Part shown: piece by piece, positions 1-64,000 of the stretch
Layout: each line of letters opens with the position of its first letter
Position numbering within the stretch: the stretch's first letter is position 1
Origin: Acidimicrobiales bacterium
Lineage (GTDB): Bacteria > Actinomycetota > Acidimicrobiia > Acidimicrobiales > Aldehydirespiratoraceae
Assembly: GCA_963422655.1 (NCBI GenBank)
Contig: OY730440.1
Location: 2,041,442 to 2,105,441 of the forward strand
Length of the DNA stretch: 64,000 nt
Direction of reading: 5' to 3'
The notes under the pieces: generated by a model
The model's input: only the letters and a program-made list of their open reading frames with translations
What the model was told of the DNA's origin: nothing
Database searches by the model: none
Program-made: the position numbers and the translations under genes

Positions 1-699
1 CAAACGCTCACCGGTACCGGCCATCGGGGCAAGTACCTGTACCTGCATTTTGGTGAGGTCACCTTCGTGGTTCATCTCATGCAAGGAGGCCGGCTGCGTC
101 CCGACGGCAAGCAAGCTCCCAAACCCCGCGGCGGCATGGCCCGGTGGACGTTTGATGACGGATCGGCGTTGCTTCTCACCGAGGCCGGCACCGAGCACCG
201 GGCCGGTGTGTGGCTGGTACGGGGCGAACCCGAAGGCCAGAAGCCAGTGGCCCACCTCGGCCCCGACGCCGACCGGATAAACTTGGACGAACTGGCCTAT
301 CGCCTGGCTGGCACCGGCGAACGGATCCACACCTTTCTGCGGGATCAGGCCCACTTGGCCGGCGTCGGGCGTCTGCTGGCCAACGAGATCCTCCACGCCG
401 CCCAGATTTCGCCCTTCGCCAACACCGCCAAGCTCGACCGCGTTCAGATCGTCCGGCTCCACCGGGCCATGATCGCCACCCTTACCGACGGGCTCGCCCA
501 CGAGCGGACCCTCGACGAGCTGGGCCGTTCGGCTGATCGGCCCAGCAACGTCCATCACCGTATCGGTAAGCCCTGCGTGGCCTGTGACGACGAGGTGCGT
601 TCGGTCTCTTACCGCCGTTACGTGGTGGCCTACTGTCCTACTTGCCAGACCGGTGGGAAAGTGCTGGCCGACAACACCACCAGCAGATTCCTGAAGTGA
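1..699 (+). CDS. Fpg/Nei-family DNA glycosylase/AP lyase, C-terminal part (5' end lies outside the window)
   Basis: Frame 1 is open from nt 1 (QTLTGTGHRGKYLYLHF...). It has an H2TH-like segment FLRDQAHLAGVGRLLANEILHAAQISPF and a C-terminal zinc finger CVAC-x17-CPTC. Confidence 0.8.
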   Translation, partial: QTLTGTGHRGKYLYLHFGEVTFVVHLMQGGRLRPDGKQAPKPRGGMARWTFDDGSALLLTEAGTEHRAGVWLVRGEPEGQKPVAHLGPDADRINLDELAYRLAGTGERIHTFLRDQAHLAGVGRLLANEILHAAQISPFANTAKLDRVQIVRLHRAMIATLTDGLAHERTLDELGRSADRPSNVHHRIGKPCVACDDEVRSVSYRRYVVAYCPTCQTGGKVLADNTTSRFLK

Positions 700-780
700 T
701 ATCGGCCCGGCTGGCCTACTCCTCGTCCTCGTTCAGAAACTCGATGTTGCGTACCCCCGGGGCATCTGGTATAGTCTTGA

Positions 781-855
781 TTACCCCCTGGGGCGATAGC
801 CCCAGCCCAACGGCCCCGGCGGTCCACCCCAGCCGGGGCCGTTTCGCGTCCGGGC
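781..855. repeat. Double-hairpin repeat element, copy A
   Basis: ctgggg-N6-ccccag, then a 10-bp stem acggccccgg...ccggggccgt. A second copy sits at 1661-1730 with conserved stems and a different loop. Copy A lies between convergent genes, so it may act as a bidirectional terminator. Confidence 0.6.
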
Positions 856-896
856 GCCGTTAGCCGCGGCTGGGCAGTCCGAGGATGACCGAGGCG

Positions 897-1301
897 TCAA
901 CTCGATGCGGTCAGCGGGGTGGTACGGGAGCGAACCGTTGCCATAGCTTCTCCCAAGGTTTCGAAAGCGCTGCGGGCGGTAAGGAGCAGGTTGGCGTCGC
1001 CGTCGAGGCGTATCCGACCCTCGAGGAACAGTCGCTGGGCCGAAGCCTCCCCGAAGGCGATCCAGTTGGCCGTCTCGTGGTCGGAGGTGAACACCAGCCG
1101 ATCGGGCCCGGCCCGGCCCGGCCCTAGCGCCACCTCCGCCCGGCCCTCGGTCATGGCCAAGTGCCAGATGAAGACCGATCCGTCCGGTTCGGTGACGTTG
1201 TGTTCGATGACAATGGTCACTTCGGGATCGACCCGCCGGCCCGCCACCGTGTTCCCGAGCAGCTCGACCCACTCGTCGGTCAGGATCTCGATGGCGTCCA
1301 C
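897..1301 (-). CDS. SCP2 (sterol carrier protein 2-like) domain protein
   Basis: 134-aa ORF. The pattern DEWVELLGN...TFVIEH...WHL...G.A.V..GP...D.VFTSDHETANWIAFGE.SAQRLFLEGRIRLDGD is typical of small actinobacterial SCP2-fold proteins. Confidence 0.65.
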   Translation of the reverse strand: MDAIEILTDEWVELLGNTVAGRRVDPEVTIVIEHNVTEPDGSVFIWHLAMTEGRAEVALGPGRAGPDRLVFTSDHETANWIAFGEASAQRLFLEGRIRLDGDANLLLTARSAFETLGEAMATVRSRTTPLTASS

Positions 1302-1549
1302 CGGTCTGGAGCGCTCAGCACGGTACCTTCGGGCGTGATGACGGGGTCAGGGAGACGGTTGGCGCGGATCTTGTTGTCCGGGATCCGTAGGTGACCGTGG
1401 GCTGCTTGCTTGAGTTGCTGGCTCGGCTTGAGCAGTGATCGGCTCATGGCTTCGAGGTCAAGCCAGCGAGAGCTGTCCAGTCCAGCTTGCTTCAATCCGT
1501 AGTACAGGTTGTACCCGTCGATGTAGGTGACGACACGTTCGGCTGTCAT
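1280..1549 (-). pseudogene. Truncated NYN/PIN-like domain gene fragment
   Basis: The N-terminus VVTYIDGYNLYYGLKQ...RWLDLEAM matches the start of NYN-domain proteins. The ORF then loses similarity after about 45 aa and runs into the SCP2 gene start (22-nt overlap). Confidence 0.45.
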
Positions 1550-1610
1550 GGCAGTTCTCTGGGCTCGGCCTTCACGACCATCCCTACGATATGGTCGAAT
1601 TATCGACTTG

Positions 1611-1648
1611 CTTGTCGCTAGTGGTTGGTCTTGTCGCTAGTGGTTGGT
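1611..1648. repeat. Perfect 2 x 19-nt tandem direct repeat (cttgtcgctagtggttggt)
   Basis: Read directly. It lies about 60 nt upstream of the NYN-fragment start codon, so it is a possible operator or iteron. Confidence 0.7.
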
Positions 1649-1660
1649 ATGGTTTTCATG

Positions 1661-1730
1661 TACCCCCCTGGGGTGAGTAGCCCCAGGCCGACGGCCCCGG
1701 ATCGCGACCGGGGCCGTTTCACGTCCGGGC
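1661..1730. repeat. Double-hairpin repeat element, copy B
   Basis: Same two stems as 781-855. The loop of the second hairpin is 7 nt here versus 13 nt in copy A. Confidence 0.6.
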
Positions 1731-1847
1731 CGCCAACGGACCCTCGTTCCGAGTCGGGCTGAGACCAAGGCTCAAGGCTGCTGCGCCCCACTCATCGGTC
1801 AGGATCTTGATGGCGTCCACTTGATGGCGTCCACCGGGCTGGAGCGC

Positions 1848-2147
1848 TCAGCTCGAGAAGCAGTTGTCGAGACTGCCCAGAGCGGCTCGAAGCCCGGTCG
1901 TGTCGGTGAACCGCAAGATCTTGACCTCGGAGCTGGAAGAGTTCGTCCACGCGAACAGGAACAGTCCGGGGTTGGTGGCCAGATGCCACGCGAAGTCGAC
2001 AGCTTCGTTGCCGGTGATAGAGAGCCACTCGTAGTCGGATTCCACCCACCACTCGGTCTGAGCGGCGGCAGATCCTGCTCGGTAGGCCACCGCCACGGTG
2101 TCGTCTTGGTAATCGCCTGAAACGAAGGCATCAGTCCAAATGTTCAC
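1848..2147 (-). CDS. Hypothetical small protein (about 99 aa)
   Basis: ORF 1848..2273 trimmed to a GTG at 2147, just downstream of the stop of the SLH protease gene. No clear SD sequence and no recognised motif. Confidence 0.3.
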   Translation of the reverse strand: MNIWTDAFVSGDYQDDTVAVAYRAGSAAAQTEWWVESDYEWLSITGNEAVDFAWHLATNPGLFLFAWTNSSSSEVKILRFTDTTGLRAALGSLDNCFSS

Positions 2148-2160
2148 ACCAGGTGAGGAG

Positions 2161-4311
2161 TTATGACACGATATCCATAGACTCCCGGTCGGGTCCGAAA
2201 TAGGTGGTGGCGGGCTGTGAGTCGAGTGAGTACAACGTGATAGGCGTGTCGTCCCATTCGTTCTGGCGCTCATTTATCACCCACTCTCCGATATCCGGTT
2301 TGGTTTCAGTGTAAGGTTTGACCTCGACCGTGAAAGTGTCCCCGTTGCGGCTGATCACATCGATGGAGAATCCCGGTCCGTCTTCGTCGACGGGCCAGTA
2401 CCAGCCGTCGCCGGGTGCCATCACGTGGGCGGCTTCGTCCTCGTCGTAGCCATTGTCGGCATCGAATAGCGGTCTCGTCCTGCGATCCAGCCCGTAGCAG
2501 TAGCCGCGATCGGGTAGGTCACAGCCATCAAGGGTCTGATCGATGGAGTAGATCTCGACGCCCTCGGCGATGATGCCGCTGTCGGCCCACCAAAGGTCGC
2601 CGGTACCTCGGACCCTGGCTCCCAGGGCCAGGTAATAACTCAGGTTGTCGGCGCCGTAGGGCACTACCAGCAATTGTGTACCGGTGCTTCCGATCGGGCC
2701 CAGTTGATACCGAGCCGTGGTGCCCGGGGTGTGTATGGCGGTCTGGGTGACAGGGATCCAGCCCGCGGCGTAGCGATTGATGGCCGGGGTGCCCACCGAC
2801 GGCACCGACAGAGACTCAGCACTGGCCGAGTAGCCCATGAGGTCCATCGGGTTGTCGTATTCCCATATCTCGTCCTGGTCATCGTCGGTGACCCCGCTGA
2901 AGGAGTGGGGCCAGCACAGGGCGTGACCCATCTCGTGAGCCAGCAGCGCAGGGTCGGTAACGTTCCCGTTGACCAGTACGGCTCGACCATTGCTCGGGTA
3001 TCCGCTCTGGGTATAGAACCCACAGTTGGCTGCTCCCACGAACTGGCCTCCGCCCCGGTTGACGGGAATGTCTACGACGATTATCACCCCTTCTATGTCG
3101 GCCCGCTGGTCGGTGAACTGTTCGGCTACCTTTTCTCCGCAGCTATGGGGGTAGGACTCACTGGATCTGTCTACGTCGACCACGCCCCCGGCTCGAAATA
3201 CCGGTAAATACCGGCCTTCGGACAGCCAGTCGAACCAGTCCGTCACACGAGCCGCGAACTTGGTGGCGTAGTTGGACGGGTTGTGTCGACTATCGGGGTG
3301 CATCGAGTAGTGGCCCGACCCGTCTGGGGTGTTGCACAGCCACACCTCGTACCGGTCTCCTTCAGGGCCGGGTAGCGAGTAGGTCCGCATGAACGGAGCA
3401 TGGGCTATCAGTCGCAACGGGTCGCCGGTGTAAATCCCGTCCGGATCTGGTGGAGGTTCTTTGGGCGTGGGTGTGACCGTCTTCAGTGTGATCAGCCCGG
3501 CGGGACGCACACTGGTATGTCCGAGAGCTCGGACGATGAACGACGCCATCTGTGCTCTGGTGACCGTGCCGTCGGGATCGTAGGTGCCGTCGGACTTGCC
3601 TGAGGTGATGCCCAGTTCGTACATCGCGGCGATGGCGTGGTGCTGGTTGGCGGTAGCTCGGGTACGGGTGTCGGGGAACGAGTCGTCCACGATCAAAGGG
3701 GTGCCGCCCGGGCGGGTGAGGTCGACCTGTCCCCCATCGTCGATGGTGACGTCGATCGGGGAGTTGTGATCGGTGGTGAGTTCGAGAAGCCGGGCCAGGA
3801 AAAGGGCCATGTCGGCTCGGGTCACGTTGTCGTTGGGGGAGAACGCGGTCGGGTACGGGCTGGGCATGATCCCCAGGGCCGCGGCCGCGTAGATGGCGTC
3901 TTGTGCACTCGAGTTACGCCCGGCGATGTCGTGAAAGACCGTTGCGTCTCTGGCGGGGAGCTCGACCCCGGCCCGGGTCGCGGCTCGGGTCAGGAACAGT
4001 GCCATCTGCCAGCGGGTCACCGCCTTCTTGGGTGCATAGCGGGTGCCGTCACCCGCGCCTACCGTCACCCCGTAGTAGGCGATACAGCCGATGTTGGCGG
4101 CGTGGGTGGTATCAACGCCGATGTCGGCGAACCTTCCGGCGGCTTGCTGCGCGGCTCGGGTCCGGTCGGGGCAGGCCGGGTTGTCCCTGTGCTGCCATCC
4201 GGCTTCGGGTGCACCGGTCTCGGCCCCGGCCGCAGCCGCGCCGGTCGTGACCAGCCCGGCCAGCACAGATACACCGACCACGATCCGCAAAAGTCTCGTC
4301 ATGGTTCTCAT
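2161..4311 (-). CDS. Secreted SLH-domain-anchored zinc metalloprotease (HExxH)
   Basis: Signal peptide MRTMTRLLRIVVGVSVLAGLVTTGAAAAGA. Three SLH-like repeats (e.g. FHDIAG...AIYAAAALGIM...FSPNDNVTRADMALFLARLL). HExxH site LLAHEMGHALCWPHS. Start chosen at the internal ATG 4311; the ORF extends to 4362. Confidence 0.8.
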   Translation of the reverse strand: MRTMTRLLRIVVGVSVLAGLVTTGAAAAGAETGAPEAGWQHRDNPACPDRTRAAQQAAGRFADIGVDTTHAANIGCIAYYGVTVGAGDGTRYAPKKAVTRWQMALFLTRAATRAGVELPARDATVFHDIAGRNSSAQDAIYAAAALGIMPSPYPTAFSPNDNVTRADMALFLARLLELTTDHNSPIDVTIDDGGQVDLTRPGGTPLIVDDSFPDTRTRATANQHHAIAAMYELGITSGKSDGTYDPDGTVTRAQMASFIVRALGHTSVRPAGLITLKTVTPTPKEPPPDPDGIYTGDPLRLIAHAPFMRTYSLPGPEGDRYEVWLCNTPDGSGHYSMHPDSRHNPSNYATKFAARVTDWFDWLSEGRYLPVFRAGGVVDVDRSSESYPHSCGEKVAEQFTDQRADIEGVIIVVDIPVNRGGGQFVGAANCGFYTQSGYPSNGRAVLVNGNVTDPALLAHEMGHALCWPHSFSGVTDDDQDEIWEYDNPMDLMGYSASAESLSVPSVGTPAINRYAAGWIPVTQTAIHTPGTTARYQLGPIGSTGTQLLVVPYGADNLSYYLALGARVRGTGDLWWADSGIIAEGVEIYSIDQTLDGCDLPDRGYCYGLDRRTRPLFDADNGYDEDEAAHVMAPGDGWYWPVDEDGPGFSIDVISRNGDTFTVEVKPYTETKPDIGEWVINERQNEWDDTPITLYSLDSQPATTYFGPDRESMDIVS

Positions 4312-4421
4312 GGCTAGATTCCTTGATTCCTCGAAGGCCCGGCTCTCACTCGCACTCCCCAAAAGCTACGGTCGAACCGGCAACTCGAAGAGAAGATGGG
4401 ACAGAACCTAAACGAGAGGGT

Positions 4422-5081
4422 ATGACAGCCCGTCCCCGCAGCCGGCCCGAGGATCACCAGGATAGCCTCCAGCTCGTGGAGCTGATCGTCGTGCGCCATG
4501 CCCGTCCGGTTCGCCAAGAGGTACCTGAAGGCCAATCGGCCGACCCCGGCCTGTCCGAGCTCGGCCACCAGCAAGCGAAGGCCACGGCCGCCTACCTGGC
4601 CGACCAAGGCGTCGATCACGTTGCCTCCTCCTCCATGTTGCGAGCCACCAGTACGGCTGTCGCCTTGGCCGAGCGGCTTGGTACCGACGTCGAGACCCTC
4701 GACGACTTGCGTGAGTCCGACCACCGGTCGCACATCTACATACCGGTAGAAGAGATAGACCGCAGCGACGGGACAATGGCATCCCTTTACAGCGGCGATC
4801 TTCACGAAAAGATTTTCTCCGGGGGCTACGAAGGATTCCGCCGCCGGGTCGTGCGGGGTTTCGAGCATCTGATCCGCACCCGACCGTCTCGCACCGTGGT
4901 CGTGTACTGCCATGCCATGGTCACCGCCGTGTACCTCCAGTCGGTGCTCGAGATCGATGATCCATTCAAGCTCCTGATCGACTACTGCGGGATCAGCCGG
5001 GTGCTGGCCTCGAGTACGGGACGGCGCAGTGTCAGGTCGATCAACGAGACTGCACACGTCCGCGATCTGCTGGAGAGATGA
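4422..5081 (+). CDS. Histidine phosphatase family protein (phosphoglycerate-mutase-like)
   Basis: LIVVRHARP ... LSELGHQQA ... SSSMLRATSTA ... VVVYCHAMV, the RH..H catalytic pattern. ATG 4422 is preceded by gagaggg. Confidence 0.7.
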   Translation: MTARPRSRPEDHQDSLQLVELIVVRHARPVRQEVPEGQSADPGLSELGHQQAKATAAYLADQGVDHVASSSMLRATSTAVALAERLGTDVETLDDLRESDHRSHIYIPVEEIDRSDGTMASLYSGDLHEKIFSGGYEGFRRRVVRGFEHLIRTRPSRTVVVYCHAMVTAVYLQSVLEIDDPFKLLIDYCGISRVLASSTGRRSVRSINETAHVRDLLER

Positions 5082-5112
5082 GACCGTGTTCGAACCGGAG
5101 CGCTGAGTCTCG

Positions 5113-5949
5113 GTGTTCACTCTGGTAGTGATGGCCGCCGGAATCGGGTCCCGTTTCGGCGGGGTCAAGCAGCTCGTCGGGGTAGGCCCTGACGGTGAGA
5201 CCTTTCTCGACTTCGCCATAACCGACGCGGGTGTGGCTGGTGCCGACAGGGTGGTGATGGTGGTGCGCTCCCAGATCGAAGACGACGTCCGCCGCCATGT
5301 CGAAGCCCGCCACCCCGGCCTCGACATCACCTACGTCCGTCAGGACGACCACGGCCCGCCCCGCCCCAAACCCTGGGGGACGGCCCACGCCGTTCTGGCC
5401 ACCGCCTCTGTCGTGACCGACTCTTTCGTGGTCTGCAATGCCGACGACTACTACGGGGCCACCACTTACCCGGCGGTGGCTGACCGGCTCGGGTCACTGG
5501 CCGTCGGTCGAGCCGCCCTTTGCGGCTTCCGCCTCGATCGCACCTTGCCGGTCCTGGGTTCGGTGAGCCGGGGTATCTGCACCGTGGAAGGCGGTCGGTT
5601 GATGGGCATCGTCGAGCACCACGGCGTCGCTCGGTGTCCTGACACCGGTGAGATAACGGCGGCGACCCCAGCCGTGGCCCTACCCGGCGCCGCTTCGGCC
5701 TCCATGAACTTGTGGGCTTTTGAAACCTCGATGTTCGACTGGCTCGATGCAGGGTTCAGCCGGTTCCTCGACATCCACGGCCGTGACGAGCAGGCCGAGT
5801 ATCTCCTGCCGGTGGCGGTGGCCGAGAAGATGGCCGATGGTTCGCTCACGGTCGAGGTGGTGCCCACCGAGGAGACCTGGGTGGGGGTGACCAACCCCGC
5901 CGATCTGGACGTGGCTCGCCGGACTATTGCCGCCTTGCGCCGCCGGTGA
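5113..5949 (+). CDS. Nucleotidyltransferase family protein (sugar-phosphate NTP-transferase fold)
   Basis: N-terminal VVMAAGIGSRFGGVKQL (G-x-G-x-R signature), WGTAHAV and NADDYYG. Confidence 0.7.
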   Translation: MFTLVVMAAGIGSRFGGVKQLVGVGPDGETFLDFAITDAGVAGADRVVMVVRSQIEDDVRRHVEARHPGLDITYVRQDDHGPPRPKPWGTAHAVLATASVVTDSFVVCNADDYYGATTYPAVADRLGSLAVGRAALCGFRLDRTLPVLGSVSRGICTVEGGRLMGIVEHHGVARCPDTGEITAATPAVALPGAASASMNLWAFETSMFDWLDAGFSRFLDIHGRDEQAEYLLPVAVAEKMADGSLTVEVVPTEETWVGVTNPADLDVARRTIAALRRR

Positions 5950-6221
5950 CCGATCACTCCGGGGTGGCTGCTCGGTGCCCGGCTGCCCGGGAAAATGGCA
6001 AGTAGGGGCAGAGGGCGTGAGGTCCATGCCTCATGACCCCACGTTGGCGTCGAGCGCTGCTGCCATCCAGCGAGCGGCAACACGATCGGGTACTACTGGC
6101 GATCGAGAGCGCCACCTCGTCGACGGCGAAGTCTCGCCCCGACCACCTTCGATTCGGGCTCGACAGCACCGGCCTCACGCGCCAAGATAGTGTCCCACAG
6201 GTCAACACCGAGGGGGATCCC

Positions 6222-6731
6222 ATGAAGCTCATGTCCCTGACCGTCAATGGCACCGAGCGGAGCCTCGAAGTGGAGCCGCGTACGCTGCTGGTGCATGCGC
6301 TGCGCGATCAGCTCGGGCTCACCGGCACCAACATCGGCTGCGATTCCAGCAGTTGCGGTGCCTGCACGATCCTCGTCGACGGTCGATCCGCCAAATCCTG
6401 CACCATGCTGGCCGTTCAGGCCGACGGGGCCGACGTCACCACCATCGAGGGGCTGGCCGGCGCCGACGGCACGCTGCACCCGGTCCAACAGGCCTTTCAC
6501 GAGTGCCATGCTCTGCAGTGCGGCTACTGCACGCCGGGCATGGTGATGGCCGCCGTCTCGCTCATCGACGAGTATCCCGACCTCGACGAAGTCGGGGTGC
6601 GCTCCGGCTTGGAGGGCAACCTCTGCCGCTGCACCGGCTACCAGAACATCGTCGATGCCGTCCTGCAAGCAGTCGGCAACTCGGCGGAGGCCCGCCGAGC
6701 CGCCACCGTCACGGCTGGGAACCGATCATGA
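6222..6731 (+). CDS. (2Fe-2S)-binding small subunit of a xanthine-dehydrogenase/CO-dehydrogenase-family molybdenum hydroxylase (CoxS-like)
   Basis: Two [2Fe-2S] motifs: [16 protein letters not shown], and CGYCTPGM with CRCTGY. ATG 6222 follows gaggggg. Confidence 0.9.
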
Positions 6732-9118
6732 CCGCCACCGCCACCGCCACCGCCCACGTCGGCACCCGCCGCCTGCGCAAGGAGGACCCGGCCCTGCTCA
6801 CCGGCGAGTCCCGCTTCGTCGACGACCTCCACCTGCCCGGTGCCCTGTGGATGGGCGTGGTCCGCTCCAGCGAGGCCCACGCCGCCATAAAGAGCATCGA
6901 CTCCGACCGAGCCGAGCAGACCGAGGGCGTGGTCGAAGTGCTCACCGGCGCCGACTTGGCCCCTCTGTGGGGCGGGGCTGCCCTTCCCTGCGCTTGGCCC
7001 GTCACCGACGACATGCACAACCCCGCTCACCTGCCCGTCGCCACTGGTGAGGTCAAATACGTGGGCGATGCCGTGGCTGTGGTCCTGGCTACCTCTCGCT
7101 ACGCGGCCGCCGACGGAGCCGCCGCCGTGATCGTCGACTACGAGCCCAAGCCTGCCGTTGTCGATCTGGCTGGCGCCGTGGCCGCCGACAGCCCGCTGGT
7201 GCACGAAGAGATCGGCACCAACGCCTCCTATACCTGGGAGCTCATCCCCGACCCCGACGCGGTGGACGCAGCCTTCGCCGGGGCTGCCCACGTGGTGAAG
7301 GAGCGGTACGTCCAGCAGCGGTTGATCCCGGCCGCCATGGAGCCCCGGGGGGTGGTGGCGGTGCCCTCGGTGGCCGGCGGTGAACTCACCTTGTACTCGG
7401 CCACCCAGATCCCTCACATCCTCAAGGTGATGACCGCGGTCACCCTGGGTATCGGTGAGAACAAGCTGCGGGTGGTGGCCCCGGCGGTGGGCGGCGGCTT
7501 CGGGTCGAAGCTCAACGTCTACGCCGAGGAGATCATCTGCAGCGCCTTGGCCCTGCGCAAAGGAGTTCCGGTGCGCTGGACCGAGACCCGCAGCGAGGCG
7601 GCCCTGTCCACCATCCAAGGCCGGGGTCAGATCCAAGACATCGAGCTGGCCGCCGACTCCGACGGCAAGGTCTCAGCCGTGCGGGTGAAGCTCCTGGCCG
7701 ATATGGGGGCCTATCTCCAGCTCGTCACCCCCGGCGTCCCGTTGCTGGGGGCTTTCCTGTATCACGGCTGCTACGACATCGCCCACTACTCGTTCAGTTG
7801 CACCGGGGTGTTCACCAACAAGACGCCCACCGACGCCTACCGGGGGGCGGGCCGGCCCGAGGCCACCTACGCCATCGAACGGGCCATGGACTCCCTGGCC
7901 GCAGTCACCGGGCTGACCCCCGAGGAGATCAGAGCCCGCAACTTCATCGAGGCCGACGCATTTCCTTACCAATCCTGCGCCGGGCTGACCTTCGACAGCG
8001 GCGACTACCACGCCGTGCTCGATCGGGCTCGGACCCTGGTCGATCTCGACGTTCGGCGAGCCGATCAGGCCCGCCGCCGCCAGCAGGGGTCGGCCAAACA
8101 GCTCGGCATCGGCTTCTCCAGCTACGTGGAGATGTGTGGGCTGGCCCCGAGCCGGGTGCTGGCCTCGCTCAACTACGGGGCCGGGGGCTGGGAGGCGGCC
8201 ACAGTGAGGGTCCTGCCCACGGCCAAGGTCCAAGTGGTCAGCGGGGCCACCCCCCACGGCCAGGGCCACGAGACGGCTTGGTCGATGATCGTGGCCGACC
8301 AGCTCGGCATCGATCCCGATGACGTGGAGGTGCTCCACTCCGACACCACCGTCAGCCCCACCGGTATGGACACCTACGGGTCGAGGTCGCTGTCGGTGGG
8401 GGGCACGGCCATATACATGGCGGCCGAACGGGTGCTCGACAAGGCTCGTACCATCGCCGCCCACCAGCTCGAGGCCAGTGCCGACGACTTGGAGTACGTC
8501 GGCGGGGCTTTCCAAGTCAAGGGCACGCCCTCCAAGTCGGTGGCTTTCGCAGAGATCGCCTTCGCGGCGTTCACCGCTCACGACCTGCCCGACGGTGTCG
8601 AGCCCAACCTGGAGGCCCACGTCACCTACGACCCGCCCAATTTCACTTTCCCCAACGGCACTCACGTGGCGGTGGTGGAGGTCGATACCGACACCGGTGA
8701 GGTGGAAATGGTCGACTACGTGGCTGTGGACGACTGTGGTCATCAGGTCAACCCGTTGATAGTCGAGGGTCAGGTTCACGGTGGCATCCTCCAGGGCGCG
8801 GCCCAAGCCCTGTACGAGGACGCCGTGTACACCGGCGAGGGTCAGTTGACCACGGCGAACCTGGTCGATTACCTGGTGCCGTCGGCGGCCGAGGCGCCCC
8901 GCTTCCGGCTCGACAGCCACGTTTCGCCCAGTCCTACCAACCCGATGGGGGTGAAAGGGATCGGCGAGGCTGGCACCATTGCCGCCACCCCGGCGGTGAT
9001 CAACGCCGTCGTGGACGCGCTGCGCCCCTTGGGCGTTGCCGATCTGGCCATGCCGGCTTCGCCCCAGACCGTGTGGAGGGCTATTGAAGCGGCCCGAAGC
9101 CGAGGAGGTTCATCATGA
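6728..9118 (+). CDS. Molybdopterin-binding large subunit, form II CoxL-like
   Basis: Start ATG overlaps the coxS-like stop (ATGA). N-terminus [20 protein letters not shown]. Active-site loop reads AYRGAGR (the form II / BMS-type signature), not AYxCSFR. Confidence 0.9.
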
Positions 9119-9933
9119 TCCCTGCTGCTTGCGACTACGAGCGGGCCGATTCGGCCGACCACGCCATCGAGTTGCTGGTCCGTCACGGTGACGAGGCCAA
9201 GCTCTTGGCCGGGGGCCACAGCCTCATCCCCCTGATGAGGTACCGGCTGGCCACTCCGGCTGTGCTGGTGGATGTGGGCCGGCTCGACGACCTGCGTTAC
9301 ATCGAGAGCCGCAACGGCACCGTCGCCATCGGGGCTCTCACCCGCCACAGCGAGCTGGAGCATTCCGAGGTGCTGGCCCGTGACTGCGGGTTGCTGGCCT
9401 CGGTGGCGGCCGAGGTGGGCGACCCGGCCGTGCGTCATCGGGGCACGCTGGGGGGCACCCTGGCCCACGCCGACCCGGCTTCGGACCTGCCCGCAGCCGT
9501 GCTGGCCTTGGGGGGCACGCTGGTGGCCCGCGGCCCCGACGGTGAGCGCGAGATCGCGGCTGCGGAGTTCTTCACCGGTTACTTCGAGTCGGTGGTGGCC
9601 CCCGACGAAATGCTGGTAGAGGTACGGGTCCCGACCGGCGCTGGGGGTTGGAACTACCAGAAGTTCAACCGCCGGGCCCAGGACTGGGCCATCGTGGGGG
9701 TAGCCGTGGCTGGCGGGGGCTCGGGCGTGAGCCTGGTGAACATGGGTTCCACGCCGGTGCGGGCCAATGCGGTGGAGGAGGCCTTGGCCGACGGAGCCTC
9801 GGCCGCCGATGCCGCCAGGCTGGCCGCCGAAGGGCTCGACCCGCCCGCCGACCTCAACGCCGACGCCGATTACCGCCGCCACTTGGCCCGGGTGCTCACC
9901 GGTCGAGCCTTGGCCGCGGCCGGAGTGGCCTGA
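9115..9933 (+). CDS. FAD-binding medium subunit (CoxM-like)
   Basis: 4-nt overlap with the large subunit. LLAGGHSLIPLMRYRLATPAVLVDV and RHRGTLGGTLAHADPASD are typical FAD-binding PCMH-type motifs. Confidence 0.9.
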   Translation: MIPAACDYERADSADHAIELLVRHGDEAKLLAGGHSLIPLMRYRLATPAVLVDVGRLDDLRYIESRNGTVAIGALTRHSELEHSEVLARDCGLLASVAAEVGDPAVRHRGTLGGTLAHADPASDLPAAVLALGGTLVARGPDGEREIAAAEFFTGYFESVVAPDEMLVEVRVPTGAGGWNYQKFNRRAQDWAIVGVAVAGGGSGVSLVNMGSTPVRANAVEEALADGASAADAARLAAEGLDPPADLNADADYRRHLARVLTGRALAAAGVA

Positions 9934-9973
9934 CTCGGATTTCCGGTAGGTCTTCGGCCCTTTGATTCGGGCC

Positions 9974-11467
9974 ATGCAATCCGAGCGTATGCTGTCTCGG
10001 GTCAGCCAGTTCACCCCCCGCCTGCGGTCGGGGTGGACCGGGGCCGTGCTGATAGCGGTGGCAATGCTGGTCCTGTGGCTGCCCGACCTCGATCTCCCCC
10101 TCGGTGACAGCGACGACGGCCGTATCCTGGCCCGCTACGGCCTCCAGGCCCGTAACTACTGGGAGCTGGGACCGGCCGAATCCAACTTCGGGACCCGGGT
10201 CGATCCCTATATCCGGGGTGGCTTCGAGGTGGAACCGGGCGCCGAACCGCCTACTGCTGCCCTCACCTACGCCCATCATCCGCCTCTACAGGTTTTCGTG
10301 ACCATCATCTCCTTCGGCCTGCTCGGCGACAGCTTGGTGGCGCTGCGACTGGCCGGTTTCGTGATGGGAGCCTCCACCGTGGTGTTCATGGCCGCTCTGC
10401 TGCGGGGTCGGGGGCTGGGCTGGGGCCCGACCCTGCTGGCGGTGGGGGCAATGGCCGCCACCGGCTTCTATTACATATACGGGCGGCTCGGGGTGGGTTT
10501 CTCTCTCATCGTCGCCGTCGTTGCTCTGGTCTCCTACTTGCGCGACACGACCCGCCCGTCCCGCTGGCTTCTGGCCGCGGCCGCCACCGTGGCCGGTCTG
10601 GCCGTCATGCAGTCGTGGATTGCCATGGCTGCGGTGGGGCTGCTGGTGCTGTGGCTGTGGACGGTCCAGGGGCGCTCGGCCGCGTTGGGATGGGTACTCG
10701 CTGGCGCCCTGATAGGGGTAGCTGTCACCGTGGCGTGGATACTCAACGCCACCGGCCCGGCCGAGCTGGGCGATCAGGTGGCGACCCGCACCGACTCGTC
10801 GACGGGCTCCTTGGGGGACTTCTTGTCCCGCCAGTGGCGTTTCGCCGGTCTCCTCACCCCGGTGTGGCTGCGATGGCTCATGGTCCCGGCCTTGGTGGCC
10901 GGTCTGGCTGATCGCCGGACCCGGATGGCCACCGCCGTGACCCTGGCCGTGGCTGCGGCCTGGACCTTCGGCCTCCGCCAAGGAGCTTGGGTCCACGCGC
11001 TGTGGAACTTCCCCTGGCTGGCACCGGTGACCATCGGGTTGGCCGCTCTCGGTGACGCGACCCGCCGCTTGGTCCGGGGCCGGGTAGCCTTGGTGGCGGG
11101 AGCGGGGGCCGGGGCTGTGATCATGGTCACATTGTTCGGGTTGGTCACCGGCTCCACCCGTGAGGACTACCTGTCGGATCCGGCTGCGGCCGCCACTGCT
11201 ATCGAGCGAGCGGTCGAGCCCGCTTCGGGTCGTCTGTGGGTCACGCCTCAGATATCGTCGCCTCGATGGGTCTCCTACTACATTGACTTGCCGGTGTGGA
11301 CTCTGACCGAGCATTACCTCGACGAATTGGGCGTCGACGATCTGGTGCTCGTCCGCACCGACCGCATACCCGGCTTCCTCGCCGACCGGATTCCCGGCGA
11401 CTCCGGCCCCGATGAGATCGTCGAGGGCCGCTATCGGCTGATCCCGGCTCTGGTCCTGAACGGATGA
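9974..11467 (+). CDS. Polytopic membrane protein, putative GT-C-fold glycosyltransferase
   Basis: More than 10 hydrophobic segments. An acidic first loop (LPLGDSDDGRILARYG) resembles GT-C/ArnT/PMT-like enzymes. Translationally coupled to the downstream dual GT2 gene. Confidence 0.5.
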   Translation: MQSERMLSRVSQFTPRLRSGWTGAVLIAVAMLVLWLPDLDLPLGDSDDGRILARYGLQARNYWELGPAESNFGTRVDPYIRGGFEVEPGAEPPTAALTYAHHPPLQVFVTIISFGLLGDSLVALRLAGFVMGASTVVFMAALLRGRGLGWGPTLLAVGAMAATGFYYIYGRLGVGFSLIVAVVALVSYLRDTTRPSRWLLAAAATVAGLAVMQSWIAMAAVGLLVLWLWTVQGRSAALGWVLAGALIGVAVTVAWILNATGPAELGDQVATRTDSSTGSLGDFLSRQWRFAGLLTPVWLRWLMVPALVAGLADRRTRMATAVTLAVAAAWTFGLRQGAWVHALWNFPWLAPVTIGLAALGDATRRLVRGRVALVAGAGAGAVIMVTLFGLVTGSTREDYLSDPAAAATAIERAVEPASGRLWVTPQISSPRWVSYYIDLPVWTLTEHYLDELGVDDLVLVRTDRIPGFLADRIPGDSGPDEIVEGRYRLIPALVLNG

Positions 11468-14400
11468 CCGAGCCGGCCCCGCCCGCCGAGGTGATAGGCA
11501 ACGACTGGCCCTCCCTGGCCGTCGATCCCCTCGAAAGCTGGACGCCCCGACGCTTCGTCACTGTGGTGGTGTCGTACTACCAGGCCCCCGAGGCTCTGGC
11601 TCTGACCCTGGCCGCGCTCGAGGGCCAGACCTACCCGCCGGAGCTGTTCGAGGTGATCGTGGTCGACGACGGTTCCGATCCGCCCCTGGCTCCGATTTCC
11701 GATACACCGTTGTCGGTGCGGGTGGTGCACCAGCCCGATCTGGGCTTCGGGCTGGCCCGGGCTCGCAACACCGGGGCTCGGGCCGCTGGTGGAGAGATAC
11801 TGGTGTTTCTCGACTGCGACATGTTGCCCGAAGCGGGCTGGCTGGCCGCCCATGCTCGCTGGCACCATGCCGCCAGCGACGTGATCTCGATCGGGTTCCG
11901 GTCTCATGTGGAGGTGACCGACTTGGACCCGGTGAACATCCGGTCCCGGCCGGGTTCGCTGGCCGACCTGTTCGAGGGCCGATCCCAGAACCGGCCCGAG
12001 TGGATCGAGTTCCACATGGTCCGAACCGCCCATCTGACATCCGACGCCGATGACCTGTTCCGGGTCGTGACCGGCGGCAACTTCGGCATCTCCCGTGCAT
12101 TCTTCGAGACGGTGGGTGGTTTCGACGAGACCTTCACGCAGTGGGGCACCGAGGACATCGAGTTCGGTTTCAGAGCCTTTACTCGGGGTGGCTTGCTGGT
12201 GCCGGTGCGGGATGCGTTCTGCTGGCATCAGGGGCCGGGGGCGGCCCCTGATGCCGAGGATAGAGCGAACCTCGATTTCCAGAGGGCCAAGATCGCCCAT
12301 CTGATCGCCCACCACAGTTTCCGCCGGGATCGGGCCGGACGCAGCTTCACCGTGCCCCAGTACGTGGTGACGGTCGGGCAGGGCTCGGCCCCGGCCGAGG
12401 CGATATTCGAGACGGTCGAGGGGGTGCTGGCCAGCACTGTCCACGATCTGGTGGTCTGGGTGGAGATGCCCGCTGATGCCGTCACAGGTGCGGGAGATGG
12501 TCCCGCTGGCGCTGTCTACGGGTGGCTGCGCTATCAGTTCGAGCCCGATCCCCGGGTCTGGTTCGGTCCGATCGGCGGGGCCTTGGATTGTTTCCCCACT
12601 TCCTCCTTCCACGTCACGATCCCGGCCGGTATCACCGTCGGCCCCATTCTCGTCCGCTGCCTGCGCTGGGCCCTGAGCACCGCTGCGTCGGGTACCGCTC
12701 GCCTCGACGATGGCTCAGAGGTGAGTATCACCCGCACCTGGGCCTTACACCGGGCTCGTCGAACCGGGCTGGCCCTGGTCGAGGTCGGGGATGTGATGAG
12801 GCTGTCACCGACCGGGCTCGGGTTGGCTTTCGGCCTCCGGTCGGTGCTGGTCCGCCTCTCGACCCGTCGCTATTTTCGCTGGTTTCGCCGGTTCAAGACT
12901 TGGGCTCTGGGGGCCAAACCGGTTGCCGAGTCCAAGGGGCATCGACGCCGGCCTCGATCGAGCCGGATCTCCATTCTGTGCCGGATGCTGATTCAGATCC
13001 GTCGGCCCGCTGACCTGAGGCAGGTTCTGGGCTGGGTGGGGCGCGGGGTCCGAGACCAGATCATCCGCCGTCTCATCCGCCGTCTCATCCGCCGTCTCCC
13101 CCGCCGTCTCAACCGCCGTCTCACCCGCCGTCTAGTTCTTCCTCCCGGCTCGCCGACCGACTATCTCGACATCTCGGCTATTGGCCCTTCGGTCCCGGCT
13201 CGTCCTATTGGTTCCGCTTCGGTGCCGGAGGTACCCGTTCAGCTCTCGGTCCCGGCTCTCGACCCCACCGTTGTCAACCCCATCGGCTGGACTCCCGACT
13301 TCGACGACACCGTGGTTGCGCTGGGGCCGCCCGAGCTGCTTCCTCTCGACGTGCGGGCTCGCACTACCGCCGCCCTGCGCCCGCCGGCCGGCAGTTTGGA
13401 GGGTATGCGCCGGGCTCACCACGTGGAGGATGTCGCCGCCTACCACGATGGGGTGATCCAGCGAGCTACCACCCTGGTCGAACTGGCCGCAGCCGGGGTG
13501 GTCGTCCACTTGGCCGACACCGACACCGACACCGACACCTTCCCCGGCCTGCGTGGGTACTTGGGGGCCGAGCTCCACCGCCTGATGACTGCCAGCGACA
13601 TCGAGGGTTTCGACCGGCATCGGCGTGAGCTCGTCAGTATCTGTATGCGCCGAGCCGCCCTGCGTGATCACTGCCTACGGAGCCGGGCCGCCCAGGCTCG
13701 GGCTCTGGCCGCCGGGATCGAGACCCGCGCGTCCGACGGAGGTTCGATCACCGTGCCGGCTGGACCAGCCTGGCCCCCTGAGGTGTCGGTGCTGCTGCCC
13801 ACCCGGCGTCCGGCCTCGTTGAGCGCTGCCATAGACAACGTGGCCCGCCAGACCTACCCCCGGCTGGAGCTGGTGCTGGCCCTGCACGGCGACGGCTTCG
13901 ACACCGACGCCTTGCAATCCCTGATAGCCGGGCTCGACTTCGGGGTCCAAGTGGTACCGGTTGTCGGCACGCTGCCTCTGGGGCGGGTGCTCGACGCCGC
14001 GGTGTCGGCCTCCTCGGGAGCTCTGCTCACCAAATTCGACGACGATGACGTCTACGGCGCCGAGCACGTGTGGGACTTGGTGCTGGCCCACGAGTATTCG
14101 GGGGCAGAGCTGGTGGCCAAGGGGGCTGAGTACGTCTACCTGGCCGCTTCGGACCAGACCATCCACCGCTTCGGTGGCCGGGGAGAGCGGTTCTCCCTTC
14201 GGCCCACCGTGGCCGGGGGGGCCATGCTGATTGCGGCCCAAGATCTAGCTGCTGCCGGTGGGTGGCAACCGCGGCCCGACAGCGTCGACAAGGCTCTGGT
14301 CGACGACATCGTCCGGACTGGAGGGAGGGTCTACCGGACCCACGGGGCCGGATACGTGCTGGTCCGCCACGGGGTGGACCACACCTGGCCAGCCGAGGAT

Positions 14401-14472
14401 TCCTACTTCTTGGACCAGGCCACTCTGGTGCGGCCCGGCCGGAACCTGACCCTGGCCGGCATCGATGCCTGA
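11464..14472 (+). CDS. Large glycosyltransferase with two family-2 (GT-A) domains
   Basis: GT2 starts VTVVVSYYQAPEALALTLAALEGQTYPPELFEVIVVDDGSD and VSVLLPTRRPASLSAAIDNVARQTYPRLELVLALHGDG..FDDDDVYG. A repeat-rich basic linker sits between them. Confidence 0.85.
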   Translation: MTEPAPPAEVIGNDWPSLAVDPLESWTPRRFVTVVVSYYQAPEALALTLAALEGQTYPPELFEVIVVDDGSDPPLAPISDTPLSVRVVHQPDLGFGLARARNTGARAAGGEILVFLDCDMLPEAGWLAAHARWHHAASDVISIGFRSHVEVTDLDPVNIRSRPGSLADLFEGRSQNRPEWIEFHMVRTAHLTSDADDLFRVVTGGNFGISRAFFETVGGFDETFTQWGTEDIEFGFRAFTRGGLLVPVRDAFCWHQGPGAAPDAEDRANLDFQRAKIAHLIAHHSFRRDRAGRSFTVPQYVVTVGQGSAPAEAIFETVEGVLASTVHDLVVWVEMPADAVTGAGDGPAGAVYGWLRYQFEPDPRVWFGPIGGALDCFPTSSFHVTIPAGITVGPILVRCLRWALSTAASGTARLDDGSEVSITRTWALHRARRTGLALVEVGDVMRLSPTGLGLAFGLRSVLVRLSTRRYFRWFRRFKTWALGAKPVAESKGHRRRPRSSRISILCRMLIQIRRPADLRQVLGWVGRGVRDQIIRRLIRRLIRRLPRRLNRRLTRRLVLPPGSPTDYLDISAIGPSVPARPIGSASVPEVPVQLSVPALDPTVVNPIGWTPDFDDTVVALGPPELLPLDVRARTTAALRPPAGSLEGMRRAHHVEDVAAYHDGVIQRATTLVELAAAGVVVHLADTDTDTDTFPGLRGYLGAELHRLMTASDIEGFDRHRRELVSICMRRAALRDHCLRSRAAQARALAAGIETRASDGGSITVPAGPAWPPEVSVLLPTRRPASLSAAIDNVARQTYPRLELVLALHGDGFDTDALQSLIAGLDFGVQVVPVVGTLPLGRVLDAAVSASSGALLTKFDDDDVYGAEHVWDLVLAHEYSGAELVAKGAEYVYLAASDQTIHRFGGRGERFSLRPTVAGGAMLIAAQDLAAAGGWQPRPDSVDKALVDDIVRTGGRVYRTHGAGYVLVRHGVDHTWPAEDSYFLDQATLVRPGRNLTLAGIDA
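13062..13133 (+). repeat. 6 x 12-nt in-frame tandem repeat (catccgccgtct and variants) encoding (I/P/N/T)RRL x6
   Basis: Read directly. It lies inside the linker of the dual GT2 protein. A second microrepeat (gacacc)x4, encoding DTDTDTDT, is near 13518-13541. Confidence 0.9.
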
Positions 14473-14741
14473 TGCACGCCCGACTCACCGTTCTGGCTGC
14501 TGCCTCGGGGGTCTGGTACACTTCAGCAACGTTGCGCCGGTACATTGTTGCTGTAGTGTGACATCGTTGTTAAACTTCCGCAGACTGGTTACAGGCTTCG
14601 TCAGGGGTTGATTTGATGTGATCGAGCCGAAGGTGTGTTACATTGACTAATCGTGTTGGCCTAGGGTCAATTCAGGAAAGGAGGGGCCCCATGCCCCAGC
14701 TAGAGGGGCAAACGCCCCCGGTAGTGAAAAAGGAGGGGTTC

Positions 14742-17066
14742 ATGCCCCAACTCAAAAAGCGGCGTACCAGGAAGCTGAGTTCGCACTTGGCCTTGCTGGG
14801 TGCCGTAGCCATAGTGGCTTCTGTCCTCGCCGTTGGAACCTCACCGGTTACGGCCAAGGAGGGAACCCCCGAGGCGCAAGCCGGGTACTCGGCTTGCGTC
14901 GGTCCGGCTTCGGCTGACGCCGGTTTCGAAGACGTTACCGCCGGTAGCACTCACGACGCCGCCGTCAACTGCATCGCCTACTACGGGATCACCGTGGGTA
15001 AGACGGAAAAGACGTTTGCCCCCAGTGACAATATCACCCGCCGCCAGTTGGCGGTGATGCTGACGCGGGCGGCCGGTCCAGCCGATGTCACTTTGGGTGA
15101 TGGCGAATCCGTAGGTTTCTCCGACATCGAGGAAATACCCGAGGACGTGCAGGAGGCCATCAACCAGATGGCTGGCCTGGGCATCATGAAAGGCACAACG
15201 GGAACGACCTTCGACCCGAGCGGTATCGTGTCCCGGGCCGACATTGTCGAGGCCTTGGCCCGGTTCCTGAGCAATGCCAAGACCGGTCCCGGCGGTTCTT
15301 CCGTCAAGGTGGCTCCCAACGGCAAAGTAACTATCAAGACGGGTAGCGAAGACATAACCATCGACGAGACCTTCCGTGATCTCGGCCCGGTGACTTTTGC
15401 CGCCCATCAAGCCATCTTGGCCATGGCCGAACTGGGTGTGGCCGCGGGTAAAGGTGACGGGGTCTTCGCTCCGGCCGCGAACGTGACCCGGGCCCAAGCT
15501 GCCGCCTTCATAACCCGGACTCTTGATCATACCAACATACGTCCCGCCGGTCTCACTTTACAGGCCTCGAAATCGGCTGCAGAAGCCGGTGATGAGATCA
15601 CTCTGGCTATCTCGGTGCGGGGAGAAGATTTCGCTCCCGTCGACGAAGCTCCCATTGATGTGTTCAAGCATGCCACGGCCAGTACCGATAAGCCTTTCAA
15701 GGCTGATGGCACATGCGATACCAGCGTCGTCACCACTGAGGAATCCAATACTGCCTGCAAGATTGATGTAGACGAAGAGACCACCGAGGATGATGGCAAC
15801 CTCATGATGGACGACGTCGAAGTCAATGGTGATACTATGTTCTACGCTTGGACCGGTAAGTCGAGTTCCTCGCTGGACTGGGACAATGATGCGGTGTCCA
15901 AGGACAACACTGTTGTCTCCGACGCGGCATCGGTCAGTATCACCATCAATGCGACTCCGGACTTGGTTAAGGTTTCCGTCAGTGGCTCGGAGAATTCCGC
16001 CACCGGGGAGAAAACTTTCAAATTGGGAACAACAGATAAAACTGTTGAGTACAACCGCACTGTCAAGTACGGCACTGCGGTGAAGGTTGCGATCCAGCTC
16101 ATGGAGAAGGAGAAACAGGCCAAGATTTCTGGCTATACCTACCAGTGGCGAGTCACAGGATATCAAGCCGCCACTACCACGGTTAAATCGGCTAAGGTAC
16201 TGGTCGGAAAACTGATCGAGACCACTGCGTGGAAGACGATCACCACCGATGACGACGGTATGGCCACATTTGAGCTCCCCTCCACCCCAGATCCGGACAA
16301 GAAGGGGGACGATTTCACGACTTGGACGTACGAAATCGAAGCCACGGGTGCTACTGCCAAGAAGGGTATAACCATTTCGAACAGCACAGGAACAGTAATG
16401 TTCGATGATGACGACCCCGAATCCGAGGACGGTAAGTTGAGACTCAGTTTGAGCCAGCCTTATACCAGAGCGGGTGCCAACTCGAGCGTGAAGCTGACAG
16501 CCACGGTCACCGACCAGTACGGCGGCCCCCTGAAGGACATAGAGGTAAGGTTCTTTTCTAAAGAAGGCGAAAAGGACAAGGAATCTCTGAGCGCAAAGGT
16601 TCTTGACACCAAGTCCAACGGTACCAGGTCACTCACTGCCACCGGTCCTAAGGATGCAGGTACCACTGAATATATGGTGGACGCAGACCTGATTAAAGGC
16701 GAGGAAGCAGCATCTAGTTCGATGACTCACTACTGGGTTGAGGATCCGAAGGTTGATGCTGCTGATGGCGGTGCGGATGCACTACCTGAGGATGCACAGA
16801 AAATTTTGGTTCCGGCTTTCGCTAACAATGAGCTAGTGGTTGGAGAAGGGTCACCGATGGTTTTCAAGTACAGAATCGGTGATCAGTTCAAGTTGGACGG
16901 TAAGTCCCTGTCACTAGCTGCATTCGAAACCGAGTACGGCAAGCATGTGGAAGCTCAGAAGAAGGCGAAAAGTGATTGCCTCGGTGATGTGACGGTGACC
17001 CAGTACAACACCAAGAAGGGTCTGTCCGCCTTTGAGGTAGACACCTCTAAGTGTACTAAGACCTGA
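14742..17066 (+). CDS. S-layer-type surface protein with three N-terminal SLH domains
   Basis: Signal peptide MPQLKKRRTRKLSSHLALLGAVAIVASVLAVGTSPVTA. SLH repeats (FEDVTAGSTHDAAVNCIAYYGITVG..., FSDIEEIPEDVQEAINQMAGLGIMKG..., FRDLGPVTFAAHQAILAMAELGVAAG...). The C-terminal 550 aa are T/D/K-rich and beta-like. An alternative in-frame start at 14691 also has an aaggagg SD. Confidence 0.85.
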   Translation: MPQLKKRRTRKLSSHLALLGAVAIVASVLAVGTSPVTAKEGTPEAQAGYSACVGPASADAGFEDVTAGSTHDAAVNCIAYYGITVGKTEKTFAPSDNITRRQLAVMLTRAAGPADVTLGDGESVGFSDIEEIPEDVQEAINQMAGLGIMKGTTGTTFDPSGIVSRADIVEALARFLSNAKTGPGGSSVKVAPNGKVTIKTGSEDITIDETFRDLGPVTFAAHQAILAMAELGVAAGKGDGVFAPAANVTRAQAAAFITRTLDHTNIRPAGLTLQASKSAAEAGDEITLAISVRGEDFAPVDEAPIDVFKHATASTDKPFKADGTCDTSVVTTEESNTACKIDVDEETTEDDGNLMMDDVEVNGDTMFYAWTGKSSSSLDWDNDAVSKDNTVVSDAASVSITINATPDLVKVSVSGSENSATGEKTFKLGTTDKTVEYNRTVKYGTAVKVAIQLMEKEKQAKISGYTYQWRVTGYQAATTTVKSAKVLVGKLIETTAWKTITTDDDGMATFELPSTPDPDKKGDDFTTWTYEIEATGATAKKGITISNSTGTVMFDDDDPESEDGKLRLSLSQPYTRAGANSSVKLTATVTDQYGGPLKDIEVRFFSKEGEKDKESLSAKVLDTKSNGTRSLTATGPKDAGTTEYMVDADLIKGEEAASSSMTHYWVEDPKVDAADGGADALPEDAQKILVPAFANNELVVGEGSPMVFKYRIGDQFKLDGKSLSLAAFETEYGKHVEAQKKAKSDCLGDVTVTQYNTKKGLSAFEVDTSKCTKT

Positions 17067-17075
17067 CCTGAAAGA

Positions 17076-17099
17076 ACGCCGGTACACACTCCCCGGCGT
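17076..17099 (+). terminator. Candidate stem-loop terminator after the S-layer gene
   Basis: acgccgg-N10-ccggcgt (7-bp GC stem) 10 nt after the stop. No U-tract. A second stem cgggaag...cttcccg follows. Confidence 0.3.
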
Positions 17100-17261
17100 A
17101 ACCCAACCAACCCGGGAAGGCCTCGGCATCAGCCGGGGTCTTCCCGCGTCTGGGGCGCCTATTCGCCTCGCCTTCGCCAGCCAATGCTCTAATGCCCGAA
17201 CGAAAGGTTAGGGCGACTACCGAATGGACCGGGTCGAGTCTTCTCGGCCAGACTGTGAGCC

Positions 17262-18833
17262 ATGCCCGATCTCCCCCGGACCGTCACTCGCACTGCCGCC
17301 ACCGGAATGGTCTCCACTATCGATCACCTAGCCACCGCCGCCGGGGTGGACCTGCTGCGTAGGGGTGGGTCCGCCGCCGACGCCACCGTGGGCGCCAACG
17401 CCGTACTGGCCGTGGTCGCCCCCCACGCCTGTGGCCTCGGCGGCGACGCCTGGGCCTTGGTCCACGACGGCGCCGGACCCCCCACCGCTCTCGATGCGGC
17501 CGGTTTCGCCGGGTCCGGTGCCGACCTCGAGCGGGTCCGAGCCCAGGGCCATCGGCGGATCCCGCTGCGAGGCCACGTCGCTTCGGTCACCGTGCCCGGT
17601 GCCGTGGACGGCTGGCTGGCCCTGCACCAGCGTTACGGTCGGCTGCCCTTGGCTCAGATCTTCGCCGAGGCCGTCCGCATGGCTTCGGACGGGTTCACCG
17701 CCTCGCCCCATCTGGCCGCCCGGGCCTCAGAAGTGGCCGACGTCGAGGGCAACACCGACATACCGGCCGGATTGCGGGCCGGCCAGATTGTTCGTCGGCC
17801 CGGCACGGCTCAGGCCCTGACCGCAATCGCCGAGCAGGGCCGGGCCGGCTTCTACGAAGGTGAGTTCGGCCGGGCCTTGATCGAGCTCGGGGCCGGAGAG
17901 TTCTCGGCATCCGATCTCGCCACCCCCATCGCCCGCTGGGTCACACCGGTACGGATCGGCGCCCTCGGCCATGAGCTGTGGACCGTGCCCCCGCCCTCGC
18001 AGGGCTACCTCACCCTGGCTTGTGCCTGGATCGCCGACAGCCTTGATCTCGGCCCCGTCGCCGACGGCCGGTGGGCTCACCTGCTGGTGGAAGCAGCCTC
18101 ACAGGCCGCTTACGACCGGCTCGCAGTGTTGCACGAGAGCGCCGACGGCCAAGCCTTGGTCGACCCGGCCCGGCTCGGACCCCGCCGTGACGGCATCGAC
18201 GGTGACCGGGCTGCCAACGTCGCTGCTCCCGCCGCTCCCGGCGACACCACCTACCTTTGCGCCATCGACCGCGACCGCATGGGTGTTTCCCTCATCAACT
18301 CCAACGCCAGCGGATTCGGCGCCCATCTGGTGGCCGGTACCACCGGTATCTTCCTCCACGACCGTGGCATCGGTTTCAGCCTCGAGTCGGGCCACCCGGC
18401 CCGATACGGCCCCGGCCGCCGCCCTCCCCACACCCTGGCGCCGGCTCTGGTCACCCGGCCCGACGGCACCCTGAGACTGGTGCTGGGCACTATGGGCGGT
18501 GATTCCCAGCCTCAGATACTGCTTCAGCTCCTTGTTCGCATACTGGCGATGGGTCAGTCCCCCGGCCAGGCCGTCAGCGCCGGGCGCTGGGTCCTCGCCC
18601 CCGACGGCCCCGGCGACAGCTTCACCACCTGGCAACCCGGACAAGGCCGCAAGGTTGCCGTCGAGGACCCGGCCTCGGGCTGGCCCACCGCCCTGGCCGA
18701 ACGGGGTCACACCGTCGAAGTGAACCCCGACGCCGGCTTCGGCCACGCCCACACGATCGAGGTGACCGAGTGGGGAACGCTGGCCGGGGCCAGCGATCCT
18801 CGGGCTCTGGTCGGCGGTGCCTTCGGGCTCTGA
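17262..18833 (+). CDS. ggt: Gamma-glutamyltransferase family protein
   Basis: GMVSTIDHLATAAGVDLLRRGGSAADA, GLGGD, the autoprocessing/nucleophile region GDTTYLCAID, and GTMGGDSQPQ. Confidence 0.85.
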   Translation: MPDLPRTVTRTAATGMVSTIDHLATAAGVDLLRRGGSAADATVGANAVLAVVAPHACGLGGDAWALVHDGAGPPTALDAAGFAGSGADLERVRAQGHRRIPLRGHVASVTVPGAVDGWLALHQRYGRLPLAQIFAEAVRMASDGFTASPHLAARASEVADVEGNTDIPAGLRAGQIVRRPGTAQALTAIAEQGRAGFYEGEFGRALIELGAGEFSASDLATPIARWVTPVRIGALGHELWTVPPPSQGYLTLACAWIADSLDLGPVADGRWAHLLVEAASQAAYDRLAVLHESADGQALVDPARLGPRRDGIDGDRAANVAAPAAPGDTTYLCAIDRDRMGVSLINSNASGFGAHLVAGTTGIFLHDRGIGFSLESGHPARYGPGRRPPHTLAPALVTRPDGTLRLVLGTMGGDSQPQILLQLLVRILAMGQSPGQAVSAGRWVLAPDGPGDSFTTWQPGQGRKVAVEDPASGWPTALAERGHTVEVNPDAGFGHAHTIEVTEWGTLAGASDPRALVGGAFGL

Positions 18834-18860
18834 TCCGGACCGGCGGGCAGAGGATCGGAT

Positions 18861-20369
18861 ATGCGAGGCATCATCGCCGCCGCCGGTTACGTGCCTTACC
18901 ACCGCCTCGACCGGGCTGAGATAGCCGCCTTCTTCAGGGCAGACCGAGGCGGCGGTACCAGAGCCGTGGCTGCCCACGACGAGGACACCACAACCCTGGC
19001 CGTGGCCGCGGCCAGCGCCGCCTTGGCCTCCACTGCCGTCCGCGCCGATGCAGTCTGGTTCGCTACCTCCACCCCGGCCTACCTCGACAAGACCAACGCC
19101 ACCGCCATCCACGCCGCCCTGGGCCTCGATACTGAGGTGGATGCCCTCGACTTCGGAGGTGCCATCCGTTCCGGTCTCGGTGCTCTGCGCGCCGCGTTCG
19201 AAGGGACCGGTACCACCCTGGTGATCGGTGCCGATGTTCGAGACGGCCGGCCCGGCGGCACCGACGAGGCCCAGGCCGGAGACGGAGCCGCGGCCGTGCT
19301 GGTGGGCGACGCCGCTTCGCCGACCTCGAGCCGCGCCCCGAGTGGCGGTCCGCTGCTGGCGGAATACCTGGGCGGCGCCGTACGCACCGTCGAGGTAACC
19401 GAACGCTGGCGGCTCCCCGGTGGCCACTCTCAGAGCTGGGAGGAACGCTTCGGTGAGAGCGTCTACCCGCCGCTGATAGCCGAGACCTGGGTCGACGCTC
19501 TGGCCGCGGCCGGTGGTGTGAAGACCAGCGCCGTCGACCGGTTGATCGTCACCGGCCTGAACCGGCGAGCCGTGACCAGTTCGGTGGCCCGACTCGGTGT
19601 AGCCTCCGACCGGGTGGCCGACGACTTGGCCGCCACTGTGGGCAACACCGCTACCGCCCATCCGGCCTTGCTGCTCACCGCCGCATTGGAGCAGGCCGAA
19701 CCCGACCAGTTAATCGCAGTGGTCGGCTTGGCCGACGGGGTGGACGTGATGGTGATGTGCACCACCGGCGCCGTCACCGAGTGGTTGCCCGACCCCGCTG
19801 CCACCGTGGCCGGACAGATCTCAGCCGGTGGGCCGGTGAGCTACAGCCGGTTCCTGGCCTGGCGGAAACTGATGGCCGTCGAACCCCCCAACCGTCCGCC
19901 CCCGGCTCGCCTGTCCGCCCCGGCCGCGTACCGACGGGCGGGCTGGAAGTATGGCTTCGTCGGGTCCAGAGACCGCTCGTCGCAGATGGTGCACCTACCC
20001 CCGGCCCGGGTGGCCGAGCAGGGCGGCGCTGTCGACGACATGGAACCGGCCCCCATGGCCGCCACGGCCGGTACCGTGATCACCTTCACCATCGACCGGC
20101 TGTCCTGGTCGGCCGACCCGCCCGTGATCTTTGCCGTGGTTGATTTCGACGGCGGAGGTAGGGTGCCGGTCGAGCTCACTGACATCGACCCCGACGAGGT
20201 TCATACCGGTATGCGGGTCGAGCCCACCTTCCGCCGGTTGGCCACTGCCGATCAGGTCCACAACTACTTCTGGAAGGCTCGCCCTCTACCTATGGAACCG
20301 GCCCCACCGACGGCACCGAGCCCGATCGGCTTGGACCTCACCGATACCAACCAAGATCCGACGCCATGA
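18861..20369 (+). CDS. HMG-CoA-synthase/KAS-III-like condensing-enzyme domain fused to a DUF35-type OB-fold domain
   Basis: N-terminal: AAHDEDTTTLAVAAASAAL...FATSTPAYLDKTNA...GDGAAAVLVGD. C-terminal: GTVITFTIDRL...PVIFAVVDFDGGGRVPVELTDIDPDEVHTGMRVEPTFR (DUF35 OB-fold pattern). Confidence 0.65.
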   Translation: MRGIIAAAGYVPYHRLDRAEIAAFFRADRGGGTRAVAAHDEDTTTLAVAAASAALASTAVRADAVWFATSTPAYLDKTNATAIHAALGLDTEVDALDFGGAIRSGLGALRAAFEGTGTTLVIGADVRDGRPGGTDEAQAGDGAAAVLVGDAASPTSSRAPSGGPLLAEYLGGAVRTVEVTERWRLPGGHSQSWEERFGESVYPPLIAETWVDALAAAGGVKTSAVDRLIVTGLNRRAVTSSVARLGVASDRVADDLAATVGNTATAHPALLLTAALEQAEPDQLIAVVGLADGVDVMVMCTTGAVTEWLPDPAATVAGQISAGGPVSYSRFLAWRKLMAVEPPNRPPPARLSAPAAYRRAGWKYGFVGSRDRSSQMVHLPPARVAEQGGAVDDMEPAPMAATAGTVITFTIDRLSWSADPPVIFAVVDFDGGGRVPVELTDIDPDEVHTGMRVEPTFRRLATADQVHNYFWKARPLPMEPAPPTAPSPIGLDLTDTNQDPTP

Positions 20370-21559
20370 GTTCGCACGGGATCGCCGATCGGGTGGCTGT
20401 CATCGGGATGAGCTGCACTCCCTTTGCTGAGCATTGGGACCGCTGCATCGACGACTTGATCATCGACGCCGCTACTGCCGCCTACGCCTCGGCCGGGGTG
20501 CCCCAGTCCGGCGTCGATGCCTTCTGGTTCGGCACCGCCCAATCGGCTGCCTCCGGGCTGGGGTTGTCGGGACCGCTGAAGATCCACGGCAAGCCGGTCA
20601 CCCGGGTCGAGAACTACTGCGCCACCGGATCCGACGCCCTGCGCCAAGCCGCCTACGCGGTGGCCTCCGGCGCCTACGACGTGGCCATGGCCCTAGGAGC
20701 CGAGAAGGTCAAGGACAGCGGCTACCAAGGGCTCAACCCCTTCCCGATACCCGGCGACGGCACCGGTCGCACTGTCGGAGCGGCCGCCATGTTCAGCCTC
20801 ATCCTGCCCGCCTACGCGGCTCGCTACGGCGTGGACATCGACGAGTTGCGCTACGCAGTGGCCCGCATCGCCGAGAAGAACCACCGCAACGGGGCCCGCA
20901 ATCCCTTGGCCCAGTTTCGCCGGGAGGTCTCGGCCGAGAAGATCTGTGAGATGGCGGCTGTGGCCGGCCGGCTGTCGGTGTTCGACTGTGCCGGGGTGGC
21001 CGACGGAGCTGCCGCCGCCATCGTATGTCGGGCCGAGGACGCACTGAAATACCGGGACGATCCCCTGTACGTGAAAGCCCTGGCCTTGGTGACCGGCACC
21101 GGGGGCGGGTCACTGGATCCCGACTACGACTACACCACGCTGCCCGAGTGTCACCTGGCCGCGACCGAGGCCTACGCCCAGGCCCGCATCGACGATCCCC
21201 GTACTGCTCTGGCCTTGGCCGAAGTCCACGACTGCTTCACCCCCACCGAGCTGGTGCTCATGGAGGATCTGGGCTTCGCGGCGCCGGGCACGGCGTGGCA
21301 GGAGGTACTCGACGGCGCTTTCGACTTGGACGGAGACCTGCCCGTCAACACCGACGGTGGGTTGAAGGCGTTCGGTCATCCGGTGGGGGCCAGCGGTTTG
21401 CGGATGCTGTACGAGGTGTGGCTCCAGCTCCGGGGTGAAGCCCCGCCCGGTCGCCGCATCCCCTCCAACGGACGTACCCTGGGGCTCACCCACAACCTCG
21501 GTGGTTACCCGGGCGAGCTTGTGAGCTTTGTGGGAATCTTCGGTACCGAGCTGGGCTGA
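20366..21559 (+). CDS. Thiolase-fold protein (SCP-x / nonspecific lipid-transfer type)
   Basis: 4-nt overlap with the upstream gene. VAVIGMSCTPF, NYCATGSDALRQAAYAVASGAYDVAMALGAEK, EVHDCFT, NTDGGLKAFGHPVGASG. Confidence 0.85.
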   Translation: MSSHGIADRVAVIGMSCTPFAEHWDRCIDDLIIDAATAAYASAGVPQSGVDAFWFGTAQSAASGLGLSGPLKIHGKPVTRVENYCATGSDALRQAAYAVASGAYDVAMALGAEKVKDSGYQGLNPFPIPGDGTGRTVGAAAMFSLILPAYAARYGVDIDELRYAVARIAEKNHRNGARNPLAQFRREVSAEKICEMAAVAGRLSVFDCAGVADGAAAAIVCRAEDALKYRDDPLYVKALALVTGTGGGSLDPDYDYTTLPECHLAATEAYAQARIDDPRTALALAEVHDCFTPTELVLMEDLGFAAPGTAWQEVLDGAFDLDGDLPVNTDGGLKAFGHPVGASGLRMLYEVWLQLRGEAPPGRRIPSNGRTLGLTHNLGGYPGELVSFVGIFGTELG

Positions 21560-21603
21560 GGTTCCAGACCGGGCTGGAGCTTCGAGCTGAGAGGAATGCC
21601 ACT

Positions 21604-24048
21604 GTGCCTGCCCGACCACTCACCGGTATCCGTGTGATCGACCTCGCTGTCGATCTCGGCGAACTGTGCGGGCGTTTCCTCAGCGACTTGGGCGCAGAAG
21701 TTGTCAAGGTGGAGCCGCCGTGCGGCTCGCCCAGCCGTGACCTCCCGCCTCTCGACGGTGACCACTCGCTGTTCTTCACGATGCGCAACTGCGGTAAGCT
21801 CAGCGCGGTCGTCGATATGGCCTCCTCCGATGGGCCCGAGCAGCTCCACCAGCTTCTGGCTGCCGCCGACGTGGTGATCGACTCGGCCGAGCCGGGAACT
21901 CGGGCTGAAGCCGGTTTCGGTGACCTCGAGGCCGAGGCCTTGGCAAACCGGCATCGGAATCTGATCGTGGTTTCGATCACCGCCTACGGCCGTACCGGCC
22001 CCTACGCCGGCCGAGACGTCTGCGGCTCGGTGATCGACGCTACCTCGGGCCTGTGCTGGAAGGCCGGCGTTCCCGAACGAGAGCCCCTCATGCCCCCTGG
22101 CAACATCTCCGGCGACACCGCCTCGCTCATCGGAGCCTTCGCCAGTGTGTGCGCACTGCTTCAGCGCCACGCCACTGGCGCTGGGCAACTCATCGACGTA
22201 TCCGCCAACGAGGCCGCGGCCCAGATCACCGACTGGTCGCTGCCGAACGTGTCCCGCACGGTCGCGTCCGGGGTCTCACCGGTGGAGATCCGGGCCGGAG
22301 CCGGGGTCATCTACCCAATCCTGACCACCCGGGCCGGGTACGTGCGCTTGGTGGTGCTGAGTCCCCGTCAGTGGCACGCCATCCGGGCTTGGCTGGGCGA
22401 GCCCGACTATCTCCAAGACCCTGCCTACGACGCTTTCGTGGCCCGGTTGGCGATCGCTGACGCCGTGCTCATCCCGCTCTACGAGGAGCTGTTCTCCACG
22501 ATGACCTCCGAGGAGGTGGCCACCGAGGCCCAGCGCCGAGGCATAGTGGCCACCCCGGTGCTGGGGCCGGGCGACGTGATTGCCAACCGTCATCTCGATC
22601 AGCGAGGTACTTTCGACCGGGTCCCGCTGTCGTCGGGTGGGATCATGAGCCTACCGTCGGGATGGTTCGAGATCGACGGCGAGCGGGTCGGTCCGACCGG
22701 ACGGCCGCCTCATGTGGGCGAGCACACCGACGAGGTGTTGGCGTCGTTGCAACGGGCTGGCCCCCGGCTTTCTTCTGCTTCGTGCGCTGTACCGGACTCC
22801 GAGCCTTCTTCTGGTACCGGGTCGGTCGCGGGGCAAGATCCGGTCCCGCCTCTGGCCGGGATCCGAGTGGCCGATTTCGGTCACGGCGGTGTGGGTGTGG
22901 AAGCGGGTCGGATGCTGGCCGAGTACGGCGCCGACGTGATCAAGGTCGAAAGCCGCTCCTACCCCGACTTCATCCGGGTGATCCTGGGTGGGGAGATGTC
23001 TCCCTCCTTTGCGTCGTCGTCCCGGTCCAAGCGCAGCCTGGGCGTGAACGCCAAGACCAATGAAGGCCAGCGGCTGCTGTATGACTTGGTGGGTGAGGCC
23101 GACGTGGTCATAGAAAACGGCTCCACCGGCACAATGGACGGCCTGGGGCTCGGGTACGACCGCCTGTCGGAGGTGAACCCCGACGTGGTCATGGTGTCGA
23201 GCCAGCTCATGGGTTCACGGGGCGAGTGGTCCGGCTGGTCGGGGTACGGCCCCAACAGCCAGGGCACCGGGGGCATGACCCATCTGTGGAGCTACCAGGG
23301 TTGGGATCGACCCGTCGGAACCCAGTCGATCTTCCCCGATCACTGGGCCGGCCGGATGGCCGCGGTGGCCGCTGTAGCCGGGGTGCTGGGTCGGCGCCGG
23401 GGCGTCATGTCCGGCGGATACCACGCCGAGGTGTGCCAGTTGGAGCAGGTGGTTGGAGTACTGGGTGATCTGATAGCCAAGGAATCGCTGCAACCCGGTT
23501 CGGTGGTGGCTCGGGGCAACCGCAGCGACCGGGGCGTTCCCTGGGGGCTGTTTTCCTGCGTCGGTGCCGATCAGTGGGTGGCCATCTGTTGTCGAGATGA
23601 TCAGGAATGGTACCGACTGGCTGCCCTGATGGGTATGAACGTCAGCGGGTTGGGTTCGGTCGAGGTTCGCCGAAAGCGTGAGGGGGAGGTGGAAGCGGCG
23701 GTGTCGGCATGGACGGCGGGACAGACCAAGTACGAGGTGACCGAGGCTTGCCTGGCCGCCGGTGTAGCGGCCGGACCCATGCTCACTTCACACGAGCAGT
23801 TGTCGGACCCGCACTTGGCTGCCAGGGGCTATCTGGTGGAGCTGGATCAGGACCCGATCGGGACCATGACCTTCGAAGGGGCCGCTTTTCGTGCCACCGG
23901 CATGACAGAACCCGACATCCGCCCCGCTCCGGGCCTGGGCCGGCACACCCGTGAGATCGCGACCGAGCTCGGGATCGGCACCGACACCATCGACGATCTC
24001 ATAGCTCGGGGTGTGCTCGAAACAGATCCTCCTGTCAACCAGCGATGA
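21604..24048 (+). CDS. Tandem-duplicated family III CoA-transferase (two CaiB/BaiF domains in one 814-aa protein)
   Basis: Two N-terminal signatures: LTGIRVIDLAVDLGELCGRFLSDLGAEVVKVEPP and LAGIRVADFGHGGVGVEAGRMLAEYGADVIKVES. Confidence 0.8.
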   Translation: MPARPLTGIRVIDLAVDLGELCGRFLSDLGAEVVKVEPPCGSPSRDLPPLDGDHSLFFTMRNCGKLSAVVDMASSDGPEQLHQLLAAADVVIDSAEPGTRAEAGFGDLEAEALANRHRNLIVVSITAYGRTGPYAGRDVCGSVIDATSGLCWKAGVPEREPLMPPGNISGDTASLIGAFASVCALLQRHATGAGQLIDVSANEAAAQITDWSLPNVSRTVASGVSPVEIRAGAGVIYPILTTRAGYVRLVVLSPRQWHAIRAWLGEPDYLQDPAYDAFVARLAIADAVLIPLYEELFSTMTSEEVATEAQRRGIVATPVLGPGDVIANRHLDQRGTFDRVPLSSGGIMSLPSGWFEIDGERVGPTGRPPHVGEHTDEVLASLQRAGPRLSSASCAVPDSEPSSGTGSVAGQDPVPPLAGIRVADFGHGGVGVEAGRMLAEYGADVIKVESRSYPDFIRVILGGEMSPSFASSSRSKRSLGVNAKTNEGQRLLYDLVGEADVVIENGSTGTMDGLGLGYDRLSEVNPDVVMVSSQLMGSRGEWSGWSGYGPNSQGTGGMTHLWSYQGWDRPVGTQSIFPDHWAGRMAAVAAVAGVLGRRRGVMSGGYHAEVCQLEQVVGVLGDLIAKESLQPGSVVARGNRSDRGVPWGLFSCVGADQWVAICCRDDQEWYRLAALMGMNVSGLGSVEVRRKREGEVEAAVSAWTAGQTKYEVTEACLAAGVAAGPMLTSHEQLSDPHLAARGYLVELDQDPIGTMTFEGAAFRATGMTEPDIRPAPGLGRHTREIATELGIGTDTIDDLIARGVLETDPPVNQR

Positions 24049-24108
24049 CCAGAGAGATTCCCATGAACTCTGGTTGCTTTTCATAGAGGTGCTGTAGTCT
24101 CTTCGGGT

Positions 24109-24748
24109 ATGGAGACCGTGGTCACGATTTTCATGCCGGCCATGTTTTTGACACTGGTCGGCGGAATCTGGCAGATCCATCGCCTCATCAACACCAAGAT
24201 CGACGGTTTGCGTGACGAGTTGCGCGGTGAGATCGGTGGGTTGCGCGACGAGATCCATGGCGTGCGTGACGAGTTGCGCGGTGAGTTGCGTAGCGAGATC
24301 GGTGGATTGCGGGGTGAGTTGCGTAGCGAGATCGGTGGATTGCGGGGTGAGTTGCGTAGCGAGATCAGTGGATTGCGGGGTGAGATCGGTGGGTTGCGCG
24401 ACGAGATCCATGGCGTGCGTGACGAGTTGCGCGGTGAGATCGGTGGGTTGCGCGACGAGATCCATGGCGTGCGTGACGAGTTGCGGGGTGAGTTGCGTAG
24501 CGAGATCAGTGGGTTTGCGCGGTGAGATCAGTGGGTTGCGCGACGAGATCCATAGCGTGCGTGACGAGATCCATGGCGTGCGTGACGAGTTGCGGGGTGA
24601 GTTGCGCGGTGAGATCAGTGGGTTGCGCGGTGAGATCGGTGGGTTGCGCGAGGACGTGGCGGCTCTCCAAGTGCAGGTGGCTCGCATCGAGGGTCACCTC
24701 GGGATTGGGTTCCTCGAGCCTGTTCCCGTCGGGCAGGCATCCGGCTGA
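24109..24748 (+). pseudogene. Membrane-anchored coiled-coil repeat protein, interrupted by a +1 frameshift
   Basis: TM helix VVTIFMPAMFLTLVGGIWQI, then about 30 units of R-[DGS]-E-[IL]-x-G-[LV] / RxEL. The frame stops at 24525 after gggTTTgcg (all other units read gggttgcg). The repeat and a non-repeat tail REDVAALQVQVARIEGHLGIGF continue in the next frame to 24748. Confidence 0.6.
24196..24655 (+). repeat. Coding tandem-repeat array (21/12/33-nt units, gagatcggtgggttgcgcgac-like)
   Basis: Read directly. For example, the 33-nt unit gagttgcgtagcgagatcggtggattgcggggt is repeated back to back at 24286-24351. Confidence 0.9.
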
Positions 24749-24766
24749 ACTGCCGGTCCGGTTCTG

Positions 24767-26068
24767 TCAGCCGGCTTCGCTGTGGGTGACCGGGGCTTCG
24801 CCCATCCACACCCGCAGAGTGTTCTTCAGCTTGGTCTGCTGGATGAACAGGTCCTGCTCGGGAGCGTCGGTGCCGGCGGCTTGAGGGGCCTTCAGGTAGA
24901 AGCTCAGCCATTCCTGCACCCCCGACTGGCCGGCCCGGGCGGCCAAGTCCATGAACAGAGCCAGGTCCAACACGATTGGGGCGGCTAGGATAGAGTCCCG
25001 GCACAAGAAATCGACCTTGATCTGCATGGGGTAGCCCAACCATCCGAAGATGTCGATGTTGTCCCACCCTTCTTTGTTGTCGCCCCGGGGCGGGTAGTAG
25101 TTGATGCGCACCACGTGATCGATCTCGCCGTATAGTTCGGGGTATACGTTGGGCTGAAGGATCGTGTCCAGCACGCCCAGCTTTGATATTTCCTTGCTCC
25201 GGAAGTTCTCGGGCGCGTCCAAAACCTCGCCGTCCCGGTTGCCCAGAATGTTGGTGGAATACCAGCCCCGCAGACCCAGCATCCGAGCCTTGAAGCCGGG
25301 AGCCAGCATCGTCTTCATCAAGGTCTGACCTGTCTTGAAGTCCTTGCCGACAATGGGCACGCCCCGGGTGTGGGCCAACTCCACCATGCAGGGGGTGTCC
25401 ACAGTGAGGTTCGGCGCCCCGTTGGCGAAAGGCACGTCGCTTTGCAACGCCGCGTAGGCGTAGATCTGGCTGGGGGCGATGGCGGGGTCGTTCTCCTTGA
25501 GTCCGGCTTCGAACGCTGCCACCGACTCGTGGACATCCGACAGCTCCGAGAACGCCTCGGTCGAACCGCACCACACCATGACCAACCGGTCACAGCCGTT
25601 GCGGGTCCGGAAACCTTCGATGTCGGCCATCAGGGCCTGGGCCTGGTCCCACTTCGACGAGATGTCCTTGACCCGTACACCGTCCAGCTTCGACACCCAG
25701 GTTCGGTCGAATACGGCGTCCATAGCCACCACGTCCTCCAGCTCGGCCGAAATCGAGCCCAGATCCCTCTCGGTGAGCACGCCGCAAGTGCGGGCCGCCT
25801 CCATGGCGTTGGGCGAGATGGGGTCCCATCCGCCGAAAACGAGATCGTCGAGACCGGCCAGCGCCACGAAGTCACGGATGCGGGGATTGCGATCCTCGGA
25901 ACGAGGACCGAGCCGGATTCGGGCCATCTGGCTGACCGAGCCGATAGGTGGGGCCAGCCCTCGCCGGGCTGCTATGACACCGGCCATGAAAGTCGAAGCC
26001 ACCGCCCCCAAGCCCGGAGTGAGCACGCCCAGCTTGCCGGTGGGGCCAGGGATGGGTCGTGCCGCCAT
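24767..26068 (-). CDS. ino1: Inositol-3-phosphate synthase (myo-inositol-1-phosphate synthase)
   Basis: MAARPIPGPTGKLGVLTPGLGAVASTFMAGV..., VMVWCGSTE, VPFANGAPN, IVGKDFKTGQT, YSTNILGNRDG. Trimmed from the 603-aa ORF to ATG 26068. Confidence 0.9.
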   Translation of the reverse strand: MAARPIPGPTGKLGVLTPGLGAVASTFMAGVIAARRGLAPPIGSVSQMARIRLGPRSEDRNPRIRDFVALAGLDDLVFGGWDPISPNAMEAARTCGVLTERDLGSISAELEDVVAMDAVFDRTWVSKLDGVRVKDISSKWDQAQALMADIEGFRTRNGCDRLVMVWCGSTEAFSELSDVHESVAAFEAGLKENDPAIAPSQIYAYAALQSDVPFANGAPNLTVDTPCMVELAHTRGVPIVGKDFKTGQTLMKTMLAPGFKARMLGLRGWYSTNILGNRDGEVLDAPENFRSKEISKLGVLDTILQPNVYPELYGEIDHVVRINYYPPRGDNKEGWDNIDIFGWLGYPMQIKVDFLCRDSILAAPIVLDLALFMDLAARAGQSGVQEWLSFYLKAPQAAGTDAPEQDLFIQQTKLKNTLRVWMGEAPVTHSEAG

Positions 26069-26233
26069 GGTTGAATGATAAGCAGTGATCGGCCAACCTG
26101 TCACCGCCGTCCGTGTCGGCCCGGTCCCGGCCCCTCGTCCGCCGTGAGATGTCGAGGCCCCGAGGGTTACGGAAGGCGGCGCGTGCCCTAAGGTCAGAGA
26201 GTCGAGACGGCGAGCGTGAACGAGGGAGACGAG

Positions 26234-26710
26234 ATGAGTAAGGCAGTTGCGGCCTACGAATTGCTGCGAACCCAGCAGGGCGACAGCCTGGGCCACGGCG
26301 ACTGGCTGGAGATCAGCCAGAAGATGATCGATGCCTTTGCCGACTGCACCATCGACCATCAGTTCATCCACGTGAATCCCGAACGGGCCGCAGCCGAGAC
26401 CCCATTCGGCGGCACCATTGCCCATGGCTTTCTCACCCTGTCGATGCTCACCCACCTCACCAAGTCCATCGGTGCTGGCCCCGTCCGTCTCGACGGGATG
26501 GTGATGGGGATCAACTACGGCTTCGACCGGGTGCGGTTTCTCAACCCCGTCAACAGCGGCCAGCGGGTCCGGGCCCATGCCACGGTGAAGTCGGTGGATC
26601 TGAAGGGCGCCGCCGTCAACCGGACTCAGACCATCACCGTGGAGATCGAAGATGTCGACAAGCCAGCTCTGGTGGCCGACTGGGTGACCCGGATCGTGTT
26701 CGAGTCATGA
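26234..26710 (+). CDS. MaoC-like (R)-specific enoyl-CoA hydratase / hot-dog fold dehydratase
   Basis: DAFADCTIDHQFIHVNPERAAAETPFGGTIAHGFLTLSML. Confidence 0.8.
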   Translation: MSKAVAAYELLRTQQGDSLGHGDWLEISQKMIDAFADCTIDHQFIHVNPERAAAETPFGGTIAHGFLTLSMLTHLTKSIGAGPVRLDGMVMGINYGFDRVRFLNPVNSGQRVRAHATVKSVDLKGAAVNRTQTITVEIEDVDKPALVADWVTRIVFES

Positions 26711-27507
26711 ACACCCATCCTGTGCGGGTCGGCAGTTGCCTGTTCACCATGGTCGACCCGGTTCGGGGCTACGAGGTCGACTACAACCGCTGGTACGAGC
26801 GGGATCATTTCTACGCCGGTTGCATGATCGGCCCGGGGCTGTTCGCCGGTAAGAGGTGGGTAGCCACCCGGGACCTGAAAGACCTGCGTTTCCCGGATCC
26901 GTCGCCACTGGCCGTGCCTGTGGACGCCGGTTCGTATCTGGCTGTCTACTGGGTCCACGCCGGTCATCACGATGATCACTTCGGTTGGGCCATCGATCAG
27001 GTGGTCGAGCTGTACAAGACCGGACGCGGCTTCGAGCACCGGGTCCATGCCCATACCGCACTGCTGCACCGGCCCCGGCCGCATTATCGTGACGACGACC
27101 CTGTGCCCATAGAACTGGCCCTCGACCACCCCTATCAGGGTTTGGCTGTGGTGGTCGTCGACCCGGACGGAGGCGCCGACACCGGCACGCTTGACGCCCA
27201 TCTCCGGGCCGAGGCCCTACCCGCACTCATGGGCGGTTCGACGATCGCCGCCATGGTGGCTTGGAGCTATATCGCCCCGGCCGGTGACGCCGCTGACCGG
27301 GCCCCCATGGATCTGGGAACCCCGGCGGGGCCGGCCGAGCGCAGGGTGCAGATGTTCTTCTTGGACGGCGATCCGGCGCAGGCTTGGCCCCGTTTCCAGG
27401 ATTATGCTGCCGGGCTGGCCGCGGCCGGTTGCGGCCGGGTGGTGTTCGCTGCGCCCTTCCGGCCCACCATCGTGGGAACCGACACCTACACTGATCAGCT
27501 CTGGTGA
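26707..27507 (+). CDS. Conserved-looking hypothetical protein
   Basis: 266-aa ORF with 4-nt overlaps to both neighbours. No motif recognised. Confidence 0.5.
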   Translation: MNTHPVRVGSCLFTMVDPVRGYEVDYNRWYERDHFYAGCMIGPGLFAGKRWVATRDLKDLRFPDPSPLAVPVDAGSYLAVYWVHAGHHDDHFGWAIDQVVELYKTGRGFEHRVHAHTALLHRPRPHYRDDDPVPIELALDHPYQGLAVVVVDPDGGADTGTLDAHLRAEALPALMGGSTIAAMVAWSYIAPAGDAADRAPMDLGTPAGPAERRVQMFFLDGDPAQAWPRFQDYAAGLAAAGCGRVVFAAPFRPTIVGTDTYTDQLW

Positions 27508-29096
27508 CCCGGACCCACCCGATGTCGGCCCGGGCAGTGGCAGTGCTGGTCCCGCTGCTGGTGGCCGCACTGTCGGCTGCGGCCTGTGACGGTCGCAGCA
27601 ACGTGGAAGGTCAGGGTCCTGCGGTAACCGGCGTGGCCTCTCCGGGTACCGTAAGTCCCCCCGACAATGGTCGGGTCGACAACCCGGCCTCGACCGGTGG
27701 GGTCGGCCCGCGTCCGGCGAGGATCGACCCGGTCGACTGTCCCTTGGAGTTGGCCGCCCCGAGCCTGTCTTGTGCTCTGGCCGAAGTGCCCATCGACAGG
27801 AATGACCCCTCCTCTGGCACCACTTGGATAAGCCTCGCCGTCTTCGAGGGCGCCGACCCCGATTCCGTTGCACCCTTGGCTGTGCTCCAAGGCGGACCGG
27901 GGGGTGCCAGTACCGATCTCGTCTTTCTCTACCCCCGCCAGCCGTACCCACAGATCCTCATCGACCAGCGAGGCACCGGGTTCGGTTCCACCGACCTCGA
28001 CTGTCCCGAGTTCGAAGAGGTGCTGCCCGAGGTTCTGGCCGCCACCAGCGCGGATGCTGTGGCCTTGGAGCAGGCCGCCTCCCAGGCTTGCGGGAACCGG
28101 CTGGAAGGCGACTCGGTGGCGACGCACACCAACTCCCGGGCCCACGCCGCCGACGCGGCCGAGGTCATGGCCGGACTGGGATATGACCGCTGGTTCGCTT
28201 ACGGAGTCAGCTACGGAACTACCATCGCCTTGGAGTTGGCGCGCGACCGGCCTCAAGGCTTGGTCGGGGTCGTGCTCGACGGTGTCTATCCGCCCGACCT
28301 CGACATTGACACGGCCCTGGCTACCTCGGCCGCCTCTTCGTTGGAGAGGCTTGATGCCGCTTGCGCCGCTGATCGATCTTGCCGGGCCATTCTGGCCGAC
28401 GTTGACGAAACTCTGACCGATTTGATGGCCCGGCTCGATGATCAGCCCTTGGTCGTGAGCGTCGATGCCGCCCCGGTCGGGCTGGGATCCGATGTCGACG
28501 TGCTGATCGATGGCTACACAGTGGCCCATCTGGTGTTCCTGCTCTCCTACGACAGCTTCACGATCGGTATGATCCCCGGTGTTCTCGAGGGCCTCGATCG
28601 AGGCGACAACGTGGCCCCATGGTTGGGAGCGGCCTTGGTCAACCTGTCGGTTTTCAATACCCGCTCCAATGCCGAGGGGACCTACCTGGCCGTGCAGTGC
28701 GCCGAGCGTTTGCCTCTGGCTTCAGGCGTGCCCGGCGGTATCGGCGACTACGAGGCGGCCATTGCCGGGTCGGGCCTGGCCGGTCTGTGTGACGATTGGG
28801 ACTGGATCCCTCCCACCGAAGCGGCGGGCCCTGTCGTCAGCGACCTGCCCGTGTTGTTGCTGTCCGGCCGCTTCGATCCCATCACCCCGTCCCTGTATGC
28901 CGAGCGGGCCGCTGCCACCCTGGCCAACTCCACCGTTGTGGTCCGCGACGGTAAAGGCCACGGGGTATGGGGTCATGACTCCTGCATCGGCGGCATCGTC
29001 GACGACTTTCTGACCGACCCGAGTGCCGAGATCGATGTCTCCTGCGCTCTGGAACCAGTCCCGATGAACTGGGCGGAGAGAGGCAGCTTCGATTAG
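27504..29096 (+). CDS. Secreted lipoprotein, alpha/beta hydrolase (tripeptidyl-aminopeptidase / S33-like)
   Basis: Lipobox LSAAAC. LQGGPGGAS, QRGTGFGS, and the nucleophile elbow YGVSYGT. Confidence 0.75.
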   Translation: MTRTHPMSARAVAVLVPLLVAALSAAACDGRSNVEGQGPAVTGVASPGTVSPPDNGRVDNPASTGGVGPRPARIDPVDCPLELAAPSLSCALAEVPIDRNDPSSGTTWISLAVFEGADPDSVAPLAVLQGGPGGASTDLVFLYPRQPYPQILIDQRGTGFGSTDLDCPEFEEVLPEVLAATSADAVALEQAASQACGNRLEGDSVATHTNSRAHAADAAEVMAGLGYDRWFAYGVSYGTTIALELARDRPQGLVGVVLDGVYPPDLDIDTALATSAASSLERLDAACAADRSCRAILADVDETLTDLMARLDDQPLVVSVDAAPVGLGSDVDVLIDGYTVAHLVFLLSYDSFTIGMIPGVLEGLDRGDNVAPWLGAALVNLSVFNTRSNAEGTYLAVQCAERLPLASGVPGGIGDYEAAIAGSGLAGLCDDWDWIPPTEAAGPVVSDLPVLLLSGRFDPITPSLYAERAAATLANSTVVVRDGKGHGVWGHDSCIGGIVDDFLTDPSAEIDVSCALEPVPMNWAERGSFD

Positions 29097-29211
29097 TGAT
29101 GTTCGTGGAATCGGCGATGTTTGTGCCCGGCCATGCCAGCCGGGCGAGAGCGATGTAGCTTCGATTGGTGATGACCGTGGAATCAGCGACGCAGCCGGGG
29201 AGCAACGAACC

Positions 29212-30003
29212 GTGATCTTGGCCGGCCGGACAGTTCTGATCGTGGGTACGGGGCCGGGTCTGGGCCGCAGTTGCGCCCGGCTCGCCCATCGCGACGGCGC
29301 CAATGTCGTAGTGATGGCCCGCAACACCGAGCGCTTGGCTGAGCTGGCCGCGGAGCTCGATCCTACCGGGGAGCGGGTGTCGGCCCAATCCGGTGACATC
29401 TGCGACCAAGCCGGCTGCGAAACGGCGGCGACCCACGCCGTGGAGCGGTTCGGCGCCCTTCACGCCGTGATCAACGTTGCCGCCCTCGACAGCCGGTTCG
29501 GACCCTTCGAACAGCTCGACGACGACGACTGGAAGGCCAACCTCGAGGTCAACGTCATCGGGGTGCTGCACGTAGTCCGGGCGGCGGCACCGCACCTGAG
29601 AACCGCCGGTGGCGGGTCGATCGTTCTCATCGGGTCTCAAGCGTCGCTGCGCCCGGTGTCGGTACTGCCCCAGAGCGCCTACGGGGCAGCCAAGGCGGCG
29701 ATGCTGTCGGCGGCTCGGGACTTGGCCACCGAGCTGGGGCCTTCGGGGATCCGGGTCAACACCGTCGTTCCCTCTTGGATGTGGGGGCCCAACGTGGAGT
29801 TATATTGCCAGTGGCAGGCCGGCGAGCGGGGGATCACCCCCGATGAGGTCAAGGGCGAGATCGAGGAGAACATGGCCCTGCGGGAGATGCCCACCGACGC
29901 CGACGTGGCCGAGGCTGCCATCTTTTTGGCCTCGGAGCGAGCCCGCATGATCACGGGCCAGACCTTGGTCGTCAACGCGGGCGAGTTCTACCCCGTCGCC
30001 TGA
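29212..30003 (+). CDS. SDR family oxidoreductase
   Basis: LIVGTGPGLGRSCARL (Rossmann), YGAAKAA (YxxxK). Confidence 0.8.
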   Translation: MILAGRTVLIVGTGPGLGRSCARLAHRDGANVVVMARNTERLAELAAELDPTGERVSAQSGDICDQAGCETAATHAVERFGALHAVINVAALDSRFGPFEQLDDDDWKANLEVNVIGVLHVVRAAAPHLRTAGGGSIVLIGSQASLRPVSVLPQSAYGAAKAAMLSAARDLATELGPSGIRVNTVVPSWMWGPNVELYCQWQAGERGITPDEVKGEIEENMALREMPTDADVAEAAIFLASERARMITGQTLVVNAGEFYPVA

Positions 30004-30028
30004 GCCACCGGGTTGCAGGCCGAGATCG

Positions 30029-30805
30029 ATGACGGTGACCACCCCCCGGGAAGAGCTCGGTGCTCTGCTCAGCGCCGACAACCCGGCGCCGGGACTGTGG
30101 GCGGCCGTCGACAGCGGTCTGATGGCCGAGCTGGTGCCCGAGATGCTGGCTCTGGCCATGGAGCAGGACCCCATCCATCGCCACAAGGACGTGCTCGCCC
30201 ATACCATCGCAGTGGTGGCAAAGTCCCCCAACGATCTGGTCGTTCGTCTGGCCGCGCTGTTCCACGACATCGGCAAGCCCCGAACCCGCAGCTACGATCA
30301 CGGCGGTGTGACCTTCCGCCACCATGAGGCGGTGGGGGCCCGTATGACCCGCAAGCGACTGCAGTCCCTGGATTTCGACGACCGTACCGTTGACGATGTC
30401 AGCGAGCTGGTCCGGTTGTCGGGCCGGTTCAAGGGTTACGCCGAAGGCTGGAGCGACTCGGCCGTTCGCCGCTACGCTCGAGCCGCCGGCCCCCTGCTCG
30501 GTCGCCTCAACCAACTCGTGCGGTCGGACTGCACCACCCGTCACCGGCACAAAGAGGCCGATCTCCACCGTCAGATCGATGATCTAGAACACCGCATCGC
30601 TGTTCTGGCCGCGGCCGAGCGCGAGGCTTCGCAACGGCCCCAGATCGACGGCGATGCCGTCATGGCCCATCTGGGGATCGGACCGGGCCCTCGGGTGGGG
30701 GCGGCCCTGGTCTGGCTGCTCGAGCTGAAGCGAGCCGAGGGCCCGGTTCCCGAAAGCGAACTCTACGCCCGGTTGGACCAGTGGTGGGCTGAAAACTCTG
30801 TTTGA
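30029..30805 (+). CDS. HD-domain protein resembling the C-terminal half of actinobacterial CCA-adding enzyme / poly(A) polymerase
   Basis: HRHKDVLAHT...LAALFHDIGKP...FRHHEAVGARM. No nucleotidyltransferase head domain is encoded upstream. Confidence 0.6.
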   Translation: MTVTTPREELGALLSADNPAPGLWAAVDSGLMAELVPEMLALAMEQDPIHRHKDVLAHTIAVVAKSPNDLVVRLAALFHDIGKPRTRSYDHGGVTFRHHEAVGARMTRKRLQSLDFDDRTVDDVSELVRLSGRFKGYAEGWSDSAVRRYARAAGPLLGRLNQLVRSDCTTRHRHKEADLHRQIDDLEHRIAVLAAAEREASQRPQIDGDAVMAHLGIGPGPRVGAALVWLLELKRAEGPVPESELYARLDQWWAENSV

Positions 30806-30947
30806 GCCATCGGACACTGCCCGCCGATAAGCCGACCGAGCTGGACCAGTGGTGGGTCGAAATCTGCTCTTAACCCTGTATGGCAGCAGCCGGATCCGTC
30901 GGTAGGCTCCGCCGGAATCCGAACTATTCGAAACCAATGGAGGCGCT

Positions 30948-31961
30948 ATGACCTATCGAGCCGAGTACCTCTGGATCGACGGCACTGAACCGACCCGAGA
31001 GGTTCGGTCCAAAACCCGAGTCCTGCAAGACGGCCAGAAACCTGTCACTTGGGGGTTCGACGGCTCCAGTACCAATCAGGCCACCGGCGGCGACTCCGAT
31101 GTGGTACTGGAACCGGTCTTCGAGTGCCCGGACCCGATTCGGGGCGGCGACAACATTTTGGTTCTGTGCGAGACTCAGATGCCGTCCGACTTAACGGCCC
31201 ACCCGACCAACACCCGGGCCGCAGCCACGGCCGTATTGGACAAGTATCGTGACCAAGAGCCGCTGTTCGGCCTCGAGCAGGAGTACACGCTGCTCGACCC
31301 GGCCACGGGCTGGCCGGCCGGTTTTCCCCAGGGTGGCTACCCGGCTCCCCAGGGGCCCTATTATTGCGGGGTGGGGGCGGTGAAGATCCATGGTCGCAGC
31401 CTCATCGAGGACCACACCACCGCCTGCATCGAGGCCGGGTTGGCGATATCGGGTACCAATGCCGAGGTCATGCCCGGCCAGTGGGAGTTCCAGATCGGCC
31501 CACTTGACACGGTGGCGGTTGCCGACCATCTCTGGGTGGCCCGTTACATCCTCTTCCGGCTGGCCGAGGAACACTGTGTGGAAGTGAGCGTCGAAGCCAA
31601 GCCGATGCGAGGCGATTGGAACGGCGCCGGTATGCACACCAACTTCTCGACCAAGGCCATGCGGGAGAACTACGACTCCATTATCGCGGCTTGCGAGGCG
31701 CTGGGACGGCCCGACCGTTTGGACGCTCATCTGGCCGGCTACGGCGCCGGCATCGAGACGCGACTGACCGGTGAGCACGAGACCCAGCGCTATGACCAGT
31801 ACACCTACGCAGTGTCGGATCGGGGTGCCTCGGTGAGAATCCCCTGGCAAGTGGCCAAGGACGGTAAGGGTTACATCGAGGATCGTCGCCCCAACGCCAA
31901 TGCCGACCCCTACGTGGTGACTCAGCTCATGACCAGCACCATCTGCGAGGCGCTGGTCTGA
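30948..31961 (+). CDS. glnII: Glutamine synthetase type II
   Basis: MTYRAEYLWIDGTEPTREVRSKTRV..., 337 aa. EVMPGQWEFQIGP, NGAGMHTNFS, ASVRIP. Confidence 0.9.
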   Translation: MTYRAEYLWIDGTEPTREVRSKTRVLQDGQKPVTWGFDGSSTNQATGGDSDVVLEPVFECPDPIRGGDNILVLCETQMPSDLTAHPTNTRAAATAVLDKYRDQEPLFGLEQEYTLLDPATGWPAGFPQGGYPAPQGPYYCGVGAVKIHGRSLIEDHTTACIEAGLAISGTNAEVMPGQWEFQIGPLDTVAVADHLWVARYILFRLAEEHCVEVSVEAKPMRGDWNGAGMHTNFSTKAMRENYDSIIAACEALGRPDRLDAHLAGYGAGIETRLTGEHETQRYDQYTYAVSDRGASVRIPWQVAKDGKGYIEDRRPNANADPYVVTQLMTSTICEALV

Positions 31962-32003
31962 CACCGAGGGGGCGCCGCTGGCTGTCAATCGCAGGTTCCG
32001 GCC

Positions 32004-33767
32004 ATGGCCGGTGATGCGACGGCCGCTCTGAGGGTGGCGATCTGTCAGGTCAACCCGACCGTTGGTGACTTGGTTGGCAACGTGGCGTTGGCCCGCCGGG
32101 CTGTGGCCGCAGCAACCGCAGCCACAGCCGACGTAGCCGTTCTGCCCGAGTTGGCCATAACCGGCTACCCGCCTGAGGATCTGCTGCTCAAGCCCGGGTT
32201 CGTGGCCGAAGCTGGCACCGCGCTCGAAGACTTTGCCGCCTCCACCGGTCCGGTAGCGGTGGTGATCGGCTTCGTCGACGGCCCCGACCGCTCTGATGAC
32301 GGCCGGACCCGCGCCCTGGCTGTCACCGGCTCCGACGCCAGTCCGGGTGTCTTCAACGCGGCGGCTGTGTGCGCCGACGGCAAAGTGCTCGGCATCTACC
32401 GCAAGCGTCACCTTCCCAACTACGACGTGTTCGACGAGCACCGCCACTTCCGACCCGGCTCCGGACCGTTGGAGCTGTTCGAGATCGCCGGCATTCCTGT
32501 CGGCGTCACCATTTGCGAAGACGCCTGGATCCCCGACGGCCCGGTGACCGAGCTGGCCCGGGGCGGAGCCGCCATCGTGCTCGACATCAACGGCTCCCCT
32601 TTCCGTGAGGCCAAGCAAGCTCGGCGCGAGCAGATGATCGCCCGCCAAGCCGAGCAAGCCGGAGTGCCCATCGTATATGTGAACCTCGTCGGAGGTCAGG
32701 ACGAGCTGGTCTTCGACGGAGGCTCCTTCGTCGTGGGGTCCACCGGTGAGACCCTGGTGCGATGCGCGTCGTTCAGGGAGTCGGTGGACGTGTTCGACGT
32801 GGAGATCGGAAACCCGAGGTCGGGAAATGGCCGGCTCCCGATCACGCCGGTCACCTCTCCGGCTACTCCGGCCCGCAACTTCGTACCGGGCCCGCTCCGG
32901 GAACCACTGGCTCCTAATGCCGAGCGGTGGAATGCCCTGGTTCTGGCCACCCGCGACTATGTGCGCAAGTGCGGGTTCACCGACGTGGGTCTGGGCCTGT
33001 CGGGCGGTGTCGACTCCTCGGTGACTGCCGCCGTCGCTGTCGATGCCCTGGGTCCCGATCGGGTTCACGGCGTGCTCATGCCGTCGCGCTACTCGAGCGA
33101 GCACTCTGTGACCGACGCCGAGAAGGTGGCGGCCAACCTCGGCATCGAGACCCGCACCGTTCCCATCGAACCGGCCCATCGAGCTTTGCTCGGCATGTTC
33201 GGTGGGGCTGTCAGCCCGGGTGAGCTCACCGACCAAAACCTTCAGTCCCGCATACGGGGGGCGGTGCTGATGGCTCTGGCCAACGAGCACGGGTGGTTGG
33301 TGTTGACCACCGGCAACAAGAGCGAAGCCGCTGTCGGCTATTCCACCCTGTACGGGGACACCGCCGGGGCCTTCGCCGTGATCAAGGACGTCTTCAAGAC
33401 CACCGTCTACGAGTTGGGCTGGTGGCGCAACCGGCAGGCGGGCCAGGAGCTCATCCCCGAGACCGTCCTCACCAAAGCTCCTTCGGCCGAGCTCCGCCCC
33501 GACCAGCGTGACGACCAGTCCCTACCCCCCTATGACGTGCTCGACCCCATCTTGGCCCTGTATGTGGATGGCGATCTCACCGGGGCCGAGATCCGGGCCC
33601 GCGCCATCGTCTCCGACCATGTGGCCGAGAAGGTGTGTGGTCTTGTCGATCGGGCCGAATACAAGCGGCGTCAGAGTCCGGTCGGCCCCTGCCTGACCGG
33701 CAAGGCGTTCGGACGCGACCGGCGCATGCCTATCGTGAACCGGTACCACGCCGCCACCGCGCCGTAA
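32004..33767 (+). CDS. nadE: Glutamine-dependent NAD+ synthetase
   Basis: N-terminal CN-hydrolase domain (LPELAITGYPPEDL, ICEDAW). C-terminal PP-loop GLSGGVDSS and LLTTGNKSE. Confidence 0.9.
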   Translation: MAGDATAALRVAICQVNPTVGDLVGNVALARRAVAAATAATADVAVLPELAITGYPPEDLLLKPGFVAEAGTALEDFAASTGPVAVVIGFVDGPDRSDDGRTRALAVTGSDASPGVFNAAAVCADGKVLGIYRKRHLPNYDVFDEHRHFRPGSGPLELFEIAGIPVGVTICEDAWIPDGPVTELARGGAAIVLDINGSPFREAKQARREQMIARQAEQAGVPIVYVNLVGGQDELVFDGGSFVVGSTGETLVRCASFRESVDVFDVEIGNPRSGNGRLPITPVTSPATPARNFVPGPLREPLAPNAERWNALVLATRDYVRKCGFTDVGLGLSGGVDSSVTAAVAVDALGPDRVHGVLMPSRYSSEHSVTDAEKVAANLGIETRTVPIEPAHRALLGMFGGAVSPGELTDQNLQSRIRGAVLMALANEHGWLVLTTGNKSEAAVGYSTLYGDTAGAFAVIKDVFKTTVYELGWWRNRQAGQELIPETVLTKAPSAELRPDQRDDQSLPPYDVLDPILALYVDGDLTGAEIRARAIVSDHVAEKVCGLVDRAEYKRRQSPVGPCLTGKAFGRDRRMPIVNRYHAATAP

Positions 33768-33793
33768 CCCGGGCATCCGGATATCCCGTTCCG

Positions 33794-34369
33794 ATGAACC
33801 AGGGTCTGACCACGATCCAAGCGGCTGAGGTAGTGGGCCGGTTGCGATGGATGGTCGATCGTCTGGCCGAGATCCTCGGGTCATGGGCCGGCGAAGCCGA
33901 TGCCACCGCGGCGGTGTCGCTGGCCACCGTGGCCCGTCACTTGGACTGGCACACCAACGGCCTCGATGGGCTGCAGCCCGATTACGAGGCGGTAAACGCC
34001 GGTTCCCACACCGGCCCGGCCCGGCCCGAGATGGAGGTGGCCCTGGCAGCCATCGGTACCATGACCGGATCGCTTGAACGCCTGGCTGTGACGCACCGGG
34101 TGTTGCTGGAATGGCTATCGACTCAGAGCACCCTTGTCGACGCCGAAACAGCCGATCACTGTGACGCCGCCTTGATCCGAGCTCTGGGGTTTCTGGAAGT
34201 CGACCTTCGGCGTGACCGTCGTGGCGGTGAAGCGCTGCTGCAACGCCTGCTCACCGATGAGGCGGCCACGACCCGGGTCGGTAACGCGGTCACGGCAGCC
34301 CAACGCCATATCGCCGCCGCCGGTGGGGTCTTCCCCGTTGCCTCAGATTCGGGTCGGAGTCGTCGGTGA
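33794..34369 (+). CDS. Hypothetical protein
   Basis: ORF trimmed to ATG 33794, after the nadE stop. No motif recognised. Confidence 0.4.
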   Translation: MNQGLTTIQAAEVVGRLRWMVDRLAEILGSWAGEADATAAVSLATVARHLDWHTNGLDGLQPDYEAVNAGSHTGPARPEMEVALAAIGTMTGSLERLAVTHRVLLEWLSTQSTLVDAETADHCDAALIRALGFLEVDLRRDRRGGEALLQRLLTDEAATTRVGNAVTAAQRHIAAAGGVFPVASDSGRSRR

Positions 34370-34573
34370 GCCCACCATGTCCAACTGCCGGTGGGTCCTC
34401 TGGTGAGGCGGTCGTGGGATGTTCGCGAGCCATTGCATGGCGACAAGATGCTCTGGCTGGTTGTAGCGCATCAATCCGTTGCTATCGTTCTTGGATCACG
34501 GCATGTGGAGGAGGGGAGAATTCCTCTGCAGTCGCACCGGCGCCGGTGACCTGATTATTAGAGTGGGGGGTCT

Positions 34574-35515
34574 GTGGCCAAGGAGCGTATAGAGAGGGAT
34601 GATGAGGACCTTGTCCGGCTCTACCTGACCGATATCGGCCGGTACCCGCTGCTCACCAAGGACGATGAGGTCCGCTTGGCCCAAAAGATCGAAGCCGGTG
34701 TGGCTGCCCGTAACGAGATGGAGAATTCCAGCAATGGATCGCTGACACCGGCTCGCAAGCGTTCGCTGCGCAAAGCTCTTCGCCAAGGCGATGTGTCAGA
34801 ACGCACTTTCGTGCAGTCCAACCTCCGCCTCGTTGTCTCCATTGCCAAGAAGTACCAGGCTTCGGGCCTTCCCCTGCTCGATCTCGTCCAGGAAGGCAAC
34901 CTCGGGCTGATGCACGCCGTCGAGAAGTTCGACTGGCGCAAGGGATTCAAGTTCTCGACCTATGCAACTTGGTGGATACGCCAGGCCATCACCCGCGGTA
35001 TAGCCAACACTGGTCGGACCATCCGGCTACCGGTGCATGCCGGCGACACGCTGGTCCGCCTTCAGAAGGCCCGATCCCGGCTCGAGCTGAAGAACGGACG
35101 GCCCGTCACCTTGGCCGAGCTAGCCGAAGATGCGGACATGTCCGAGGCCAAGGTCGTCGAAGCGCTCCGTTTCGCGTCCGAGCCCATGTCATTGTCGGAA
35201 CCGTTGCGCGATGACGGTGATACCGAGCTGGGTGACGTGGTGGAGGACCGTTCGGCCGAGTCACCCTTCGATGTAGCGGCCACTGCCCTGCTACCTGAGG
35301 AGATTTCTCGACTGCTGTCGCCGCTGGACAAGCGCGAGCGGGATATACTCAAACTTCGTTTCGGTCTCGACCGGGGCGAGCCCCGCACCCTCGAGGAGGT
35401 CGGGGAGTACTTTGATCTGACCCGGGAGCGGATCCGTCAAATCGAAGCCCGGGCCATGTCCAAGCTGCGCCATCCCTCCAGCGATACCGGGGCCCGCGAC
35501 TTGCTCAGCGTGTAG
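34574..35515 (+). CDS. RNA polymerase sigma factor, sigma-70 family group 1/2 (SigA/SigB-like)
   Basis: Region 1.2 YLTDIGRYPLLTKDDE, region 2 NLRLVVSIAKKY...DLVQEGNLGLMHAVEKFD...FSTYATWWIRQAITR, region 4.2 TLEEVGEYFDLTRERIRQIEARAMSKLRHP. Confidence 0.9.
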   Translation: MAKERIERDDEDLVRLYLTDIGRYPLLTKDDEVRLAQKIEAGVAARNEMENSSNGSLTPARKRSLRKALRQGDVSERTFVQSNLRLVVSIAKKYQASGLPLLDLVQEGNLGLMHAVEKFDWRKGFKFSTYATWWIRQAITRGIANTGRTIRLPVHAGDTLVRLQKARSRLELKNGRPVTLAELAEDADMSEAKVVEALRFASEPMSLSEPLRDDGDTELGDVVEDRSAESPFDVAATALLPEEISRLLSPLDKRERDILKLRFGLDRGEPRTLEEVGEYFDLTRERIRQIEARAMSKLRHPSSDTGARDLLSV

Positions 35516-35573
35516 CCCTGCGCCCGGCCGTTCGTCGGGCCGTCGAGCTTCCCTGGTTTGGACTGGGTAATAG

Positions 35574-35666
35574 CGGAGGTGGACGGGAATCGAACCCGCC
35601 GGACGGGGATCACCCGCCCCACCCGCTTTGAAGGCGGGGGAGCCCACCAGGCGCTCGGACACCTCC
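35574..35666 (-). tRNA. selC: tRNA with anticodon UCA and a long variable arm (selenocysteine tRNA candidate)
   Basis: Reverse complement: GGAGGTGTCCGAGCGCCTGGTGGGCTCCCCCGCCTTCAAAGCGGGTGGGGCGGGTGATCCCCGTCCGGCGGGTTCGATTCCCGTCCACCTCCG. 7-bp acceptor stem. Anticodon stem CCCGC/GCGGG with loop CTTCAAA. 6-bp variable-arm stem. GGTTCGATTCC T-loop, where the T stem can be drawn with 6 bp (7+6 = 13). Confidence 0.75.
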
Positions 35667-35821
35667 GATTGTGAGGGTAGCCACCGGGCGGGGCACATTT
35701 GCCTTTTCTTCTGGTTACGCTACCGGTCATGAAGCGACTATTCCTGCTAGCGGTGATCGTGGCGATCGCGGTAGTGCTGGCCCGCAAGATCAAAGAGACC
35801 TGACACTCCCCCCAACCGGTC

Positions 35822-36562
35822 ATGACCGCGGCCGTCACCGGTGTCGAGGGGTTCGCGACTGCCTTGGCGCCGGGGTCTCGGTCGCTTGTTGCCCTTGTGG
35901 GCGGCGGCGGCAAGACCACCCTGCTGTTCGCGCTGGGCCACGGGCTCAGGGGTCGTAGGCTGCTTACGACGACCACCCGCATGGGTCATGACCGCACCGG
36001 CGGATTCCCGACGCTGCTCGACCCGACCATGGCTGAGTTGGTCGCCGGCTTCGACGCCGGTGATGCCGTTGTCGTGTGGAAGTCGCTGGATGGGCACAAG
36101 GCGCTCGGTTTCGATCCGGCTGTGGTGGACCGGTGGTTCGAGGCCGGCGTTGCCGACCATGTAGCAGTGGAAGCCGACGGTGCTCGCCGCCGACCTTTCA
36201 CCGCACCGGCGCCGTGGGAGCCGCCCATCCCGGGCGCGGCCACTTGTGTGGTTGCCTGCATAGGGGCCGACGCGCTCGGGTACGTGATCGCCGACCGGCT
36301 CCACCGGCCTCTGCGGGTGGCGGCCGGGGCGGGCTGTTCGCCCTACGAACGATTTACTCCGGGCCGGGCCGCGGCCGCCCTCACCAGCACTCACGGCATG
36401 AGAAAGAACGTTCCTTGCGGGGCTCGGTTCGTGGTGGCCGTCACCAAGGTCGATCCCGGTGACGATCAGTCCCTTGCCCTGGCCGATGAGCTCGATCGGC
36501 GGGGGGTGGATTCGATCTTGGTCTCCAGGGCCGAAGAGCGGGCCGACTCGACTCTTCGGTAG
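35822..36562 (+). CDS. yqeC: YqeC-like selenium-dependent molybdenum hydroxylase accessory protein
   Basis: SLVALVGGGGKTTLLFALGHGLRGRRLLTTTTRMG matches the YqeC family pattern (GxGGKTT ... TTTT). Confidence 0.65.
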   Translation: MTAAVTGVEGFATALAPGSRSLVALVGGGGKTTLLFALGHGLRGRRLLTTTTRMGHDRTGGFPTLLDPTMAELVAGFDAGDAVVVWKSLDGHKALGFDPAVVDRWFEAGVADHVAVEADGARRRPFTAPAPWEPPIPGAATCVVACIGADALGYVIADRLHRPLRVAAGAGCSPYERFTPGRAAAALTSTHGMRKNVPCGARFVVAVTKVDPGDDQSLALADELDRRGVDSILVSRAEERADSTLR

Positions 36563-36581
36563 CTCTGGTCGCCCCGACCTT

Positions 36582-37148
36582 TCAGTCGCCCCAGCGGTCG
36601 AGGTCGTCCAAGGCGATGTCGAGGTGTTCGAGGGATCGGTGAACCGAATGGGTGACCAGATCGTCGATCGACACCGGACGGGTATAGAAGGCCGGCACCG
36701 GTGGGTAGACGACGGCGCCGATCTCGGCTGCTTGGGTCATGAGTCGGAGGTGGCCCAAGTGCAGGGGCGTCTCGCGCACCATCAGTACCAGTGGGCGGCG
36801 CTCTTTCAGGGTTACGTCGGCGGCCCGGGCCATGAGGTCGGCACCATAGGAGTGGGCCACCGACGAGAGCATCTTGATCGAGCAGGGGGCGATGATCATC
36901 CCCGCGGTGGTGAACGATCCCGACGAGATGGGAGCGGCGATGTCACGACTGGAGTGGACGGCGTCGGCCAAGGCTTCCAGGTCGGCGACTGTTCGGTTGG
37001 TTTCGTAGGCCAGGGTCTGCTTGCCCGGGCCGCTGATGACGAGATGGGTCTCGATGTCGTCGAGGGATCGGAGAGCCTCCAGCGTGCGGATGCCGTAGAT
37101 CACTCCGGTGGCTCCGCTGATGCCCACCACTATGCGCCGCCCCGTCAC
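36582..37148 (-). CDS. ubiX: Flavin prenyltransferase UbiX
   Basis: RIVVGISGATGVIYGIRTLEAL...APISSGSF...MIIAPCSIKMLS...RPLVLMVRETPL. Confidence 0.9.
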   Translation of the reverse strand: MTGRRIVVGISGATGVIYGIRTLEALRSLDDIETHLVISGPGKQTLAYETNRTVADLEALADAVHSSRDIAAPISSGSFTTAGMIIAPCSIKMLSSVAHSYGADLMARAADVTLKERRPLVLMVRETPLHLGHLRLMTQAAEIGAVVYPPVPAFYTRPVSIDDLVTHSVHRSLEHLDIALDDLDRWGD

Positions 37149-37211
37149 CCCCCAACCTTAATAGCTAGTCGAAGAGGTCCATGAAGTTGTCAGCGGAGCG
37201 TGCGAGTATGA

Positions 37212-37412
37212 GTGCTGTCGCAAGGAGTGCCAATGACGTCTGAGGTGGTGATCCTCAATCGCGGCGCGGTGGCCATTGCGGCCGACAGCGCTGTCACGCT
37301 TGGCGGGCCAAGTCCCAAGATCTACAACACCGCCAACAAGCTGTTCGCTCTTTCAACGATCGAGCCTGTAGCAGTAATGGTCTACGGGTCGGGTATTTTG
37401 CGCCGGGGTTGA
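37212..37412 (+). pseudogene. Short gene remnant resembling the N-terminus of an Ntn/proteasome-beta-like hydrolase
   Basis: VVILNRGAVAIAADSAVTLGG...KIYNTANKLFALS...VAVMVYGSG, then a stop inside the hairpin ccgggg-ttgaa-ccccgg. The assignment is weak. Confidence 0.25.
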
Positions 37413-37473
37413 ACCCCCGGTACTTCAGCCGAGACCAGAATCTCCGCAACACTGCCACAATCGGAGGTACGCC

Positions 37474-37665
37474 ATGACTCGAACTGACGAAGAGACACTT
37501 CTCCGGGAACTCCAAGGTCTTGTGGAGGAGCACGAGATCACGCCGCACAGCAACCCGGCGGCGTTCGGTCGCATCGCCGCTTACAAGACCTATGAAAAGT
37601 TTCTGAAAGCATTGGGCGAGCGGGCATCGGGCGAGCAGACGCCAAGCGAAAGCAACGCCGACTGA
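37474..37665 (+). CDS. Hypothetical small protein (63 aa)
   Basis: ATG preceded by a ggagg SD 7 nt upstream. No motif recognised. Locally lower GC. Confidence 0.3.
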   Translation: MTRTDEETLLRELQGLVEEHEITPHSNPAAFGRIAAYKTYEKFLKALGERASGEQTPSESNAD

Positions 37666-37707
37666 CCCTGACCCGACGGGTTCGCTGAGGCTTGATAGGG
37701 TCCGGCG

Positions 37708-38487
37708 ATGAGGCGGTTCGAGGAGCAGGTGGTGGTCGTCACCGGCTCCGCTACCGGGATCGGGGCGGCTACCGCCCACCGGTTCGCGTCCGAGGGGGCC
37801 AGAGTGGCCTGCCTCGACGTAAACGAGGCCGACAATGCGGCCACGGCCCGGGCCATCCGGGCCGAAGGGACTGAAGCCTTGGCACTGACCTGCGACGTGC
37901 GCTCCCGCTCCGACCAGCAGGCCGCCTTCGACGAGGTCATGGGGGCCTGGAGCCGGATCGATGTGCTGGTGGCCGGGGCCGGGATCTACGTCGGGGGGCC
38001 GCTGCCGGAGATCCCCCCGGACCGCTGGGACGACATCGTGGCCGTCAACCTCACCGGGGTGCTGGTCTCCAACGGCTTGGTCGCACCGGTCATGATTGCT
38101 CAGGGCCGAGGCTCCATAATCAACATCTCGTCCATGGCCGCCAAGACGAGCTGGCCCTATTCAGCGGAGTACTCGGCCACCAAGAGCGGGGTGATCGGCA
38201 TAACCCGCTCGGCTGCCATGGAGCTGGGGCCCCACGGCATCACCGTCAATGCGGTGTGTGCCGGTAACACTCTCACGGCCATGGTCCGTAAGGTGGCCGG
38301 CGAGATCGGGGCCACGGTCGGTATGACGGCCGAGGAGTGGCTGGGCATGCGGGCTGACGACACTGCGGTAAAACGGCTGGCCCGACCGGAGGAGATCGCC
38401 GGGGTGGTGGCCTTCTTGGCCAGCGACGACGCCCGCTACTTGACCGGGCAGGCCATCGAGGTCGACGGCGGTCTGGTATTGAGCTGA
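37708..38487 (+). CDS. SDR family oxidoreductase (FabG-like)
   Basis: VVVTGSATGIGAATAHRF, NISSMAA, YSATKSG (YxxxK). Confidence 0.85.
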   Translation: MRRFEEQVVVVTGSATGIGAATAHRFASEGARVACLDVNEADNAATARAIRAEGTEALALTCDVRSRSDQQAAFDEVMGAWSRIDVLVAGAGIYVGGPLPEIPPDRWDDIVAVNLTGVLVSNGLVAPVMIAQGRGSIINISSMAAKTSWPYSAEYSATKSGVIGITRSAAMELGPHGITVNAVCAGNTLTAMVRKVAGEIGATVGMTAEEWLGMRADDTAVKRLARPEEIAGVVAFLASDDARYLTGQAIEVDGGLVLS

Positions 38488-38505
38488 CCGACCGGCAGCC
38501 GATCT

Positions 38506-39513
38506 TCAGGCGATCCGGTTGACCATGTCGGGCTCGATCTCGTTGATCGCGGGCTGGCCGGCCAGATAGCGGCGAACCTCCTCCACGGCCAGCTCGCCCA
38601 TGCGGTGGCAGTTCTCGATACAGCCGGCGATGTGGGGGGTGACCACCACGTTGTCGAGGTGCCGGAGCGGGCTGTCGAGAGCTGGCGGCTCGGGGTCGGT
38701 CACGTCGAGGAAGGCGAAGATCCGTCCGGTGCTCAGCTCGTCGATGAGGGCCGGCTCGTCGATGATGCTGCCCCGGGCGGTGTTGATGAGCACGGCGCCA
38801 TCACGGAGGCGGCCCAGCAGATCGGCGCCGATCATGTGCCGGGTCTGCTCATTGGCAGGGCAGTGGATCGATACCACGTCGCTACGGTCCATGAGTTCGC
38901 TTGGCTCCACTTTTTCCACACCGAGCCGGCCGGCCTCTTCGGCGGTCAGGTAGGGATCGGCAACCAGGATAATCGTCTCGAAACCGGCGAGCAGTTCGAT
39001 TACGTGCCGACCGACGTTGCCAGCACCGATCAGGCCCACCGTGGAGCGGTTCAGCTCCCGAGCATCCCATCGGTCCCACGTCGGGCTGTCACGCCAGCCA
39101 CCGTCGCGCACGTGACGGCCGAGAGGCCAGATCCGCTTGCGGCCCACGATCATCAGCCCGAGGGTGGTCTCGGCCACGGCCCGGGCCAGAGTGACCGATG
39201 CGCTGGTGACCCGGATCCCCCGCTGCCACACCGCGCCGGATATGAAGCGCTTCACGCTGCCACCCATGTGGGCCAGATGTCCGAGGCGGCCGGCGGCCGC
39301 CACCACTTCGGCGTCGATCCGAGCCACGCCCCAGCTCGTGATGCAGGCGTCGGCTTCGGCCAGCAATTCCAGCAGGGCCAGCTTGGAGGCCGGTTCGTCA
39401 CCACCGTGGTGCACGACCTCGGCCACCGCGGCCAAGTCGGCCAGAGCGGCGGCGCTGAACATCCGCCGGTAATGGGATCGTCCGATGGTGATGGCGACGA
39501 TGGGTCTGGTCAC
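38506..39513 (-). CDS. D-isomer-specific 2-hydroxyacid dehydrogenase family, NAD-binding
   Basis: VGLIGAGNVGRHV, LINTARGSIIDEPAL, VVVTPHIAG. The GTG start at 39513 follows gaggag and overlaps the upstream stop (GTGA). The 466-aa ORF extension is discarded. Confidence 0.8.
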   Translation of the reverse strand: MTRPIVAITIGRSHYRRMFSAAALADLAAVAEVVHHGGDEPASKLALLELLAEADACITSWGVARIDAEVVAAAGRLGHLAHMGGSVKRFISGAVWQRGIRVTSASVTLARAVAETTLGLMIVGRKRIWPLGRHVRDGGWRDSPTWDRWDARELNRSTVGLIGAGNVGRHVIELLAGFETIILVADPYLTAEEAGRLGVEKVEPSELMDRSDVVSIHCPANEQTRHMIGADLLGRLRDGAVLINTARGSIIDEPALIDELSTGRIFAFLDVTDPEPPALDSPLRHLDNVVVTPHIAGCIENCHRMGELAVEEVRRYLAGQPAINEIEPDMVNRIA

Positions 39514-40751
39514 GCTGATTCTCCTCGAAGCGGCCACCCCGAGGCGGACCCGGCCAGCATGGCCGCCCCCAAGGCGGCCGAGCTGACTTCGGATCGCGCT
39601 CGCACCGGCCGGTCGATGGCGGTGGCGATGATATCGATCAGCTCCGGGAACCGGCTCCCGCCTCCGACCAGGATCAGCTCGCTGCCGCCGGCTGCCAGTT
39701 CGCCCGCTCCTTCGAGGGCTTGACGCACCCGGTGGGCGCAGGTCTCGAAGGAGGCCCGGTCCGGTCGGCTCCCGGCGATCATCACGCCGAGCCCGCCCAG
39801 GTTCTGAGAAGCGGTCCAGCGTCCGGCCACCACGTGGGGGCTGAGGTTCAGCACGGGAGGCAGAGCATCGACATCGGCCCGGTCGGTGACCACGGTCAGC
39901 ACCCATGCCGTACCGGCTGACAGGAACATAGCGCCGGGGTCGACGGCTCCGAGGCCCAGCGCGGCGCAGGCTTGGTCATGGCCGCCCATTACCACCGGGG
40001 TACCGGCCGGGAGGGCCACCGTAGTGGCGGCATCGCTTGTCAACCCACCCACAGCCGTGCCCGACTCACCGATCTCTGAGAGCATGGAGAGATTTACACC
40101 GGCGATCCGGCCCAGTTCCTCGCTCCATTTCCGGGTCGAGACCTCCATGAGTCCCATACCGGAGGCGTTGGACGGGTTGGTGGCCCAGCGCTTGGTCAAG
40201 CGGAACATCAGGTAGTCGTCCACCGAAGCCCACCGGGTCACGAGATTCGCCGGGTCGGGGGCCGGGCCGCCTACCGGGCCGAGGGTTGGCTCCGATGAGG
40301 CCAAGAGTCCGGCAATGGTCGACAGTCCGGTGCCGGGTGCCGGCGTCCAGCCGCTGAGAGCCCGGATGCGATCGGTGACCAGCGGCGGCCAGCTCTCGAC
40401 CACGGCTCTGAACCGGGTGTCCATCCAGGTGACAGCCCGCTCGGCCCGACCCGTAGCCAAAATCGGGATCACCGACCCGCTCTGGGCCGCCACGGCCAGC
40501 GCCTCGACCTGGACTCGGGCCGGGAGCCCTTCCACCACCCGCCGGCCCGCCGTGACCAAGGCCTGCCATATCTCCTCAGGGGTCTGTTCGCTGGTCCCGT
40601 CGGGGGCGCAGCGGGTTGCGATGGGATCGGACGCGGCGCTGGCCCGGATCTCCCCGGTCTGGTCGAGGGCCACGGCCTTGGCCGAGGTGGTGCCGACGTC
40701 GAGGCCCAAGATCACCTCGACTGCGCCCTCGGGGCCACTGCCGAAAGCCAT
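39510..40751 (-). CDS. FGGY-family carbohydrate kinase
   Basis: [17 protein letters not shown], and C-terminal [14 protein letters not shown]. Confidence 0.8.
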
Positions 40752-40760
40752 TGCTTCGAG

Positions 40761-41540
40761 TCAGCCTCCGAGGACGGCCTGGGCTTCGTGGAAGCTGGCG
40801 CCGCCGTGCACCAGCGCCACCACGGCTCTGGTCATGGCGGTGGGGTCGGCGCTCTGGAAGACGTTGCGGCCCATGGCCACCCCGGCGGCACCGGCGTCGA
40901 GAGCCTTGCAGATAGTGCCCAAAGTGTCGGCCTCGGAGCCCTTGGATCCGCCCAGGATCACCACCGGGGCGAAAGTCGATGCCGTGACCCGGGCGTAGGC
41001 CGAGCAGTAGGGGGCCTTGATCAGGTCGGCCCCGAGCTCGGCTCCGAGTCGGGCGGCCATGGCCACGGCGTCGGGTCCTCGCTGCTCGGGTGGCGCGTCG
41101 AAGCCTCCCGGTACCATTTCGGCCATGACCGGCAGCCCCCACCGGTGAGCGTCGGCGACGGTTCGGGCCAGGGTTTCGAGTGTGGCCGCCTCGGAGGCCG
41201 ACCCTGGTAGGGCGGTAACGGCCAAGGCGTCGGCCCCCACCCGCAGTGCTTCCTGTGGTCCGAAGAACTGCCCGATCGAACCGGTGCTGGGCGACCCCAA
41301 GTTGCTCACCGACCCGTCGCTGCGCAAGATGAGACCGACCGAGCTCAGTTCGGCGGCGAAAGCTTGCGCGATCCCGTAGGAGGTCAGCACGGCGTCGGGC
41401 CGGCCCGCCACCACGGCGGCGATGGTGTCGGCCGGGCGTTCGAAACCCGCACAGGGGCCGTCGATCAGGCCGTGGTCCAAAGCGATTATCACTGTTCGCC
41501 CGTCGGGGGCGAGGATGCGGTTGAGACGTCGGTTGGTCAT
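40761..41540 (-). CDS. Class I aldolase of the DhnA/FbaB/LsrF family
   Basis: [11 protein letters not shown], and DLIKAPY (Schiff-base Lys region). It lies in an operon with the FGGY kinase, an arrangement like LsrK/LsrF. Confidence 0.7.
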
Positions 41541-41601
41541 GGGTACAGGGTTCCCGGTGGTGGTGACGGACCTCGAAGGCTACGGGATTTAGGGGCGACG
41601 G

Positions 41602-42576
41602 CTAGGGCCGGGCCCCGTGGATGATGGGTAGGGAACCGGCCAGAACGGCCAGGTTTTCTGCGACGTCGGATGACAATGCGTCGATCAGGACACCGGTCAG
41701 GCTGTGTTCGTCGGCCAGTCGTTCCACCTCGGTACGGCACTCATCGGGGGTGCCCGCCACCTGGTAGCGGTGGAGCAGTTCGTCAGTGACCAGCCCGTCC
41801 ACGAGATGAGGCTGGTTGGTGTCGGCGGCTTCTTCGATGACGGCAATCCGGTCGGGATCCAGGCCCAGCGACTCCAGTACCCGCCGGGGTGAGTCCATGA
41901 GCACGAATGACAGAGTGCGCCGCTGGCCCTCGAGCAGCTCGGGCGTGTAACAGATCCGCCCCAGGTAAAGGCGGCGGGGTCCGGGCTGATCAGCCGCCGC
42001 CGCGGCCGAGTCGATGAGGTCCAAGGCGGCTCCCATGTCCGGCTTCACGGTGAGTACCACACCGTCGGCTTCTCGGCCGGCCAAGTCGAGTAGGCGCGGC
42101 CCCCGGCCGGCTATCCAGATCGGGATCGATTGAGGTCCCAGGCCGAGCCGAGCCCGGTCGAGGGAACAGGTCTGTCCCCGCCAGCTCACCTCCTCCCCCG
42201 ACCACAGACGTCTCAGGGCCGCCACGGTGTCGGCCACCACCCGATAGGGGCGGACTCGTTCGATGCCCATCGGGCTCAGAACCATCGACCCTCCGGCCAG
42301 CAGGGTGACCACGAGCCGACCTCCCGACAGTTCGTTCACGGTGGCGGCCGCAGCGGCGGTCACTGCCGGATGGCGGGTGTAGCCGTTGGTCATGACGCCG
42401 AGAGTGATCCGTTCGGTTGCACCGGCGATAGCGCCCAGACAGGCATAGACGTCGGGATGGAATCCCTCGTCGGCCACCAAGCAGTAGTCGTACCCGAGTC
42501 GCTCTGCCTCCACGGCCACGGTGATGACGTCGCCGGCCGACATCAGCGGCACGATGTGGACCCCGGCCGCGACCAT
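41602..42576 (-). CDS. LLM-class (luciferase-like) flavin/F420-dependent oxidoreductase
   Basis: AVEAERLGYDYCLVADEGF..., LGVMTNGYTRHPAVTAAAAATVNELSGGR. Start trimmed to ATG 42576, 8 nt after the upstream stop. Confidence 0.75.
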   Translation of the reverse strand: MVAAGVHIVPLMSAGDVITVAVEAERLGYDYCLVADEGFHPDVYACLGAIAGATERITLGVMTNGYTRHPAVTAAAAATVNELSGGRLVVTLLAGGSMVLSPMGIERVRPYRVVADTVAALRRLWSGEEVSWRGQTCSLDRARLGLGPQSIPIWIAGRGPRLLDLAGREADGVVLTVKPDMGAALDLIDSAAAAADQPGPRRLYLGRICYTPELLEGQRRTLSFVLMDSPRRVLESLGLDPDRIAVIEEAADTNQPHLVDGLVTDELLHRYQVAGTPDECRTEVERLADEHSLTGVLIDALSSDVAENLAVLAGSLPIIHGARP

Positions 42577-42583
42577 GACCGGT

Positions 42584-43336
42584 TCAGCCGTGAGAGTCCC
42601 GGCGATGCCCGTAGCGCTGGCCGCCGTCCACAGTGAGGACCTCACCGGTGATGTAGTCGGACTCGATGAGGAACTTCACGGCCCGGCCCATCTCCTCGGG
42701 GGTACCCCACCGTCCGACCAGCGTTTCGTCGGCCACCCGCTGGTAGGTGTCGTCGTCGTAGTCGGTAGGCCGCAGGGCCGGGCCGGGGATCACGGCATTG
42801 GCTCTGACGGTGGGGGCCAGCTCCAAGGCCAGTTGGCGGGTCAGGGAGATGATCGCTCCCTTGCCGACGGCATGGCCGGCGAATCCGGGCCAGGGCTCCA
42901 GAGCGCTCAGATCGGCGATGCCGATGATCACGCCCCCACCACCGGCCAGCATGATCGGGGCCACCCGATTGGCGCAATAGAAGGGACCGTGCACCAAGGT
43001 ATCGATCGATCGGCGCCACACGCTCAAGTCATCGGTGGGGAAGGCGTCGAACAGGAAGGTGGAGGCGTTGTTGACGAGCACGTCTACGCCGCCGAAGCGA
43101 TCCACTGCGGCAGTAACCATGACCCCGGCCTGGTCGTAGTCGGTCACGTCGGCCGCCACCGGCAGGGCTTGCACGCCCAGCGCTTCGGCGTCGGCAGCGG
43201 TGCGGTGGGCTTCGTCCGCCGAAGATTTGTAGTTGATCACCACGTTGGCGCCGGCTCGGGCCAGGTTCAAAGTGATGCCTCGCCCCACCCGCTTGGCACC
43301 CCCGGTGATCAGCGCTGTCTTGCCTACAAGATCCAT
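42584..43336 (-). CDS. SDR family oxidoreductase
   Basis: MDLVGKTALITGGAKRVGRGITLNLA. Paralogous to 45743-46498. Trimmed from the 458-aa ORF. Confidence 0.8.
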   Translation of the reverse strand: MDLVGKTALITGGAKRVGRGITLNLARAGANVVINYKSSADEAHRTAADAEALGVQALPVAADVTDYDQAGVMVTAAVDRFGGVDVLVNNASTFLFDAFPTDDLSVWRRSIDTLVHGPFYCANRVAPIMLAGGGGVIIGIADLSALEPWPGFAGHAVGKGAIISLTRQLALELAPTVRANAVIPGPALRPTDYDDDTYQRVADETLVGRWGTPEEMGRAVKFLIESDYITGEVLTVDGGQRYGHRRDSHG

Positions 43337-43429
43337 GGCCGAAAAGTAGCAGTCATTCGATCGAAGCCACCTGAGCCATTGGCTGGTCGAGATCTTCAGG
43401 GTCTGGCCCCGGTGGCTTAGAGTGGCACG

Positions 43430-44587
43430 ATGCGCACTGGGATCTTCCTGTTCGGCGGGGTCGAGATGGACGACGCTGGTGCCGGTTCCCCGGCTCCCAC
43501 CGACCGGCGTTACGGCCCCGAGGAGATCTGGCAGGCCACCGAGCGGATCATCGACATGGGGGTGGTGTCGGATCGGCTCGGCTTCGATTCGTTCTGGCTG
43601 ACCGAGCATCACTTCCAGTTCGAGGGCTACGAAGTGATCCCCAACGGGATCCTGGTGGGCACCATCCTGGCCGAGCGCACCGACAACATCCGGATCGGGA
43701 TGGCGTTCAACGTCGTTCCCCAGTGGCACCCGCTCCGGTTGGCCGAAGATTTCGCCACCCTGCACAACATCTCGGGGGGCCGGGGCATCCTCGGTGTGGG
43801 CCGGGGCACGGTGCCCCGAGAGGCCGAGACGCTCGGGACCAGGATCGGTAGCTTCGATAATCCCGGGCGAGCCGCCGCCGACGACTTGAACCGCAAGCAG
43901 TTCGACGAAGCCATGCAAGTGATCCGACTGGCTCTGGAAACCGAGAGGTTCTCGTTCCACGGCGAGGTGTACGACATCCCTCCACCCGGCATCCCCGACC
44001 GGGGCGGGTTCGTCGAGGAGCTCTCACTGCTGCCCCGCCCTCTGTACCCCTACGAGATCTGGCAAGCCGTCACCTCGCCTCCCACCCTGGAGCAGGTCCC
44101 CCGGTGGGGATGGGGAGGGGTGTTCTGGAACAACCATCACTCCTTCGTCAAGGCCCGCTGGGAACGCTTCGCCGAGGTCTACGCCACCGCCCACGGCCGG
44201 GAGCCGCAACGGGGCCAGCACCGCCTGCTGGTGCTCAACGTTCGGATCGACGACAGCTACGAGGCCGCTATGGCGTCGGTGCGCGACGGCCACGACGAGT
44301 TCTGGAAGTTCCTCGGCCCCTACGGCTGGAGCAAGGGGTACATGGGGCCCGACGGCAAGCCGGCCCGGCCCGGGCTGATCCCCACCCTGGAGCAATCCCT
44401 GGAGCAGAAGACCTTGCTGGTGGGGCGAGCCACCGACGTGGCCGAGACCATCGCATGGTACGACGAGCAGATAGGGCTGGAGAACCTGGTGCTGTTCCCG
44501 GCCATGCCCGGCGACCGTTACGGTGACATCGAAGAGCACCTGCATCGCATCGCCACCGAGCTGATGCCGCTGCTACCCGGTTCCTGA
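43430..44587 (+). CDS. LLM-class flavin-dependent oxidoreductase
   Basis: FDSFWLTEHHF, IRIGMAFNVVPQWHPLRLAEDFATLHNISGGRGILGVGRG. Confidence 0.8.
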   Translation: MRTGIFLFGGVEMDDAGAGSPAPTDRRYGPEEIWQATERIIDMGVVSDRLGFDSFWLTEHHFQFEGYEVIPNGILVGTILAERTDNIRIGMAFNVVPQWHPLRLAEDFATLHNISGGRGILGVGRGTVPREAETLGTRIGSFDNPGRAAADDLNRKQFDEAMQVIRLALETERFSFHGEVYDIPPPGIPDRGGFVEELSLLPRPLYPYEIWQAVTSPPTLEQVPRWGWGGVFWNNHHSFVKARWERFAEVYATAHGREPQRGQHRLLVLNVRIDDSYEAAMASVRDGHDEFWKFLGPYGWSKGYMGPDGKPARPGLIPTLEQSLEQKTLLVGRATDVAETIAWYDEQIGLENLVLFPAMPGDRYGDIEEHLHRIATELMPLLPGS

Positions 44588-44590
44588 TCG

Positions 44591-45259
44591 ATGTCGGCCG
44601 TGCGTGGTGACTGTTATGACTTGGTGACGCCCATGACGGCGACGGTGCTGCATTGCCATCCTCGCGACACCAGCTACAGCGCTGCGCTGTGCCAGACGGT
44701 GTGTGACGTGTTGGAATCCCATGGGGTGGACTACACCCTGGTCGGACTGGACCGGGGTGAAACTGCCGACCGGGCCCGGCTGGCCCGAACCGACCGCCTC
44801 ATCGTTGTCTACCCCACTTGGTGGGGAGGCCTACCGGCCCGGCTCCTCGACTGGGTCCAGCAGACGCTCGGCCCTGCCATCGACGGCCCGGGCGTTGGGG
44901 CCGAACCGGATGCTCCCTCGTCGGTGCTGGCCCGAGTGCTCGATCTGACCGTCGTGGCCAGCCACGGGTCTTCGTGGCTCAAGAACACGGTTCAGGGCGA
45001 GCCGGGCCGCAAGCTGTGGGAGCGGTCGATCGTGCCGTTGTGTGCGCCGGGGGCCACCTTTCGGTGGGTGGCGCTCTATGACCTCGACCGTCTCGACCGG
45101 GCCGGGCTGGAACGCTTCATAGAGAAGGTCCGCACCACCGTGACCGGTGCCGTCGCCACCCGGGGCCTCACCAGTTCCGCAGAGCCCGCTGGATTCGGGC
45201 CGTTCCGGCGCTGGCTTCGGCGCTACCGGCGGTCCCGGCCGGCAGCGACACGAACGTGA
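44591..45259 (+). CDS. Flavodoxin-like-fold NAD(P)H oxidoreductase
   Basis: VLHCHPRDTSYS..., LIVVYPTWWGGLPARLLDWV. The start may be ATG 44633. The 3' end overlaps the convergent paralog by 92 nt. Confidence 0.6.
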   Translation: MSAVRGDCYDLVTPMTATVLHCHPRDTSYSAALCQTVCDVLESHGVDYTLVGLDRGETADRARLARTDRLIVVYPTWWGGLPARLLDWVQQTLGPAIDGPGVGAEPDAPSSVLARVLDLTVVASHGSSWLKNTVQGEPGRKLWERSIVPLCAPGATFRWVALYDLDRLDRAGLERFIEKVRTTVTGAVATRGLTSSAEPAGFGPFRRWLRRYRRSRPAATRT

Positions 45260-45743
45260 CCCGGCACCGGGTATGGCAACTGAGGCGCATGGTTCGTACC
45301 GTGGTCCGTTTTCCCCCGTCGCGGGCCCGCATCCGGGCCATCCGGCCGTGGGGGCTGGTGGTCACGGCGCCGATGCGGCGAATGTTGGTCATGCCCCGTT
45401 TCACTCGGTGATTGCGGTCGAACACGAAACCCACTCCGGGCACCATCACCCGTTCCAGCCAACCCTTCAGGCGAGCCGGAACCGTGAAGGTGATGGTGGG
45501 ATAACAGAACAGCAGCCCGTTCGCTTGGCGGAGGCGGGCTACCGAGGCTCGGACGTCTTCGGAGATGATGGGCTCGTCGGAGTGGTAGGCGGCGTGCTCG
45601 GCCGGCGACATGTACGGGTTGAATTCGGCCAGGCTCAGTACGTCCACCTCGTGACCCCGGTAACTCAGAGCCTCGACCGCGGCGGCGGCAACCGCGCTGT
45701 CGGGGTCGGCCCGATCGTAGGCGTCGAGCAGGAGTATCCGCAT
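45168..45743 (-). CDS. Flavodoxin-like-fold NAD(P)H oxidoreductase
   Basis: MRILLLDAYDRADPDS..., LLFCYPTITFTVPARLKGWLERV. The ATG overlaps the upstream stop (ATGA). Confidence 0.65.
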   Translation of the reverse strand: MRILLLDAYDRADPDSAVAAAAVEALSYRGHEVDVLSLAEFNPYMSPAEHAAYHSDEPIISEDVRASVARLRQANGLLFCYPTITFTVPARLKGWLERVMVPGVGFVFDRNHRVKRGMTNIRRIGAVTTSPHGRMARMRARDGGKRTTVRTMRLSCHTRCRVTFVSLPAGTAGSAEASAGTARIQRALRNW

Positions 45744-46498
45744 CAGTCCTCGAACCTCTGGCGAACGTGGCCCCACCGTTCGCCGCCGTCGATGGTGATG
45801 CACTCGCCCGTCACGAAGTCGGAGGTGGCCAGGAAACTCACTGCGGCCGCGACCTGATCAGGGTCACCCCACCGACCCAGGAGATTCCGGCGGGCCAACC
45901 GGTCGATCTGGGACCTGTCGAAGGATTCGGCCGGGATGATCGGGCCCGGCGCCACCGCATTGACGGTGATGGTCGGCGCCAACTCCACGGCCAGTTGCCG
46001 GGTCAGGGCCAGCAACGCCGACTTGGCCACAGAATGGGCGCCCCGGTCGGGCCAGGGATGCCAGGCCGACAGGTCGACCAGGTTGACGATGCGACCTCGG
46101 CCTCGCTCCTGCATCCCCGGCGCCACCTGGTTGACCAGCCGGTAGGGGCCGTGGACGACGACGTCGAAGGTGCGGTACCAACCGTCATGGTCGTCGGTGG
46201 GAAAGGGAGTGGGTTCGAAGAACGAGGCGCTGTTGACCAGTATGTCGATGGCCCCCACGGCCCCGGTGGCTTCAGCGAGAGCGTCAGGGATGCGATCGGG
46301 AGCAGTCAGATCGAGTTGCACAGCGACAGCCCTCACTCCGAGGGCCCGCAGGTCGTCGGCCGTTCGTCGGGCGGCATCCGAGGAGGAGCGGTAGGTGAGG
46401 GCAACGTCGACCCCGGTCGCAGCCAGGTGAAGAGCGATGGCCCGCCCGATCCGGACGGCCCCTCCGGTCACGAGCGCGCTCTTCCCGATCAGGTCCAT
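45743..46498 (-). CDS. SDR family oxidoreductase
   Basis: MDLIGKSALVTGGAVRIGRAIALHLA, HSVAKSA. Confidence 0.8.
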   Translation of the reverse strand: MDLIGKSALVTGGAVRIGRAIALHLAATGVDVALTYRSSSDAARRTADDLRALGVRAVAVQLDLTAPDRIPDALAEATGAVGAIDILVNSASFFEPTPFPTDDHDGWYRTFDVVVHGPYRLVNQVAPGMQERGRGRIVNLVDLSAWHPWPDRGAHSVAKSALLALTRQLAVELAPTITVNAVAPGPIIPAESFDRSQIDRLARRNLLGRWGDPDQVAAAVSFLATSDFVTGECITIDGGERWGHVRQRFED

Positions 46499-46552
46499 CG
46501 GGCCGGATGGTAGCGGTCGCGACTCTTCAGCGGCGTCGAGGGTCCGACCGGT

Positions 46553-46591
46553 CTGTCGTGTTCGGGCTCCGAACGGCCTGTCGTGTTCGGG
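46553..46591. promoter_or_regulatory. Two 14-nt direct repeats (ctgtcgtgttcggg, 25-nt period) in a divergent intergenic region; candidate operator
   Basis: Read directly. Embedded in a series of GTTCGG/CCGAAC half-sites (46559-46645) between the SDR gene (-) and the ABC transporter operon (+). Confidence 0.35.
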
Positions 46592-46664
46592 TGTAGTGGT
46601 ATGGATCCGAACCGATGGTTAGAGTTGACCGACAGTCCGTTCGGAGCATCTGAAGGGAAGGGTC

Positions 46665-47414
46665 TTGACGATCACCATCACTACGTCTGCGCTGTCCTTC
46701 GACGGTATAGGAATGATCTTCCCCGACGGCACCGAGGCGTTGCGCAACGTCAGCTTCGCCGTCGACAAGGGCGAGTTCGTCACCGTGGTCGGTCCTTCGG
46801 GGTGCGGTAAGTCTACTTTGTTGCGCATTGCCTCGGGTCTGCTGGAACCCACCGCGGGCACCGTCACCGTCGACCGGGATCGTCTCGGTTACGTGTTTCA
46901 AGACGCCACGCTGCTGCCGTGGCGAACCGTTCGCAAGAACGTGGAGTTGCTGGCCGAGCTCCACAACGTCAGCGGGGACGAGCGGCGCCGCTTGGCCACC
47001 GAAGCCATCGAGCTGGTCGGTTTGGCCGGTTTCGAGGACCACTACCCGAAGTCCCTGTCGGGCGGCATGAAGATGAGGGCTTCGCTGGCCCGCACTCTCA
47101 CCCTCAAGCCTCCGGTGTTCCTGTTCGACGAGCCCTTCGGAGCCGTCGACCAGATCACCCGCGAGCATCTCAATGAGGAGACCCAGCAGCTTTTCCGGTC
47201 CGAGGGTTTTGCCGGTCTGTTCATCACTCATTCCATCGCCGAAGCGGTGTTCATGAGCACCAGGGTGCTGGTGATGTCGGATCGGCCGGGCCGGATCGTG
47301 GACTCCTTCGACGTACCGTTCGGTTACCCGCGCCAACCCGATCTGAGATTCGACCCGGAGTTCGCCCTGCTCAGCGGTGAGGTTTCCCACGCCCTACGAG
47401 GTTCTTTCGCATGA
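46665..47414 (+). CDS. ABC transporter ATP-binding protein (NitT/TauT family)
   Basis: Walker A GPSGCGKST, signature LSGGMKMR, Walker B LFDEPF. Confidence 0.9.
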   Translation: MTITITTSALSFDGIGMIFPDGTEALRNVSFAVDKGEFVTVVGPSGCGKSTLLRIASGLLEPTAGTVTVDRDRLGYVFQDATLLPWRTVRKNVELLAELHNVSGDERRRLATEAIELVGLAGFEDHYPKSLSGGMKMRASLARTLTLKPPVFLFDEPFGAVDQITREHLNEETQQLFRSEGFAGLFITHSIAEAVFMSTRVLVMSDRPGRIVDSFDVPFGYPRQPDLRFDPEFALLSGEVSHALRGSFA

Positions 47415-48337
47415 CCACCATCCCCGCAGTCACCGATAAGAGGCCTGAAGTACTCGAGGAATCGCCTGGCGAAGCTACCCGGGCCGAACCCTCCTCTGAA
47501 GGGGAGGGCCAGGGAACCACTACCCTCGCGGTCGGATCTCGCCGATTGATGGCACTGGTCAGGTTGGCTCTTCCGCCCATCGTGCTCGGTGCGGTCTTCA
47601 TCGGGTTCTGGTACATGATCTCTTACCTGGTTCTCGACCAGGGTCGCCGATTCCTGCTCCGGCCCCCTCATGAGGTGCTACAAGTGGGTTTCCTCGACTG
47701 GGACAATTTCAAAGAGATTCTCCTGGCGCTTTGGAGAAGCACCGAGGTGGCTTTGACCGGCCTGGGCATCGCCATTTGTATCGGGTTCTTCCTGGCTACC
47801 ATTATGAGCCAGGCCAAGATGGCAGAACGAGCTGTTTTCCCCTTCGCCGTCATCTTGCAGGCCATTCCCATCCTGGCCATAGTGCCCCTGATCGGGTTCT
47901 GGTGGGGATACGGTCAGATTTCTCGGGTCGTCGTGTGCATCATCATTTCGCTATTTCCCATCATCATGAACACCCTGTTCGGCCTGCAGTCGGCTGAGCA
48001 GGGCATGCACGACCTGTTGACCCTCCACCACGCCAATCGCTTCACTCGGCTCCGCAAGCTCATGTTCCCGGCCGCCTCACCGGCTATATTCGCCGGTCTG
48101 CGCATCTCGGCTGGTTTGTCGGTGATCGGCGCCATCGTCGGTGACTTCTTCTTCGCCAAAGGCGATGCCGGCATCGGTCAAAGCTTGCGCCGATATGCGA
48201 GTCAGCTCGATGGTGAGTTACTACTGGCTTCAGTGATCATGTCCTCGGCTTTGGGCATTGTCGTCTTCTGGACGTTCGGATGGCTTCAGAAGCTTGTCAT
48301 CGGCAAGTGGCACGATGCCGGTAACTTCGGCGGCTGA
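47411..48337 (+). CDS. ABC transporter permease (NitT/TauT family)
   Basis: 4-nt overlap with the ATPase gene. Six hydrophobic segments. EAA-like loop LTLHHANRFTRLRKLMFPAASPAIFAGLR. Confidence 0.85.
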   Translation: MTTIPAVTDKRPEVLEESPGEATRAEPSSEGEGQGTTTLAVGSRRLMALVRLALPPIVLGAVFIGFWYMISYLVLDQGRRFLLRPPHEVLQVGFLDWDNFKEILLALWRSTEVALTGLGIAICIGFFLATIMSQAKMAERAVFPFAVILQAIPILAIVPLIGFWWGYGQISRVVVCIIISLFPIIMNTLFGLQSAEQGMHDLLTLHHANRFTRLRKLMFPAASPAIFAGLRISAGLSVIGAIVGDFFFAKGDAGIGQSLRRYASQLDGELLLASVIMSSALGIVVFWTFGWLQKLVIGKWHDAGNFGG

Positions 48338-48466
48338 GGGTGGTGCTGCTGAGGGCAAAGGCGATCGCACCGGTTTGTTTCTGTGCCGGGCTGCGTAAAT
48401 TCTAGTAAATTCTACCAGTGCCGATATCGGCCCAAATTTATCCATCTCTTGGAGGAGGGACATTAC

Positions 48467-49726
48467 ATGCAAGGAAGAACCTGGTTGCGATGCAGCGCCG
48501 TTGTGCTGGCTTTCGGTCTGCTGGCCGCGGCTTGCGGTGACGACGACGACGAAGCCGCTCCGGCTACGACCGAGGCTCCGGCTACGACCGAGGCTCCGGC
48601 TACGACCGAGGCTCCGGCTACAACGGAGGCTCCGGCTACGACCGAGGCTCCGGCTACAACGGAGGCTCCGGCTACGACCGAAGCCCCGGCCTCCGACCCG
48701 ATGGATCTGTCCGATGTTTGCCCCAGCCCGCTGGTGATCCAGACCGACTGGTTCCCCGAATCCGAGCACGGCGCCATGTATGAGCTGCTCGGTGATGATT
48801 ACGTAGTCGACACCGACGAGAAGATCGTGCGGGGTTCAATGGTGCTCGATGGTCAGGATCTGGGCATCGAGTGGGAGGTGCGCACCGGAGGTCCGGCCAT
48901 CGGGTATTCTGCTGTCAGCCAACACATGGCCGTCGATGAATCGATCCATCTCGGGTACGCGTCCACCGACCAGCAGATCAACCATTGGGATGCCGTACCG
49001 TTGGTGTCGGTGGTGGCGCCGCTGGAGAAGAATCCGCAGATGGTCATGTGGGATCCCGAGACGTACCCCGATATCGAGACCATCGCCGACCTCGGCGAAG
49101 CTGGGATCACCATCAACGTCTTCGGCGGAGGAACCTTCCCTGAGGTGTTCGTAGCCCAGGGCATCTGGTCGAAGGATCAGGTGGATCCGTCCTACGACGG
49201 CGGCCCGGCCCGGTTCGTGTCCGAGGGAGGCAAAATCGCCCAGCAAGGCTTCGCTTCGGCCGAGGTGTACACCTACGAGAACGTCTTCGAGGAGTGGGGT
49301 AAGCCGGTAGCCTTCCAGCTATTGCATGATTCCGGGTTCGAGATCTATTCCCAGACCGTTGGCGTGAGTAAAAAGAACCTCGAAGAAGCGCGCCCTTGCC
49401 TGGAGAAGCTGGTTCCCATCATCCAGCAGGCCACGGTGAACTTCGACGCTGCCCCCGAGCGGGCCAACGCCATCATCGTCGATGCCGTCGAGCAGTTCCA
49501 GGATTTCTGGGTCTACCAGCCCGAACTGGCCGAATTCTCGGTGCAGGCCCAGCGTGAATACGGCCTGATCGGCAACGGTCCTGACGACATCGTGGGAAAC
49601 ATGGAAGAGGCCCGGATCAGCAAGGTGCTCGACGATATGCGAGCCGCAGGTATGGACATCGCCCCCGACCTGACCGCTGATCAGCTCTTCACCAACGAGT
49701 TCATCGACGAGTCGATCGGCTTCTGA
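48467..49726 (+). CDS. ABC transporter substrate-binding lipoprotein (NMT1/THI5-like)
   Basis: ggaggagg SD. Lipobox LLAAAC. (APATTE)x7 linker. VIQTDWFPESEHGAMYEL. Confidence 0.8.
   Translation: MQGRTWLRCSAVVLAFGLLAAACGDDDDEAAPATTEAPATTEAPATTEAPATTEAPATTEAPATTEAPATTEAPASDPMDLSDVCPSPLVIQTDWFPESEHGAMYELLGDDYVVDTDEKIVRGSMVLDGQDLGIEWEVRTGGPAIGYSAVSQHMAVDESIHLGYASTDQQINHWDAVPLVSVVAPLEKNPQMVMWDPETYPDIETIADLGEAGITINVFGGGTFPEVFVAQGIWSKDQVDPSYDGGPARFVSEGGKIAQQGFASAEVYTYENVFEEWGKPVAFQLLHDSGFEIYSQTVGVSKKNLEEARPCLEKLVPIIQQATVNFDAAPERANAIIVDAVEQFQDFWVYQPELAEFSVQAQREYGLIGNGPDDIVGNMEEARISKVLDDMRAAGMDIAPDLTADQLFTNEFIDESIGF
48557..48682 (+). repeat. 7 x 18-nt in-frame tandem repeat (gctccggctacgaccgag) encoding APATTE
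   Basis: Read directly. It forms a post-lipobox linker. Confidence 0.95.
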
Positions 49727-49790
49727 CCGAACTTTCTCAGAGAGAAACCGATTCCGGGGGCCGGTGCGTCAGCGCCGGCCCCCGGGCCGT

Positions 49791-50750
49791 TCAGGCGCTG
49801 GAGAGGTCGCTCCGAGCAGGAGCAGCGCCGGTCGGGCCCTCTTGGGGGCATACGTAAGGCTCGTAGGAGCCGTCGATTCTGGCCGTCAGGAAGTCTCCGG
49901 CCGTGACCGGCTCGTAACGGCAGGGCCGGGCGGCGGTGACGCAACTCGGGATGGGATCGACCACGGTGCCCGGATCGGGGTTGACGAAGAATGGGACCGA
50001 GAACCGGTCTCGATCTGGTGCTCCCACCACCCGATGCGGGGTTGATCGGTACCGGTCGTTGGTCCAGCGGGCCAACATGTCGCCCAAGTTCACTACCAGG
50101 CTCCCGAGCGGTGCCGAGACCGGCGTCCAGTCGCCGCCCAGGGGCTTTACCTCGAGGCCCGGTACCCCGTCGGTGGCCAGCAGGGTGATGGCGCCGTAGT
50201 CGGTGTGGGGGGTGGACAGAACCGGCAACGATCCGTCGTCGTCCATCGGCGTGACTGGGTAGTGCACGAGCCGGAGCCGGCATTGGGGGTCGGTCATGCG
50301 GGCCGCGAAGAAGCTCGGATCGGCGTCGAGGGCTATGGCCAGAGCCCGCAGGATCGTTGCCGCGGTGGCGAGGGCAGCCCGCTGATAGGCGCGCACCGCT
50401 GGAGCGAACCCGGAGATGTCCGGCCAGGTGATCTCGTCGGCCAGCCCGATGTCGATGTGTTCGAAAATGTTGCTGGCTCGCTCGGGATCCAGTGTTTGCC
50501 CGGTAAGCGGCACGAACCCGTACCGGTTGACCCGGGGTACTTGTTCTTTGCGGTCCTGGGGTAGGGCGAAGAAGGTCCGTGACGCTTCGAACACGGCATC
50601 GAGCCGGTCACCGAGACCGTGTCCGGTGACGCCGAAGAAGCCCGTATCCGTGCAGGCGTCATCGATGCCTTCGATGATCATCGAGGCTTCGGGCCCGGTC
50701 GGTTCGTTGCGCAGTGCGGTGATATCGATGATGGGCAGGGTGATAGTCAC
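49791..50750 (-). CDS. 2-oxoglutarate/Fe(II)-dependent oxygenase (isopenicillin-N-synthase-like)
   Basis: PHTDYGAITLLATD, GLEV, VVNLGDMLARWTNDRYRSTPHRV. Confidence 0.8.
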   Translation of the reverse strand: MTITLPIIDITALRNEPTGPEASMIIEGIDDACTDTGFFGVTGHGLGDRLDAVFEASRTFFALPQDRKEQVPRVNRYGFVPLTGQTLDPERASNIFEHIDIGLADEITWPDISGFAPAVRAYQRAALATAATILRALAIALDADPSFFAARMTDPQCRLRLVHYPVTPMDDDGSLPVLSTPHTDYGAITLLATDGVPGLEVKPLGGDWTPVSAPLGSLVVNLGDMLARWTNDRYRSTPHRVVGAPDRDRFSVPFFVNPDPGTVVDPIPSCVTAARPCRYEPVTAGDFLTARIDGSYEPYVCPQEGPTGAAPARSDLSSA

Positions 50751-52039
50751 GCGCCGGCCTCCGCAATTGCATCGTCATACCCGGTACCGATCCGAGACCG
50801 ACACCTCTCGACCGGTTCTATCCCCACGGTGGTGTGCTGGTTGGTGGAGGCGACGAGTCGGCCTTGGTGGTAGGTGCGGCGGGACATTGCGGCGTCGGCG
50901 ACGGCGGCTCGGACCGATGTGGCGTCGATGGCGGTGAGCTCGGCGGGGTCGCCGGGTTCGAAGTTGACCGGGGCCAGGCCCATGGCTCGGCGGGCGTTGT
51001 TGGAGACCATGTCGTAGGCGGTTTCGGGGGTTTGGTGGGCGGCCATGACCAGCAGGGCGGCGGTTTCCAGCGGGTCGCTGCGACCTACCGGATTGTAGGG
51101 GTCTTGCACGTTGTCGGCTCCGGCTGCTACCAGGGTGCCGGCGTGGCGCAGGGTGTCGATGGCGGTGAGGCCGCGGGGGGTGGCGGTGGGGTGGTGGCGT
51201 CCTTGGAGGTAGAGGTTGGTTTGGGGCAAGGTGATCACTGCGATCTCGGCTTCGGCTACTTCGGCTGCCACGGCGGCTTGGACGTCGGGTGGTTGCATGC
51301 CCAAGCTCACGCAGTGGCTGGCCGCGACCGGGTGAGCGAAACCGGTTTCGTGTACTTGGCGGGCCAGGCTGCGTAACGTCAACACGCCGGGGTCGAGCAT
51401 CTCATCGACATGAAGATCGATGCCCAAACCAGCGTCGGCGGCCGCATCCAAGGCATAGGCGATGAGGCCGGGGCCGTCAGGATCGAGATGAGGGCAGCCG
51501 CCCACCAAATCCACCCCCGCCTCCAGAGCCGCGGCCAGGGCCCGGCGGTTGGCAATGCTGTCAGAGCCGGTCAAGGGAAAGCCGCTCAAAGCCACGATCT
51601 GGACATCCATCAGCCCGGCGAAACGGTCGGCGGCCTCCCGCACTGCGGCTACCGCCACGGTTGTCGGATCTCCCAGGGCGTTGACGTGAGATCTCACCGC
51701 CGTCACCCCGTGCACCAGCAGCAGTTCCAAGGCCTGGCTTGCTCGGTTCACGATGTTCTCGTAGGTGAAGAGACCGGCCGATGCCGCTGCTGACCAGGCT
51801 TCGATGGCGCCGAGCAGGTCGCCGGTGGGGTTACCGACATCGGTGGCGGTGAGTGCCTTGTCGAGATGGGAGTGAGGCTCGGCCAAGGCGGGGAGAAGTA
51901 ACCAGCCCGCCAAGTCGTCGATCTCGGCCCCTTCGGGGGCGGGCGACCCGGCGGCGGCCACTGCGGTGATCAGGCCGTCGTCGGTGTGGACATCAACGGC
52001 TCGGCCGTCGGCCAGCCGGGCGTTGCGTAGCACTCTCAC
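50747..52039 (-). CDS. Amidohydrolase, cytosine-deaminase-like (paralog 1)
   Basis: LPALAEPHSHLDKA (HxH metal site). 430 aa. The stop overlaps the start of the oxygenase gene. Confidence 0.8.
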   Translation of the reverse strand: MRVLRNARLADGRAVDVHTDDGLITAVAAAGSPAPEGAEIDDLAGWLLLPALAEPHSHLDKALTATDVGNPTGDLLGAIEAWSAAASAGLFTYENIVNRASQALELLLVHGVTAVRSHVNALGDPTTVAVAAVREAADRFAGLMDVQIVALSGFPLTGSDSIANRRALAAALEAGVDLVGGCPHLDPDGPGLIAYALDAAADAGLGIDLHVDEMLDPGVLTLRSLARQVHETGFAHPVAASHCVSLGMQPPDVQAAVAAEVAEAEIAVITLPQTNLYLQGRHHPTATPRGLTAIDTLRHAGTLVAAGADNVQDPYNPVGRSDPLETAALLVMAAHQTPETAYDMVSNNARRAMGLAPVNFEPGDPAELTAIDATSVRAAVADAAMSRRTYHQGRLVASTNQHTTVGIEPVERCRSRIGTGYDDAIAEAGA

Positions 52040-52058
52040 GGGTATCGCTCCTCGATGA

Positions 52059-53288
52059 TCAACCGAGTATCCGGGTGTGCTGGTTGGTGGAGGCGACGAG
52101 TCGGCCTTGGTGGTAGGTGCGGCGGGACATTGCGGCGTCGGCGACGGCGGCTCGGACCGATGTGGCGTCGATGGCGGTGAGCTCGGCGGGGTCGCCGGGT
52201 TCGAAGTTGACCGGGGCCAGGCCCATGGCTCGGCGGGCGTTGTTGGAGACCATGTCGTAGGCGGTTTCGGGGGTTTGGTGGGCGGCCATGACCAGCAGGG
52301 CGGCGGTTTCCAGCGGGTCGCTGCGACCTACCGGATTGTAGGGGTCTTGCACGTTGTCGGCTCCGGCTGCTACCAGGGTGCCGGCGTGGCGCAGGGTGTC
52401 GATGGCGGTGAGGCCGCGGGGGGTGGCGGTGGGGTGGTGGCGTCCTTGGAGGTAGAGGTTGGTTTGGGGCAAGGTGATCACTGCGATCTCGGCTTCGGCT
52501 ACTTCGGCTGCCACGGCGGCTTGGACGTCGGGTGGTTGCATGCCCAAGCTCACGCAGTGGCTGGCCGCGACCGGGTGAGCGAAACCGGTTTCGTGTACTT
52601 GGCGGGCCAGGCTGCGTAACGTCAACACGCCGGGGTCGAGCATCTCATCGACATGAAGATCGATGCCCAAACCAGCGTCGGCGGCCGCATCCAAGGCGAC
52701 GCCGAGGGCGGCGGCGGGATCCGGGTCGAGTTGGGGGCAGCCGCCCACCAAGTCCACCCCCGCCTCCAGAGCCGCGGCCAGAACGGACCGGCTCTCGGCC
52801 CCCTTCGGGCCGCTGATCGATCCCCCGGTCAGGGCCACGATCTGGAGATCGACCAGACCGGCAAACCGGCGGCGCACCTCATGCAAGACCCGTATACCGA
52901 TGACACCGGTCTCGGGCACCGTGTTCACATGGGAGCGGATAGCCGTGGCTCCGTGTCCGACCAGTAACCTCACTGCCGCCGACGCTCTCTCGGCCAGGTT
53001 TTCCTCGCTGAATCGGCCCGCGGTCACCGCTGCTGACCAGGCTTCGATGGCGCCGAGCAGGTCGCCGGTGGGGTTACCGACATCGGTGGCGGTGAGGGCT
53101 TTGTCGAGATGGGCGTGAGGCTCGGCCAAGGCGGGGAGAAGCAACCAGCCCGCTAAGTCGTCGATCTCGGCCCCTTCGGGGGCCGGCGACCCGGCGGCGG
53201 CCACTGCGGTGATCAGGCCGTCGTCGATGTGAACATCAACGGCTCGGCCGTCGGCTAGCCGGGCGTTACCCAGAACTCGCATCGTCAC
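52059..53288 (-). CDS. Amidohydrolase, cytosine-deaminase-like (paralog 2)
   Basis: LPALAEPHAHLDKA. The 3' 624 nt are identical to paralog 1. Confidence 0.8.
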   Translation of the reverse strand: MTMRVLGNARLADGRAVDVHIDDGLITAVAAAGSPAPEGAEIDDLAGWLLLPALAEPHAHLDKALTATDVGNPTGDLLGAIEAWSAAVTAGRFSEENLAERASAAVRLLVGHGATAIRSHVNTVPETGVIGIRVLHEVRRRFAGLVDLQIVALTGGSISGPKGAESRSVLAAALEAGVDLVGGCPQLDPDPAAALGVALDAAADAGLGIDLHVDEMLDPGVLTLRSLARQVHETGFAHPVAASHCVSLGMQPPDVQAAVAAEVAEAEIAVITLPQTNLYLQGRHHPTATPRGLTAIDTLRHAGTLVAAGADNVQDPYNPVGRSDPLETAALLVMAAHQTPETAYDMVSNNARRAMGLAPVNFEPGDPAELTAIDATSVRAAVADAAMSRRTYHQGRLVASTNQHTRILG

Positions 53289-53362
53289 AGGCTAGACCCC
53301 ACCGCCAAACCCCTAGTGGCGTGTCGTGTCACCCTGGCCCCGGCGTCGTGGCTGGACCGGAT

Positions 53363-53459
53363 CAAGGGCTGGTTCTCGATGCTTGATTCAGATGGCGACC
53401 GGTTCGGGTAAGACTTTCACAGCCACCAACGTCTCGTACCGGCTCCTTCGCCACGTCGG
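53363..53459 (+). pseudogene. 97-nt relic of a type I restriction hsdR gene (helicase motif I region)
   Basis: Encodes LIQMATGSGKTFTATNVSYRLLRHVGARRILF. It matches 60386-60482 of the intact hsdR with 7 mismatches in 97 nt (my count). No homology on either side. Confidence 0.75.
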
Positions 53460-53901
53460 TGCACGCAGGATTCTGTTTCGTCTATTACGGTCTTTTGAGT
53501 TGCTTCTCCCCCGGGCAACCCGCACCCCGCTCGGAGTGCGGGACCAGGTTGTGGCGGGCCATAGCAAAGATTGTCGCGGCGTGCCAGCAAAACAGATCCG
53601 CAGGGTCCCGCGGGTTGAAGAGCAAGTCCCGGGCCAGCGCCGCTCGGGCATCGCCGGTGAGGCGATCGACTGTCCAACCAGCGACCGGAACCAGTTGCCT
53701 TCCACCGAGGACACCGCCTCCACCGGCCCGGCGACTGCTTCGCCGCCGGACGCGATTACTGGTTGCGCGCGACATCCGGGCGGGGCGTGCAACCAGGCCG
53801 TGCGGCGCCAGTTGTCCGCAGCTTCGCCAAGTCGAGGGTGGTGGATCAGACCGTGTGTTTCCATCAACGGACCGTGTGCTCCCATCAAATCGTTCGGGTG
53901 G

Positions 53902-53929
53902 TTGATTCTCGCCGGCAGGTTGCTATATT
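53902..53929 (+). promoter_or_regulatory. Candidate sigma-70-type promoter of the island operon
   Basis: TTGATT-N16-TATATT, about 60 nt upstream of ATG 53990, at the point where the sequence becomes AT-rich. Confidence 0.35.
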
Positions 53930-53989
53930 TCCCCGTATGATTATCTGACGGGAATTGGCGACAAGTGATAGATATTCGAGCGGAGTTGG

Positions 53990-54256
53990 ATGATGCAGGT
54001 CAGAGAAGCGGTGGAATCAGCAGCAGCAGCGGTTCTGTGCGTCAGTGTGGAGGACCTTCGACTCAACGATGCAAAGGGTGGGTTACGGTTCGATTCGCCC
54101 CAGGCCGAAGCAATCGTGGCCCGCGTCGAGGGGTTGCTCGGCACGGGTCCCCTGGCTGAGGTCAAAGATCTGCAAACCAGTGAGCCAGCGACGCTTGAGA
54201 CGTTGACGGAACTGCTCGAAACCAAGCGCACTGGTAGCGAGGCGATGACGACATGA
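53990..54256 (+). CDS. Acyl/peptidyl carrier protein-like small protein
   Basis: 88 aa. The layout parallels ACP: VREAVESAAAAVLCVSVEDLRLNDAKGGLRFDSPQAEAIVARVEGLLG. The DS motif at the start of helix 2 would be the phosphopantetheine serine. Confidence 0.55.
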   Translation: MMQVREAVESAAAAVLCVSVEDLRLNDAKGGLRFDSPQAEAIVARVEGLLGTGPLAEVKDLQTSEPATLETLTELLETKRTGSEAMTT

Positions 54257-55038
54257 TGTCGATCGTTGCGGATAGCGCCCTAGAGGCGTGGGCGGCCGCC
54301 GTTTGGGAGATCTCCCGAAAATCTGACCGAGAGGTTGTTCATTCGATTGTTTCGTTCCCCTGCGATACGACTCTTGGCCCCGAACACGAGCAGGTGAGCC
54401 AGATGTTGACGGATGCTGGTGCGTGGGATGTCAAACAGGTTGCGGACACGATCTTTCCGCAGTCTCTGTATCGCCCCGAGGCCGAGGAACCAGCTAAGGC
54501 ACTTTTCGAGAACTGGAACTATGCGCGGCAAGTCAACAGACGCCGCAAAGGCCAGTCCATCACCTACTTCGACAGGCTGACTCACTACCCGAATAGCACT
54601 GGCGATTTCAACCAGCTCCAATGCCAGTTGGAGAAGCTTCGTTCAGAGCTTGCGGCAAGAGGCCCTTATCGAGCGATCTACGAGTTGGGGCTGACCGGTG
54701 AGGCTGAACTGCGTCTCATGATCCCAGGAGTGGACCGACCTCGACGCAGTTTCCCGTGTCTGAGCCACGTGAGCCTGACATTACGTAAGAAAACACTTCA
54801 TCTGATGGCCCAGTACCGATATCAGTACATGATACGCAAGGCGCTGGGTAACTATCTTGGCCTCAGTCGACTGCTCGCGTTCTTTGTGAATGAGCTCGGA
54901 TTGACCGCGGGCAGGGTCAGCGTCACTGCTGCGTATGCACGAATCGACGCGAAAAAGTTGGGTGGCATCAAGAGATGGAGAACGTTCGCTGAAAGTCTGA
55001 AGACTATGGAGCCAACAGCCTTGGAGCAACAGAAATGA
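54253..55038 (+). CDS. Thymidylate synthase / pyrimidine hydroxymethylase-fold protein (divergent)
   Basis: [66 protein letters not shown] parallels ThyA [80 protein letters not shown] parallels DRTGTGTLSIFG. 4-nt overlaps with both neighbours. Confidence 0.45.
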   Translation: [261 protein letters not shown]

Positions 55039-55484
55039 ACAGACCTGAGCATCTTGAGCGATGGCTGGGGTCTGCATTGCAAGCCCTTACCACCGATTTC
55101 GATGACGTGATCCCTGGAATCGATGTGGTCAGTGTCCCGGACTTCGAGCATCTGATCAGAATTGGAGGTCAGCAATTCCTGACGCGCCAGTTCACCAGTG
55201 CCGAGCTGTCCGAATGTGGTAGCAACGGTGAGCGCCTAGCCGCTCGTTTCGCAGCGAAGGAAGCCACGGTGAAGGTGCTGAGGACCGGATTTCGCAGAGG
55301 TATTGCAGCTCGCCATATCGAAATCAAAACGAACAAATCCGGAATGCCGCACGTGATGCTGCACGGACCCGCGGCTGAAAGAGCCGAACAGATGTCGCTG
55401 AGGTTAGTAAATGTGACACTGACTCACGATGCAGATCTGGCTGCAGCAGCGGCGATTGGACGGCGCGAAAATGAGACCGTGTGA
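55035..55484 (+). CDS. AcpS-type 4'-phosphopantetheinyl transferase
   Basis: GIDVVSVPDFEHL, FTSAELSEC, ERLAARFAAKEATVKVL, IEIKTNKSGMPHV, VTLTHDADLAAAAAI. All AcpS motifs appear in the expected order. Confidence 0.8.
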   Translation: MNRPEHLERWLGSALQALTTDFDDVIPGIDVVSVPDFEHLIRIGGQQFLTRQFTSAELSECGSNGERLAARFAAKEATVKVLRTGFRRGIAARHIEIKTNKSGMPHVMLHGPAAERAEQMSLRLVNVTLTHDADLAAAAAIGRRENETV

Positions 55485-55505
55485 TAGCAGGAAGGACACA
55501 AGGAG

Positions 55506-55880
55506 ATGACCGAGAAGACCATGCCAGAAGTCGGCACAGAACAAGCCGCGATTGGTGAGCGGTTAAAGGAAGCGCGCACCTATCTCGGATTGACCCAGGA
55601 ACTAGTGGCCGAGGAGTTGTCGATTCCCCGGCCAGCGGTATCCCAGATCGAGCGTGGAGGAAGACGCGTGTCAGGCATAGAACTCAAGAAGCTGGCAACT
55701 CTCTATGGTCGGCCCGTGGGTTGGTTCTTCGGTGATATAGAGGGGACGGTTGGGGATACCGGAGAGCAGACCGACGCGCTGTTCCGCGCTATGAACGATC
55801 TTGATGAATCTGATGTGGAAGAGGTTGTGCGGTTCGCCGAGTTCCTGCGTAGTCGCGCCGAGACGTCACCATGGCAGTGA
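55506..55880 (+). CDS. XRE-family helix-turn-helix transcriptional regulator
   Basis: IGERLKEARTYLGLTQELVAEELSIPRPAVSQIERGGRRVSGIELKKLATLYG. aaggag SD. Confidence 0.85.
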   Translation: MTEKTMPEVGTEQAAIGERLKEARTYLGLTQELVAEELSIPRPAVSQIERGGRRVSGIELKKLATLYGRPVGWFFGDIEGTVGDTGEQTDALFRAMNDLDESDVEEVVRFAEFLRSRAETSPWQ

Positions 55881-57007
55881 GCCAGAATCGGCGCCACCTT
55901 GCCGAGGCTAATCGTCAAGGTCGTCTCGAGGCTGAGCGTCTCCGCAACCGGTTGGGGCTCAACACCCAGACCTGGATCGATGTTTTTGAAATCATCGAAT
56001 CGCAGCCCAATCTGGAATTACTCTTTCGCCCTCTCAAAAAACTGTACGGCTTTTACTTGCAACGCCAAGGGTCGTCGGGGATTGTGATCAATGCTGATCA
56101 CCCATCAGCCTTGAGGAGGTTTACCGCGGCGCACGAACTCGGTCACCACGTTCTGAGCCATGGAGAATCAGTCGATCTGAGCCATGGAGAATCAGTCGAT
56201 CTGAGCCATGGAGAATCAGTCGATGAGAATGGACACATAAATACCCCTCTCGGGATCGATGACGAGGGGGTCGACGGCATAGTCAGTGCTCGTTCAATCC
56301 AGAACGCAGGAAACCTCGTCAAAGAAGCCGCTGCCCAGGGGTTCGCTGGCTCGTTCTTGATGCCGTTGGCGCCGGTGAACCGGTATCTACGCGATCACAC
56401 CGGATCCACACGAGGAGGCATACTCCCCGCCGATCAGGTCTATAAGTTGGCTGTGGAGTTCGGGGCGAGCTTTGGCGCGACATGCACACAACTGGCTGCG
56501 CTGAATAAGATCGACTGGGAATACCGCGCCCAGTTACTTCAAGCCGGTGCTCTCAAAGTTGCAACTGATATCGGTTACGGAACTTCGCCCCGCCACCGCC
56601 GAGCTGATGTGGTGGTGGGTGATCACTTGCACGGCGCTCAAGTGATGGAACATGACGCAGAATTGGTCGTAGAGATTGTCGAAACACCAACGACGGGGTG
56701 TGTTTGGACGCTCGACGAAATTCCGAGGCAGCTTGAAGTCATCGCCGACAGCGTAGTCGCGGATGAACATGACGGGGAGCGGCTGGGTGGGAGCCAGACC
56801 CGCCATATACGTTTTGGCGTTGTCAAGCCTGGCGATGCAGTGGTGCGATTCGGATTGAGGGCGGCGTGGCAACCGGAATCCGAACCTCTGCAATCGCGCG
56901 TCGTGGAGGTCTCGGTACGTGAGCCTGTGTTCAATTCTGGCTGTTCATTGAGTCGTAGGACGCTTCGCCGGAGAGTGGCGATGGTCCATGCGATGTCGGT
57001 GATGTGA
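55871..57007 (+). CDS. ImmA/IrrE-family zinc metallopeptidase fused to a C-terminal chagasin-like (I42) cysteine-peptidase inhibitor domain
   Basis: HExxH site FTAAHELGHHVL. The C-terminal 110 aa parallel chagasin: ETPTTGCVW (NPTTGFAW), RLGGSQTRHIRFGVVKPGDAVVRFGLRAAW (LLGAGGTEHFHVTVKAAGTHAVNLTYMRPW). 10-nt overlap with the XRE gene. Confidence 0.7.
   Translation: MAVSQNRRHLAEANRQGRLEAERLRNRLGLNTQTWIDVFEIIESQPNLELLFRPLKKLYGFYLQRQGSSGIVINADHPSALRRFTAAHELGHHVLSHGESVDLSHGESVDLSHGESVDENGHINTPLGIDDEGVDGIVSARSIQNAGNLVKEAAAQGFAGSFLMPLAPVNRYLRDHTGSTRGGILPADQVYKLAVEFGASFGATCTQLAALNKIDWEYRAQLLQAGALKVATDIGYGTSPRHRRADVVVGDHLHGAQVMEHDAELVVEIVETPTTGCVWTLDEIPRQLEVIADSVVADEHDGERLGGSQTRHIRFGVVKPGDAVVRFGLRAAWQPESEPLQSRVVEVSVREPVFNSGCSLSRRTLRRRVAMVHAMSVM
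56153..56224 (+). repeat. Perfect 3 x 24-nt in-frame tandem repeat (ctgagccatggagaatcagtcgat) encoding LSHGESVD x3
   Basis: Read directly. It starts 2 codons after the HELGH motif. Confidence 0.95.
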
Positions 57008-57681
57008 CCGAACGAGTGTTGAATTTAGCACGGTCACTGCCGCCGGTACGTTCGCAGGGCCAGCGTGGTACATGCGTGGCGTTTGTTCTCACGTGTGGAC
57101 ATGAACGGGCGCTTTACCAGGGACCGAACGGCGAGCCTCTCAGCGAACAAGCACTGCATTGGGCCACGAAACAAATCGACCAACAGCCAGGTGACGCAAC
57201 AACTCTCTCTTGCGGAGCCCAGGCCTTGGCTTCGTCTGGACAACCACTCTCGTCGGTTTGGCCCTACGAGCCCAGCATTGATCCGGGACCTCCTCCTCCA
57301 GACTGTTTCGACACCGTCTGGTCCGCGGAAGCTGAGCCTGTCGGCGAGACTGGAGTGGCAGCACTTCGCGATATGTTGAGCAACTCACTTATCGTCTGCA
57401 CCGGGATCCCACTTTGGCCGGAGTTCACGGCAGCGACAGGTACTGCTTCAGCGATCATCCCCGTCACTCCTTTCGCTCAGACACAGAAGCCATCTCATGC
57501 GATAGCGCTTGTGGGTCACGATCCGATGCGAGGGGCCGTACTGGTTCGCAATTCGTGGGGTGAGAGTTGGGGCACTAACGGCTATTGTTGGGTAGAGGAC
57601 CAGCTCGTTGCCTGCTGCACATTGATGTGGGCGGTGATACAGGTCGTTCAAAGCCATGAGAAGCGATATGGATCTGAGTGA
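57004..57681 (+). CDS. Papain-family (C1) cysteine peptidase, no signal peptide
   Basis: VRSQGQRGTCVAFV (Gln/Cys), PSHAIALVGHD (His), VLVRNSWGESWGTNGYCWV (Asn/Trp). The GTG start overlaps the upstream stop (GTGA). Confidence 0.8.
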   Translation: MTERVLNLARSLPPVRSQGQRGTCVAFVLTCGHERALYQGPNGEPLSEQALHWATKQIDQQPGDATTLSCGAQALASSGQPLSSVWPYEPSIDPGPPPPDCFDTVWSAEAEPVGETGVAALRDMLSNSLIVCTGIPLWPEFTAATGTASAIIPVTPFAQTQKPSHAIALVGHDPMRGAVLVRNSWGESWGTNGYCWVEDQLVACCTLMWAVIQVVQSHEKRYGSE

Positions 57682-58618
57682 ATATCAACTGAAAGCGCAA
57701 GCCACCGACCAGCGGCTCCCCATGCCTGATGGTAATGAAGAGCCTCTTGATGACGACCACATTGTAGTTCCGTTGCTCGGACTGGTGGGTGAGGTGGGTG
57801 CGCTGCATACCGAGTACAAGAAGCTGCTGCGTGACGGAAGTGCCTACAGCGGCTTCGAACGCCACCTCGACGAAGAACTCGGTGATATCTTGTGGTATGT
57901 CGCTAACCTGGCATCAAAGTTCGGCCGCGATCTAAATGCCATCGCTAAAGAGAATCTTGCCAAAGTTCGCGATCGATTCCCCTCTGAAGATGCAGTTGAT
58001 AACTTTCAGTTTCCTGATCAAGACTTTCCACGCGAGCAGCAACTTCCACGTGAATTTGAGGTGTTCTTTCACACCGAAAGGCCATCAATTGATGGGCAGC
58101 CTCCGAAGGTTCAGTGTTACTGGAACGATGCCAAGTTCGGGAACGAGCTCGACGATAACGCCGTTGATGATAACGGGTACCGTTATCATGACGCATTCCA
58201 TCTCGCCTACGTTGTCTATCTCGGATGGTCACCAGTACTGCGGAAGTGGTTCGCCAGAAAACGCGACGAAACAACTCACCGTATTAGAGATGGTGGCCGG
58301 GCCAAGGTATACGAAGAAGCCATCGCAGTGCTTGTCTACAGCCACGCGTCCGAAGTGGGGTGGTTTGCTAAACCAAACCAGGAAGTTGACTTCTCCGTCC
58401 TGAAACTCATAAAGCAACTGACAGATGGTCTCGAGGAACTCAGGAATGTGACGTTGCACCGTTGGGCGGAGGCGATCAAAGCCGGATTTGCAGTCTGGAA
58501 TCAGCTCCGTGCGAATACCGGTGGTGTAGTGGTTGGAGATGCCACAGTGCCGAAGCTTGAGTATCGGCCATTGCCGTCTGACTGGCATCCGCCCTTGAAT
58601 GCCCATTTCGAGCCGTAG
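57656..58618 (+). CDS. MazG-like all-alpha NTP pyrophosphohydrolase with a 200-aa C-terminal extension of unknown function
   Basis: LLGLVGEVGALHTEYKKLLRDG ... DEELGDILWYVANLASKFGRDLNAIAKENLAKVRDRF (EExxE/D metal motifs). Overlaps the peptidase gene. An alternative start is ATG 57668. Confidence 0.65.
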   Translation: MRSDMDLSEYQLKAQATDQRLPMPDGNEEPLDDDHIVVPLLGLVGEVGALHTEYKKLLRDGSAYSGFERHLDEELGDILWYVANLASKFGRDLNAIAKENLAKVRDRFPSEDAVDNFQFPDQDFPREQQLPREFEVFFHTERPSIDGQPPKVQCYWNDAKFGNELDDNAVDDNGYRYHDAFHLAYVVYLGWSPVLRKWFARKRDETTHRIRDGGRAKVYEEAIAVLVYSHASEVGWFAKPNQEVDFSVLKLIKQLTDGLEELRNVTLHRWAEAIKAGFAVWNQLRANTGGVVVGDATVPKLEYRPLPSDWHPPLNAHFEP

Positions 58619-59690
58619 AGGGCAGAGGATCGACGGTCCACAACCTGAGGGTATCCGACTGACACACCGTGGGTTCGTTCGCAGTCATTGGTAGATTCCA
58701 TTTGGGTGGGTAGCCCAACACGAGAGGCTCAGACTTTGGTACGAAGGATTGCTTGATACGGCGTGGACCGCCAGTGTCAATTTCGGGATGTGCAACTCGC
58801 GCGTATTTGTCCACCTCACAGAACAGGTTCTGGATATCGATCAGGTGCAGTTGCCGGCCCCACAGGTCCTTGAAGTTTTTATCAGCTAGATACGGGGATG
58901 CCTCGTCTGCCATCGCAGCGATGAGATCGTGGGGATCAAGGCTACCGGTATCAGTGAAGCATTTCTGGATACCGCGTAGCGCACCTGGGCCAGCAACGAC
59001 GAAGTCCATTTCGTCGAAATCGAAGTGGGGGCTGTAGTTGAGATCGATAGCATATTGAAACGCCAGAAACGGACCGAAGGATGGAATGCAGGTCAGTTGC
59101 TCGTAGAGATCTTTGAGGGTCCTGGCCTGCGTTAGTTGCCGTAGAGTGCCTTCTCGTACGAGATGTGCGAGAAGCGCAAGATGGTTCCGGTGCTTTCGGT
59201 TCTCGCCCATGGTCGGCGAAGGCATGATGTATGCGGCTGAGTAAATACGATTGCCAGCCTTGAGGCGCCGGTCGAGGGCTCTGCTGTACCATCCTGGATC
59301 AAAAGTTGCGAGAGTCGGCTGGCCGACCGTTTCAACCAGGTAGTTCCAAGTTTCGATACGGTTGAATATCTTGAACAACAGAACTCGAAAGACCGTGTCG
59401 TCAGCGTCACGCTCATCGTCGTAGATGACGTGTTGCAGGAGGTATTGACTCACTCGATCAGAAGCACGGTACGCGTTCGTAAACCGATAGTTCGCAAGTA
59501 CGGGGTCGTTGGTCCATGGCCTTGGAAGGCCAGACACACGCCGGTTGAACATTGCTTGGCGTTCGGCAGCCAGATACCAGTAGCTCCAGAACACCTCGGT
59601 TACGGCCACCTGACGGTCCCGCAGACGGATCCGTGGAGGACGGTCCGATTGGCTCAGACGAGGCATGGCACCGGGATGATCTTGGCACAA
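58476..59690 (-). CDS. Protein resembling the phage thymidine-hypermodification family (5-hmdU DNA kinase helical / aGPT-pyrophosphorylase-like, often annotated as nucleotide kinase domain-containing protein)
   Basis: N-terminal pattern FWSYWYLAAERQAMFNRRVSGLPRPWTNDPVLANYRFTNAYRASDRVSQYLL, recalled from that family. Not verified by search. The 3' 143 nt overlap the convergent MazG-like gene. Confidence 0.45.
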   Translation of the reverse strand: MCQDHPGAMPRLSQSDRPPRIRLRDRQVAVTEVFWSYWYLAAERQAMFNRRVSGLPRPWTNDPVLANYRFTNAYRASDRVSQYLLQHVIYDDERDADDTVFRVLLFKIFNRIETWNYLVETVGQPTLATFDPGWYSRALDRRLKAGNRIYSAAYIMPSPTMGENRKHRNHLALLAHLVREGTLRQLTQARTLKDLYEQLTCIPSFGPFLAFQYAIDLNYSPHFDFDEMDFVVAGPGALRGIQKCFTDTGSLDPHDLIAAMADEASPYLADKNFKDLWGRQLHLIDIQNLFCEVDKYARVAHPEIDTGGPRRIKQSFVPKSEPLVLGYPPKWNLPMTANEPTVCQSDTLRLWTVDPLPSTARNGHSRADASQTAMADTQASALWHLQPLHHRYSHGADSRLQIRL

Positions 59691-59785
59691 GAACAGACGC
59701 GATGCAGAACCGGGCCACTAGTTCAGCCGTAAGCGCCGGTACGGGCCGCTGCCAGGAGCCGATCAGACCAACGAGTGCCAGACTA

Positions 59786-62665
59786 ATGGCCATGGCTGAT
59801 GAGCCTTCGGACTATCTCGCTCCCGAGCAGCATGCGCGCATGAAGATCGACGCCCAACTCAAGGCGTGCGGATGGGTGGTGCAGGACTACCGGCATGGCG
59901 CTGTGAGTGCCGCGCCCGGTGTCGCCGTGCGTGAGGTGCCCACTGGGGCTGGCCCCGCCGATTACGTGCTGTTCGTGGACGCCCAGGCGGTGGGGGTGAT
60001 CGAAGCCAAGAAGCGGGGCACGACGCTCACCGGCGTGGAACGCCAGACGCACAGATACCGGGCAGCCTTTCCCGATGAGCTGCCAGCTTTTTTCGTTGAG
60101 GGGGCTCTGCCCTTCGGCTACGAATCAACCGGCACCGAGACCCGGTTCACCTGCGGGCTCGATCCGGAGCCGACGTCACGGCGAGTGTTCACGTTTCATC
60201 GACCCAAAACGCTCGCCCGCTGGCACGATGATCACATCCGTCTAGGCGGCCACGCCACCTCCAGGACCAGCTTCCGGGCCGGGCTGGGTCTTCTGCCCGA
60301 TCTGGATCCGGCTGGGCTCTGGGCAGCCCAAGCCGAAGCCATCCGGAATCTCGAGCGGTCGTTGAAAGCGAACCGGGCCCGGGCTTTGATCCAAATGGCG
60401 ACCGGCTCGGGTAAGACTTTCACAGTCGCCAACATCTCGTACCGGCTCCTTCGCCACGCCGGTGCACGCAGGATTCTGTTTCTGGTGGACCGGGCCAACC
60501 TGGCCACACAAACGATCCGTGAGCTCGAGGGTTTCGCCACCCCCGACGACGGCCGTAAGTTCACCGAGCTCTACAACGCCCGCCAGCTCACCTCCTCGGG
60601 GCTCGACATGGTTGACGAGGCAGCCACCAAAGTGCATGTGGCGACCATTCAGCGGATCTACTCGATCTTGCGGGGCGAGGACCTTAGCGACGATCTCGAC
60701 GAACGGTCGGCTTTCGACATGGCCCCCGAACGCCCCGTGGAAGTGCTCTACAACCCGGCTGTACCCATCGAGAGCTACGACGTGATCATCATCGACGAAT
60801 GCCACCGGTCGATCTATGGGGTATGGCGCCAGGTGCTGGAGTATTTTGACGCCTTCCTCATCGGGCTTACGGCCACGCCGGGCAAGCAGACATTCGGTTT
60901 CTTCGACCAGAACCTGGTGATGGAGTACGGCCACGAACAGGCCGTTGCCGACCGGGTGAACGTCGACTTCGATGTGTTTCGCATTCGTACCGAGATCTCC
61001 GAGTCCGGCAGCACCGTTGATGCCGGGTTGGTCACCGAGTTCCGTGACCGGGAGACCCGCAAGCAGCGCTTCGAACGTATCGACACCGACTTGGACTACG
61101 AGGCCTCCGACCTCGACCGTAAGGTGGTGGCTCCCGATCAGATCCGCACAATCGTTAGCGCTTTGCGCGACTCGCTGCCGAAAATGTTTCCGGATCGCAT
61201 CGTGGGAGACAACGGGCGGCTCGAACACATACCCAAGACGTTGATATACGCCAAAGACGACAGCCATGCCGACGACATCGTGCAGATCGTCCGTGAAGAG
61301 TTCGGCCTGTCGAGTTTGGGTGCGGTGAAGATCACCTACAAGACGTTCGAGTCCGGTCACAAACCCGAGGAGCTGCTTCAACAGTTCCGAACCGGCTACG
61401 AGACTCGGGTCGCGGTCACGGTTGACATGATCGCCACCGGCACCGATGTGCGGCCCATTGAGTGTGTCGTGTTCATGCGGATGGTGCGCAGCCGCACCTT
61501 CTTTGAGCAGATGAAGGGTCGTGGAGTGCGAGTGATGAGCTCCGAAGACCTGCGCGGTGTCACTCCTGACGCCACCGCCAAAGACCATTTCGTGATCGTT
61601 GATGCGGTCGGCGTTACCGAAACCATGCTGGCCGACACAGTTCCGCTGGAGCGCTGCCATAGCGTCGGGTTCGACCGGCTTCTCAACCAGATCGGCCTCG
61701 GCAGTACCGACGAAGATGTCGTCTCATCGGTGGCGTCCCGGCTGGCCCGACTCGACAAGCGCATCACCGGACCGGACCGAGCCGAGCTCGAAGAAGTGGC
61801 AGGCATCAGTCTCGGTGAGCTGTCTCACCAACTCGTCGATGCCCTTGACCCTGATCGGCATCACGCCGAGGCTATAAAGGTCTGTGGCACTGATATGCCT
61901 ACTGGCGCCGAAGTCGCGGCGGCCCGTAAACGACTAGTGAAAGCAGCGCTGGCGCCCATCGCGGGTAACTCTGCGTGTCGTGAGAAGCTGGTCGAGATTC
62001 GTCGTAGCTACGAACAGGTCATCGACGCCGCCTCCAAGGACCGGGTCATATCAGGCCGATTCTCCAGGGACGCCACCGACCGGGCCCGCGGCATCGTCGA
62101 TTCCTTCCGCCAGTACATAGAAGACAACAAGGACGAGATCACCGCTCTTCAGGTTCTCTACAGCCAGCCCTATAGCGGTGGGCTCAGCTTCGCTGACATC
62201 CGGGAGTTGGCGAACTCGATCAAACGGTCACCTCGCAACTGGACCACCGAGGACCTCTGGGAGGCTTACGAGACTCTTGACGCCAGCAAGGTTCGGGGGT
62301 CGGGTCATCGAGTCAACACCGATCTCGTCAGCCTGGTTCGTTACGCGTTGGGCAGCGCTGATGAGCTTGTCTCTTACCCTGATCTCGTAGACGAGCGCTT
62401 TGACGCGTGGCTGTTGCAGCAGACCCAATCCCCCCCCCCCCCCCCCCCCCCCGGAAGCGAAAGACTCGGGGGAGGGCTTTCCAGTGAACAGATTGACTAT
62501 CTCCGCCTAGTCAAGGATCACATCGCCGCAAGTCTCGGGATCGAGGCTCGCGATTTACAGAACCTGCCGTTCAGTCAGCACGGTGGACTAGGCCGAGCCC
62601 GCCAGCTCTTCGGCCGCGGTCTTGAACAATTACTAGACGAGCTCACTCAGGCGCTGGCCGCATGA
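59786..62665 (+). CDS. hsdR: Type I restriction enzyme R subunit
   Basis: N-terminal PD-(D/E)xK nuclease ADYVLF...VIEAKK. Helicase motifs IQMATGSGKT, IIIDECHRS, LTATP, TVDMIATGTDV. C-terminal EcoEI_R_C-like domain after the poly-Pro. Start taken at ATG 59786; the ORF is open from 59552. Confidence 0.9.
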   Translation: MAMADEPSDYLAPEQHARMKIDAQLKACGWVVQDYRHGAVSAAPGVAVREVPTGAGPADYVLFVDAQAVGVIEAKKRGTTLTGVERQTHRYRAAFPDELPAFFVEGALPFGYESTGTETRFTCGLDPEPTSRRVFTFHRPKTLARWHDDHIRLGGHATSRTSFRAGLGLLPDLDPAGLWAAQAEAIRNLERSLKANRARALIQMATGSGKTFTVANISYRLLRHAGARRILFLVDRANLATQTIRELEGFATPDDGRKFTELYNARQLTSSGLDMVDEAATKVHVATIQRIYSILRGEDLSDDLDERSAFDMAPERPVEVLYNPAVPIESYDVIIIDECHRSIYGVWRQVLEYFDAFLIGLTATPGKQTFGFFDQNLVMEYGHEQAVADRVNVDFDVFRIRTEISESGSTVDAGLVTEFRDRETRKQRFERIDTDLDYEASDLDRKVVAPDQIRTIVSALRDSLPKMFPDRIVGDNGRLEHIPKTLIYAKDDSHADDIVQIVREEFGLSSLGAVKITYKTFESGHKPEELLQQFRTGYETRVAVTVDMIATGTDVRPIECVVFMRMVRSRTFFEQMKGRGVRVMSSEDLRGVTPDATAKDHFVIVDAVGVTETMLADTVPLERCHSVGFDRLLNQIGLGSTDEDVVSSVASRLARLDKRITGPDRAELEEVAGISLGELSHQLVDALDPDRHHAEAIKVCGTDMPTGAEVAAARKRLVKAALAPIAGNSACREKLVEIRRSYEQVIDAASKDRVISGRFSRDATDRARGIVDSFRQYIEDNKDEITALQVLYSQPYSGGLSFADIRELANSIKRSPRNWTTEDLWEAYETLDASKVRGSGHRVNTDLVSLVRYALGSADELVSYPDLVDERFDAWLLQQTQSPPPPPPPGSERLGGGLSSEQIDYLRLVKDHIAASLGIEARDLQNLPFSQHGGLGRARQLFGRGLEQLLDELTQALAA
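62430..62452 (+). repeat. 23-nt poly-C homopolymer inside hsdR (encodes S-P7)
   Basis: Counted directly: c at 62430 plus cccccccccc cccccccccc cc. Confidence 0.95.
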
Positions 62666-63972
62666 GTGAAGATCTTCCACCAGGCTGGGCGTGGGCCGAA
62701 TTGGGTTGCATAGCCGACACGCAGCTTGGAAAGACATTGAATCGTTCCAAACAGACGGGTGAAGCGACTACCCCTTACCTACGGAACCTCAACATCAGAT
62801 GGGGGAGCTTTGATCTCAATGCTGTCAACAGGATGGATATCTTTCCTGAGGAATCTGAACAATTTACAGTTCAAAATGGTGATCTGCTTCTGACTGAGGG
62901 TGGTGAACCAGGCCGGTGTGCAGTGTGGCGGCTCGAGGAGAGATTCGGGTTTCAGAATGCCCTACACCGAATTCGTCCCGCTGGTCGTATTCGCCCTGAA
63001 TTTCTCCAATGTCAGTTTGAATGGCTGACCAAGACAGGACAATTAGCTCACCTCTTTTCAGGTGTCACGATCAAGCATTTTTCTCAGTCAAAACTGCGAT
63101 CAGTCAAGATCCGACTTCCGCCGCTTGCGGAGCAGGGGCGGATTGTTCCTGCTATCGAAGAGCACTTCTCACGGCTCGACGCCGCAGAAACGGCTGCTCA
63201 GACCGCTCTCACCAAGCTGGACATGCTCCGGCGAGCGGTGCTAGCCGCCGCCTTCTCCGGCCGCCACACCGACGACTGGAAGTGGGCCGAATTGGGTGAG
63301 ATTTGCACGGAGATTAAGGGACAGATCTCCCCCAAATCCGGATCCATCTACGATCTATATAGCGTCCCAGCATTCCCAACCGGGCTTCCCGAACGAATTG
63401 ATGGTGACGAGATCAAGAGTGGAAAGCGTGAAATCCAGCCGGGCAATCTTCTGATCTGTAAGATTAACCCTCGCATCAACCGTGTTTGGATAGTCGGTGA
63501 CTCCGAAGGACTACCTCAGATTGCTTCAACGGAGTATCTAGTTATCCGCCCGCATGAACCCAATGTAGGTGCCTTCATTCGATGGTATCTATCGTCTCCA
63601 TCGTTCAGGAAATGGATCGTACTATCGGTGGAGGGTGTCACTGGCTCTCACACACGAGCCAAATCTAGGCTCATCCTTAAGCAGCCAATTCCCCTTCCGC
63701 CGCTTGCGGAGCAACAGCGGATTGTTGCTGCTATCGAAGAGCACTTTTCCCGAATAGATGCCGCCGAGTCAGCCTTGCAGAAGCTGCTCGAAAAGGTAGC
63801 GGATTTGCGTCGGTCGATACTCGCTGCTGCGTTCTCGGGCCAGCTCGTTCCCCAAGATCCCGACGACGAGCCAGCGTCGGTCCTACTCGAACGAATCGTT
63901 GCTGAGCGGCCGAAGCGTCGCACCCGGCGAGCCGCACCCGCCGCCTCATTCGGCGCAAGGAAGCAGTCATGA
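62662..63972 (+). CDS. hsdS: Type I restriction-modification specificity subunit
   Basis: Two target-recognition domains separated by, and followed by, conserved helices LPPLAEQGRIVPAIEEHFSRLDAAE... and LPPLAEQQRIVAAIEEHFSRIDAAE.... ATGA overlap with hsdR. Confidence 0.9.
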   Translation: MSEDLPPGWAWAELGCIADTQLGKTLNRSKQTGEATTPYLRNLNIRWGSFDLNAVNRMDIFPEESEQFTVQNGDLLLTEGGEPGRCAVWRLEERFGFQNALHRIRPAGRIRPEFLQCQFEWLTKTGQLAHLFSGVTIKHFSQSKLRSVKIRLPPLAEQGRIVPAIEEHFSRLDAAETAAQTALTKLDMLRRAVLAAAFSGRHTDDWKWAELGEICTEIKGQISPKSGSIYDLYSVPAFPTGLPERIDGDEIKSGKREIQPGNLLICKINPRINRVWIVGDSEGLPQIASTEYLVIRPHEPNVGAFIRWYLSSPSFRKWIVLSVEGVTGSHTRAKSRLILKQPIPLPPLAEQQRIVAAIEEHFSRIDAAESALQKLLEKVADLRRSILAAAFSGQLVPQDPDDEPASVLLERIVAERPKRRTRRAAPAASFGARKQS

Positions 63973-64000
63973 GTTCAGATCCGAAGGCTCTCGTCCAGAA
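63969..64000 (+). CDS. Start of a further gene (possibly hsdM by operon logic), truncated by the window end
   Basis: The ATG overlaps the hsdS stop (ATGA). Only MSSDPKALVQ is visible, so the function cannot be read. Confidence 0.3.
   Translation, partial: MSSDPKALVQ

Follow-up and report, generated by a model that had tools for sequence, protein, structure and literature searches.

The bacterial selenocysteine (Sec) pathway starts with the charging of tRNA-Sec with serine by SerRS, after which SelA converts the product to selenocysteine using the selenophosphate made by SelD; bringing it to UGA codons is the task of SelB. In Escherichia coli the tRNA gene, selC, is separate from selAB and from selD and is a site of genomic islands. 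Selenium is also used as a labile cofactor of Se-dependent molybdenum hydroxylases, a trait for which the YqeB and YqeC proteins serve as markers (Haft and Self 2008, PMC2276186; Zhang et al. 2008, PMC2432076; Peng et al. 2016, PMC5029168) and whose signature is the co-occurrence of YqeC with YqeB and SelD (PMC5029168). The biochemistry of YqeC has not been established in model organisms, and deletion of yqeC in C. difficile, where yqeB also lies apart from yqeC, gave no clear phenotype (PMC11448449). Among actinobacteria, a form of tRNA-Sec with a 7-bp acceptor stem and a 6-bp T stem has been published for mycobacteria (RNA Biol 2026, PMC13449736), and selC of Actinomarina is located inside a hypervariable region (bioRxiv 10.64898/2026.04.03.716425).

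Here we describe a locus of an Acidimicrobiales MAG in which selC and yqeC stand back to back. It was noticed in a sequence-only reading of a 64,000-nt stretch of the 3.0-Mb genome; this whole stretch is referred to below as the window.

The tRNA-Sec gene and its 3' flank

The selC gene, with anticodon UCA, occupies positions 35573..35666 on the minus strand. ARAGORN calls it tRNA-SeC, anticodon tca, over 35573-35666 (-) and reports it as the sole tRNA in the 64-kb window, while the Rfam tRNA-Sec model RF01852 is matched at full length over 35575-35666 with 65 bits (E 5.7e-11; gathering score 47 bits). The 3.0-Mb genome contains a single tRNA-SeC, namely this one. Both programs therefore agree with the sequence-only reading, which had proposed a selenocysteine-type tRNA with a UCA anticodon and a long variable arm; neither a tRNA-Ser, a pseudogene nor another anticodon was returned.

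The secondary structure drawn by hand in that reading, with 7 acceptor pairs and 6 T-stem pairs adding up to 13 bp, also holds. Across 14 distinct sequences of the order, 100% of the cells are paired and nine pairs show compensatory changes, a level that none of 500 shuffled controls attained. The compensatory pairs are confined to the D and variable arms; as no position of the acceptor and T arms varies, covariation does not separate the 7/6 arrangement from an 8/5 one with a U-C mismatch. The anticodon stem has 5 bp and carries the loop CUUCAAA, the variable arm has 7 bp, and the D stem is closed by a 4-nt loop.

With its UCA anticodon and 7+6 helix of 13 bp, the gene is like the actinobacterial (mycobacterial) tRNA-Sec described earlier (PMC13449736; RF01852), and it further shares with the mycobacterial molecule the GGAGG 5' end, the 6-bp D stem, the long variable arm and the discriminator G73 (PMC13449736). 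Unlike its mycobacterial counterparts, it has one bulged purine in the D stem, it does not encode the 3' CCA (the window has CTA instead, whereas most relatives encode CCA), and it lies 525 kb from selA-selB.

On the 3' side, selC converges with a group-2-like sigma-70 factor gene (34574..35515, plus strand), whose NCBIfam sigma-factor matches are all under the equivalog cut-offs. Only 57 nt (35516-35572) separate this gene from the 3' end of selC, an arrangement that we refer to as the 'empty' state. The sigma gene adjoins selC in about 15 relatives and is displaced or absent in the rest. The relatives resemble the selC hot spots of E. coli and Actinomarina in that variable cargo is found 3' of selC, including transposases, RCC1-repeat proteins and giant repeat proteins; in one MAG, selC is truncated in the T loop. 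The window differs from these hot spots in being 'empty'. An island integrated into the tDNA was considered as the cause of the variable 3' flank and gained no support at this scale, though a larger island may be involved: the tRNA 3' end recurs as an attachment repeat neither in the 6-kb flanks of 41 loci nor in the window, and no integrase was seen among the ORFs inspected in the selC flanks.

YqeC and the other selenium genes of the genome

On the other side of selC, and divergent from it, lies yqeC (35822..36562, plus strand), which encodes a 246-aa P-loop accessory protein, a marker of the Se-dependent molybdenum hydroxylase (labile Se cofactor) trait. The two genes are 155 nt apart (35666 to 35822), as had been estimated from the sequence. 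The ORF at 35822-36562 scores 128.2 bits against NCBIfam TIGR03172 (cut-off 73.05) and 101.5 bits against Pfam PF19842 (cut-off 27.6), and its translation contains the GGGGKTT and TTTTRMG motifs; what the sequence-only reading called a yqeC-like gene thus passes the TIGR03172 model. There is one copy of yqeC in the genome; the gene has a start codon of its own, GTG or ATG, which is conserved and has a purine-rich stretch before it. The nearest folds to the AlphaFold model of the protein (pLDDT 85) are ParA/ParF P-loop ATPases, which at a TM of about 0.4 are distant, and a sequence search against PDB chains returned no match.

Neither selA, selB nor selD is present in the 64-kb window, as had been observed before; all three are found elsewhere on the chromosome. 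A genome-wide search, proposed as a check on the tRNA assignment, returned these genes together with yqeB, all above cut-offs. selA (392 bits) and selB (273 bits) both exceed the curated cut-offs and are adjacent to each other. selD (366 bits, above the curated cut-off) contains one in-frame TGA and reads FSHGAG-U-GCK; by this reading frame, the SelD of this genome is itself a predicted selenoprotein (GAG-U-GCK). The parallel search for in-frame-UGA genes, likewise proposed beforehand, identified selD and in addition an ArsC-like ORF with TGA at the catalytic Cys position (IYHNQN-U-NSSRN). The predicted in-frame-UGA clients of tRNA-Sec in the genome include these two genes.

yqeB (293.8 bits, cut-off 220) is located 364 kb from yqeC. 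Its neighbours encode XdhC, an SsnA-like amidohydrolase, a FAD subunit and the 983-aa, XdhD/TIGR03313-like Mo subunit of a molybdenum hydroxylase, which scores 668.6 bits against TIGR03313 (cut-off 1101.9) and 357.9 bits against TIGR03311 (cut-off 830). The accessory genes fit a Se-dependent enzyme, for which the cluster is a candidate; all its hydroxylase subunits are below the curated cut-offs. Such a cluster, with FAD subunit, XdhD-like Mo subunit, SsnA-like protein, XdhC and YqeB, occurs here in an Acidimicrobiales MAG and not in a gut anaerobe.

Relative to the described YqeB/YqeC trait (PMC2276186, PMC2432076, PMC5029168), the genome is alike in that the YqeC model is passed and that YqeB, SelD, XdhC and a xanthine-dehydrogenase-family enzyme are encoded in the same genome. 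It is unlike in the position of yqeC, which is remote from yqeB and stands beside selC, second in order after the gene for an unrelated small peptide. The usual, though not defining, site of yqeC is next to yqeB and the molybdenum hydroxylase, as is the case in six other genera; here the yqeB cluster has lost yqeC. Judged by its genes, this MAG lineage probably puts selenium to two uses, one as selenocysteine and the other as the labile cofactor of a molybdenum hydroxylase.

The membrane-peptide gene and the history of the junction

Conservation and a coding signature point to a further gene between selC and yqeC (35729..35803, plus strand), which encodes a 24-aa single-pass membrane peptide (MKRLFLLAVIVAIAVVLARKIKET). 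Differences among relatives fall at codon position 3 more often than at position 1 and at position 1 more often than at position 2, and synonymous differences amount to 5.25 in frame, compared with 1.84 and 1.22 when the frame is shifted. The peptide motif has a single occurrence genome-wide, and matches to NCBIfam and Pfam models were sub-threshold only (DLW-39, 13 bits with a cut-off of 24; DUF6893, 15.4 bits with a cut-off of 24.6). The gene ends 18 nt before yqeC, is the first cistron before yqeC in the clade, is present in every selC-yqeC locus, and encodes 24-28 aa in the family. It also adjoins selC where yqeC is elsewhere, and its position beside selC is found in at least seven families of the class. 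By this distribution, the peptide gene is the older, apparently ancient divergent partner of selC. A selenium-specific function was considered and rejected, as the gene persists with the same sigma-factor neighbour in genomes of another family (f18), in which no tRNA-Sec was found. In f18 it is the sigma gene that precedes the peptide gene; judged from gene order, the sigma gene is part of an old sigma-(selC)-peptide backbone.

Two -10-like hexamers are present between the divergent genes. One, TACCCT on the minus strand (35674..35679), is located 7 nt before the point where the mature tRNA begins and is the candidate promoter of selC, whose transcript would have a very short 5' leader or none; the block, which reads CAGGGTAA on the plus strand, is kept in 32 of 32 distinct aligned intergenic sequences. 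The other, TACGCT on the plus strand (35716..35721), lies 7 nt upstream of the peptide ATG. Aligned relatives have TACGCT or TACCCT at the same distance from the peptide start codon, and family f18 has a similar TAGACT box before the ATG. This hexamer is the putative promoter of a leaderless peptide-yqeC transcript, and we infer that the peptide gene is co-transcribed with yqeC. A scan of the selC-yqeC intergenic region with an E. coli-type consensus found no promoter, so that both assignments draw on conservation and position.

Downstream, yqeC converges over a 19-nt gap with a UbiX-family flavin prenyltransferase gene (36582..37148, minus strand; NF004685, 254 bits, cut-off 188), which we used as a flank marker only. 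Clade members share this gene on the downstream side of yqeC, where it usually follows a 539-aa CrtI-like FAD oxidoreductase that the window's genus does not have.

Among 41 close YqeC loci, 39 have selC about 200 nt upstream and divergent. In terms of gene integrity, selC is intact and divergent in 38 of the 41, cut inside the tRNA by a contig end in one, and truncated at its 3' end in two. The adjacency is limited to three (g1, g4 and g5) of the 11 genera of the family and is absent from the YqeC loci of the other eight; in a sample of 15 YqeC loci from the rest of the phylum, no tRNA-Sec was found at a distance of 5 kb or less. The neighbourhood of two selenium markers is therefore as unusual as had been supposed, although the accompanying premise that selC normally travels with selA/selB/selD was too strong, E. 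coli being a counter-example. The selC-adjacent YqeC sequences group in a single clade (100/100 support) whose sister consists of yqeB-adjacent sequences, and on this tree the selC-yqeC junction has a single origin.

Comparison of gene orders suggests how the junction arose. The order xdhC-yqeB-yqeC, taken as ancestral, is found in genera g6, g7, g8, g10 and g11 and in another family (f5). In genera outside the clade, selC faces the peptide gene, which is followed by tadZ-cpaF. Within the clade, the gene after the peptide gene is yqeC, and tadZ-cpaF are found behind yqeB-LLM, both in the window's genome and in 5 of 5 other clade genomes checked. We propose that the swapped partners reflect one or a few ancestral rearrangements, which left two shared derived junctions in a clade of marine Acidimicrobiales. 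A single inversion was rejected as a model: it fails to account for where the LLM gene lies and for the relative strands seen in g1 and g4. In g7 and f5 the LLM gene comes after yqeC, in the clade after yqeB, and the relative strand of the two loci varies among clade genera; these differences call for more than one step or for a different immediate ancestor, and any exact series of steps is a reconstruction. The distance between yqeB and yqeC ranges from 155 kb to 1.2 Mb among clade genomes. The selC-yqeC junction has been kept over dozens of species while the remaining chromosome was rearranged, a retention that would also suit selection for the linkage itself.

Why selC and yqeC remain neighbours

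We consider it probable that selC and yqeC are two ordinary functional selenium genes which became neighbours by historical accident and are kept together as yqeC depends on its new upstream gene. The ancestor would have had two separate loci, xdhC-yqeB-yqeC and sigma-selC<>peptide-tadZ-cpaF (<> marks the divergent pair), and the rearrangement would have exchanged their downstream partners, giving rise to selC<>peptide-yqeC and xdhC-yqeB-LLM-tadZ-cpaF. yqeC would now be transcribed from the leaderless-type promoter of the peptide gene; this shared transcription would tie it to the peptide gene and thereby to selC. The selC product would serve the Sec pathway, with selD and the ArsC-like gene as clients, serylation and Sec insertion being predicted from the genes present, and YqeC would act with YqeB and XdhC in maturing the Se-dependent molybdenum hydroxylase of the distant cluster. 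As each of the two selenium traits depends on SelD, whose synthesis in turn requires tRNA-Sec, the sole functional link between selC and yqeC would be indirect. The special link between the two traits that the sequence-only reading had implied is not borne out: the adjacency traces to an ancestral rearrangement that put yqeC behind the old neighbour of selC.

Alternatively, the adjacency could be maintained by selection, with the back-to-back promoters of selC and peptide-yqeC co-regulating tRNA-Sec and YqeC since the relocation. Every member of a clade rich in species has the junction although much else has been rearranged, the two -10-like boxes are conserved, and coupling is plausible as SelD, which the YqeB/YqeC pathway needs, is a predicted selenoprotein requiring selC. 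However, the DNA between the boxes varies in sequence and in length, from about 36 nt in the window and its genus to about 120 nt in most relatives, so that no shared operator is visible. Moreover, the same promoter box precedes the peptide gene in genomes with neither selC nor yqeC, the peptide gene and yqeC are intact at the two loci where selC is truncated, and no independent recurrence was found among the 15 YqeC loci elsewhere in the phylum. We therefore regard such co-regulation as unlikely. A broader version, in which the peptide gene, selC and the recruited yqeC make up a functional selenium locus whose overlapping divergent promoters link the production of YqeC to the supply of tRNA-Sec, seems to us quite unlikely; within it, the peptide might act with YqeC at the membrane. 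If true, the coupling would be of consequence, since the YqeB/YqeC pathway is fed by SelD, itself a predicted selenoprotein.

Two further explanations assign a new role to YqeC or a new reading to the peptide TGA. After its detachment from yqeB, YqeC might have gained a function in the Sec pathway, for example on Ser-tRNA-Sec or in selenium delivery to SelA. Its position beside selC, the fairly long branch (0.49) leading to the relocated clade, the lack of an established biochemistry and the absence of a clear deletion phenotype in C. difficile (PMC11448449) leave room for this idea. Yet branches of comparable length occur elsewhere in the YqeC tree, the protein still passes the equivalog model well over the cut-off, and it is the sole YqeC of a genome that retains yqeB, xdhC and the hydroxylase, which argues that the original role still requires it. 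In addition, SelA is present, making a kinase-type step needless in the bacterial pathway, and yqeC stays intact where selC is truncated. A changed role of this kind is very improbable. The peptide ORF and yqeC are in the same frame in the window, with only TGA and six codons between them, and about 31 of the 41 relatives likewise end the peptide ORF with TGA and have yqeC in the same frame, so that TGA read as selenocysteine would yield a membrane-anchored peptide-U-YqeC fusion. We rejected this read-through, to which we give almost no credence, since frame and stop codon both vary: the two closest relatives of the window (L073 and L096) are out of frame, as are six further loci, TAG is the stop at three loci, and at another three the spacer contains an additional in-frame stop. 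The hairpin predicted after the TGA is not supported by covariation, with many broken pairs and a covariation term of +0.06, and the TGA thus shows neither the conserved in-frame UGA nor the conserved hairpin of SECIS-directed insertion. Furthermore, yqeC retains its own start codon and purine-rich stretch, and the peptide ends in the same way in genomes where yqeC is not downstream.

With historical accident and dependence on the peptide gene as the favoured reading, the locus would offer a clean and datable case of a cofactor-maturation gene torn from its operon by chromosomal rearrangement and rescued by joining another transcription unit. It also cautions that adjacency alone is a poor guide to function. 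Selenium biology as known stays unchanged, with no new selenium system. Separately, the conserved gene for a 24-28-aa membrane peptide, which would escape standard annotation, may be of use to those who catalogue small proteins.

A tRNA-Sec gene beside yqeC

The selenocysteine tRNA gene selC (35573-35666, minus strand), the sole tRNA found in the 64-kb window, is called by ARAGORN as tRNA-SeC with anticodon tca, and the Rfam tRNA-Sec model gives a full-length match at 35575-35666 with 65 bits (gathering score 47). Its neighbor yqeC (35822-36562, plus strand), a marker gene of the selenium-dependent molybdenum hydroxylase trait, scores 128 bits with the TIGR03172 equivalog model (cut-off 73) and 101.5 bits with Pfam PF19842. 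Both identities proposed by the sequence-only reading, a selenocysteine-type tRNA and a YqeC-like protein, are thus confirmed. The two genes are divergent and separated by 155 nt, within which lies a short hydrophobic ORF (MKRLFLLAVIVAIAVVLARKIKET; 35729-35803, plus strand), here termed the peptide gene. The locus is flanked by a group-2-like sigma factor gene (34574-35515, plus strand) and a UbiX gene (36582-37148, minus strand), in a window placed at 2,041,442-2,105,441 of a 3.0-Mb single-contig genome.

The hand fold proposed earlier for the tRNA was borne out: a fold with a 7-bp acceptor, a 6-bp D stem (one bulged purine and a 4-nt loop), a 5-bp anticodon stem, a 7-bp variable arm and a 6-bp T stem pairs 100% of cells across 14 distinct tRNA-Sec sequences from the order. 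Compensatory changes occur in nine pairs of the D and variable arms, a level reached by 0/500 shuffles. The acceptor and T arms are invariant in the 14 sequences, so that covariation cannot tell a 7/6 arrangement from 8/5 with a U-C mismatch. A 7/6 split totaling 13 bp has recently been described for mycobacterial tRNA-Sec, which has the same GGAGG start as the tRNA of the window (PMC13449736). The gene is single in the window's genome and ends in CTA; CCA is encoded in most relatives. This ending is unremarkable because only 19 of the 50 tRNA genes of the genome encode CCA.

A whole-genome search found selA (392 bits) and selB (273 bits) side by side about 525 kb from selC, selD (366 bits) and yqeB (294 bits, at 2,441,180), together with ORFs carrying an in-frame TGA, and both selenium traits are therefore present. 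Nothing that the sequence-only reading had named as counting against it was found. The selD gene (G000:C1:1011393-1012316, in the contig of the window's own genome but outside the window) holds one in-frame TGA at 1011423, and its translation, FSHGAG-U-GCKLAPG, places Sec within the catalytic loop, at the position of Cys17 in E. coli SelD. SelD thus appears from its reading frame to be a selenoprotein itself, in which case all selenium use in this organism would depend on tRNA-Sec. A second candidate selenoprotein is an ArsC-family ORF (G000:C1, about 2949388, also outside the window), in which TGA takes the place of the catalytic Cys codon (IYHNQN-U-NSSRN). The yqeB cluster encodes a FAD subunit, a 983-aa Mo hydroxylase, an SsnA-like amidohydrolase, XdhC, YqeB and an LLM-class oxidoreductase; the FAD and hydroxylase subunits all fall below curated cut-offs, and no hydroxylase subfamily is therefore assigned.

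Distribution and origin of the adjacency

YqeC is present in 23 of 24 other genomes of the family, and tRNA-Sec scores 64-69 bits in all of them except G024, whose best match (73 nt, 50 bits) is probably not a tRNA-Sec. Only in genera g1, g4 and g5 of these 24 genomes do selC and yqeC lie within 1.5 kb of each other. The closest public records to the window's genome are Acidimicrobiales MAGs, many of them labeled Candidatus Aldehydirespirator(aceae), and the window's YqeC, used as query against species-representative genomes, gave 41 loci at 61-80% identity. An intact divergent tRNA-Sec lies about 200 nt upstream of yqeC in 38 of the 41; in one (L105) the contig ends inside the tRNA, and in two from a single MAG (L082 and L094) the last ~20 nt of selC are replaced from a common T-loop breakpoint, with the peptide gene and yqeC intact. 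Outside the class, 150 sampled genomes from the phylum yielded 15 with YqeC, and no tRNA-Sec was found within 5 kb of yqeC in any of these. Among the genomes searched, only one clade shows the linkage.

The arrangement elsewhere and a YqeC tree point to a single relocation of yqeC. The order xdhC-yqeB-yqeC occurs in g6, g7, g8, g10, g11 and another family (f5), and in g7 and f5 the LLM gene comes next after yqeC. The window's genome has the same xdhC-yqeB cluster, but yqeB is directly followed by LLM, and its only yqeC is the copy beside selC. In the tree, which is midpoint-rooted, all selC-adjacent sequences group in a single clade (100/100 support) whose sister is yqeB-adjacent g10 sequences, and yqeB-adjacent sequences occur on either side of the root.

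The reciprocal junction of the rearrangement is also present. Genera outside the clade have tadZ-like and cpaF-like pilus ATPase genes downstream of the peptide gene; in the window's genome this pair comes directly after yqeB-LLM (G000:C1:2443164-2444935). The order FAD-MoHyd-SsnA-XdhC-YqeB-LLM-TadZ-CpaF recurs in 5/5 other clade genomes examined (g1, g4, g5; L147-L151). Two derived junctions, peptide/yqeC and LLM/tadZ, are therefore common to the clade: each of two ancestral loci now has the downstream partner of the other. The window's chromosome reads sigma-selC<>peptide/yqeC, then 366 kb, then xdhC-yqeB-LLM/tadZ-cpaF, with slashes marking the junctions. A single inversion does not account, in every genus, for where LLM lies or for the relative strands of the two loci, and we therefore limit the claim to one or a few rearrangements, placed in the ancestor of the clade. 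The distance from yqeB to yqeC ranges from 155 kb to 1.2 Mb across genomes and has been altered by later rearrangements, neither junction being broken. In C. difficile, too, yqeB and yqeC are separated (PMC11448449).

The small membrane-peptide gene

The peptide ORF is kept in every relative in alignments of the intergenic regions and appears to evolve as coding sequence: differences per pair are 9.95 at the third codon position, 6.49 at the first and 3.79 at the second; synonymous codon differences per pair are 5.25 in frame versus 1.84 and 1.22 in shifted frames, and length, stop position and hydrophobic character are preserved. The predicted product is a single-pass membrane peptide of 24-28 aa with the consensus ...LARK[IV][KR][ED]x-stop (window; L045, L046, L048, L052, L134, L135, L137, L142; all selC loci of the family). 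Its motif occurs exactly once in the whole genome, a Pfam and NCBIfam search returned no family at its cut-off, and standard gene callers would probably miss the gene.

The peptide gene travels with selC and not with yqeC. In family genera with yqeC at another site, it remains next to selC in divergent orientation and is missing from the yqeC loci; it also lies beside selC in four families of the order (f10, f11, f13, f17) and two of the class (f28, f34). In f18 genomes it stands downstream of the same sigma-factor gene and no tRNA-Sec was found there, so that it is not selenium-specific. At least eight families of Acidimicrobiia, one of them without selC, have the old sigma-(selC)-peptide backbone to which it belongs.

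Conserved -10-like hexamers lie 7 nt ahead of the peptide start codon (TACGCT, 35716-35721, plus strand) and 7 nt ahead of the tRNA-Sec 5' end (TACCCT, 35674-35679, minus strand). We interpret them as a putative leaderless-mRNA promoter and a putative near-leaderless tRNA promoter, respectively, the peptide mRNA being apparently leaderless; a consensus promoter scan of the selC/peptide intergenic region returned no promoter. A gap of 18 nt separates the peptide gene from yqeC downstream of it, and no terminator-like site is predicted there. The selC/peptide intergenic region contains a weak terminator-like hairpin with a T-rich run after it (35686-35705, plus strand), which is not present in most relatives, where this region differs.

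Functional readings and neighboring variation

Every component of the locus belongs to a known family, and selC and yqeC would each perform their canonical role. Having lost its old operon, yqeC is probably expressed as the second cistron of the peptide gene, which would keep it joined to that gene and hence to selC. The one functional tie between selC and yqeC with support in these data is indirect, with the YqeB/YqeC pathway and Sec synthesis both drawing on SelD, which here could not be made without tRNA-Sec, given its in-frame TGA. That SelD feeds Sec synthesis is established. Its supply to the cofactor trait has been proposed (PMC11448449). A sequence search found no solved relative of YqeC; its structure model (pLDDT 85, pTM 0.87) resembles only ParA/ParF-type P-loop ATPases (TM about 0.4), which fits a nucleotide-dependent maturation factor, in line with the literature.

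A co-regulated selenium module of selC and yqeC is possible but finds no support: neither the sequence nor the length of the DNA separating the two -10-like boxes is conserved, the box of the peptide gene persists in the absence of selC and yqeC, and yqeC is retained where selC is truncated. YqeC is unlikely to have gained a new role on tRNA-Sec, since this is the sole YqeC of a genome that retains yqeB, xdhC and the hydroxylase. Since the peptide ORF and yqeC share one frame in the window, a fusion by Sec read-through was also considered and rejected: the two ORFs are out of frame at eight loci, the two closest relatives among them, three loci have a TAG stop, three have a second stop, and the downstream hairpin is without covariation support. 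The adjacency noted by the sequence-only reading is a correct observation, real and unusual, for which our literature search found no prior description; the special functional link gives way to an ordinary historical explanation, a single relocation.

Several features of neighboring DNA were also recorded. A 539-aa CrtI-like FAD oxidoreductase (GGGHNGL motif) is encoded between yqeC and ubiX in most clade members (L076-L113, about 6720-8340 in each) and is missing from the window's genus (window, L073, L096). In MAG 277c_9, the sequence past the selC break differs between contigs (L082:5700-5830 and L094:1100-1190), and the truncation could reflect loss of Sec decoding in the lineage or an insertion left unassembled. 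One selC-peptide-yqeC locus of Acidimicrobiales type (L106, VXNP01000078.1) is on a contig deposited as a 'Gammaproteobacteria bacterium' MAG; its YqeC nests within the clade, and the contig was probably binned wrongly in the public record. The DNA 3' of selC (5.7 kb; L075, L076, L079, L085, L086, L100) is hypervariable up to a sigma/NadE/GlnII block, with no attachment-site repeats or integrase seen within 6 kb. Cargo in relatives includes IS30-like and IS5-like transposases, RCC1-repeat proteins, a macro-domain protein, an ECF sigma/anti-sigma pair and a 1701-aa repeat protein, and the window represents the empty state of this region.

Follow-up and report, generated by a model that had tools for sequence, protein, structure and literature searches.

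Described systems and layout of the island

The closest validated system to the one described here is DS-4 (DefensePredictor, 2026), in which an HMUDK_hel protein and a thymidylate synthase (TS) protect E. coli from phage (PMC13092281). Only these two components are common to DS-4 and the eight-gene locus under study (G1 to G8; Table 1), with the TS being non-orthologous, while the HMUDK_hel protein of the locus (G8) matches that of DS-4 with an E value of 5e-31. Among phages, the hypermodification cluster of LuckyBarnes encodes a TS, two glycosyltransferases and an HMUDK_hel protein, and that of the M6-like phage BL8 is comparable. G8 belongs to what was formerly termed 'aGPT-Pplase clade 1' and is equivalent to phage M6 gp55 (JGI and NCBI names). 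The phage thymidine hypermodification pathway requires a P-loop 5-hmdU DNA kinase (PF18748), whereas the island system is without one.

In our main reading, to which we give an even chance, the locus would be inducible, act against phages or mobile elements and re-use phage thymidine-hypermodification chemistry; the absence of the kinase and the fact that gp55, the counterpart of G8, is dispensable in vitro both count against this reading. No PADLOC model was found to fit beyond a CapH/CapP-like regulator pair, and a literature search found no description of the eight-gene architecture. The earlier note on this DNA knew of no named system with this combination; DS-4 now stands as a related validated system.

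Table 1. Features of the island and its borders (positions in the window, the whole 64,000-nt stretch analysed)
Feature	Position	Strand	Length	Description and supporting matches
hsdR relic	53383..53479	+	97 nt	Copy of motif-I region of intact hsdR; left edge of island
Direct repeat	53849..53888	+		Two copies of GACCGTGTGYTYCCATCAA, 21 nt spacing, directly 5' of promoter-like site
Promoter-like site	53902..53929	+		TTGATT-16-TATATT, extended TG, ~60 nt 5' of G1
G1	53990..54256	+	88 aa	Acyl-carrier-like protein; family profile, orthologue Pfam match
G2	54253..55038	+	261 aa	Thymidylate-synthase-fold enzyme, uncharacterised family; profile and structure searches
G3	55035..55484	+	149 aa	AcpS-type 4'-phosphopantetheinyl transferase (PPTase); PF01648 (E 2.3e-12), TIGR00556 (E 4.7e-21, above cut-off)
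G4	55506..55880	+	124 aa	XRE-type HTH protein, CapH-repressor-like; PF01381 (E 3.4e-13), PADLOC capH (E 5.2e-10)
G5	55871..57007	+	378 aa	M78 (ImmA/IrrE/CapP-like) zinc protease::I42 chagasin-type inhibitor; PF06114 (E 1.3e-11), PF09394 (E 5.1e-11), PADLOC capP (E 2.2e-15)
Tandem repeat in G5	56152..56224	+	24 nt x 3	Perfect; SHGESVDL x3
G6	57004..57681	+	225 aa	Papain-family (C1A) cysteine peptidase; PF00112 (E 1.5e-8)
G7	57656..58618	+	320 aa	MazG nucleoside-triphosphate pyrophosphohydrolase + MazG_C; PF18722 (E 6.8e-52), PF03819 (E 3e-5), phrog_229 (E 8.7e-28)
G8	58476..59690	-	396-404 aa	HMUDK_hel; PF18723 (E 3.1e-102)
hsdR	59786..62665	+		Motif I LIQMATGSGKTF, DECH box in translation
hsdS	62662..63972	+		Duplicated HsdS conserved regions in translation

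The eight-gene block (53990-59690) has a GC content of 55.7%, while positions 40000-53300 reach 65.9% and the window as a whole 64.4%, in agreement with the earlier description of a block that is AT-richer than the flanking chromosome. The hsdR relic described at its left border was also confirmed, though it is short; it shares 92.8% identity with the intact hsdR at 60386-60482 and is longer in L010, a relative that is ~95-97% identical. Of the intact type I R-M locus proposed on the right, the window contains complete hsdR and hsdS genes, with hsdM lying past the window end; at the syntenic L010 locus an hsdM-like ORF was detected. These R-M genes are context and lie outside the eight-gene system.

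Genes G1 to G7 are all on the plus strand (53990-58618), with G8 alone on the minus strand. The packing and start/stop overlaps noted previously for the plus-strand genes were reproduced from the coordinates, with overlaps of 4 nt for G1/G2 and G2/G3, 10 nt for G4/G5, 4 nt (GTGA) for G5/G6 and 26 nt for G6/G7 (14 nt if counted from the second ATG), and a gap of 21 nt for G3/G4. G7 and G8 are convergent with an overlap of 143 nt, which is due solely to the non-conserved, disordered tail of G8, the conserved domain of which stops near 58660. Sites of the TTGATT-16-TATATT type occur once in the 6.6 kb scanned, against 2.6 expected by chance, and are thus not statistically enriched; the position alone is suggestive of a promoter. 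The two direct copies of GACCGTGTGYTYCCATCAA may act as an operator for the G4 HTH protein, for which they are a candidate.

Conservation of the gene set

Co-occurrence counts come from the 47 genome loci that had flanks of 6 kb or more on both sides. The jackhmmer analysis covered 80 genome loci and was accompanied by hand-read neighbourhoods from nine look-ups. Together with the TS-like gene, the 47 loci were found to contain G4 and M78 (47 each), G8 (46), G1 (41) and G7 (40), with I42 (24), G3 (22) and G6 (21) being less frequent. The set recurs in Actinomycetota, Chloroflexota, Pseudomonadota, Acidobacteriota and others, so that the gene-neighbourhood check proposed in the earlier note came out in favour of conservation. 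There is a six-gene core, consisting of the carrier, TS-fold enzyme, HTH repressor, M78 protease, MazG-MazG_C and HMUDK_hel, and two optional add-ons, both of which are present in the window, namely the dedicated PPTase and the papain-type peptidase with its inhibitor fused to M78. The minimal form of the system is ~4.8 kb.

Gene fusions were identified between HMUDK_hel and the carrier (476 aa) and between the TS-like protein and ACPS (433 aa), and both were found again in loci L077 and L078. These were counted as evidence for functional coupling of the modules, and they establish the link between G8 and the carrier. That three unrelated modules were juxtaposed by chance in a junk-rich island, as the swappable modules and the lineage-dependent gene order could suggest, is effectively refuted, since the genes travel together across phyla with near-perfect co-occurrence, those in the window are translationally coupled, and the fusions of two kinds join different modules.

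Hand-read loci were flanked by R-M genes, Tn7-like genes or integrases, and 15 of 95 loci had an hsdM-like gene no more than 10 kb away. The block is a single conserved, horizontally mobile system, which is cellular rather than viral, with 398 relatives in genome contigs compared to 2 among 2.9 million viral contigs. In L010 (95-97% identical) the copy of the system was found to be deleted in two places, which weighs against the main reading and indicates that the system is dispensable and may be decaying here.

Nucleotide, carrier and HMUDK_hel proteins

The thymidylate-synthase fold, ACP-like carrier, AcpS-type PPTase and MazG-like NTPase that had been read from motifs were all upheld. The G2 window protein had no match in a Pfam search and matched TIGR03283 under the cut-off (E 4.5e-9). 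Foldseek with its AF2 model (pLDDT 87.8) retrieved phage dCMP hydroxymethylase (3.5e-10) and phage dCMP hydroxylase AfhB (3.6e-10), as well as MilA and thymidylate synthases. Catalytic Cys169 (FPCLSH), Arg189 and Asn200 are present and are invariant in the family alignment; the fold, catalytic cysteine and uracil-type asparagine are established. Two results speak against the main reading, as the G2 profile found no match among PDB sequences and a folate-site signature was not recognisable. The family comprises 2019 representatives of 50%-identity clusters, among 1.84e9. G2 would attack C6 of dUMP, its presumed substrate, and install a C5 substituent, with the modified nucleotide then entering DNA during replication.

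In G7, MazG and MazG_C both pass Pfam cut-offs, and a weak match to dCTP pyrophosphatase 1 was obtained. A DCD-family protein takes the place of MazG_C in loci L093 and L094, showing the nucleotide-supply module to be interchangeable. MazG would supply or clear pyrimidine nucleotides, a role that may fall to the dCTP-deaminase-like protein in these sister loci.

While the G1 window protein had no match in a Pfam search, the family profile matches PDB acyl carrier proteins (9ls6, E 1.3e-6) in an alignment that brings the DS motifs into register, and a Mycolicibacterium orthologue is above the Pfam PP-binding cut-off. The phosphopantetheine-attachment serine, S36 of the 'FDS' motif, is the sole invariant residue in an alignment of 26 orthologues. 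G3 would phosphopantetheinylate G1 to give holo-G1; no carrier-loading enzyme is conserved in the cluster, a further point against the main reading. A carrier with a dedicated PPTase is the hallmark of thiotemplated biosynthesis, MilA (the mildiomycin CMP hydroxymethylase) is among the structural neighbours of G2, and actinomycetes make up many of the hosts. These observations would suit a small secondary-metabolite cluster making a modified nucleoside or nucleotide toxin or signal on the carrier, with MazG for self-protection and HTH/M78 as pathway regulators. We regard this as improbable, as conserved genes of the adenylation, ketosynthase, condensation, acyltransferase, thioesterase or exporter type are missing from every architecture, the G8 family is DNA-acting and glycosylase-like, the loci lie within R-M, Tn7 or integrase islands, and the minimal form is so small.

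G8 had been likened to the 5-hmdU kinase/aGPT-Pplase family and proposed as a DNA-level transferase. Membership of a hypermodification family stood, but the protein is neither a kinase nor the amino-acid:DNA transferase itself, belonging instead to the paralogous HMUDK_hel family. In that phage transferase a cysteine and a nearby glutamate are essential, and the thiol beta-mercaptoethanol is accepted as a nucleophile (PMC8989533). An invariant Cys283-Glu284 (numbered from the ATG at 59666) was identified in the G8 alignment, and motifs of G8 could be paired with those of the transferase (FGPFLAFQYAIDL with FGPWIGFKIADMM, and LFCEVDKY with VLCKWKSH). Among PDB folds, the PaMx11 gp46 5-PmdU glycinyltransferase matched the AF2 model (pLDDT 84) best, with OGG-type glycosylases next. 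The match to the transferase is weak (E 0.024, TM 0.32-0.42) and a profile-based comparison against one transferase sequence gave no significant result, both of which count against the main reading. As a Cys-Glu enzyme, G8 may act with holo-G1 on the modified base and would thereby leave a bulky adduct that keeps the invader from being replicated, transcribed or packaged.

Regulators, peptidase and proposed role

The XRE HTH protein and the ImmA metalloprotease::chagasin inhibitor fusion of the earlier note both passed Pfam cut-offs, as did the ACPS, Peptidase_C1 and HMUDK_hel domains. G5 has its HEXXH at 88-92 and the I42 domain at 263-343 (motif TPTTGCVW), with H88, E89, H92, H97, D102, E152, E271, G276 and W279 being invariant. 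Its tandem repeat triplicates the segment of invariant His97/Asp102 immediately past HEXXH, which tells against the main reading; the L010 gene is 48 nt shorter, with a single repeat copy. The regulator genes are situated mid-operon rather than upstream, which was likewise counted against that reading. By analogy to CapH/CapP and ImmR/ImmA, G4 would repress the operon and G5 would cleave G4 on sensing infection or DNA damage.

The resemblance of the pair to CapH/CapP points to inducible expression and not to constitutive modification of the host genome. It thus bears on the unlikely alternative of a constitutive epigenetic or anti-restriction thymidine hypermodification of the DNA of the host or mobile element itself, alongside type I R-M, serving as in phages to protect from restriction or to mark self. 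HMUDK_hel and TS-fold enzymes do occur in the LuckyBarnes and BL8 clusters, R-M genes are common neighbours, and NCBI names the HMUDK_hel family 'putative DNA base hypermodification protein'. Against this, the regulator pair is universal core (47/47 loci), which suits an induced system better than a housekeeping one, no nuclease that depends on or is sensitive to modification is conserved alongside the system, nucleotide clearing by MazG/DCD and a caged protease fit a benign mark poorly, and the near-identical L010 has lost the system from an otherwise unchanged locus.

G6, called a cytoplasmic papain-like peptidase from the sequence, is such an enzyme by its profile match, consisting of the mature domain alone with neither signal peptide nor pro-domain. 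Gln18, Cys24, His165 and Asn183 are intact and invariant in 23 orthologues, and both catalytic motifs align with cathepsin K. Across 80 loci, I42 and C1 were both present in 41 and both absent in 37, with C1 alone in 2 incomplete loci. This strict co-variation, the fusion of the inhibitor to a sensor-type protease and the intact tetrad without a secretion signal would agree with a toxin-antitoxin or abortive-infection module having the peptidase as killer, I42 as antitoxin and the nucleotide enzymes as unrelated or accessory. There is little probability of this, as 22 of the 47 complete loci lack the peptidase and I42 with all other genes kept, and in 80 metagenome loci no M78-I42 + C1 pair turned up away from G2. 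The M78-I42 fusion was observed exclusively alongside G2, making the pair an add-on to the nucleotide system and not the reverse. The caged protease suggested earlier as an effector, a C1 peptidase with its inhibitor fused to M78, is an accessory (21/47 loci) and not the core effector. The I42 domain of G5 may keep G6 inactive until its release, after which G6 would serve as a second, proteolytic arm or as a regulator.

The modification reading and the caged-protease abortive-infection reading are both viable, and probably represent two layers of one system. This system is most probably a partly novel type of inducible defence against phage.

Organization of the island and its borders

The eight genes under study (G1 to G8) were found to lie in a block with a GC content of 55.7%, compared with 65.9% in its left flank and a window-wide 64.4%, as expected from the earlier note, which had described an AT-rich operon of seven genes facing a convergent eighth. 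The overlaps of start and stop codons among the plus-strand genes were recovered exactly as that note had read them, at 4, 4, 10, 4 and 26 (or 14) nt.

Features of the island and its surroundings in the window
Feature	Position	Strand	Remark
430-aa paralogue	50747-52039	-	just left of the island
409-aa paralogue	52059-53288	-	just left of the island
hsdR relic	53383-53479		97 nt
Direct repeats	53849-53888		two copies of GACCGTGTGYTYCCATCAA, 21 nt apart
Promoter-like site	53902-53929		19-nt direct repeat (two copies) just upstream
G1, carrier protein	53990-54256	+	ORF map
G2, TS-fold enzyme	54253-55038	+	ORF map
G3, PPTase (AcpS-type)	55035-55484	+	ORF map
G4, XRE HTH protein	55506-55880	+	ORF map
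G5, M78 protease::I42 inhibitor	55871-57007	+	ORF map
24-nt tandem repeat in G5	56152-56224		three perfect copies
G6, C1 peptidase	57004-57681	+	ORF map
G7, MazG and MazG_C	57656-58618	+	ORF map
G8, HMUDK_hel protein	58476-59690	-	convergent to G1-G7; ORF map
Part matching L010	53540-62694		L010 9285-14747
First deletion in L010	54536-55334
Second deletion in L010	56403-59234

The relic of hsdR proposed as the left border was found to be genuine, with 92.8% identity to the intact right-hand hsdR in its motif-I region, but very short. To the right, the type I restriction-modification (R-M) genes hsdR and hsdS are intact within the window, as had been claimed, and an hsdM-like ORF was detected at the locus of a 95-97% identical relative, the Acidimicrobiales MAG OY730477.1 (L010).

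A single promoter-like site was identified in the 6.6 kb scanned, a count no better than chance, its position alone being suggestive; a terminator scan likewise performed no better than chance. The direct repeats of GACCGTGTGYTYCCATCAA, which lie immediately upstream of this site, may serve as operator for the HTH protein. Two tandem paralogues just left of the island have identical C-terminal segments of approximately 230 residues and nearly identical N-termini, a resemblance that indicates a very recent tandem duplication; by eye, both may be read as amidohydrolase-like.

Protein families of the system

The ACP-like carrier claimed for G1 gave no Pfam match for the window protein itself, and was established from its family. 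The profile of this family identified acyl carrier proteins in the PDB (best match 9ls6, E 1.3e-6) with the attachment serines aligned, a Mycolicibacterium orthologue scored above the cut-off of PF00550 (PP-binding), and the sole invariant residue in an alignment of 26 orthologues was Ser36 of the D-S motif. G1 thus has the features of a carrier, being a small, helical protein of approximately 80-90 aa with an invariant D-S serine and a cognate PPTase. The latter is encoded two genes downstream by G3, for which the AcpS-type assignment was borne out by Pfam (ACPS). For the Pfam assignments of G3 to G8, NCBIfam and PHROGs were in agreement.

No Pfam match was obtained for G2, and the archaeal thymidylate synthase (TS) model TIGR03283 remained below threshold (E 4.5e-9). 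A search of PDB sequences with the G2 profile found nothing, and the TS fold claimed for this protein was recovered only by structure prediction with Foldseek. The AlphaFold model (pLDDT 87.8) matched the phage dCMP hydroxylase AfhB, the CMP hydroxymethylase MilA and many thymidylate synthases with E values of approximately 1e-10 and probability 1.00, phage dCMP hydroxymethylases being matched as well. Invariant residues of G2 include Cys169 (in FPCLSH, at the position of the TS nucleophile), Tyr188-Arg189 and Gly199-Asn200. Cys169 is conserved in all of 31 G2-family sequences and lies in the P-C-(H/L) nucleophile motif of the TS superfamily. Arg189 and Asn200 correspond to a phosphate-binding arginine and to the uracil-specifying asparagine of TS, respectively. 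Fold and nucleophilic cysteine together place G2 in the superfamily of TS and dCMP hydroxymethylase, in a family of approximately 2000 clusters at 50% identity for which no Pfam model exists.

G7 was confirmed as a MazG-like protein (PF03819, 24.6 bits, cut-off 22) and was found to possess a second domain, MazG_C (PF18722, 176 bits, cut-off 29.7), which has been described as a ‘predicted nucleotide kinase’. A gene of the DCD family (dCTP-deaminase-like) occupies the position of MazG-MazG_C at two related loci (L093, 15004-15786; L094, 13906-14655), and this replacement hints that the NTPase slot supplies dUMP or depletes dCTP.

The earlier note had assigned G8 to a thymidine-hypermodification family. 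This held insofar as the protein belongs to HMUDK_hel (PF18723, E 3.1e-102, the sole Pfam family matched), a family of at least 8000 members that formerly went by the name ‘aGPT-Pplase clade 1’; it is not an amino-acid:DNA transferase (PF18724). Close homologues are annotated as ‘alpha-glutamyl/putrescinyl thymine pyrophosphorylase clade 1’ at JGI and as ‘putative DNA base hypermodification protein’ or ‘nucleotide kinase domain-containing protein’ at NCBI. Homologues are also carried by ViI-like, M6-like, Microbacterium and Brevibacterium phages. In Brevibacterium phage LuckyBarnes the homologue follows a thymidylate synthase and two glycosyltransferases, and in the M6-like phage BL8 it directly follows the P-loop 5-hmdU DNA kinase and is distinct from the PF18724 transferase. 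From this gene position and distinctness, the G8 type corresponds to M6 gp55, a protein dispensable in the in vitro reconstitution of the hypermodification pathway.

The G8 family possesses an invariant Cys283-Glu284 pair (in NLFCEvDKYAR) and many further invariant charged residues. Comparison of the AlphaFold model (pLDDT 84) to the PDB gave as best match the PaMx11 gp46 5-PmdU glycinyltransferase (E 0.024, probability 0.98), with 8-oxoguanine glycosylases ranking next. Since hhalign of the G8 profile against one phage transferase sequence was not significant, kinship of the two is based on this weak fold match and on two short motifs that they have in common. In the phage amino-acid:DNA transferase, a cysteine and its neighbouring glutamate are essential, the cysteine attacking C6 to generate an exocyclic methylene to which amines, hydroxyls and even a thiol add (PMC8989533). 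The most plausible reading of G8 is thus a DNA-base-acting enzyme whose chemistry is related to that of the phage transferase, the evidence for homology being weak.

The XRE HTH assignment of G4 was verified with Pfam (HTH_3), as was that of G5 as a metalloprotease fused to a chagasin-type inhibitor (Peptidase_M78 and Inhibitor_I42). PADLOC matched the two proteins to capH (E 5.2e-10) and capP (E 2.2e-15), respectively, and additionally to RmrA and control-protein models. With the HEXXH motif of G5 invariant among orthologues, G4 and G5 have the make-up of a CapH/CapP pair, namely an XRE HTH protein and an M78 HEXXH protease in a defence-type operon. The I42 domain (PF09394, 43.1 bits, cut-off 27.2) carries a chagasin-type TPTTGCVW loop, with E271, G276 and W279 invariant. 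Directly after HEXXH, the tandem repeat of G5 encodes SHGESVDL three times, triplicating the family-invariant His97 and Asp102 of the M78 domain; the relative L010 has 48 nt fewer at this point, that is, a single copy. Either a recent slippage event, with an altered or inactive M78 protease as its outcome, or a contingency switch could account for this triplication.

For G6, the proposed cytoplasmic papain-like peptidase, Pfam identified Peptidase_C1, and the catalytic residues were found to be retained. The protein aligned to cathepsin K across both catalytic motifs, and 23 orthologues all retain Gln18, Cys24, His165 and Asn183, giving a complete C1A catalytic tetrad. Neither a signal peptide nor an inhibitory pro-domain is present in G6, its N-terminus extending only 17 residues ahead of the active-site motif glutamine. 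The I42 domain and the C1 peptidase were found to co-vary, both occurring in 41 loci and neither in 37. A metagenome scan with the C1 peptidase placed the nearest relatives of G6 within this system and recovered no M78-I42 fusion away from G2. Separate I42 and C1 gene pairs were noted among distant metagenome matches (L112, L120, L156).

Conservation, architecture and decay of the system

A word-indexed search identified only 48 relatives of G2, while a full HMM search among 1.84 billion returned 2019 cluster representatives (50% identity) at E <= 1e-3 and 681 at E <= 1e-30. Word-based searches missed divergent copies of the system. A scan of 185,579 species genomes identified 398 relatives. 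Among 2.9 million viral contigs there were two, indicating that the system is cellular. The two contigs are L091 and L092 (IMG/VR, 52.9 and 48.1 kb), one being of the six-gene type and one of the proteobacterial type; they may be true prophages with the system as cargo, or misclassified islands.

Architectures were determined by reading neighbourhoods by hand and by jackhmmer mapping of all eight proteins at 80 genome loci, and three main forms were identified. The window type (G1 to G8 in order) occurs in Acidimicrobiia, Solirubrobacterales, Pseudonocardiales, Chloroflexota and others. A minimal form of approximately 4.8 kb, with the order G7, G1, G4, G5, G2, G8 and lacking PPTase, I42 and C1, was found in Micromonospora, Actinoplanes, Nocardia and Mycolicibacterium. 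The proteobacterial/acidobacterial type begins with an Sfp-type PPTase and one small protein, after which come G4, G5, G6, G2, G7 and G8.

The co-occurrence of the genes in other genomes was borne out by the 47 loci flanked on each side by 6 kb or more. G4 and the M78 domain of G5 were present at all 47, followed by G8 (46/47), G1 (41/47) and G7 (40/47), with the I42 domain of G5 at 24, G3 at 22 and G6 at 21 of these loci. The count for G1 is explained by the small protein beside the Sfp-type PPTase of the proteobacterial loci, which could not be demonstrated to be a carrier (hhalign E 0.04). The possibility of G7 and G8 forming an independent two-gene module was considered and rejected: the closest homologues of G8 are accompanied by the other genes of the system also at loci that lack MazG_C or have DCD in its place, so that G8 belongs to the core and the NTPase is exchangeable.

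Two gene fusions were identified in Acidimicrobiia (L094 9001-11729; L077 8370-11110; L078 20-1812), namely HMUDK_hel::carrier (476-480 aa) and TS-like::AcpS (433-488 aa), which functionally tie the carrier to G8 and the PPTase to G2. Many of the HMUDK_hel proteins of 466-490 aa among the homologues retrieved are probably the same carrier fusion. A sister variant (L006 7947-13557; L007 1636-7405), adjoined by a type I R-M system, keeps the carrier, TS-like, AcpS, HTH and M78 genes, with genes of the uracil-DNA-glycosylase family, radical-SAM/SPASM and a thymidylate-kinase-like P-loop protein replacing C1, MazG_C and HMUDK_hel.

Neighbours of the system loci are typical of defence or mobile islands. 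They include R-M genes (RE_NgoFVII, Eco57I/XamI and type I), mobile elements (Tn7-like TnsA/B/C/TniQ and an integrase), a reverse transcriptase, ABC-type ATPases, TIR and Nmad2 genes, LD_cluster2 and large metallophosphatases; an hsdM-like gene lies within 10 kb at 15 of 95 loci. A metallophosphatase-domain protein of 716-740 aa adjoins the system on a metagenome contig of actinobacterial type as well as in Burkholderia lata (L004 3761-6558; L005 1-1388), metallophosphatases being newly validated defence domains (DS-8, DS-9; PMC13092281). In Ca. Poriferisodalis (L095 5349-8565), genes for Nmad2, a ThsB-type TIR, TIR_2 and LD_cluster2 lie directly upstream of the system copy, LD_cluster2 also being found ahead of HMUDK_hel in L093.

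The relative L010 carries the same island in the same place with a longer left hsdR relic (approximately 630 nt) and two deletions. The first spans the junction of G2 and G3, removing a 3’ portion of the former and a 5’ portion of the latter. With the second, the remainder of G5 is lost, along with G6 and G7 in full and the greater part of G8. L010 is a decayed copy, and the system is dispensable and decays.

Relation to known systems and proposed mechanism

Taken as a whole, the observation of the earlier note was confirmed, and its interpretation as a candidate undescribed defence or DNA-modification system was supported. The system is real, conserved and mobile, and apparently undescribed as such. 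Among PADLOC v2 models only the regulator-type G4 and G5 were matched, with no match for the other six genes; the effector or core genes of no system model were matched, and a system of six to eight such genes is absent there. In the literature searched, neither the carrier and PPTase nor the M78-chagasin and C1 pair was found described in such a system; Iyer 2013 and Burroughs 2015, which lay beyond this search, may mention the neighbourhood.

The closest comparison is with DS-4 (DefensePredictor, Science 2026; working name NTTI; E. coli NZ_QOYB01000018 32107-36002), a validated system that protects E. coli from phage and consists of thymidylate synthase, dNMP kinase, HMUDK_hel, TIR and Nmad2 (PMC13092281). 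MazG, MazG_C and aGPT-Pplase domains were predicted in that study, citing Burroughs et al. 2015, and are unvalidated (PMC13092281). Like the window system, DS-4 is multigene, was predicted as defence, and includes a TS-fold enzyme and an HMUDK_hel protein (G8 and DS-4C, WP_087900470.1: BLASTP 25% identity, E 5e-31, with the Cys-Glu motif included). However, its TS is a canonical PF00303 protein to which G2 is not orthologous (hhalign against DS-4A, probability 0.9%, not significant), its dNMP kinase, TIR and Nmad2 are not among the eight window proteins, and DS-4 lacks carrier, PPTase, HTH/M78 pair, I42, C1 peptidase and MazG_C. The presence of Nmad2 and TIR, parts of DS-4 with no window counterpart, beside the L095 copy suggests modular exchange between systems. 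The window system is a member of an emerging class of bacterial systems assembled from the thymidine-hypermodification enzymes of phages, DS-4 being the sole validated example.

With the phage pathways themselves (M6, ViI, PaMx11, PhiW-14; Lee et al. 2018, 2021; PMC5889632, PMC8989533), the system shares a TS-fold, putatively C5-modifying enzyme, an HMUDK_hel paralogue (the M6 gp55 equivalent), a glycosylase-like family of Cys-Glu enzymes whose probable target is 5-substituted uracil in DNA and, in its sister variant, radical-SAM and P-loop kinase genes. It differs in that the window encodes no P-loop 5-hmdU DNA kinase (PF18748, found in phage BL8 as control), no ADDT transferase (PF18724) and no PLP enzyme, and in being cellular, with an additional carrier and PPTase, a CapH/CapP-like switch and a proposed caged protease. 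G2, a possible dUMP hydroxymethylase, has the TS fold, the catalytic cysteine, a phosphate-binding arginine and a uracil-type asparagine.

CapH/CapP pairs, to which ImmR/ImmA and DdrO/IrrE are related, regulate CBASS and other defence operons, with the protease cleaving the repressor upon a DNA-damage signal. G4 and G5 resemble them as an XRE HTH gene followed by an M78 HEXXH metalloprotease gene inside a defence-type operon. However, G5 matches only the protease part of the capP profile (positions 6-155 of 242), its C-terminus is a chagasin-type I42 domain (an unrelated domain in the six-gene form), and the pair is situated within the operon and not upstream. Chagasin/ICP and papain pairs of bacteria and protists likewise combine an I42 domain bearing the TPTTG-x-W loop with a full-tetrad C1A peptidase, whereas in the present system peptidase and inhibitor are both cytoplasmic, and the inhibitor forms one polypeptide with a signalling metalloprotease. 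Among the metagenome loci examined, M78-I42 with C1 was seen only inside this proposed nucleotide-modification system. Nucleotide-depletion defences rely on dCTP deaminase or dGTPase; the dNTP-hydrolysing MazG, or the DCD-family protein of sister loci, is comparable, but this NTPase is one of six core genes and not a stand-alone effector.

Domain identities, catalytic residues, co-occurrence, inter-module fusions, the MazG_C/DCD exchange and the I42-C1 co-variation were established, and a mechanism may be proposed beside them. G4 and G5 would act as a CapH/CapP-like switch for infection or damage. MazG or DCD may feed or clear pyrimidine nucleotides for the TS-fold enzyme, which would place a C5 group on dUMP, and once the modified base had reached DNA, G8 with holo-G1 could turn it into a bulky adduct. 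The C1 peptidase would be held by the I42 domain until its release. Weak points of this mechanism are that no P-loop DNA kinase is present among the window proteins, that no carrier-loading enzyme was found in the system, and that the M78 segment is triplicated in this copy. In a further, rather unlikely version, the carrier protein itself would be the weapon: by analogy with the phage transferase, the thiol or cargo of holo-G1 would add to an exocyclic 5-methylene made by G8 on modified uracil in invading DNA, yielding a covalent DNA-protein crosslink or pantetheine adduct as antiviral immunity, with the M78 and papain-type proteases controlling or resolving such adducts.

Should the system prove to be a defence, three components would, within the sources searched, be newly tied to anti-phage immunity: a phosphopantetheinyl carrier with its transferase, a new branch of the TS fold, and a cytoplasmic papain protease that is caged by a chagasin domain and coupled to a CapP-like sensor protease. 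The HMUDK_hel family, with its at least 8000 members and a phage representative dispensable in reconstitution, would gain a function. If the carrier did act as the weapon, phosphopantetheinyl carrier proteins would acquire their first role in nucleic-acid modification. The G8::carrier and TS-like::PPTase fusions make carrier-dependent pyrimidine-C5 chemistry a directly testable hypothesis, and such chemistry could give new DNA-modifying tools.

Follow-up and report, generated by a model that had tools for sequence, protein, structure and literature searches.

An ImmA-type metalloprotease fused to a chagasin-like inhibitor domain and coupled to a cytoplasmic papain-like peptidase: a candidate control unit of a mobile nucleotide-centred gene cassette

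The window (i.e. the whole stretch of DNA analysed here, 64,000 nt from an Acidimicrobiales genome) contains a 7.0-kb gene cassette bracketed by two 97-nt direct repeats of hsdR sequence, which are 93% identical and spaced 7003 nt apart. GC content is 56% within the cassette vs ∼67% in the host, and this low-GC island adjoins hsdR and hsdS of a type I restriction–modification (R-M) system. Within it lies a trio of genes that encode an XRE regulator, a metalloprotease–inhibitor fusion (hereafter ImmA::I42) and a C1 peptidase. The features are the following:

53383–53479, no strand assigned: left copy of the 97-nt direct repeat (hsdR fragment); the right copy, 60386–60482, is inside the intact hsdR
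53849–53929, + strand: two 21-nt direct repeats (53849–53888) followed by a sigma-70-like promoter match (53902–53929); candidate promoter/operator
53990–54256, + strand: small carrier-protein-like gene (88 aa), with Ser36 invariant in family alignment A3
54253–55038, + strand: ‘U261’ (261 aa), a divergent enzyme of the thymidylate-synthase fold whose Cys169 is conserved
55035–55484, + strand: AcpS-type 4'-phosphopantetheinyl transferase (PPTase; 149 aa; Pfam ACPS E 2.3e-12; NCBIfam holo-ACP synthase models E 1e-24)
55506–55880, + strand: XRE/CapH-like helix-turn-helix repressor (124 aa; HTH_3 E 3.4e-13; PADLOC capH E 5e-10)
55871–57007, + strand: ImmA/IrrE-type Zn metalloprotease with a C-terminal chagasin/ICP (I42) inhibitor domain (378 aa; Pfam, PADLOC, PDB profile search, AlphaFold, Foldseek)
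56132–56146, + strand: HELGH of the M78 domain (residues 88–92), its zinc-binding/catalytic motif
56152–56224, + strand: perfect 24-nt × 3 tandem repeat (SHGESVDL ×3) in ImmA::I42 (TRF: 3.0 copies, 100% match)
56609–56917, + strand: chagasin/ICP-fold domain (residues ∼247–349) with loops L2 (ETPTTGCVW), L4 (LGGS) and L6 (RAAW) (Pfam I42, PDB profile, β-sandwich model, Foldseek)
57004–57681, + strand: cytoplasmic papain-family (C1) cysteine peptidase without a pro-domain (225 aa), whose GTG start overlaps the ImmA stop
57656–58618, + strand: MazG nucleotide pyrophosphohydrolase fused to MazG_C (320 aa; MazG_C E 6.8e-52; MazG E 3e-5)
58476–59690, − strand: stand-alone HMUDK_hel protein, the helical domain of 5-hmdU DNA kinase (HMUDK_hel E 3e-102)

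Two domains are recognized on ImmA::I42. Pfam places Peptidase_M78 on residues 56–99 (E 1.3e-11) and Inhibitor_I42 on residues 263–343 (E 5.1e-11, with 82 of the 91 profile positions covered), and the protein also matches PADLOC capP (E 2e-15). Against PDB sequences, the family profile retrieves EhICP2 (2.7e-14), the Pseudomonas aeruginosa ICP (1.4e-13) and chagasin (5e-7), and on its M78 side IrrE (1e-7) and CapP (7e-7). The AlphaFold model has a pLDDT of 85.9 and a pTM of 0.84; residues 247–349 form a β-sandwich with pLDDT >90, which Foldseek aligns with EhICP2 (TM 0.78) and chagasin (TM 0.72–0.78, protease complexes included), and the N-terminal two thirds of the model match the IrrE/PprI fold. 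The loops occupy residues 272–279 (TPTTGCVW), 303–308 (RLGGSQ) and 330–333 (RAAW). A preliminary description of this DNA had placed HELGH and three chagasin loops on one open reading frame, which is borne out, coordinates included, by the agreement among Pfam, the PDB profile and AlphaFold. In all 84 ImmA::I42 homologues, the HEXXH motif and a downstream Glu152 at the ligand position are invariant. The loop residues Glu271, Gly276, Trp279, Gly306 and Arg311 are kept in 73–75 of the 75 C1-bearing loci, and L6 has an aromatic residue in 72 of them. The I42 domain of the fusion is real, and its three predicted inhibitory loops are under selection. The SHGESVDL triplication adds 16 residues in frame to the loop after HELGH, near the active site. 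It is particular to this genome: none of 26 aligned homologues has it and the sister genome (L004) has a single copy. AlphaFold2 pLDDT falls below 50 for residues 107–145.

The peptidase gene follows immediately. Its product matches Peptidase_C1 (Pfam, E 1.5e-8), and the AlphaFold2 model (pLDDT 93.1) aligns with cathepsin L (TM 0.79–0.82) and papain (TM 0.77) in Foldseek. The catalytic set is Gln18/Cys24/His165/Asn183 and is kept in 72–74 of 75 homologues. Cys24 aligns with Cys25 of mature papain, i.e. the protein begins at the mature domain, which leaves space for neither a signal peptide nor an I29 propeptide. The 75 homologous ORFs are mostly 206–264 aa long, although they were called from the first in-frame start and some are therefore over-long. 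The preliminary description had reported an intact Gln/Cys/His/Asn set, no signal peptide and a GTG that overlaps the preceding stop; Pfam, the papain-fold model and the 75-homologue alignment confirm the former two, and the overlap is 4 nt (ATGTGA). The gene lies directly downstream of ImmA::I42 in 75 of 84 loci; it starts at −10 to +20 nt from the ImmA stop in 70 of these 75 and with the same 4-nt overlap in 46. Four full-length loci (L010, L016, L020 and L032) keep I42 without an adjoining C1 gene. Where C1 is missing, the I42 loops are mostly degraded, partly or wholly: the L6 Trp is lost in L016, L020 and L032, and L063 has neither C1 nor recognizable I42 loops. ImmA::I42 and C1 are very likely a cognate inhibitor–protease pair, because (i) the I42 domain is real and its loops appear selected; (ii) C1 is intact; (iii) adjacency and coupling are nearly constant; and (iv) the loops decay where C1 is lost.

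The other cassette genes centre on nucleotides and a carrier protein. The XRE protein covers almost the entire PADLOC capH profile; its reading frame shares 10 nt with that of ImmA, stop over start, and its gene is directly upstream of ImmA in 83 of 84 loci. U261 has no Pfam match. It aligns by hhalign with cassette-linked Thymidylat_synt proteins (probability 96.6%, E 7e-10, Cys aligned) and matches the NCBIfam thymidylate synthase model TIGR03283 at E 4.5e-9, which is under the model cut-off. Ser36 of the carrier-like protein is a probable phosphopantetheine attachment site. The best PDB matches of its family A3 are ACP/PCP, although weak (E 0.04–0.16), and the proteobacterial counterpart A2, in which an Asp-Ser is invariant, matches ACPs at E 3.6e-5. 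One family search finds a carrier protein in 21 loci and the other in 42; the two are counted here as separate families. In L015, L016, L020, L032 and L036 the PPTase and the TS-like protein form a single fusion protein, and HMUDK–ACP fusions occur in L016 and L032. MazG occurs in 54 of 84 loci and HMUDK_hel in 47; five Planctomycetota/Gemmatimonadota loci have the two as a fusion. In the window, the HMUDK_hel gene is convergent with MazG and their 3' ends overlap by 143 nt; NCBI names its product ‘nucleotide kinase domain-containing’. Cassettes comprise 7–9 genes, with UDG or dCTP deaminase (DCD) in variants. Neither C1 nor the TS-like protein, MazG or HMUDK has a PADLOC model. The candidate promoter lies upstream of the cassette, ∼60 nt from its first gene. 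It is a consensus match only, the one promoter-like site where shuffled sequence gives 2.5, so a role as cassette promoter/operator is no more than suggestive.

The fusion is not confined to this genome. A first protein-cluster search gave 74 clusters with the ImmA::I42 fusion, and 261 relatives in GTDB species representatives were confirmed by tblastn, the best 80 of which were examined in detail. The fusion profile is matched at E ≤ 1e-30 by 624 cluster representatives (50% identity), and among the best 150 of these nearly all align to it end to end. The fusion ranges over at least nine bacterial phyla and one haloarchaeal plasmid, and XRE–ImmA–I42 triple fusions exist (e.g. P0148). The search for fusion architectures and their neighbours that the preliminary description had proposed thus returns a widespread protein with C1 as its usual neighbour; since a chagasin fold is predicted as well, the two outcomes that it had held to speak against its reading (no such fold, or a fusion unique to one genome) are not seen at the sequence level. 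That the fusion stems from misassembly, a frameshift or misannotation, or that its motifs match by chance, has a practically negligible probability: the recent 24-nt triplication inside the gene is all that might hint at one, whereas significant HMM E-values for both domains and a confident AlphaFold2 model speak against it, and hundreds of independent full-length two-domain homologues led us to reject it.

Gene neighbourhoods indicate that the trio belongs to a larger unit. In 78 of 84 ImmA-anchored loci the trio forms part of one operon-like cassette, and the same number carry a TS-like gene; anchoring on the TS-like gene in turn recovers ImmA::I42 and C1, in fixed order, in essentially all of ∼50 informative metagenome loci. 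In the actinobacterial layout the trio is mid-operon, with overlapping stops and starts on either side. Because the trio is embedded with the nucleotide enzymes in nearly all loci, these enzymes seem at least as likely to be effectors as C1. Only two stand-alone trios were found, L019 (between the hsdM and hsdR genes of a type I system) and L050, so the trio can endure in the absence of the nucleotide enzymes. L001 and L002 have an intact trio with fragmented MazG and HMUDK; the locus shows partial decay in L001 and is pseudogenized in the sister genome L004.

The surroundings of homologous loci are those of mobile and defence DNA. They adjoin Kiwa KwaA, TIR/ThsB, integrases, Tn7-like genes, T4SS genes and type I/IIG methylases. 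The cassette is carried on 11 plasmids (8 of them conjugative) and a Haloarcula plasmid, as well as on integrative conjugative elements (ICEs) and genomic islands, and its distribution is patchy, horizontally spread and often decayed. The cassette had no match among 50,697 phage records and was present on just one of 2.9 million viral contigs. MazG and MazG-C are predicted defence domains (PMC13092281). Taken at the level of genes and neighbourhoods, the cassette is probably a mobile, uncharacterized, nucleotide-modifying antiviral system.

We also compared the cassette with known systems. As in CapH/CapP, and likewise in DdrO/IrrE or ImmR/ImmA, adjacent genes encode an XRE regulator and an M78 protease with HEXXH plus a downstream Glu, in defence-type loci, and the PADLOC matches of XRE and ImmA::I42 to capH and capP rank first or nearly so. 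In IrrE and CapP, however, the C-terminal domain is a GAF domain that forms an ssDNA groove and contacts the substrate (10.1101/2022.04.27.489752; PMC13228613), whereas Pfam, the PDB profile and Foldseek all identify a chagasin fold here. Furthermore, the capH and capP genes are divergent and upstream of the defence operon (10.1101/2022.04.27.489752; PMC13228613), unlike the cassette xre and immA genes, which lie inside the operon in the same direction and have a second protease, C1, as an obligatory partner. The I42 domain shares its Ig-like fold, three loops and neighbouring C1 gene with chagasin/ICP proteins (MEROPS I42: Trypanosoma cruzi chagasin, EhICP2 and P. aeruginosa ICP). Known ICPs are free-standing proteins of ∼110–130 aa; by contrast, I42 here is the C-terminal part of a putatively signal-responsive metalloprotease, followed by a conserved tail, and L6 reads R-A-A-W in the window vs RPW in chagasin and most of the family. 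The partner also differs: it is a predicted cytoplasmic C1 peptidase in a conflict-type operon and lacks both the signal peptide and the I29 propeptide of typical secreted or lysosomal C1A zymogens.

Having MazG and MazG_C together with domains of the HMUDK and TS types, plus UDG in variants, the nucleotide side of the cassette resembles predicted MazG/MazG-C/aGPT-Pplase conflict systems. Nucleotide-modifying conflict systems with MazG, MazG-C and aGPT-Pplase were reportedly predicted by Burroughs et al. in NAR in 2015. The set of MazG/MazG_C, HMUDK-type and TS-type domains plus UDG variants is predicted to be defensive and has never been validated (PMC13092281). The validated Escherichia coli anti-phage system DS-4 (‘NTTI’) consists of a thymidylate synthase, a dNMP/adenylate kinase, HMUDK_hel, TIR and Nmad2 (PMC13092281, DefensePredictor). 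Like DS-4, the cassette has a stand-alone HMUDK_hel protein (25% identity to DS-4 protein 3, WP_087900470.1, over the full length; E 6e-31), a thymidylate-synthase-fold enzyme (divergent here) and a nucleotide-centred logic. No TIR, Nmad2 or P-loop dNMP kinase was detected among the window's cassette proteins with Pfam, PADLOC and NCBIfam; DS-4, for its part, lacks the XRE/ImmA::I42/C1 trio, the carrier protein, the PPTase and MazG/MazG_C. Unlike phage thymidine hypermodification pathways, the cassette has only the helical HMUDK domain, with no P-loop 5-hmdU DNA kinase/aGPT-Pplase.

On balance, we lean towards the view that XRE–ImmA::I42–C1 serves as the integral control unit of a mobile nucleotide/DNA-base cassette, which would probably be an inducible system for anti-phage defence or conflict. 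Homology to ImmR/ImmA, DdrO/IrrE and CapH/CapP suggests that XRE would repress the operon and that the ImmA-type protease would cleave XRE on a stress or infection signal. At the sequence and fold level, the chagasin-type domain sits where IrrE and CapP have their C-terminal GAF sensor domain. We strongly infer that its L2, L4 and L6 loops enter the active-site cleft of the co-translated, pro-domain-less C1, and that the two proteases form a 1:1 complex in which C1 is kept inactive. The weakest step is release. A change in the state of ImmA, or loss of ImmA::I42, might free C1, which might then provide a second, post-translational licensing by processing cassette enzymes or other targets; such licensing could confine dangerous nucleotide chemistry (TS-like enzyme, MazG/MazG_C, HMUDK_hel, carrier protein plus PPTase, and UDG or DCD in variants) to infection. 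Because C1 is co-translated 1:1 with ImmA::I42, there is no obvious route to free C1. The preliminary description had ImmA remove the inhibitor, which is not evident: cutting the tether would free no tight-binding chagasin domain, and both proteins are produced at about 1:1. Observations that we count against this mechanism include the four loci (L010, L016, L020 and L032) that keep I42 without a neighbouring C1; the co-directional position of xre and immA inside the operon, unlike the divergent upstream CapH/CapP; the stand-alone trios; the 16-residue insertion by the ImmA active site; and the decay in L004 and L001.

In a more specific version, put forward tentatively and with well under even confidence, the two proteases would form a mutual lock: the GAF domain would have been swapped for a chagasin domain that both cages and ‘reads’ C1, and release of C1 would license an otherwise lethal carrier-dependent chemistry, possibly the synthesis and incorporation of modified pyrimidines followed by their excision by the cassette glycosylase. 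If the control-unit model holds, it would represent a new gating of an immune or conflict system, in which a protease that senses damage or infection carries a built-in protease-inhibitor domain and one protein combines a transcriptional with a post-translational lock. If the mutual lock is true as well, this would be the first I42 inhibitor domain to act as a signalling element in prokaryotic immunity and the first case of an ACP/PPTase pair at work in an immune system. We found no account of an ImmA::I42/C1 cassette in the searchable literature; the cassette is widespread and nobody has characterized it, and DS-4 is the only related domain set validated in defence. Its parts are small and soluble and should suit experimental work.

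The preliminary description had read the trio as a caged-protease module with toxin–antitoxin or abortive-infection logic. As a self-contained module of this kind, C1 would be toxic, ImmA::I42 would be a labile or signal-destroyed antitoxin, and the nucleotide enzymes would be a separate system or cargo. This accommodates the stand-alone trios, the whole trio beside broken MazG and HMUDK in L001 and L002, and the missing C1 pro-domain, which would call for an inhibitor in trans. Also, 44–50% of ImmA::I42 proteins end in -AA (e.g. …RLLAA and …RLMAA) vs ∼1% expected from composition, and such ends resemble ssrA/ClpXP degrons that would suit an unstable antitoxin; however, -AA tails also occur on C1 (25%) and the TS-like protein (22%) and are absent from the window's own proteins. 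Moreover, the autonomous module is not borne out by the cassette itself, since the TS-like gene is present in 78 of 84 ImmA-anchored loci, the trio in ∼50 of ∼50 TS-anchored informative loci, and the actinobacterial trio lies mid-operon with overlaps on both sides. We therefore regard it as unlikely.

Alternatively, the whole cassette could be a pathway of nucleotide or DNA-base biosynthesis or self-modification rather than an immune system, with C1 as a papain-fold amidase, thioesterase or acyltransferase on carrier-tethered intermediates and I42 merely restraining it. A carrier protein and a dedicated PPTase are core components, the TS-like enzyme, MazG and HMUDK_hel bring to mind the pathways by which phages hypermodify thymidine, and the cassette is often beside R-M systems. 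We nevertheless judge this reading improbable, because XRE/ImmA switches typically control mobile elements and defence, the cassette has a patchy, horizontally spread distribution over islands, ICEs and plasmids and is frequently decayed, it is nearly absent from phages (the home of hypermodification pathways), one HMUDK_hel system is validated as defence, and chagasin loops are specific for the C1 peptidase cleft. It is also conceivable, at a low probability, that I42 is mainly a receiver or docking domain, through which C1 or its occupancy switches ImmA and the signal flows from C1 to ImmA to XRE, replacing the ssDNA input of CapP/IrrE. The I42 domain occupies the position of the GAF domain, which in CapP forms an activator groove and contacts the HTH domain of the substrate; the pTM of 0.84 suggests a fixed M78–I42 arrangement in the model; and the ImmA catalytic residues are invariant. 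Yet the C1 tetrad is conserved, which implies that something is cleaved, and a pure ligand would not need catalysis. Receiver and cage functions of I42 are mutually compatible.

The metalloprotease of the window that carries a chagasin-type inhibitor domain (hereafter ImmA::I42) belongs to a recurrent gene cassette, in which its I42 domain and the papain-like (C1) peptidase encoded after it behave, judging from their sequences, as a cognate pair. The cassette comprises the following genes, where fractions give occurrence in the 84 homologous loci anchored on ImmA::I42, as counted by iterative searches over their ORFs:

53990-54256, plus strand, small carrier-like protein (21/84 loci in one family, 42/84 in the other)
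54253-55038, plus strand, thymidylate-synthase-like (TS-like) protein of 261 aa (78/84 loci)
55035-55484, plus strand, AcpS-type PPTase (39/84 loci)
55506-55880, plus strand, XRE repressor (HTH_3 E 3.4e-13; PADLOC capH 5e-10)
55871-57007, plus strand, ImmA::I42, 378 aa (Peptidase_M78 at residues 56-99, E 1.3e-11; Inhibitor_I42 at residues 263-343, E 5.1e-11)
57004-57681, plus strand, C1 peptidase, 225 aa (Pfam E 1.5e-8; cathepsin K and papain by phmmer against the PDB)
57656-58618, plus strand, MazG/MazG_C protein (54/84 loci)
58476-59690, minus strand, helical domain of 5-hmdU DNA kinase (HMUDK_hel; 47/84 loci)

The three ORFs that the preliminary description had named (i.e. XRE, ImmA::I42 and C1, hereafter the trio) are all present where it placed them, and the motifs it had read in ImmA::I42 are found in the translation: HELGH at residues 88-92, and the TPTTGCVW, RLGGSQ and RAAW loops. 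PADLOC scores ImmA::I42 as capP at 2e-15. In a sequence search of the PDB, a profile built from 27 family members matched EhICP2 (2.7e-14), P. aeruginosa ICP (1.4e-13) and chagasin (5e-7) on the inhibitor side, and IrrE (1e-7) and CapP (7e-7) on the protease side. Low confidence in the AlphaFold model of the window protein (pLDDT 85.9, pTM 0.84) is limited to residues 107-145. By Foldseek, its N-terminal part superposes on IrrE/PprI, and its C-terminal domain matches EhICP2 and chagasin with TM scores of 0.72-0.78, chagasin-protease complexes being among the matches. The chagasin fold of this domain, on which the earlier proposal depended, is predicted by Pfam, by the PDB profile search, and by AlphaFold with Foldseek.

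The window immA gene also contains a perfect tandem repeat (24 nt x 3, 56152-56224), which extends the protein by 16 residues (SHGESVDL units) directly behind HELGH; the unit contains the near-invariant His97 of the family, which is thereby duplicated. This insertion is absent from all aligned homologues, the sister genome having a single copy, and AF2 confidence is low there. In CapP, the loop after HELGH carries an autoinhibitory 'cysteine switch' (PMC13228613); its position is the site of the insertion in the window ImmA.

The C1 peptidase likewise agrees with what had been said of it: the Gln/Cys/His/Asn set is intact (Gln18, Cys24, His165 and Asn183 are all placed), there is no signal peptide, and its GTG start overlaps the ImmA stop by 4 nt. 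Its AF2 model (pLDDT 93.1) gives Foldseek TM scores of 0.79-0.82 to cathepsin L and 0.77 to papain. Since Cys24 aligns with papain Cys25, C1 starts at the mature domain and lacks a propeptide as well as a signal peptide. Longer C1 homologues (330-390 aa) were set aside; they lie in unrelated CHAT/SIR2/STAND contexts.

We then compared loci with and without C1. It lies immediately 3' of ImmA::I42 in 75/84 loci, of which 72-74 retain its catalytic tetrad; a C1 start giving the 4-nt overlap is found in 46/75, and one within -10 to +20 nt of the ImmA stop in 70/75. On the inhibitor side, Glu271, Gly276 and Trp279 (L2), Gly306 (L4) and Arg311 are kept in 73-75 of the 75 C1-bearing loci, and an aromatic residue in L6 in 72/75. 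Nine of the 84 loci lack C1. L004 is a deletion pseudogene; in L031, L035 and L054 the I42 match spans 30-40 residues only, probably because of contig ends or ORF disruption; and in L063 the L2, L4 and L6 loops are no longer recognisable. Three Acidimicrobiia from sponges (L016, L020 and L032) have, in place of C1, a MazG-like gene (~197 aa) and a dCTP-deaminase-like gene whose product has a hydrophobic C-terminal tail; their I42 domain persists and the L6 tryptophan is gone. The I42 loops are kept in the ninth, L010. This suggests, from few informative losses, that the inhibitory loops are maintained beside C1 and mostly relaxed elsewhere. No natural I42-C1 fusion protein turned up.

The preliminary description had allowed that the M78-I42 fusion might be unique to this genome and an assembly or annotation artefact. 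A search for such fusions and their neighbours shows that the fusion is widespread: relatives form 74 clusters, the majority with both Pfam domains precomputed; a GTDB scan (one genome per species) yields 261 confirmed relatives; and 624 clusters at E ≤ 1e-30 are retrieved with a profile from 1.84 billion representatives. These numbers rule out an artefact or pseudogene origin. Among the best 150 of the 624 clusters, nearly all proteins are 320-350 aa with an end-to-end profile match, and a few are XRE-ImmA-I42 triple fusions. Hosts include Actinomycetota, Alpha- and Betaproteobacteria, Planctomycetota, Acidobacteriota, Chloroflexota, Gemmatimonadota, Nitrospirota, Bacillota and Bacteroidota, plus one Haloarcula plasmid. 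HEXXH and Glu152 are invariant across the 84 loci. In one family protein, P0218, ImmA, a partial I42 domain, TS-like protein and MazG are joined in a decayed chimera.

The trio had been proposed as a self-contained module, and this part of the earlier reading does not hold: the TS-like gene occurs in 78/84 ImmA-anchored loci, and the trio recurs in ~50 loci anchored on the TS-like gene. In the latter metagenome scan, whose query was a narrow alphaproteobacterial alignment that limits the sample to one proteobacterial subtype, essentially all of the ~50 loci whose upstream sequence reached far enough had ImmA::I42 and C1 at the usual positions. The gene order is rigid (carrier protein (ACP)-XRE-ImmA::I42-C1-TS-like, after which UDG and MazG run on the other strand). 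Only two stand-alone trios were seen, L019 (between type I hsdM and hsdR) and L050. In the window, seven co-directional genes run from 53990 to 58618 with stops and starts that overlap or nearly abut, and look like one operon. Upstream of them, 53849-53929 contains two 21-nt direct repeats (GACCGTGTGyTyCCATCAAyG), a candidate XRE operator, followed immediately by the sole sigma-70-like promoter match of the region, ~60 nt 5' of the cassette's first gene. At the other end, MazG (plus strand) and HMUDK_hel (minus strand) are convergent, their 3' ends overlapping by 143 nt (58476-58618). The 5' ends of HMUDK_hel (TTG 59690) and hsdR (TTG 59552), as called, also run into each other, which makes it probable that both calls are too long.

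The 261-aa protein has no Pfam match and is predicted to have a thymidylate-synthase fold: hhalign against cassette-linked Thymidylat_synt proteins gave 96.6% probability (E 7e-10) with the nucleophile Cys aligned, and NCBIfam TIGR03283 matched at E 4.5e-9, under the model cut-off. A Ser is invariant in both carrier families; matches to ACPs reach E 3.6e-5 for the proteobacterial family and are only weak for that of the window, and profile comparison showed no homology between the two (17% probability). The 88-aa window protein is accordingly termed a 'probable' carrier protein only. Variant loci add UDG-like (20 loci), dCTP-deaminase-like (15), Sfp-type PPTase (8) and canonical thymidylate synthase (7) genes, and the Haloarcula locus a dTMP kinase gene. 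Possible additional components are a ~720-aa Metallophos protein, found repeatedly next to the cassette in distant hosts (L003 1921-4071, L085 2585-4753 and the contig of P0007), and an unannotated ~420-aa protein that is recurrent in loci of Burkholderia type. Three kinds of natural gene fusion, i.e. TS-like with PPTase (L015, L016, L020, L032 and L036), HMUDK_hel with carrier protein (ACP; L016 and L032) and HMUDK_hel with MazG (L026, L033, L040, L048 and L056), are evidence that the cassette enzymes are physically or metabolically coupled.

With respect to known systems, the window HMUDK_hel has a homologue in DS-4, the match spanning the whole protein (E 6e-31); DS-4 is an E. coli system with experimentally shown phage protection (PMC13092281), and MazG and MazG-C are listed as predicted, not validated, defence domains (PMC13092281). 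PADLOC matched XRE, ImmA and HsdR in the window, and none of C1, TS-like, MazG, HMUDK, PPTase or ACP. CapP/IrrE proteins consist of a peptidase, a helical domain and a GAF domain, and ssDNA in the peptidase-GAF groove opens the active site, after which the repressor is cleaved (10.1101/2022.04.27.489752; PMC13228613). In ImmA::I42, by contrast, a chagasin domain stands in place of the C-terminal GAF, and this replacement leads us to favour the following model: (i) XRE and ImmA would form a transcriptional switch, by homology; (ii) the I42 domain would sit in the cleft of the co-translated, pro-domain-free C1, as fold, conservation and pairing strongly suggest; (iii) the two proteases would be held in a complex with C1 silent; and (iv) release of C1, tied to the state or turnover of ImmA, might be a second licensing step for dangerous nucleotide chemistry, which is the weakest link. 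Being tight-binding, a chagasin domain would stay in place if only the tether were cut. The preliminary description knew of no account of the fused architecture, and we found none of the M78-I42 fusion or the cassette in the searchable literature pairing chagasin or I42 with ImmA, phage, defence, conflict or toxin-antitoxin systems; domain databases do show the architecture. The combination of a CapH/CapP-type switch, a chagasin-C1 pair and a nucleotide-centred defence cassette is undescribed in the literature searched.

Protein tails were also compared. Among the ImmA::I42 proteins (P0001-P0258; L001-L083), 44-50% end in -AA (…RLLAA, …RLMAA or …RLIAA), where composition predicts ~1% and stop/start overlaps constrain the last codon. 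Such ends are also enriched in C1 (25%) and TS-like (22%) proteins but not in XRE, MazG, HMUDK or PPTase (0-4%); the window's own proteins are without them. The ImmA::I42 tail resembles an ssrA/ClpXP degron, and a labile inhibitor would fit.

The genomic setting of the loci suggests a mobile element engaged in conflict or defence. In the window, GC falls to 56% in the cassette from ~67% in the genome, the drop spanning 54-60 kb, and the cassette lies directly 5' of hsdR and hsdS. Together with the 5' part of hsdR, the cassette is bracketed by two direct copies of a 97-nt segment from within hsdR (53383-53479 and 60386-60482; 93% identity, 7003 nt apart), which suggests insertion or recombination at hsdR. 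Neighbours of the homologous loci include Kiwa KwaA, Fic, integrases, TIR/ThsB, Tn7-like genes, a type IIG methylase with T4SS genes, type I methylases and a restriction endonuclease. In PLSDB, 11 plasmids (8 conjugative) carry an ImmA::I42 relative, and both plasmid regions inspected (Haloarcula and Mycobacterium) contain the cassette. No phage record carried it, and among 2.9 million viral contigs there was one. Decay is frequent: the sister Acidimicrobiales genome (L004 10001-10600) has pseudogenes and a deletion from immA to HMUDK, the MazG and HMUDK genes of L001 are fragmented, and in the Mycobacterium plasmid (L087 8253-10133) an IS630 element lies within the C1 gene.

Just left of the island are tandem amidohydrolase-family paralogues on the minus strand (50747-52039 and 52059-53288), near-identical over ~70 N-terminal and ~200 C-terminal residues, which look like a recent tandem duplication. 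A second low-GC patch (15-17 kb, 52-58% GC) includes 14643-17066, whose 807-aa product has SLH and Big_1 domains, is of the S-layer or cell-surface kind and is unconnected with the cassette.
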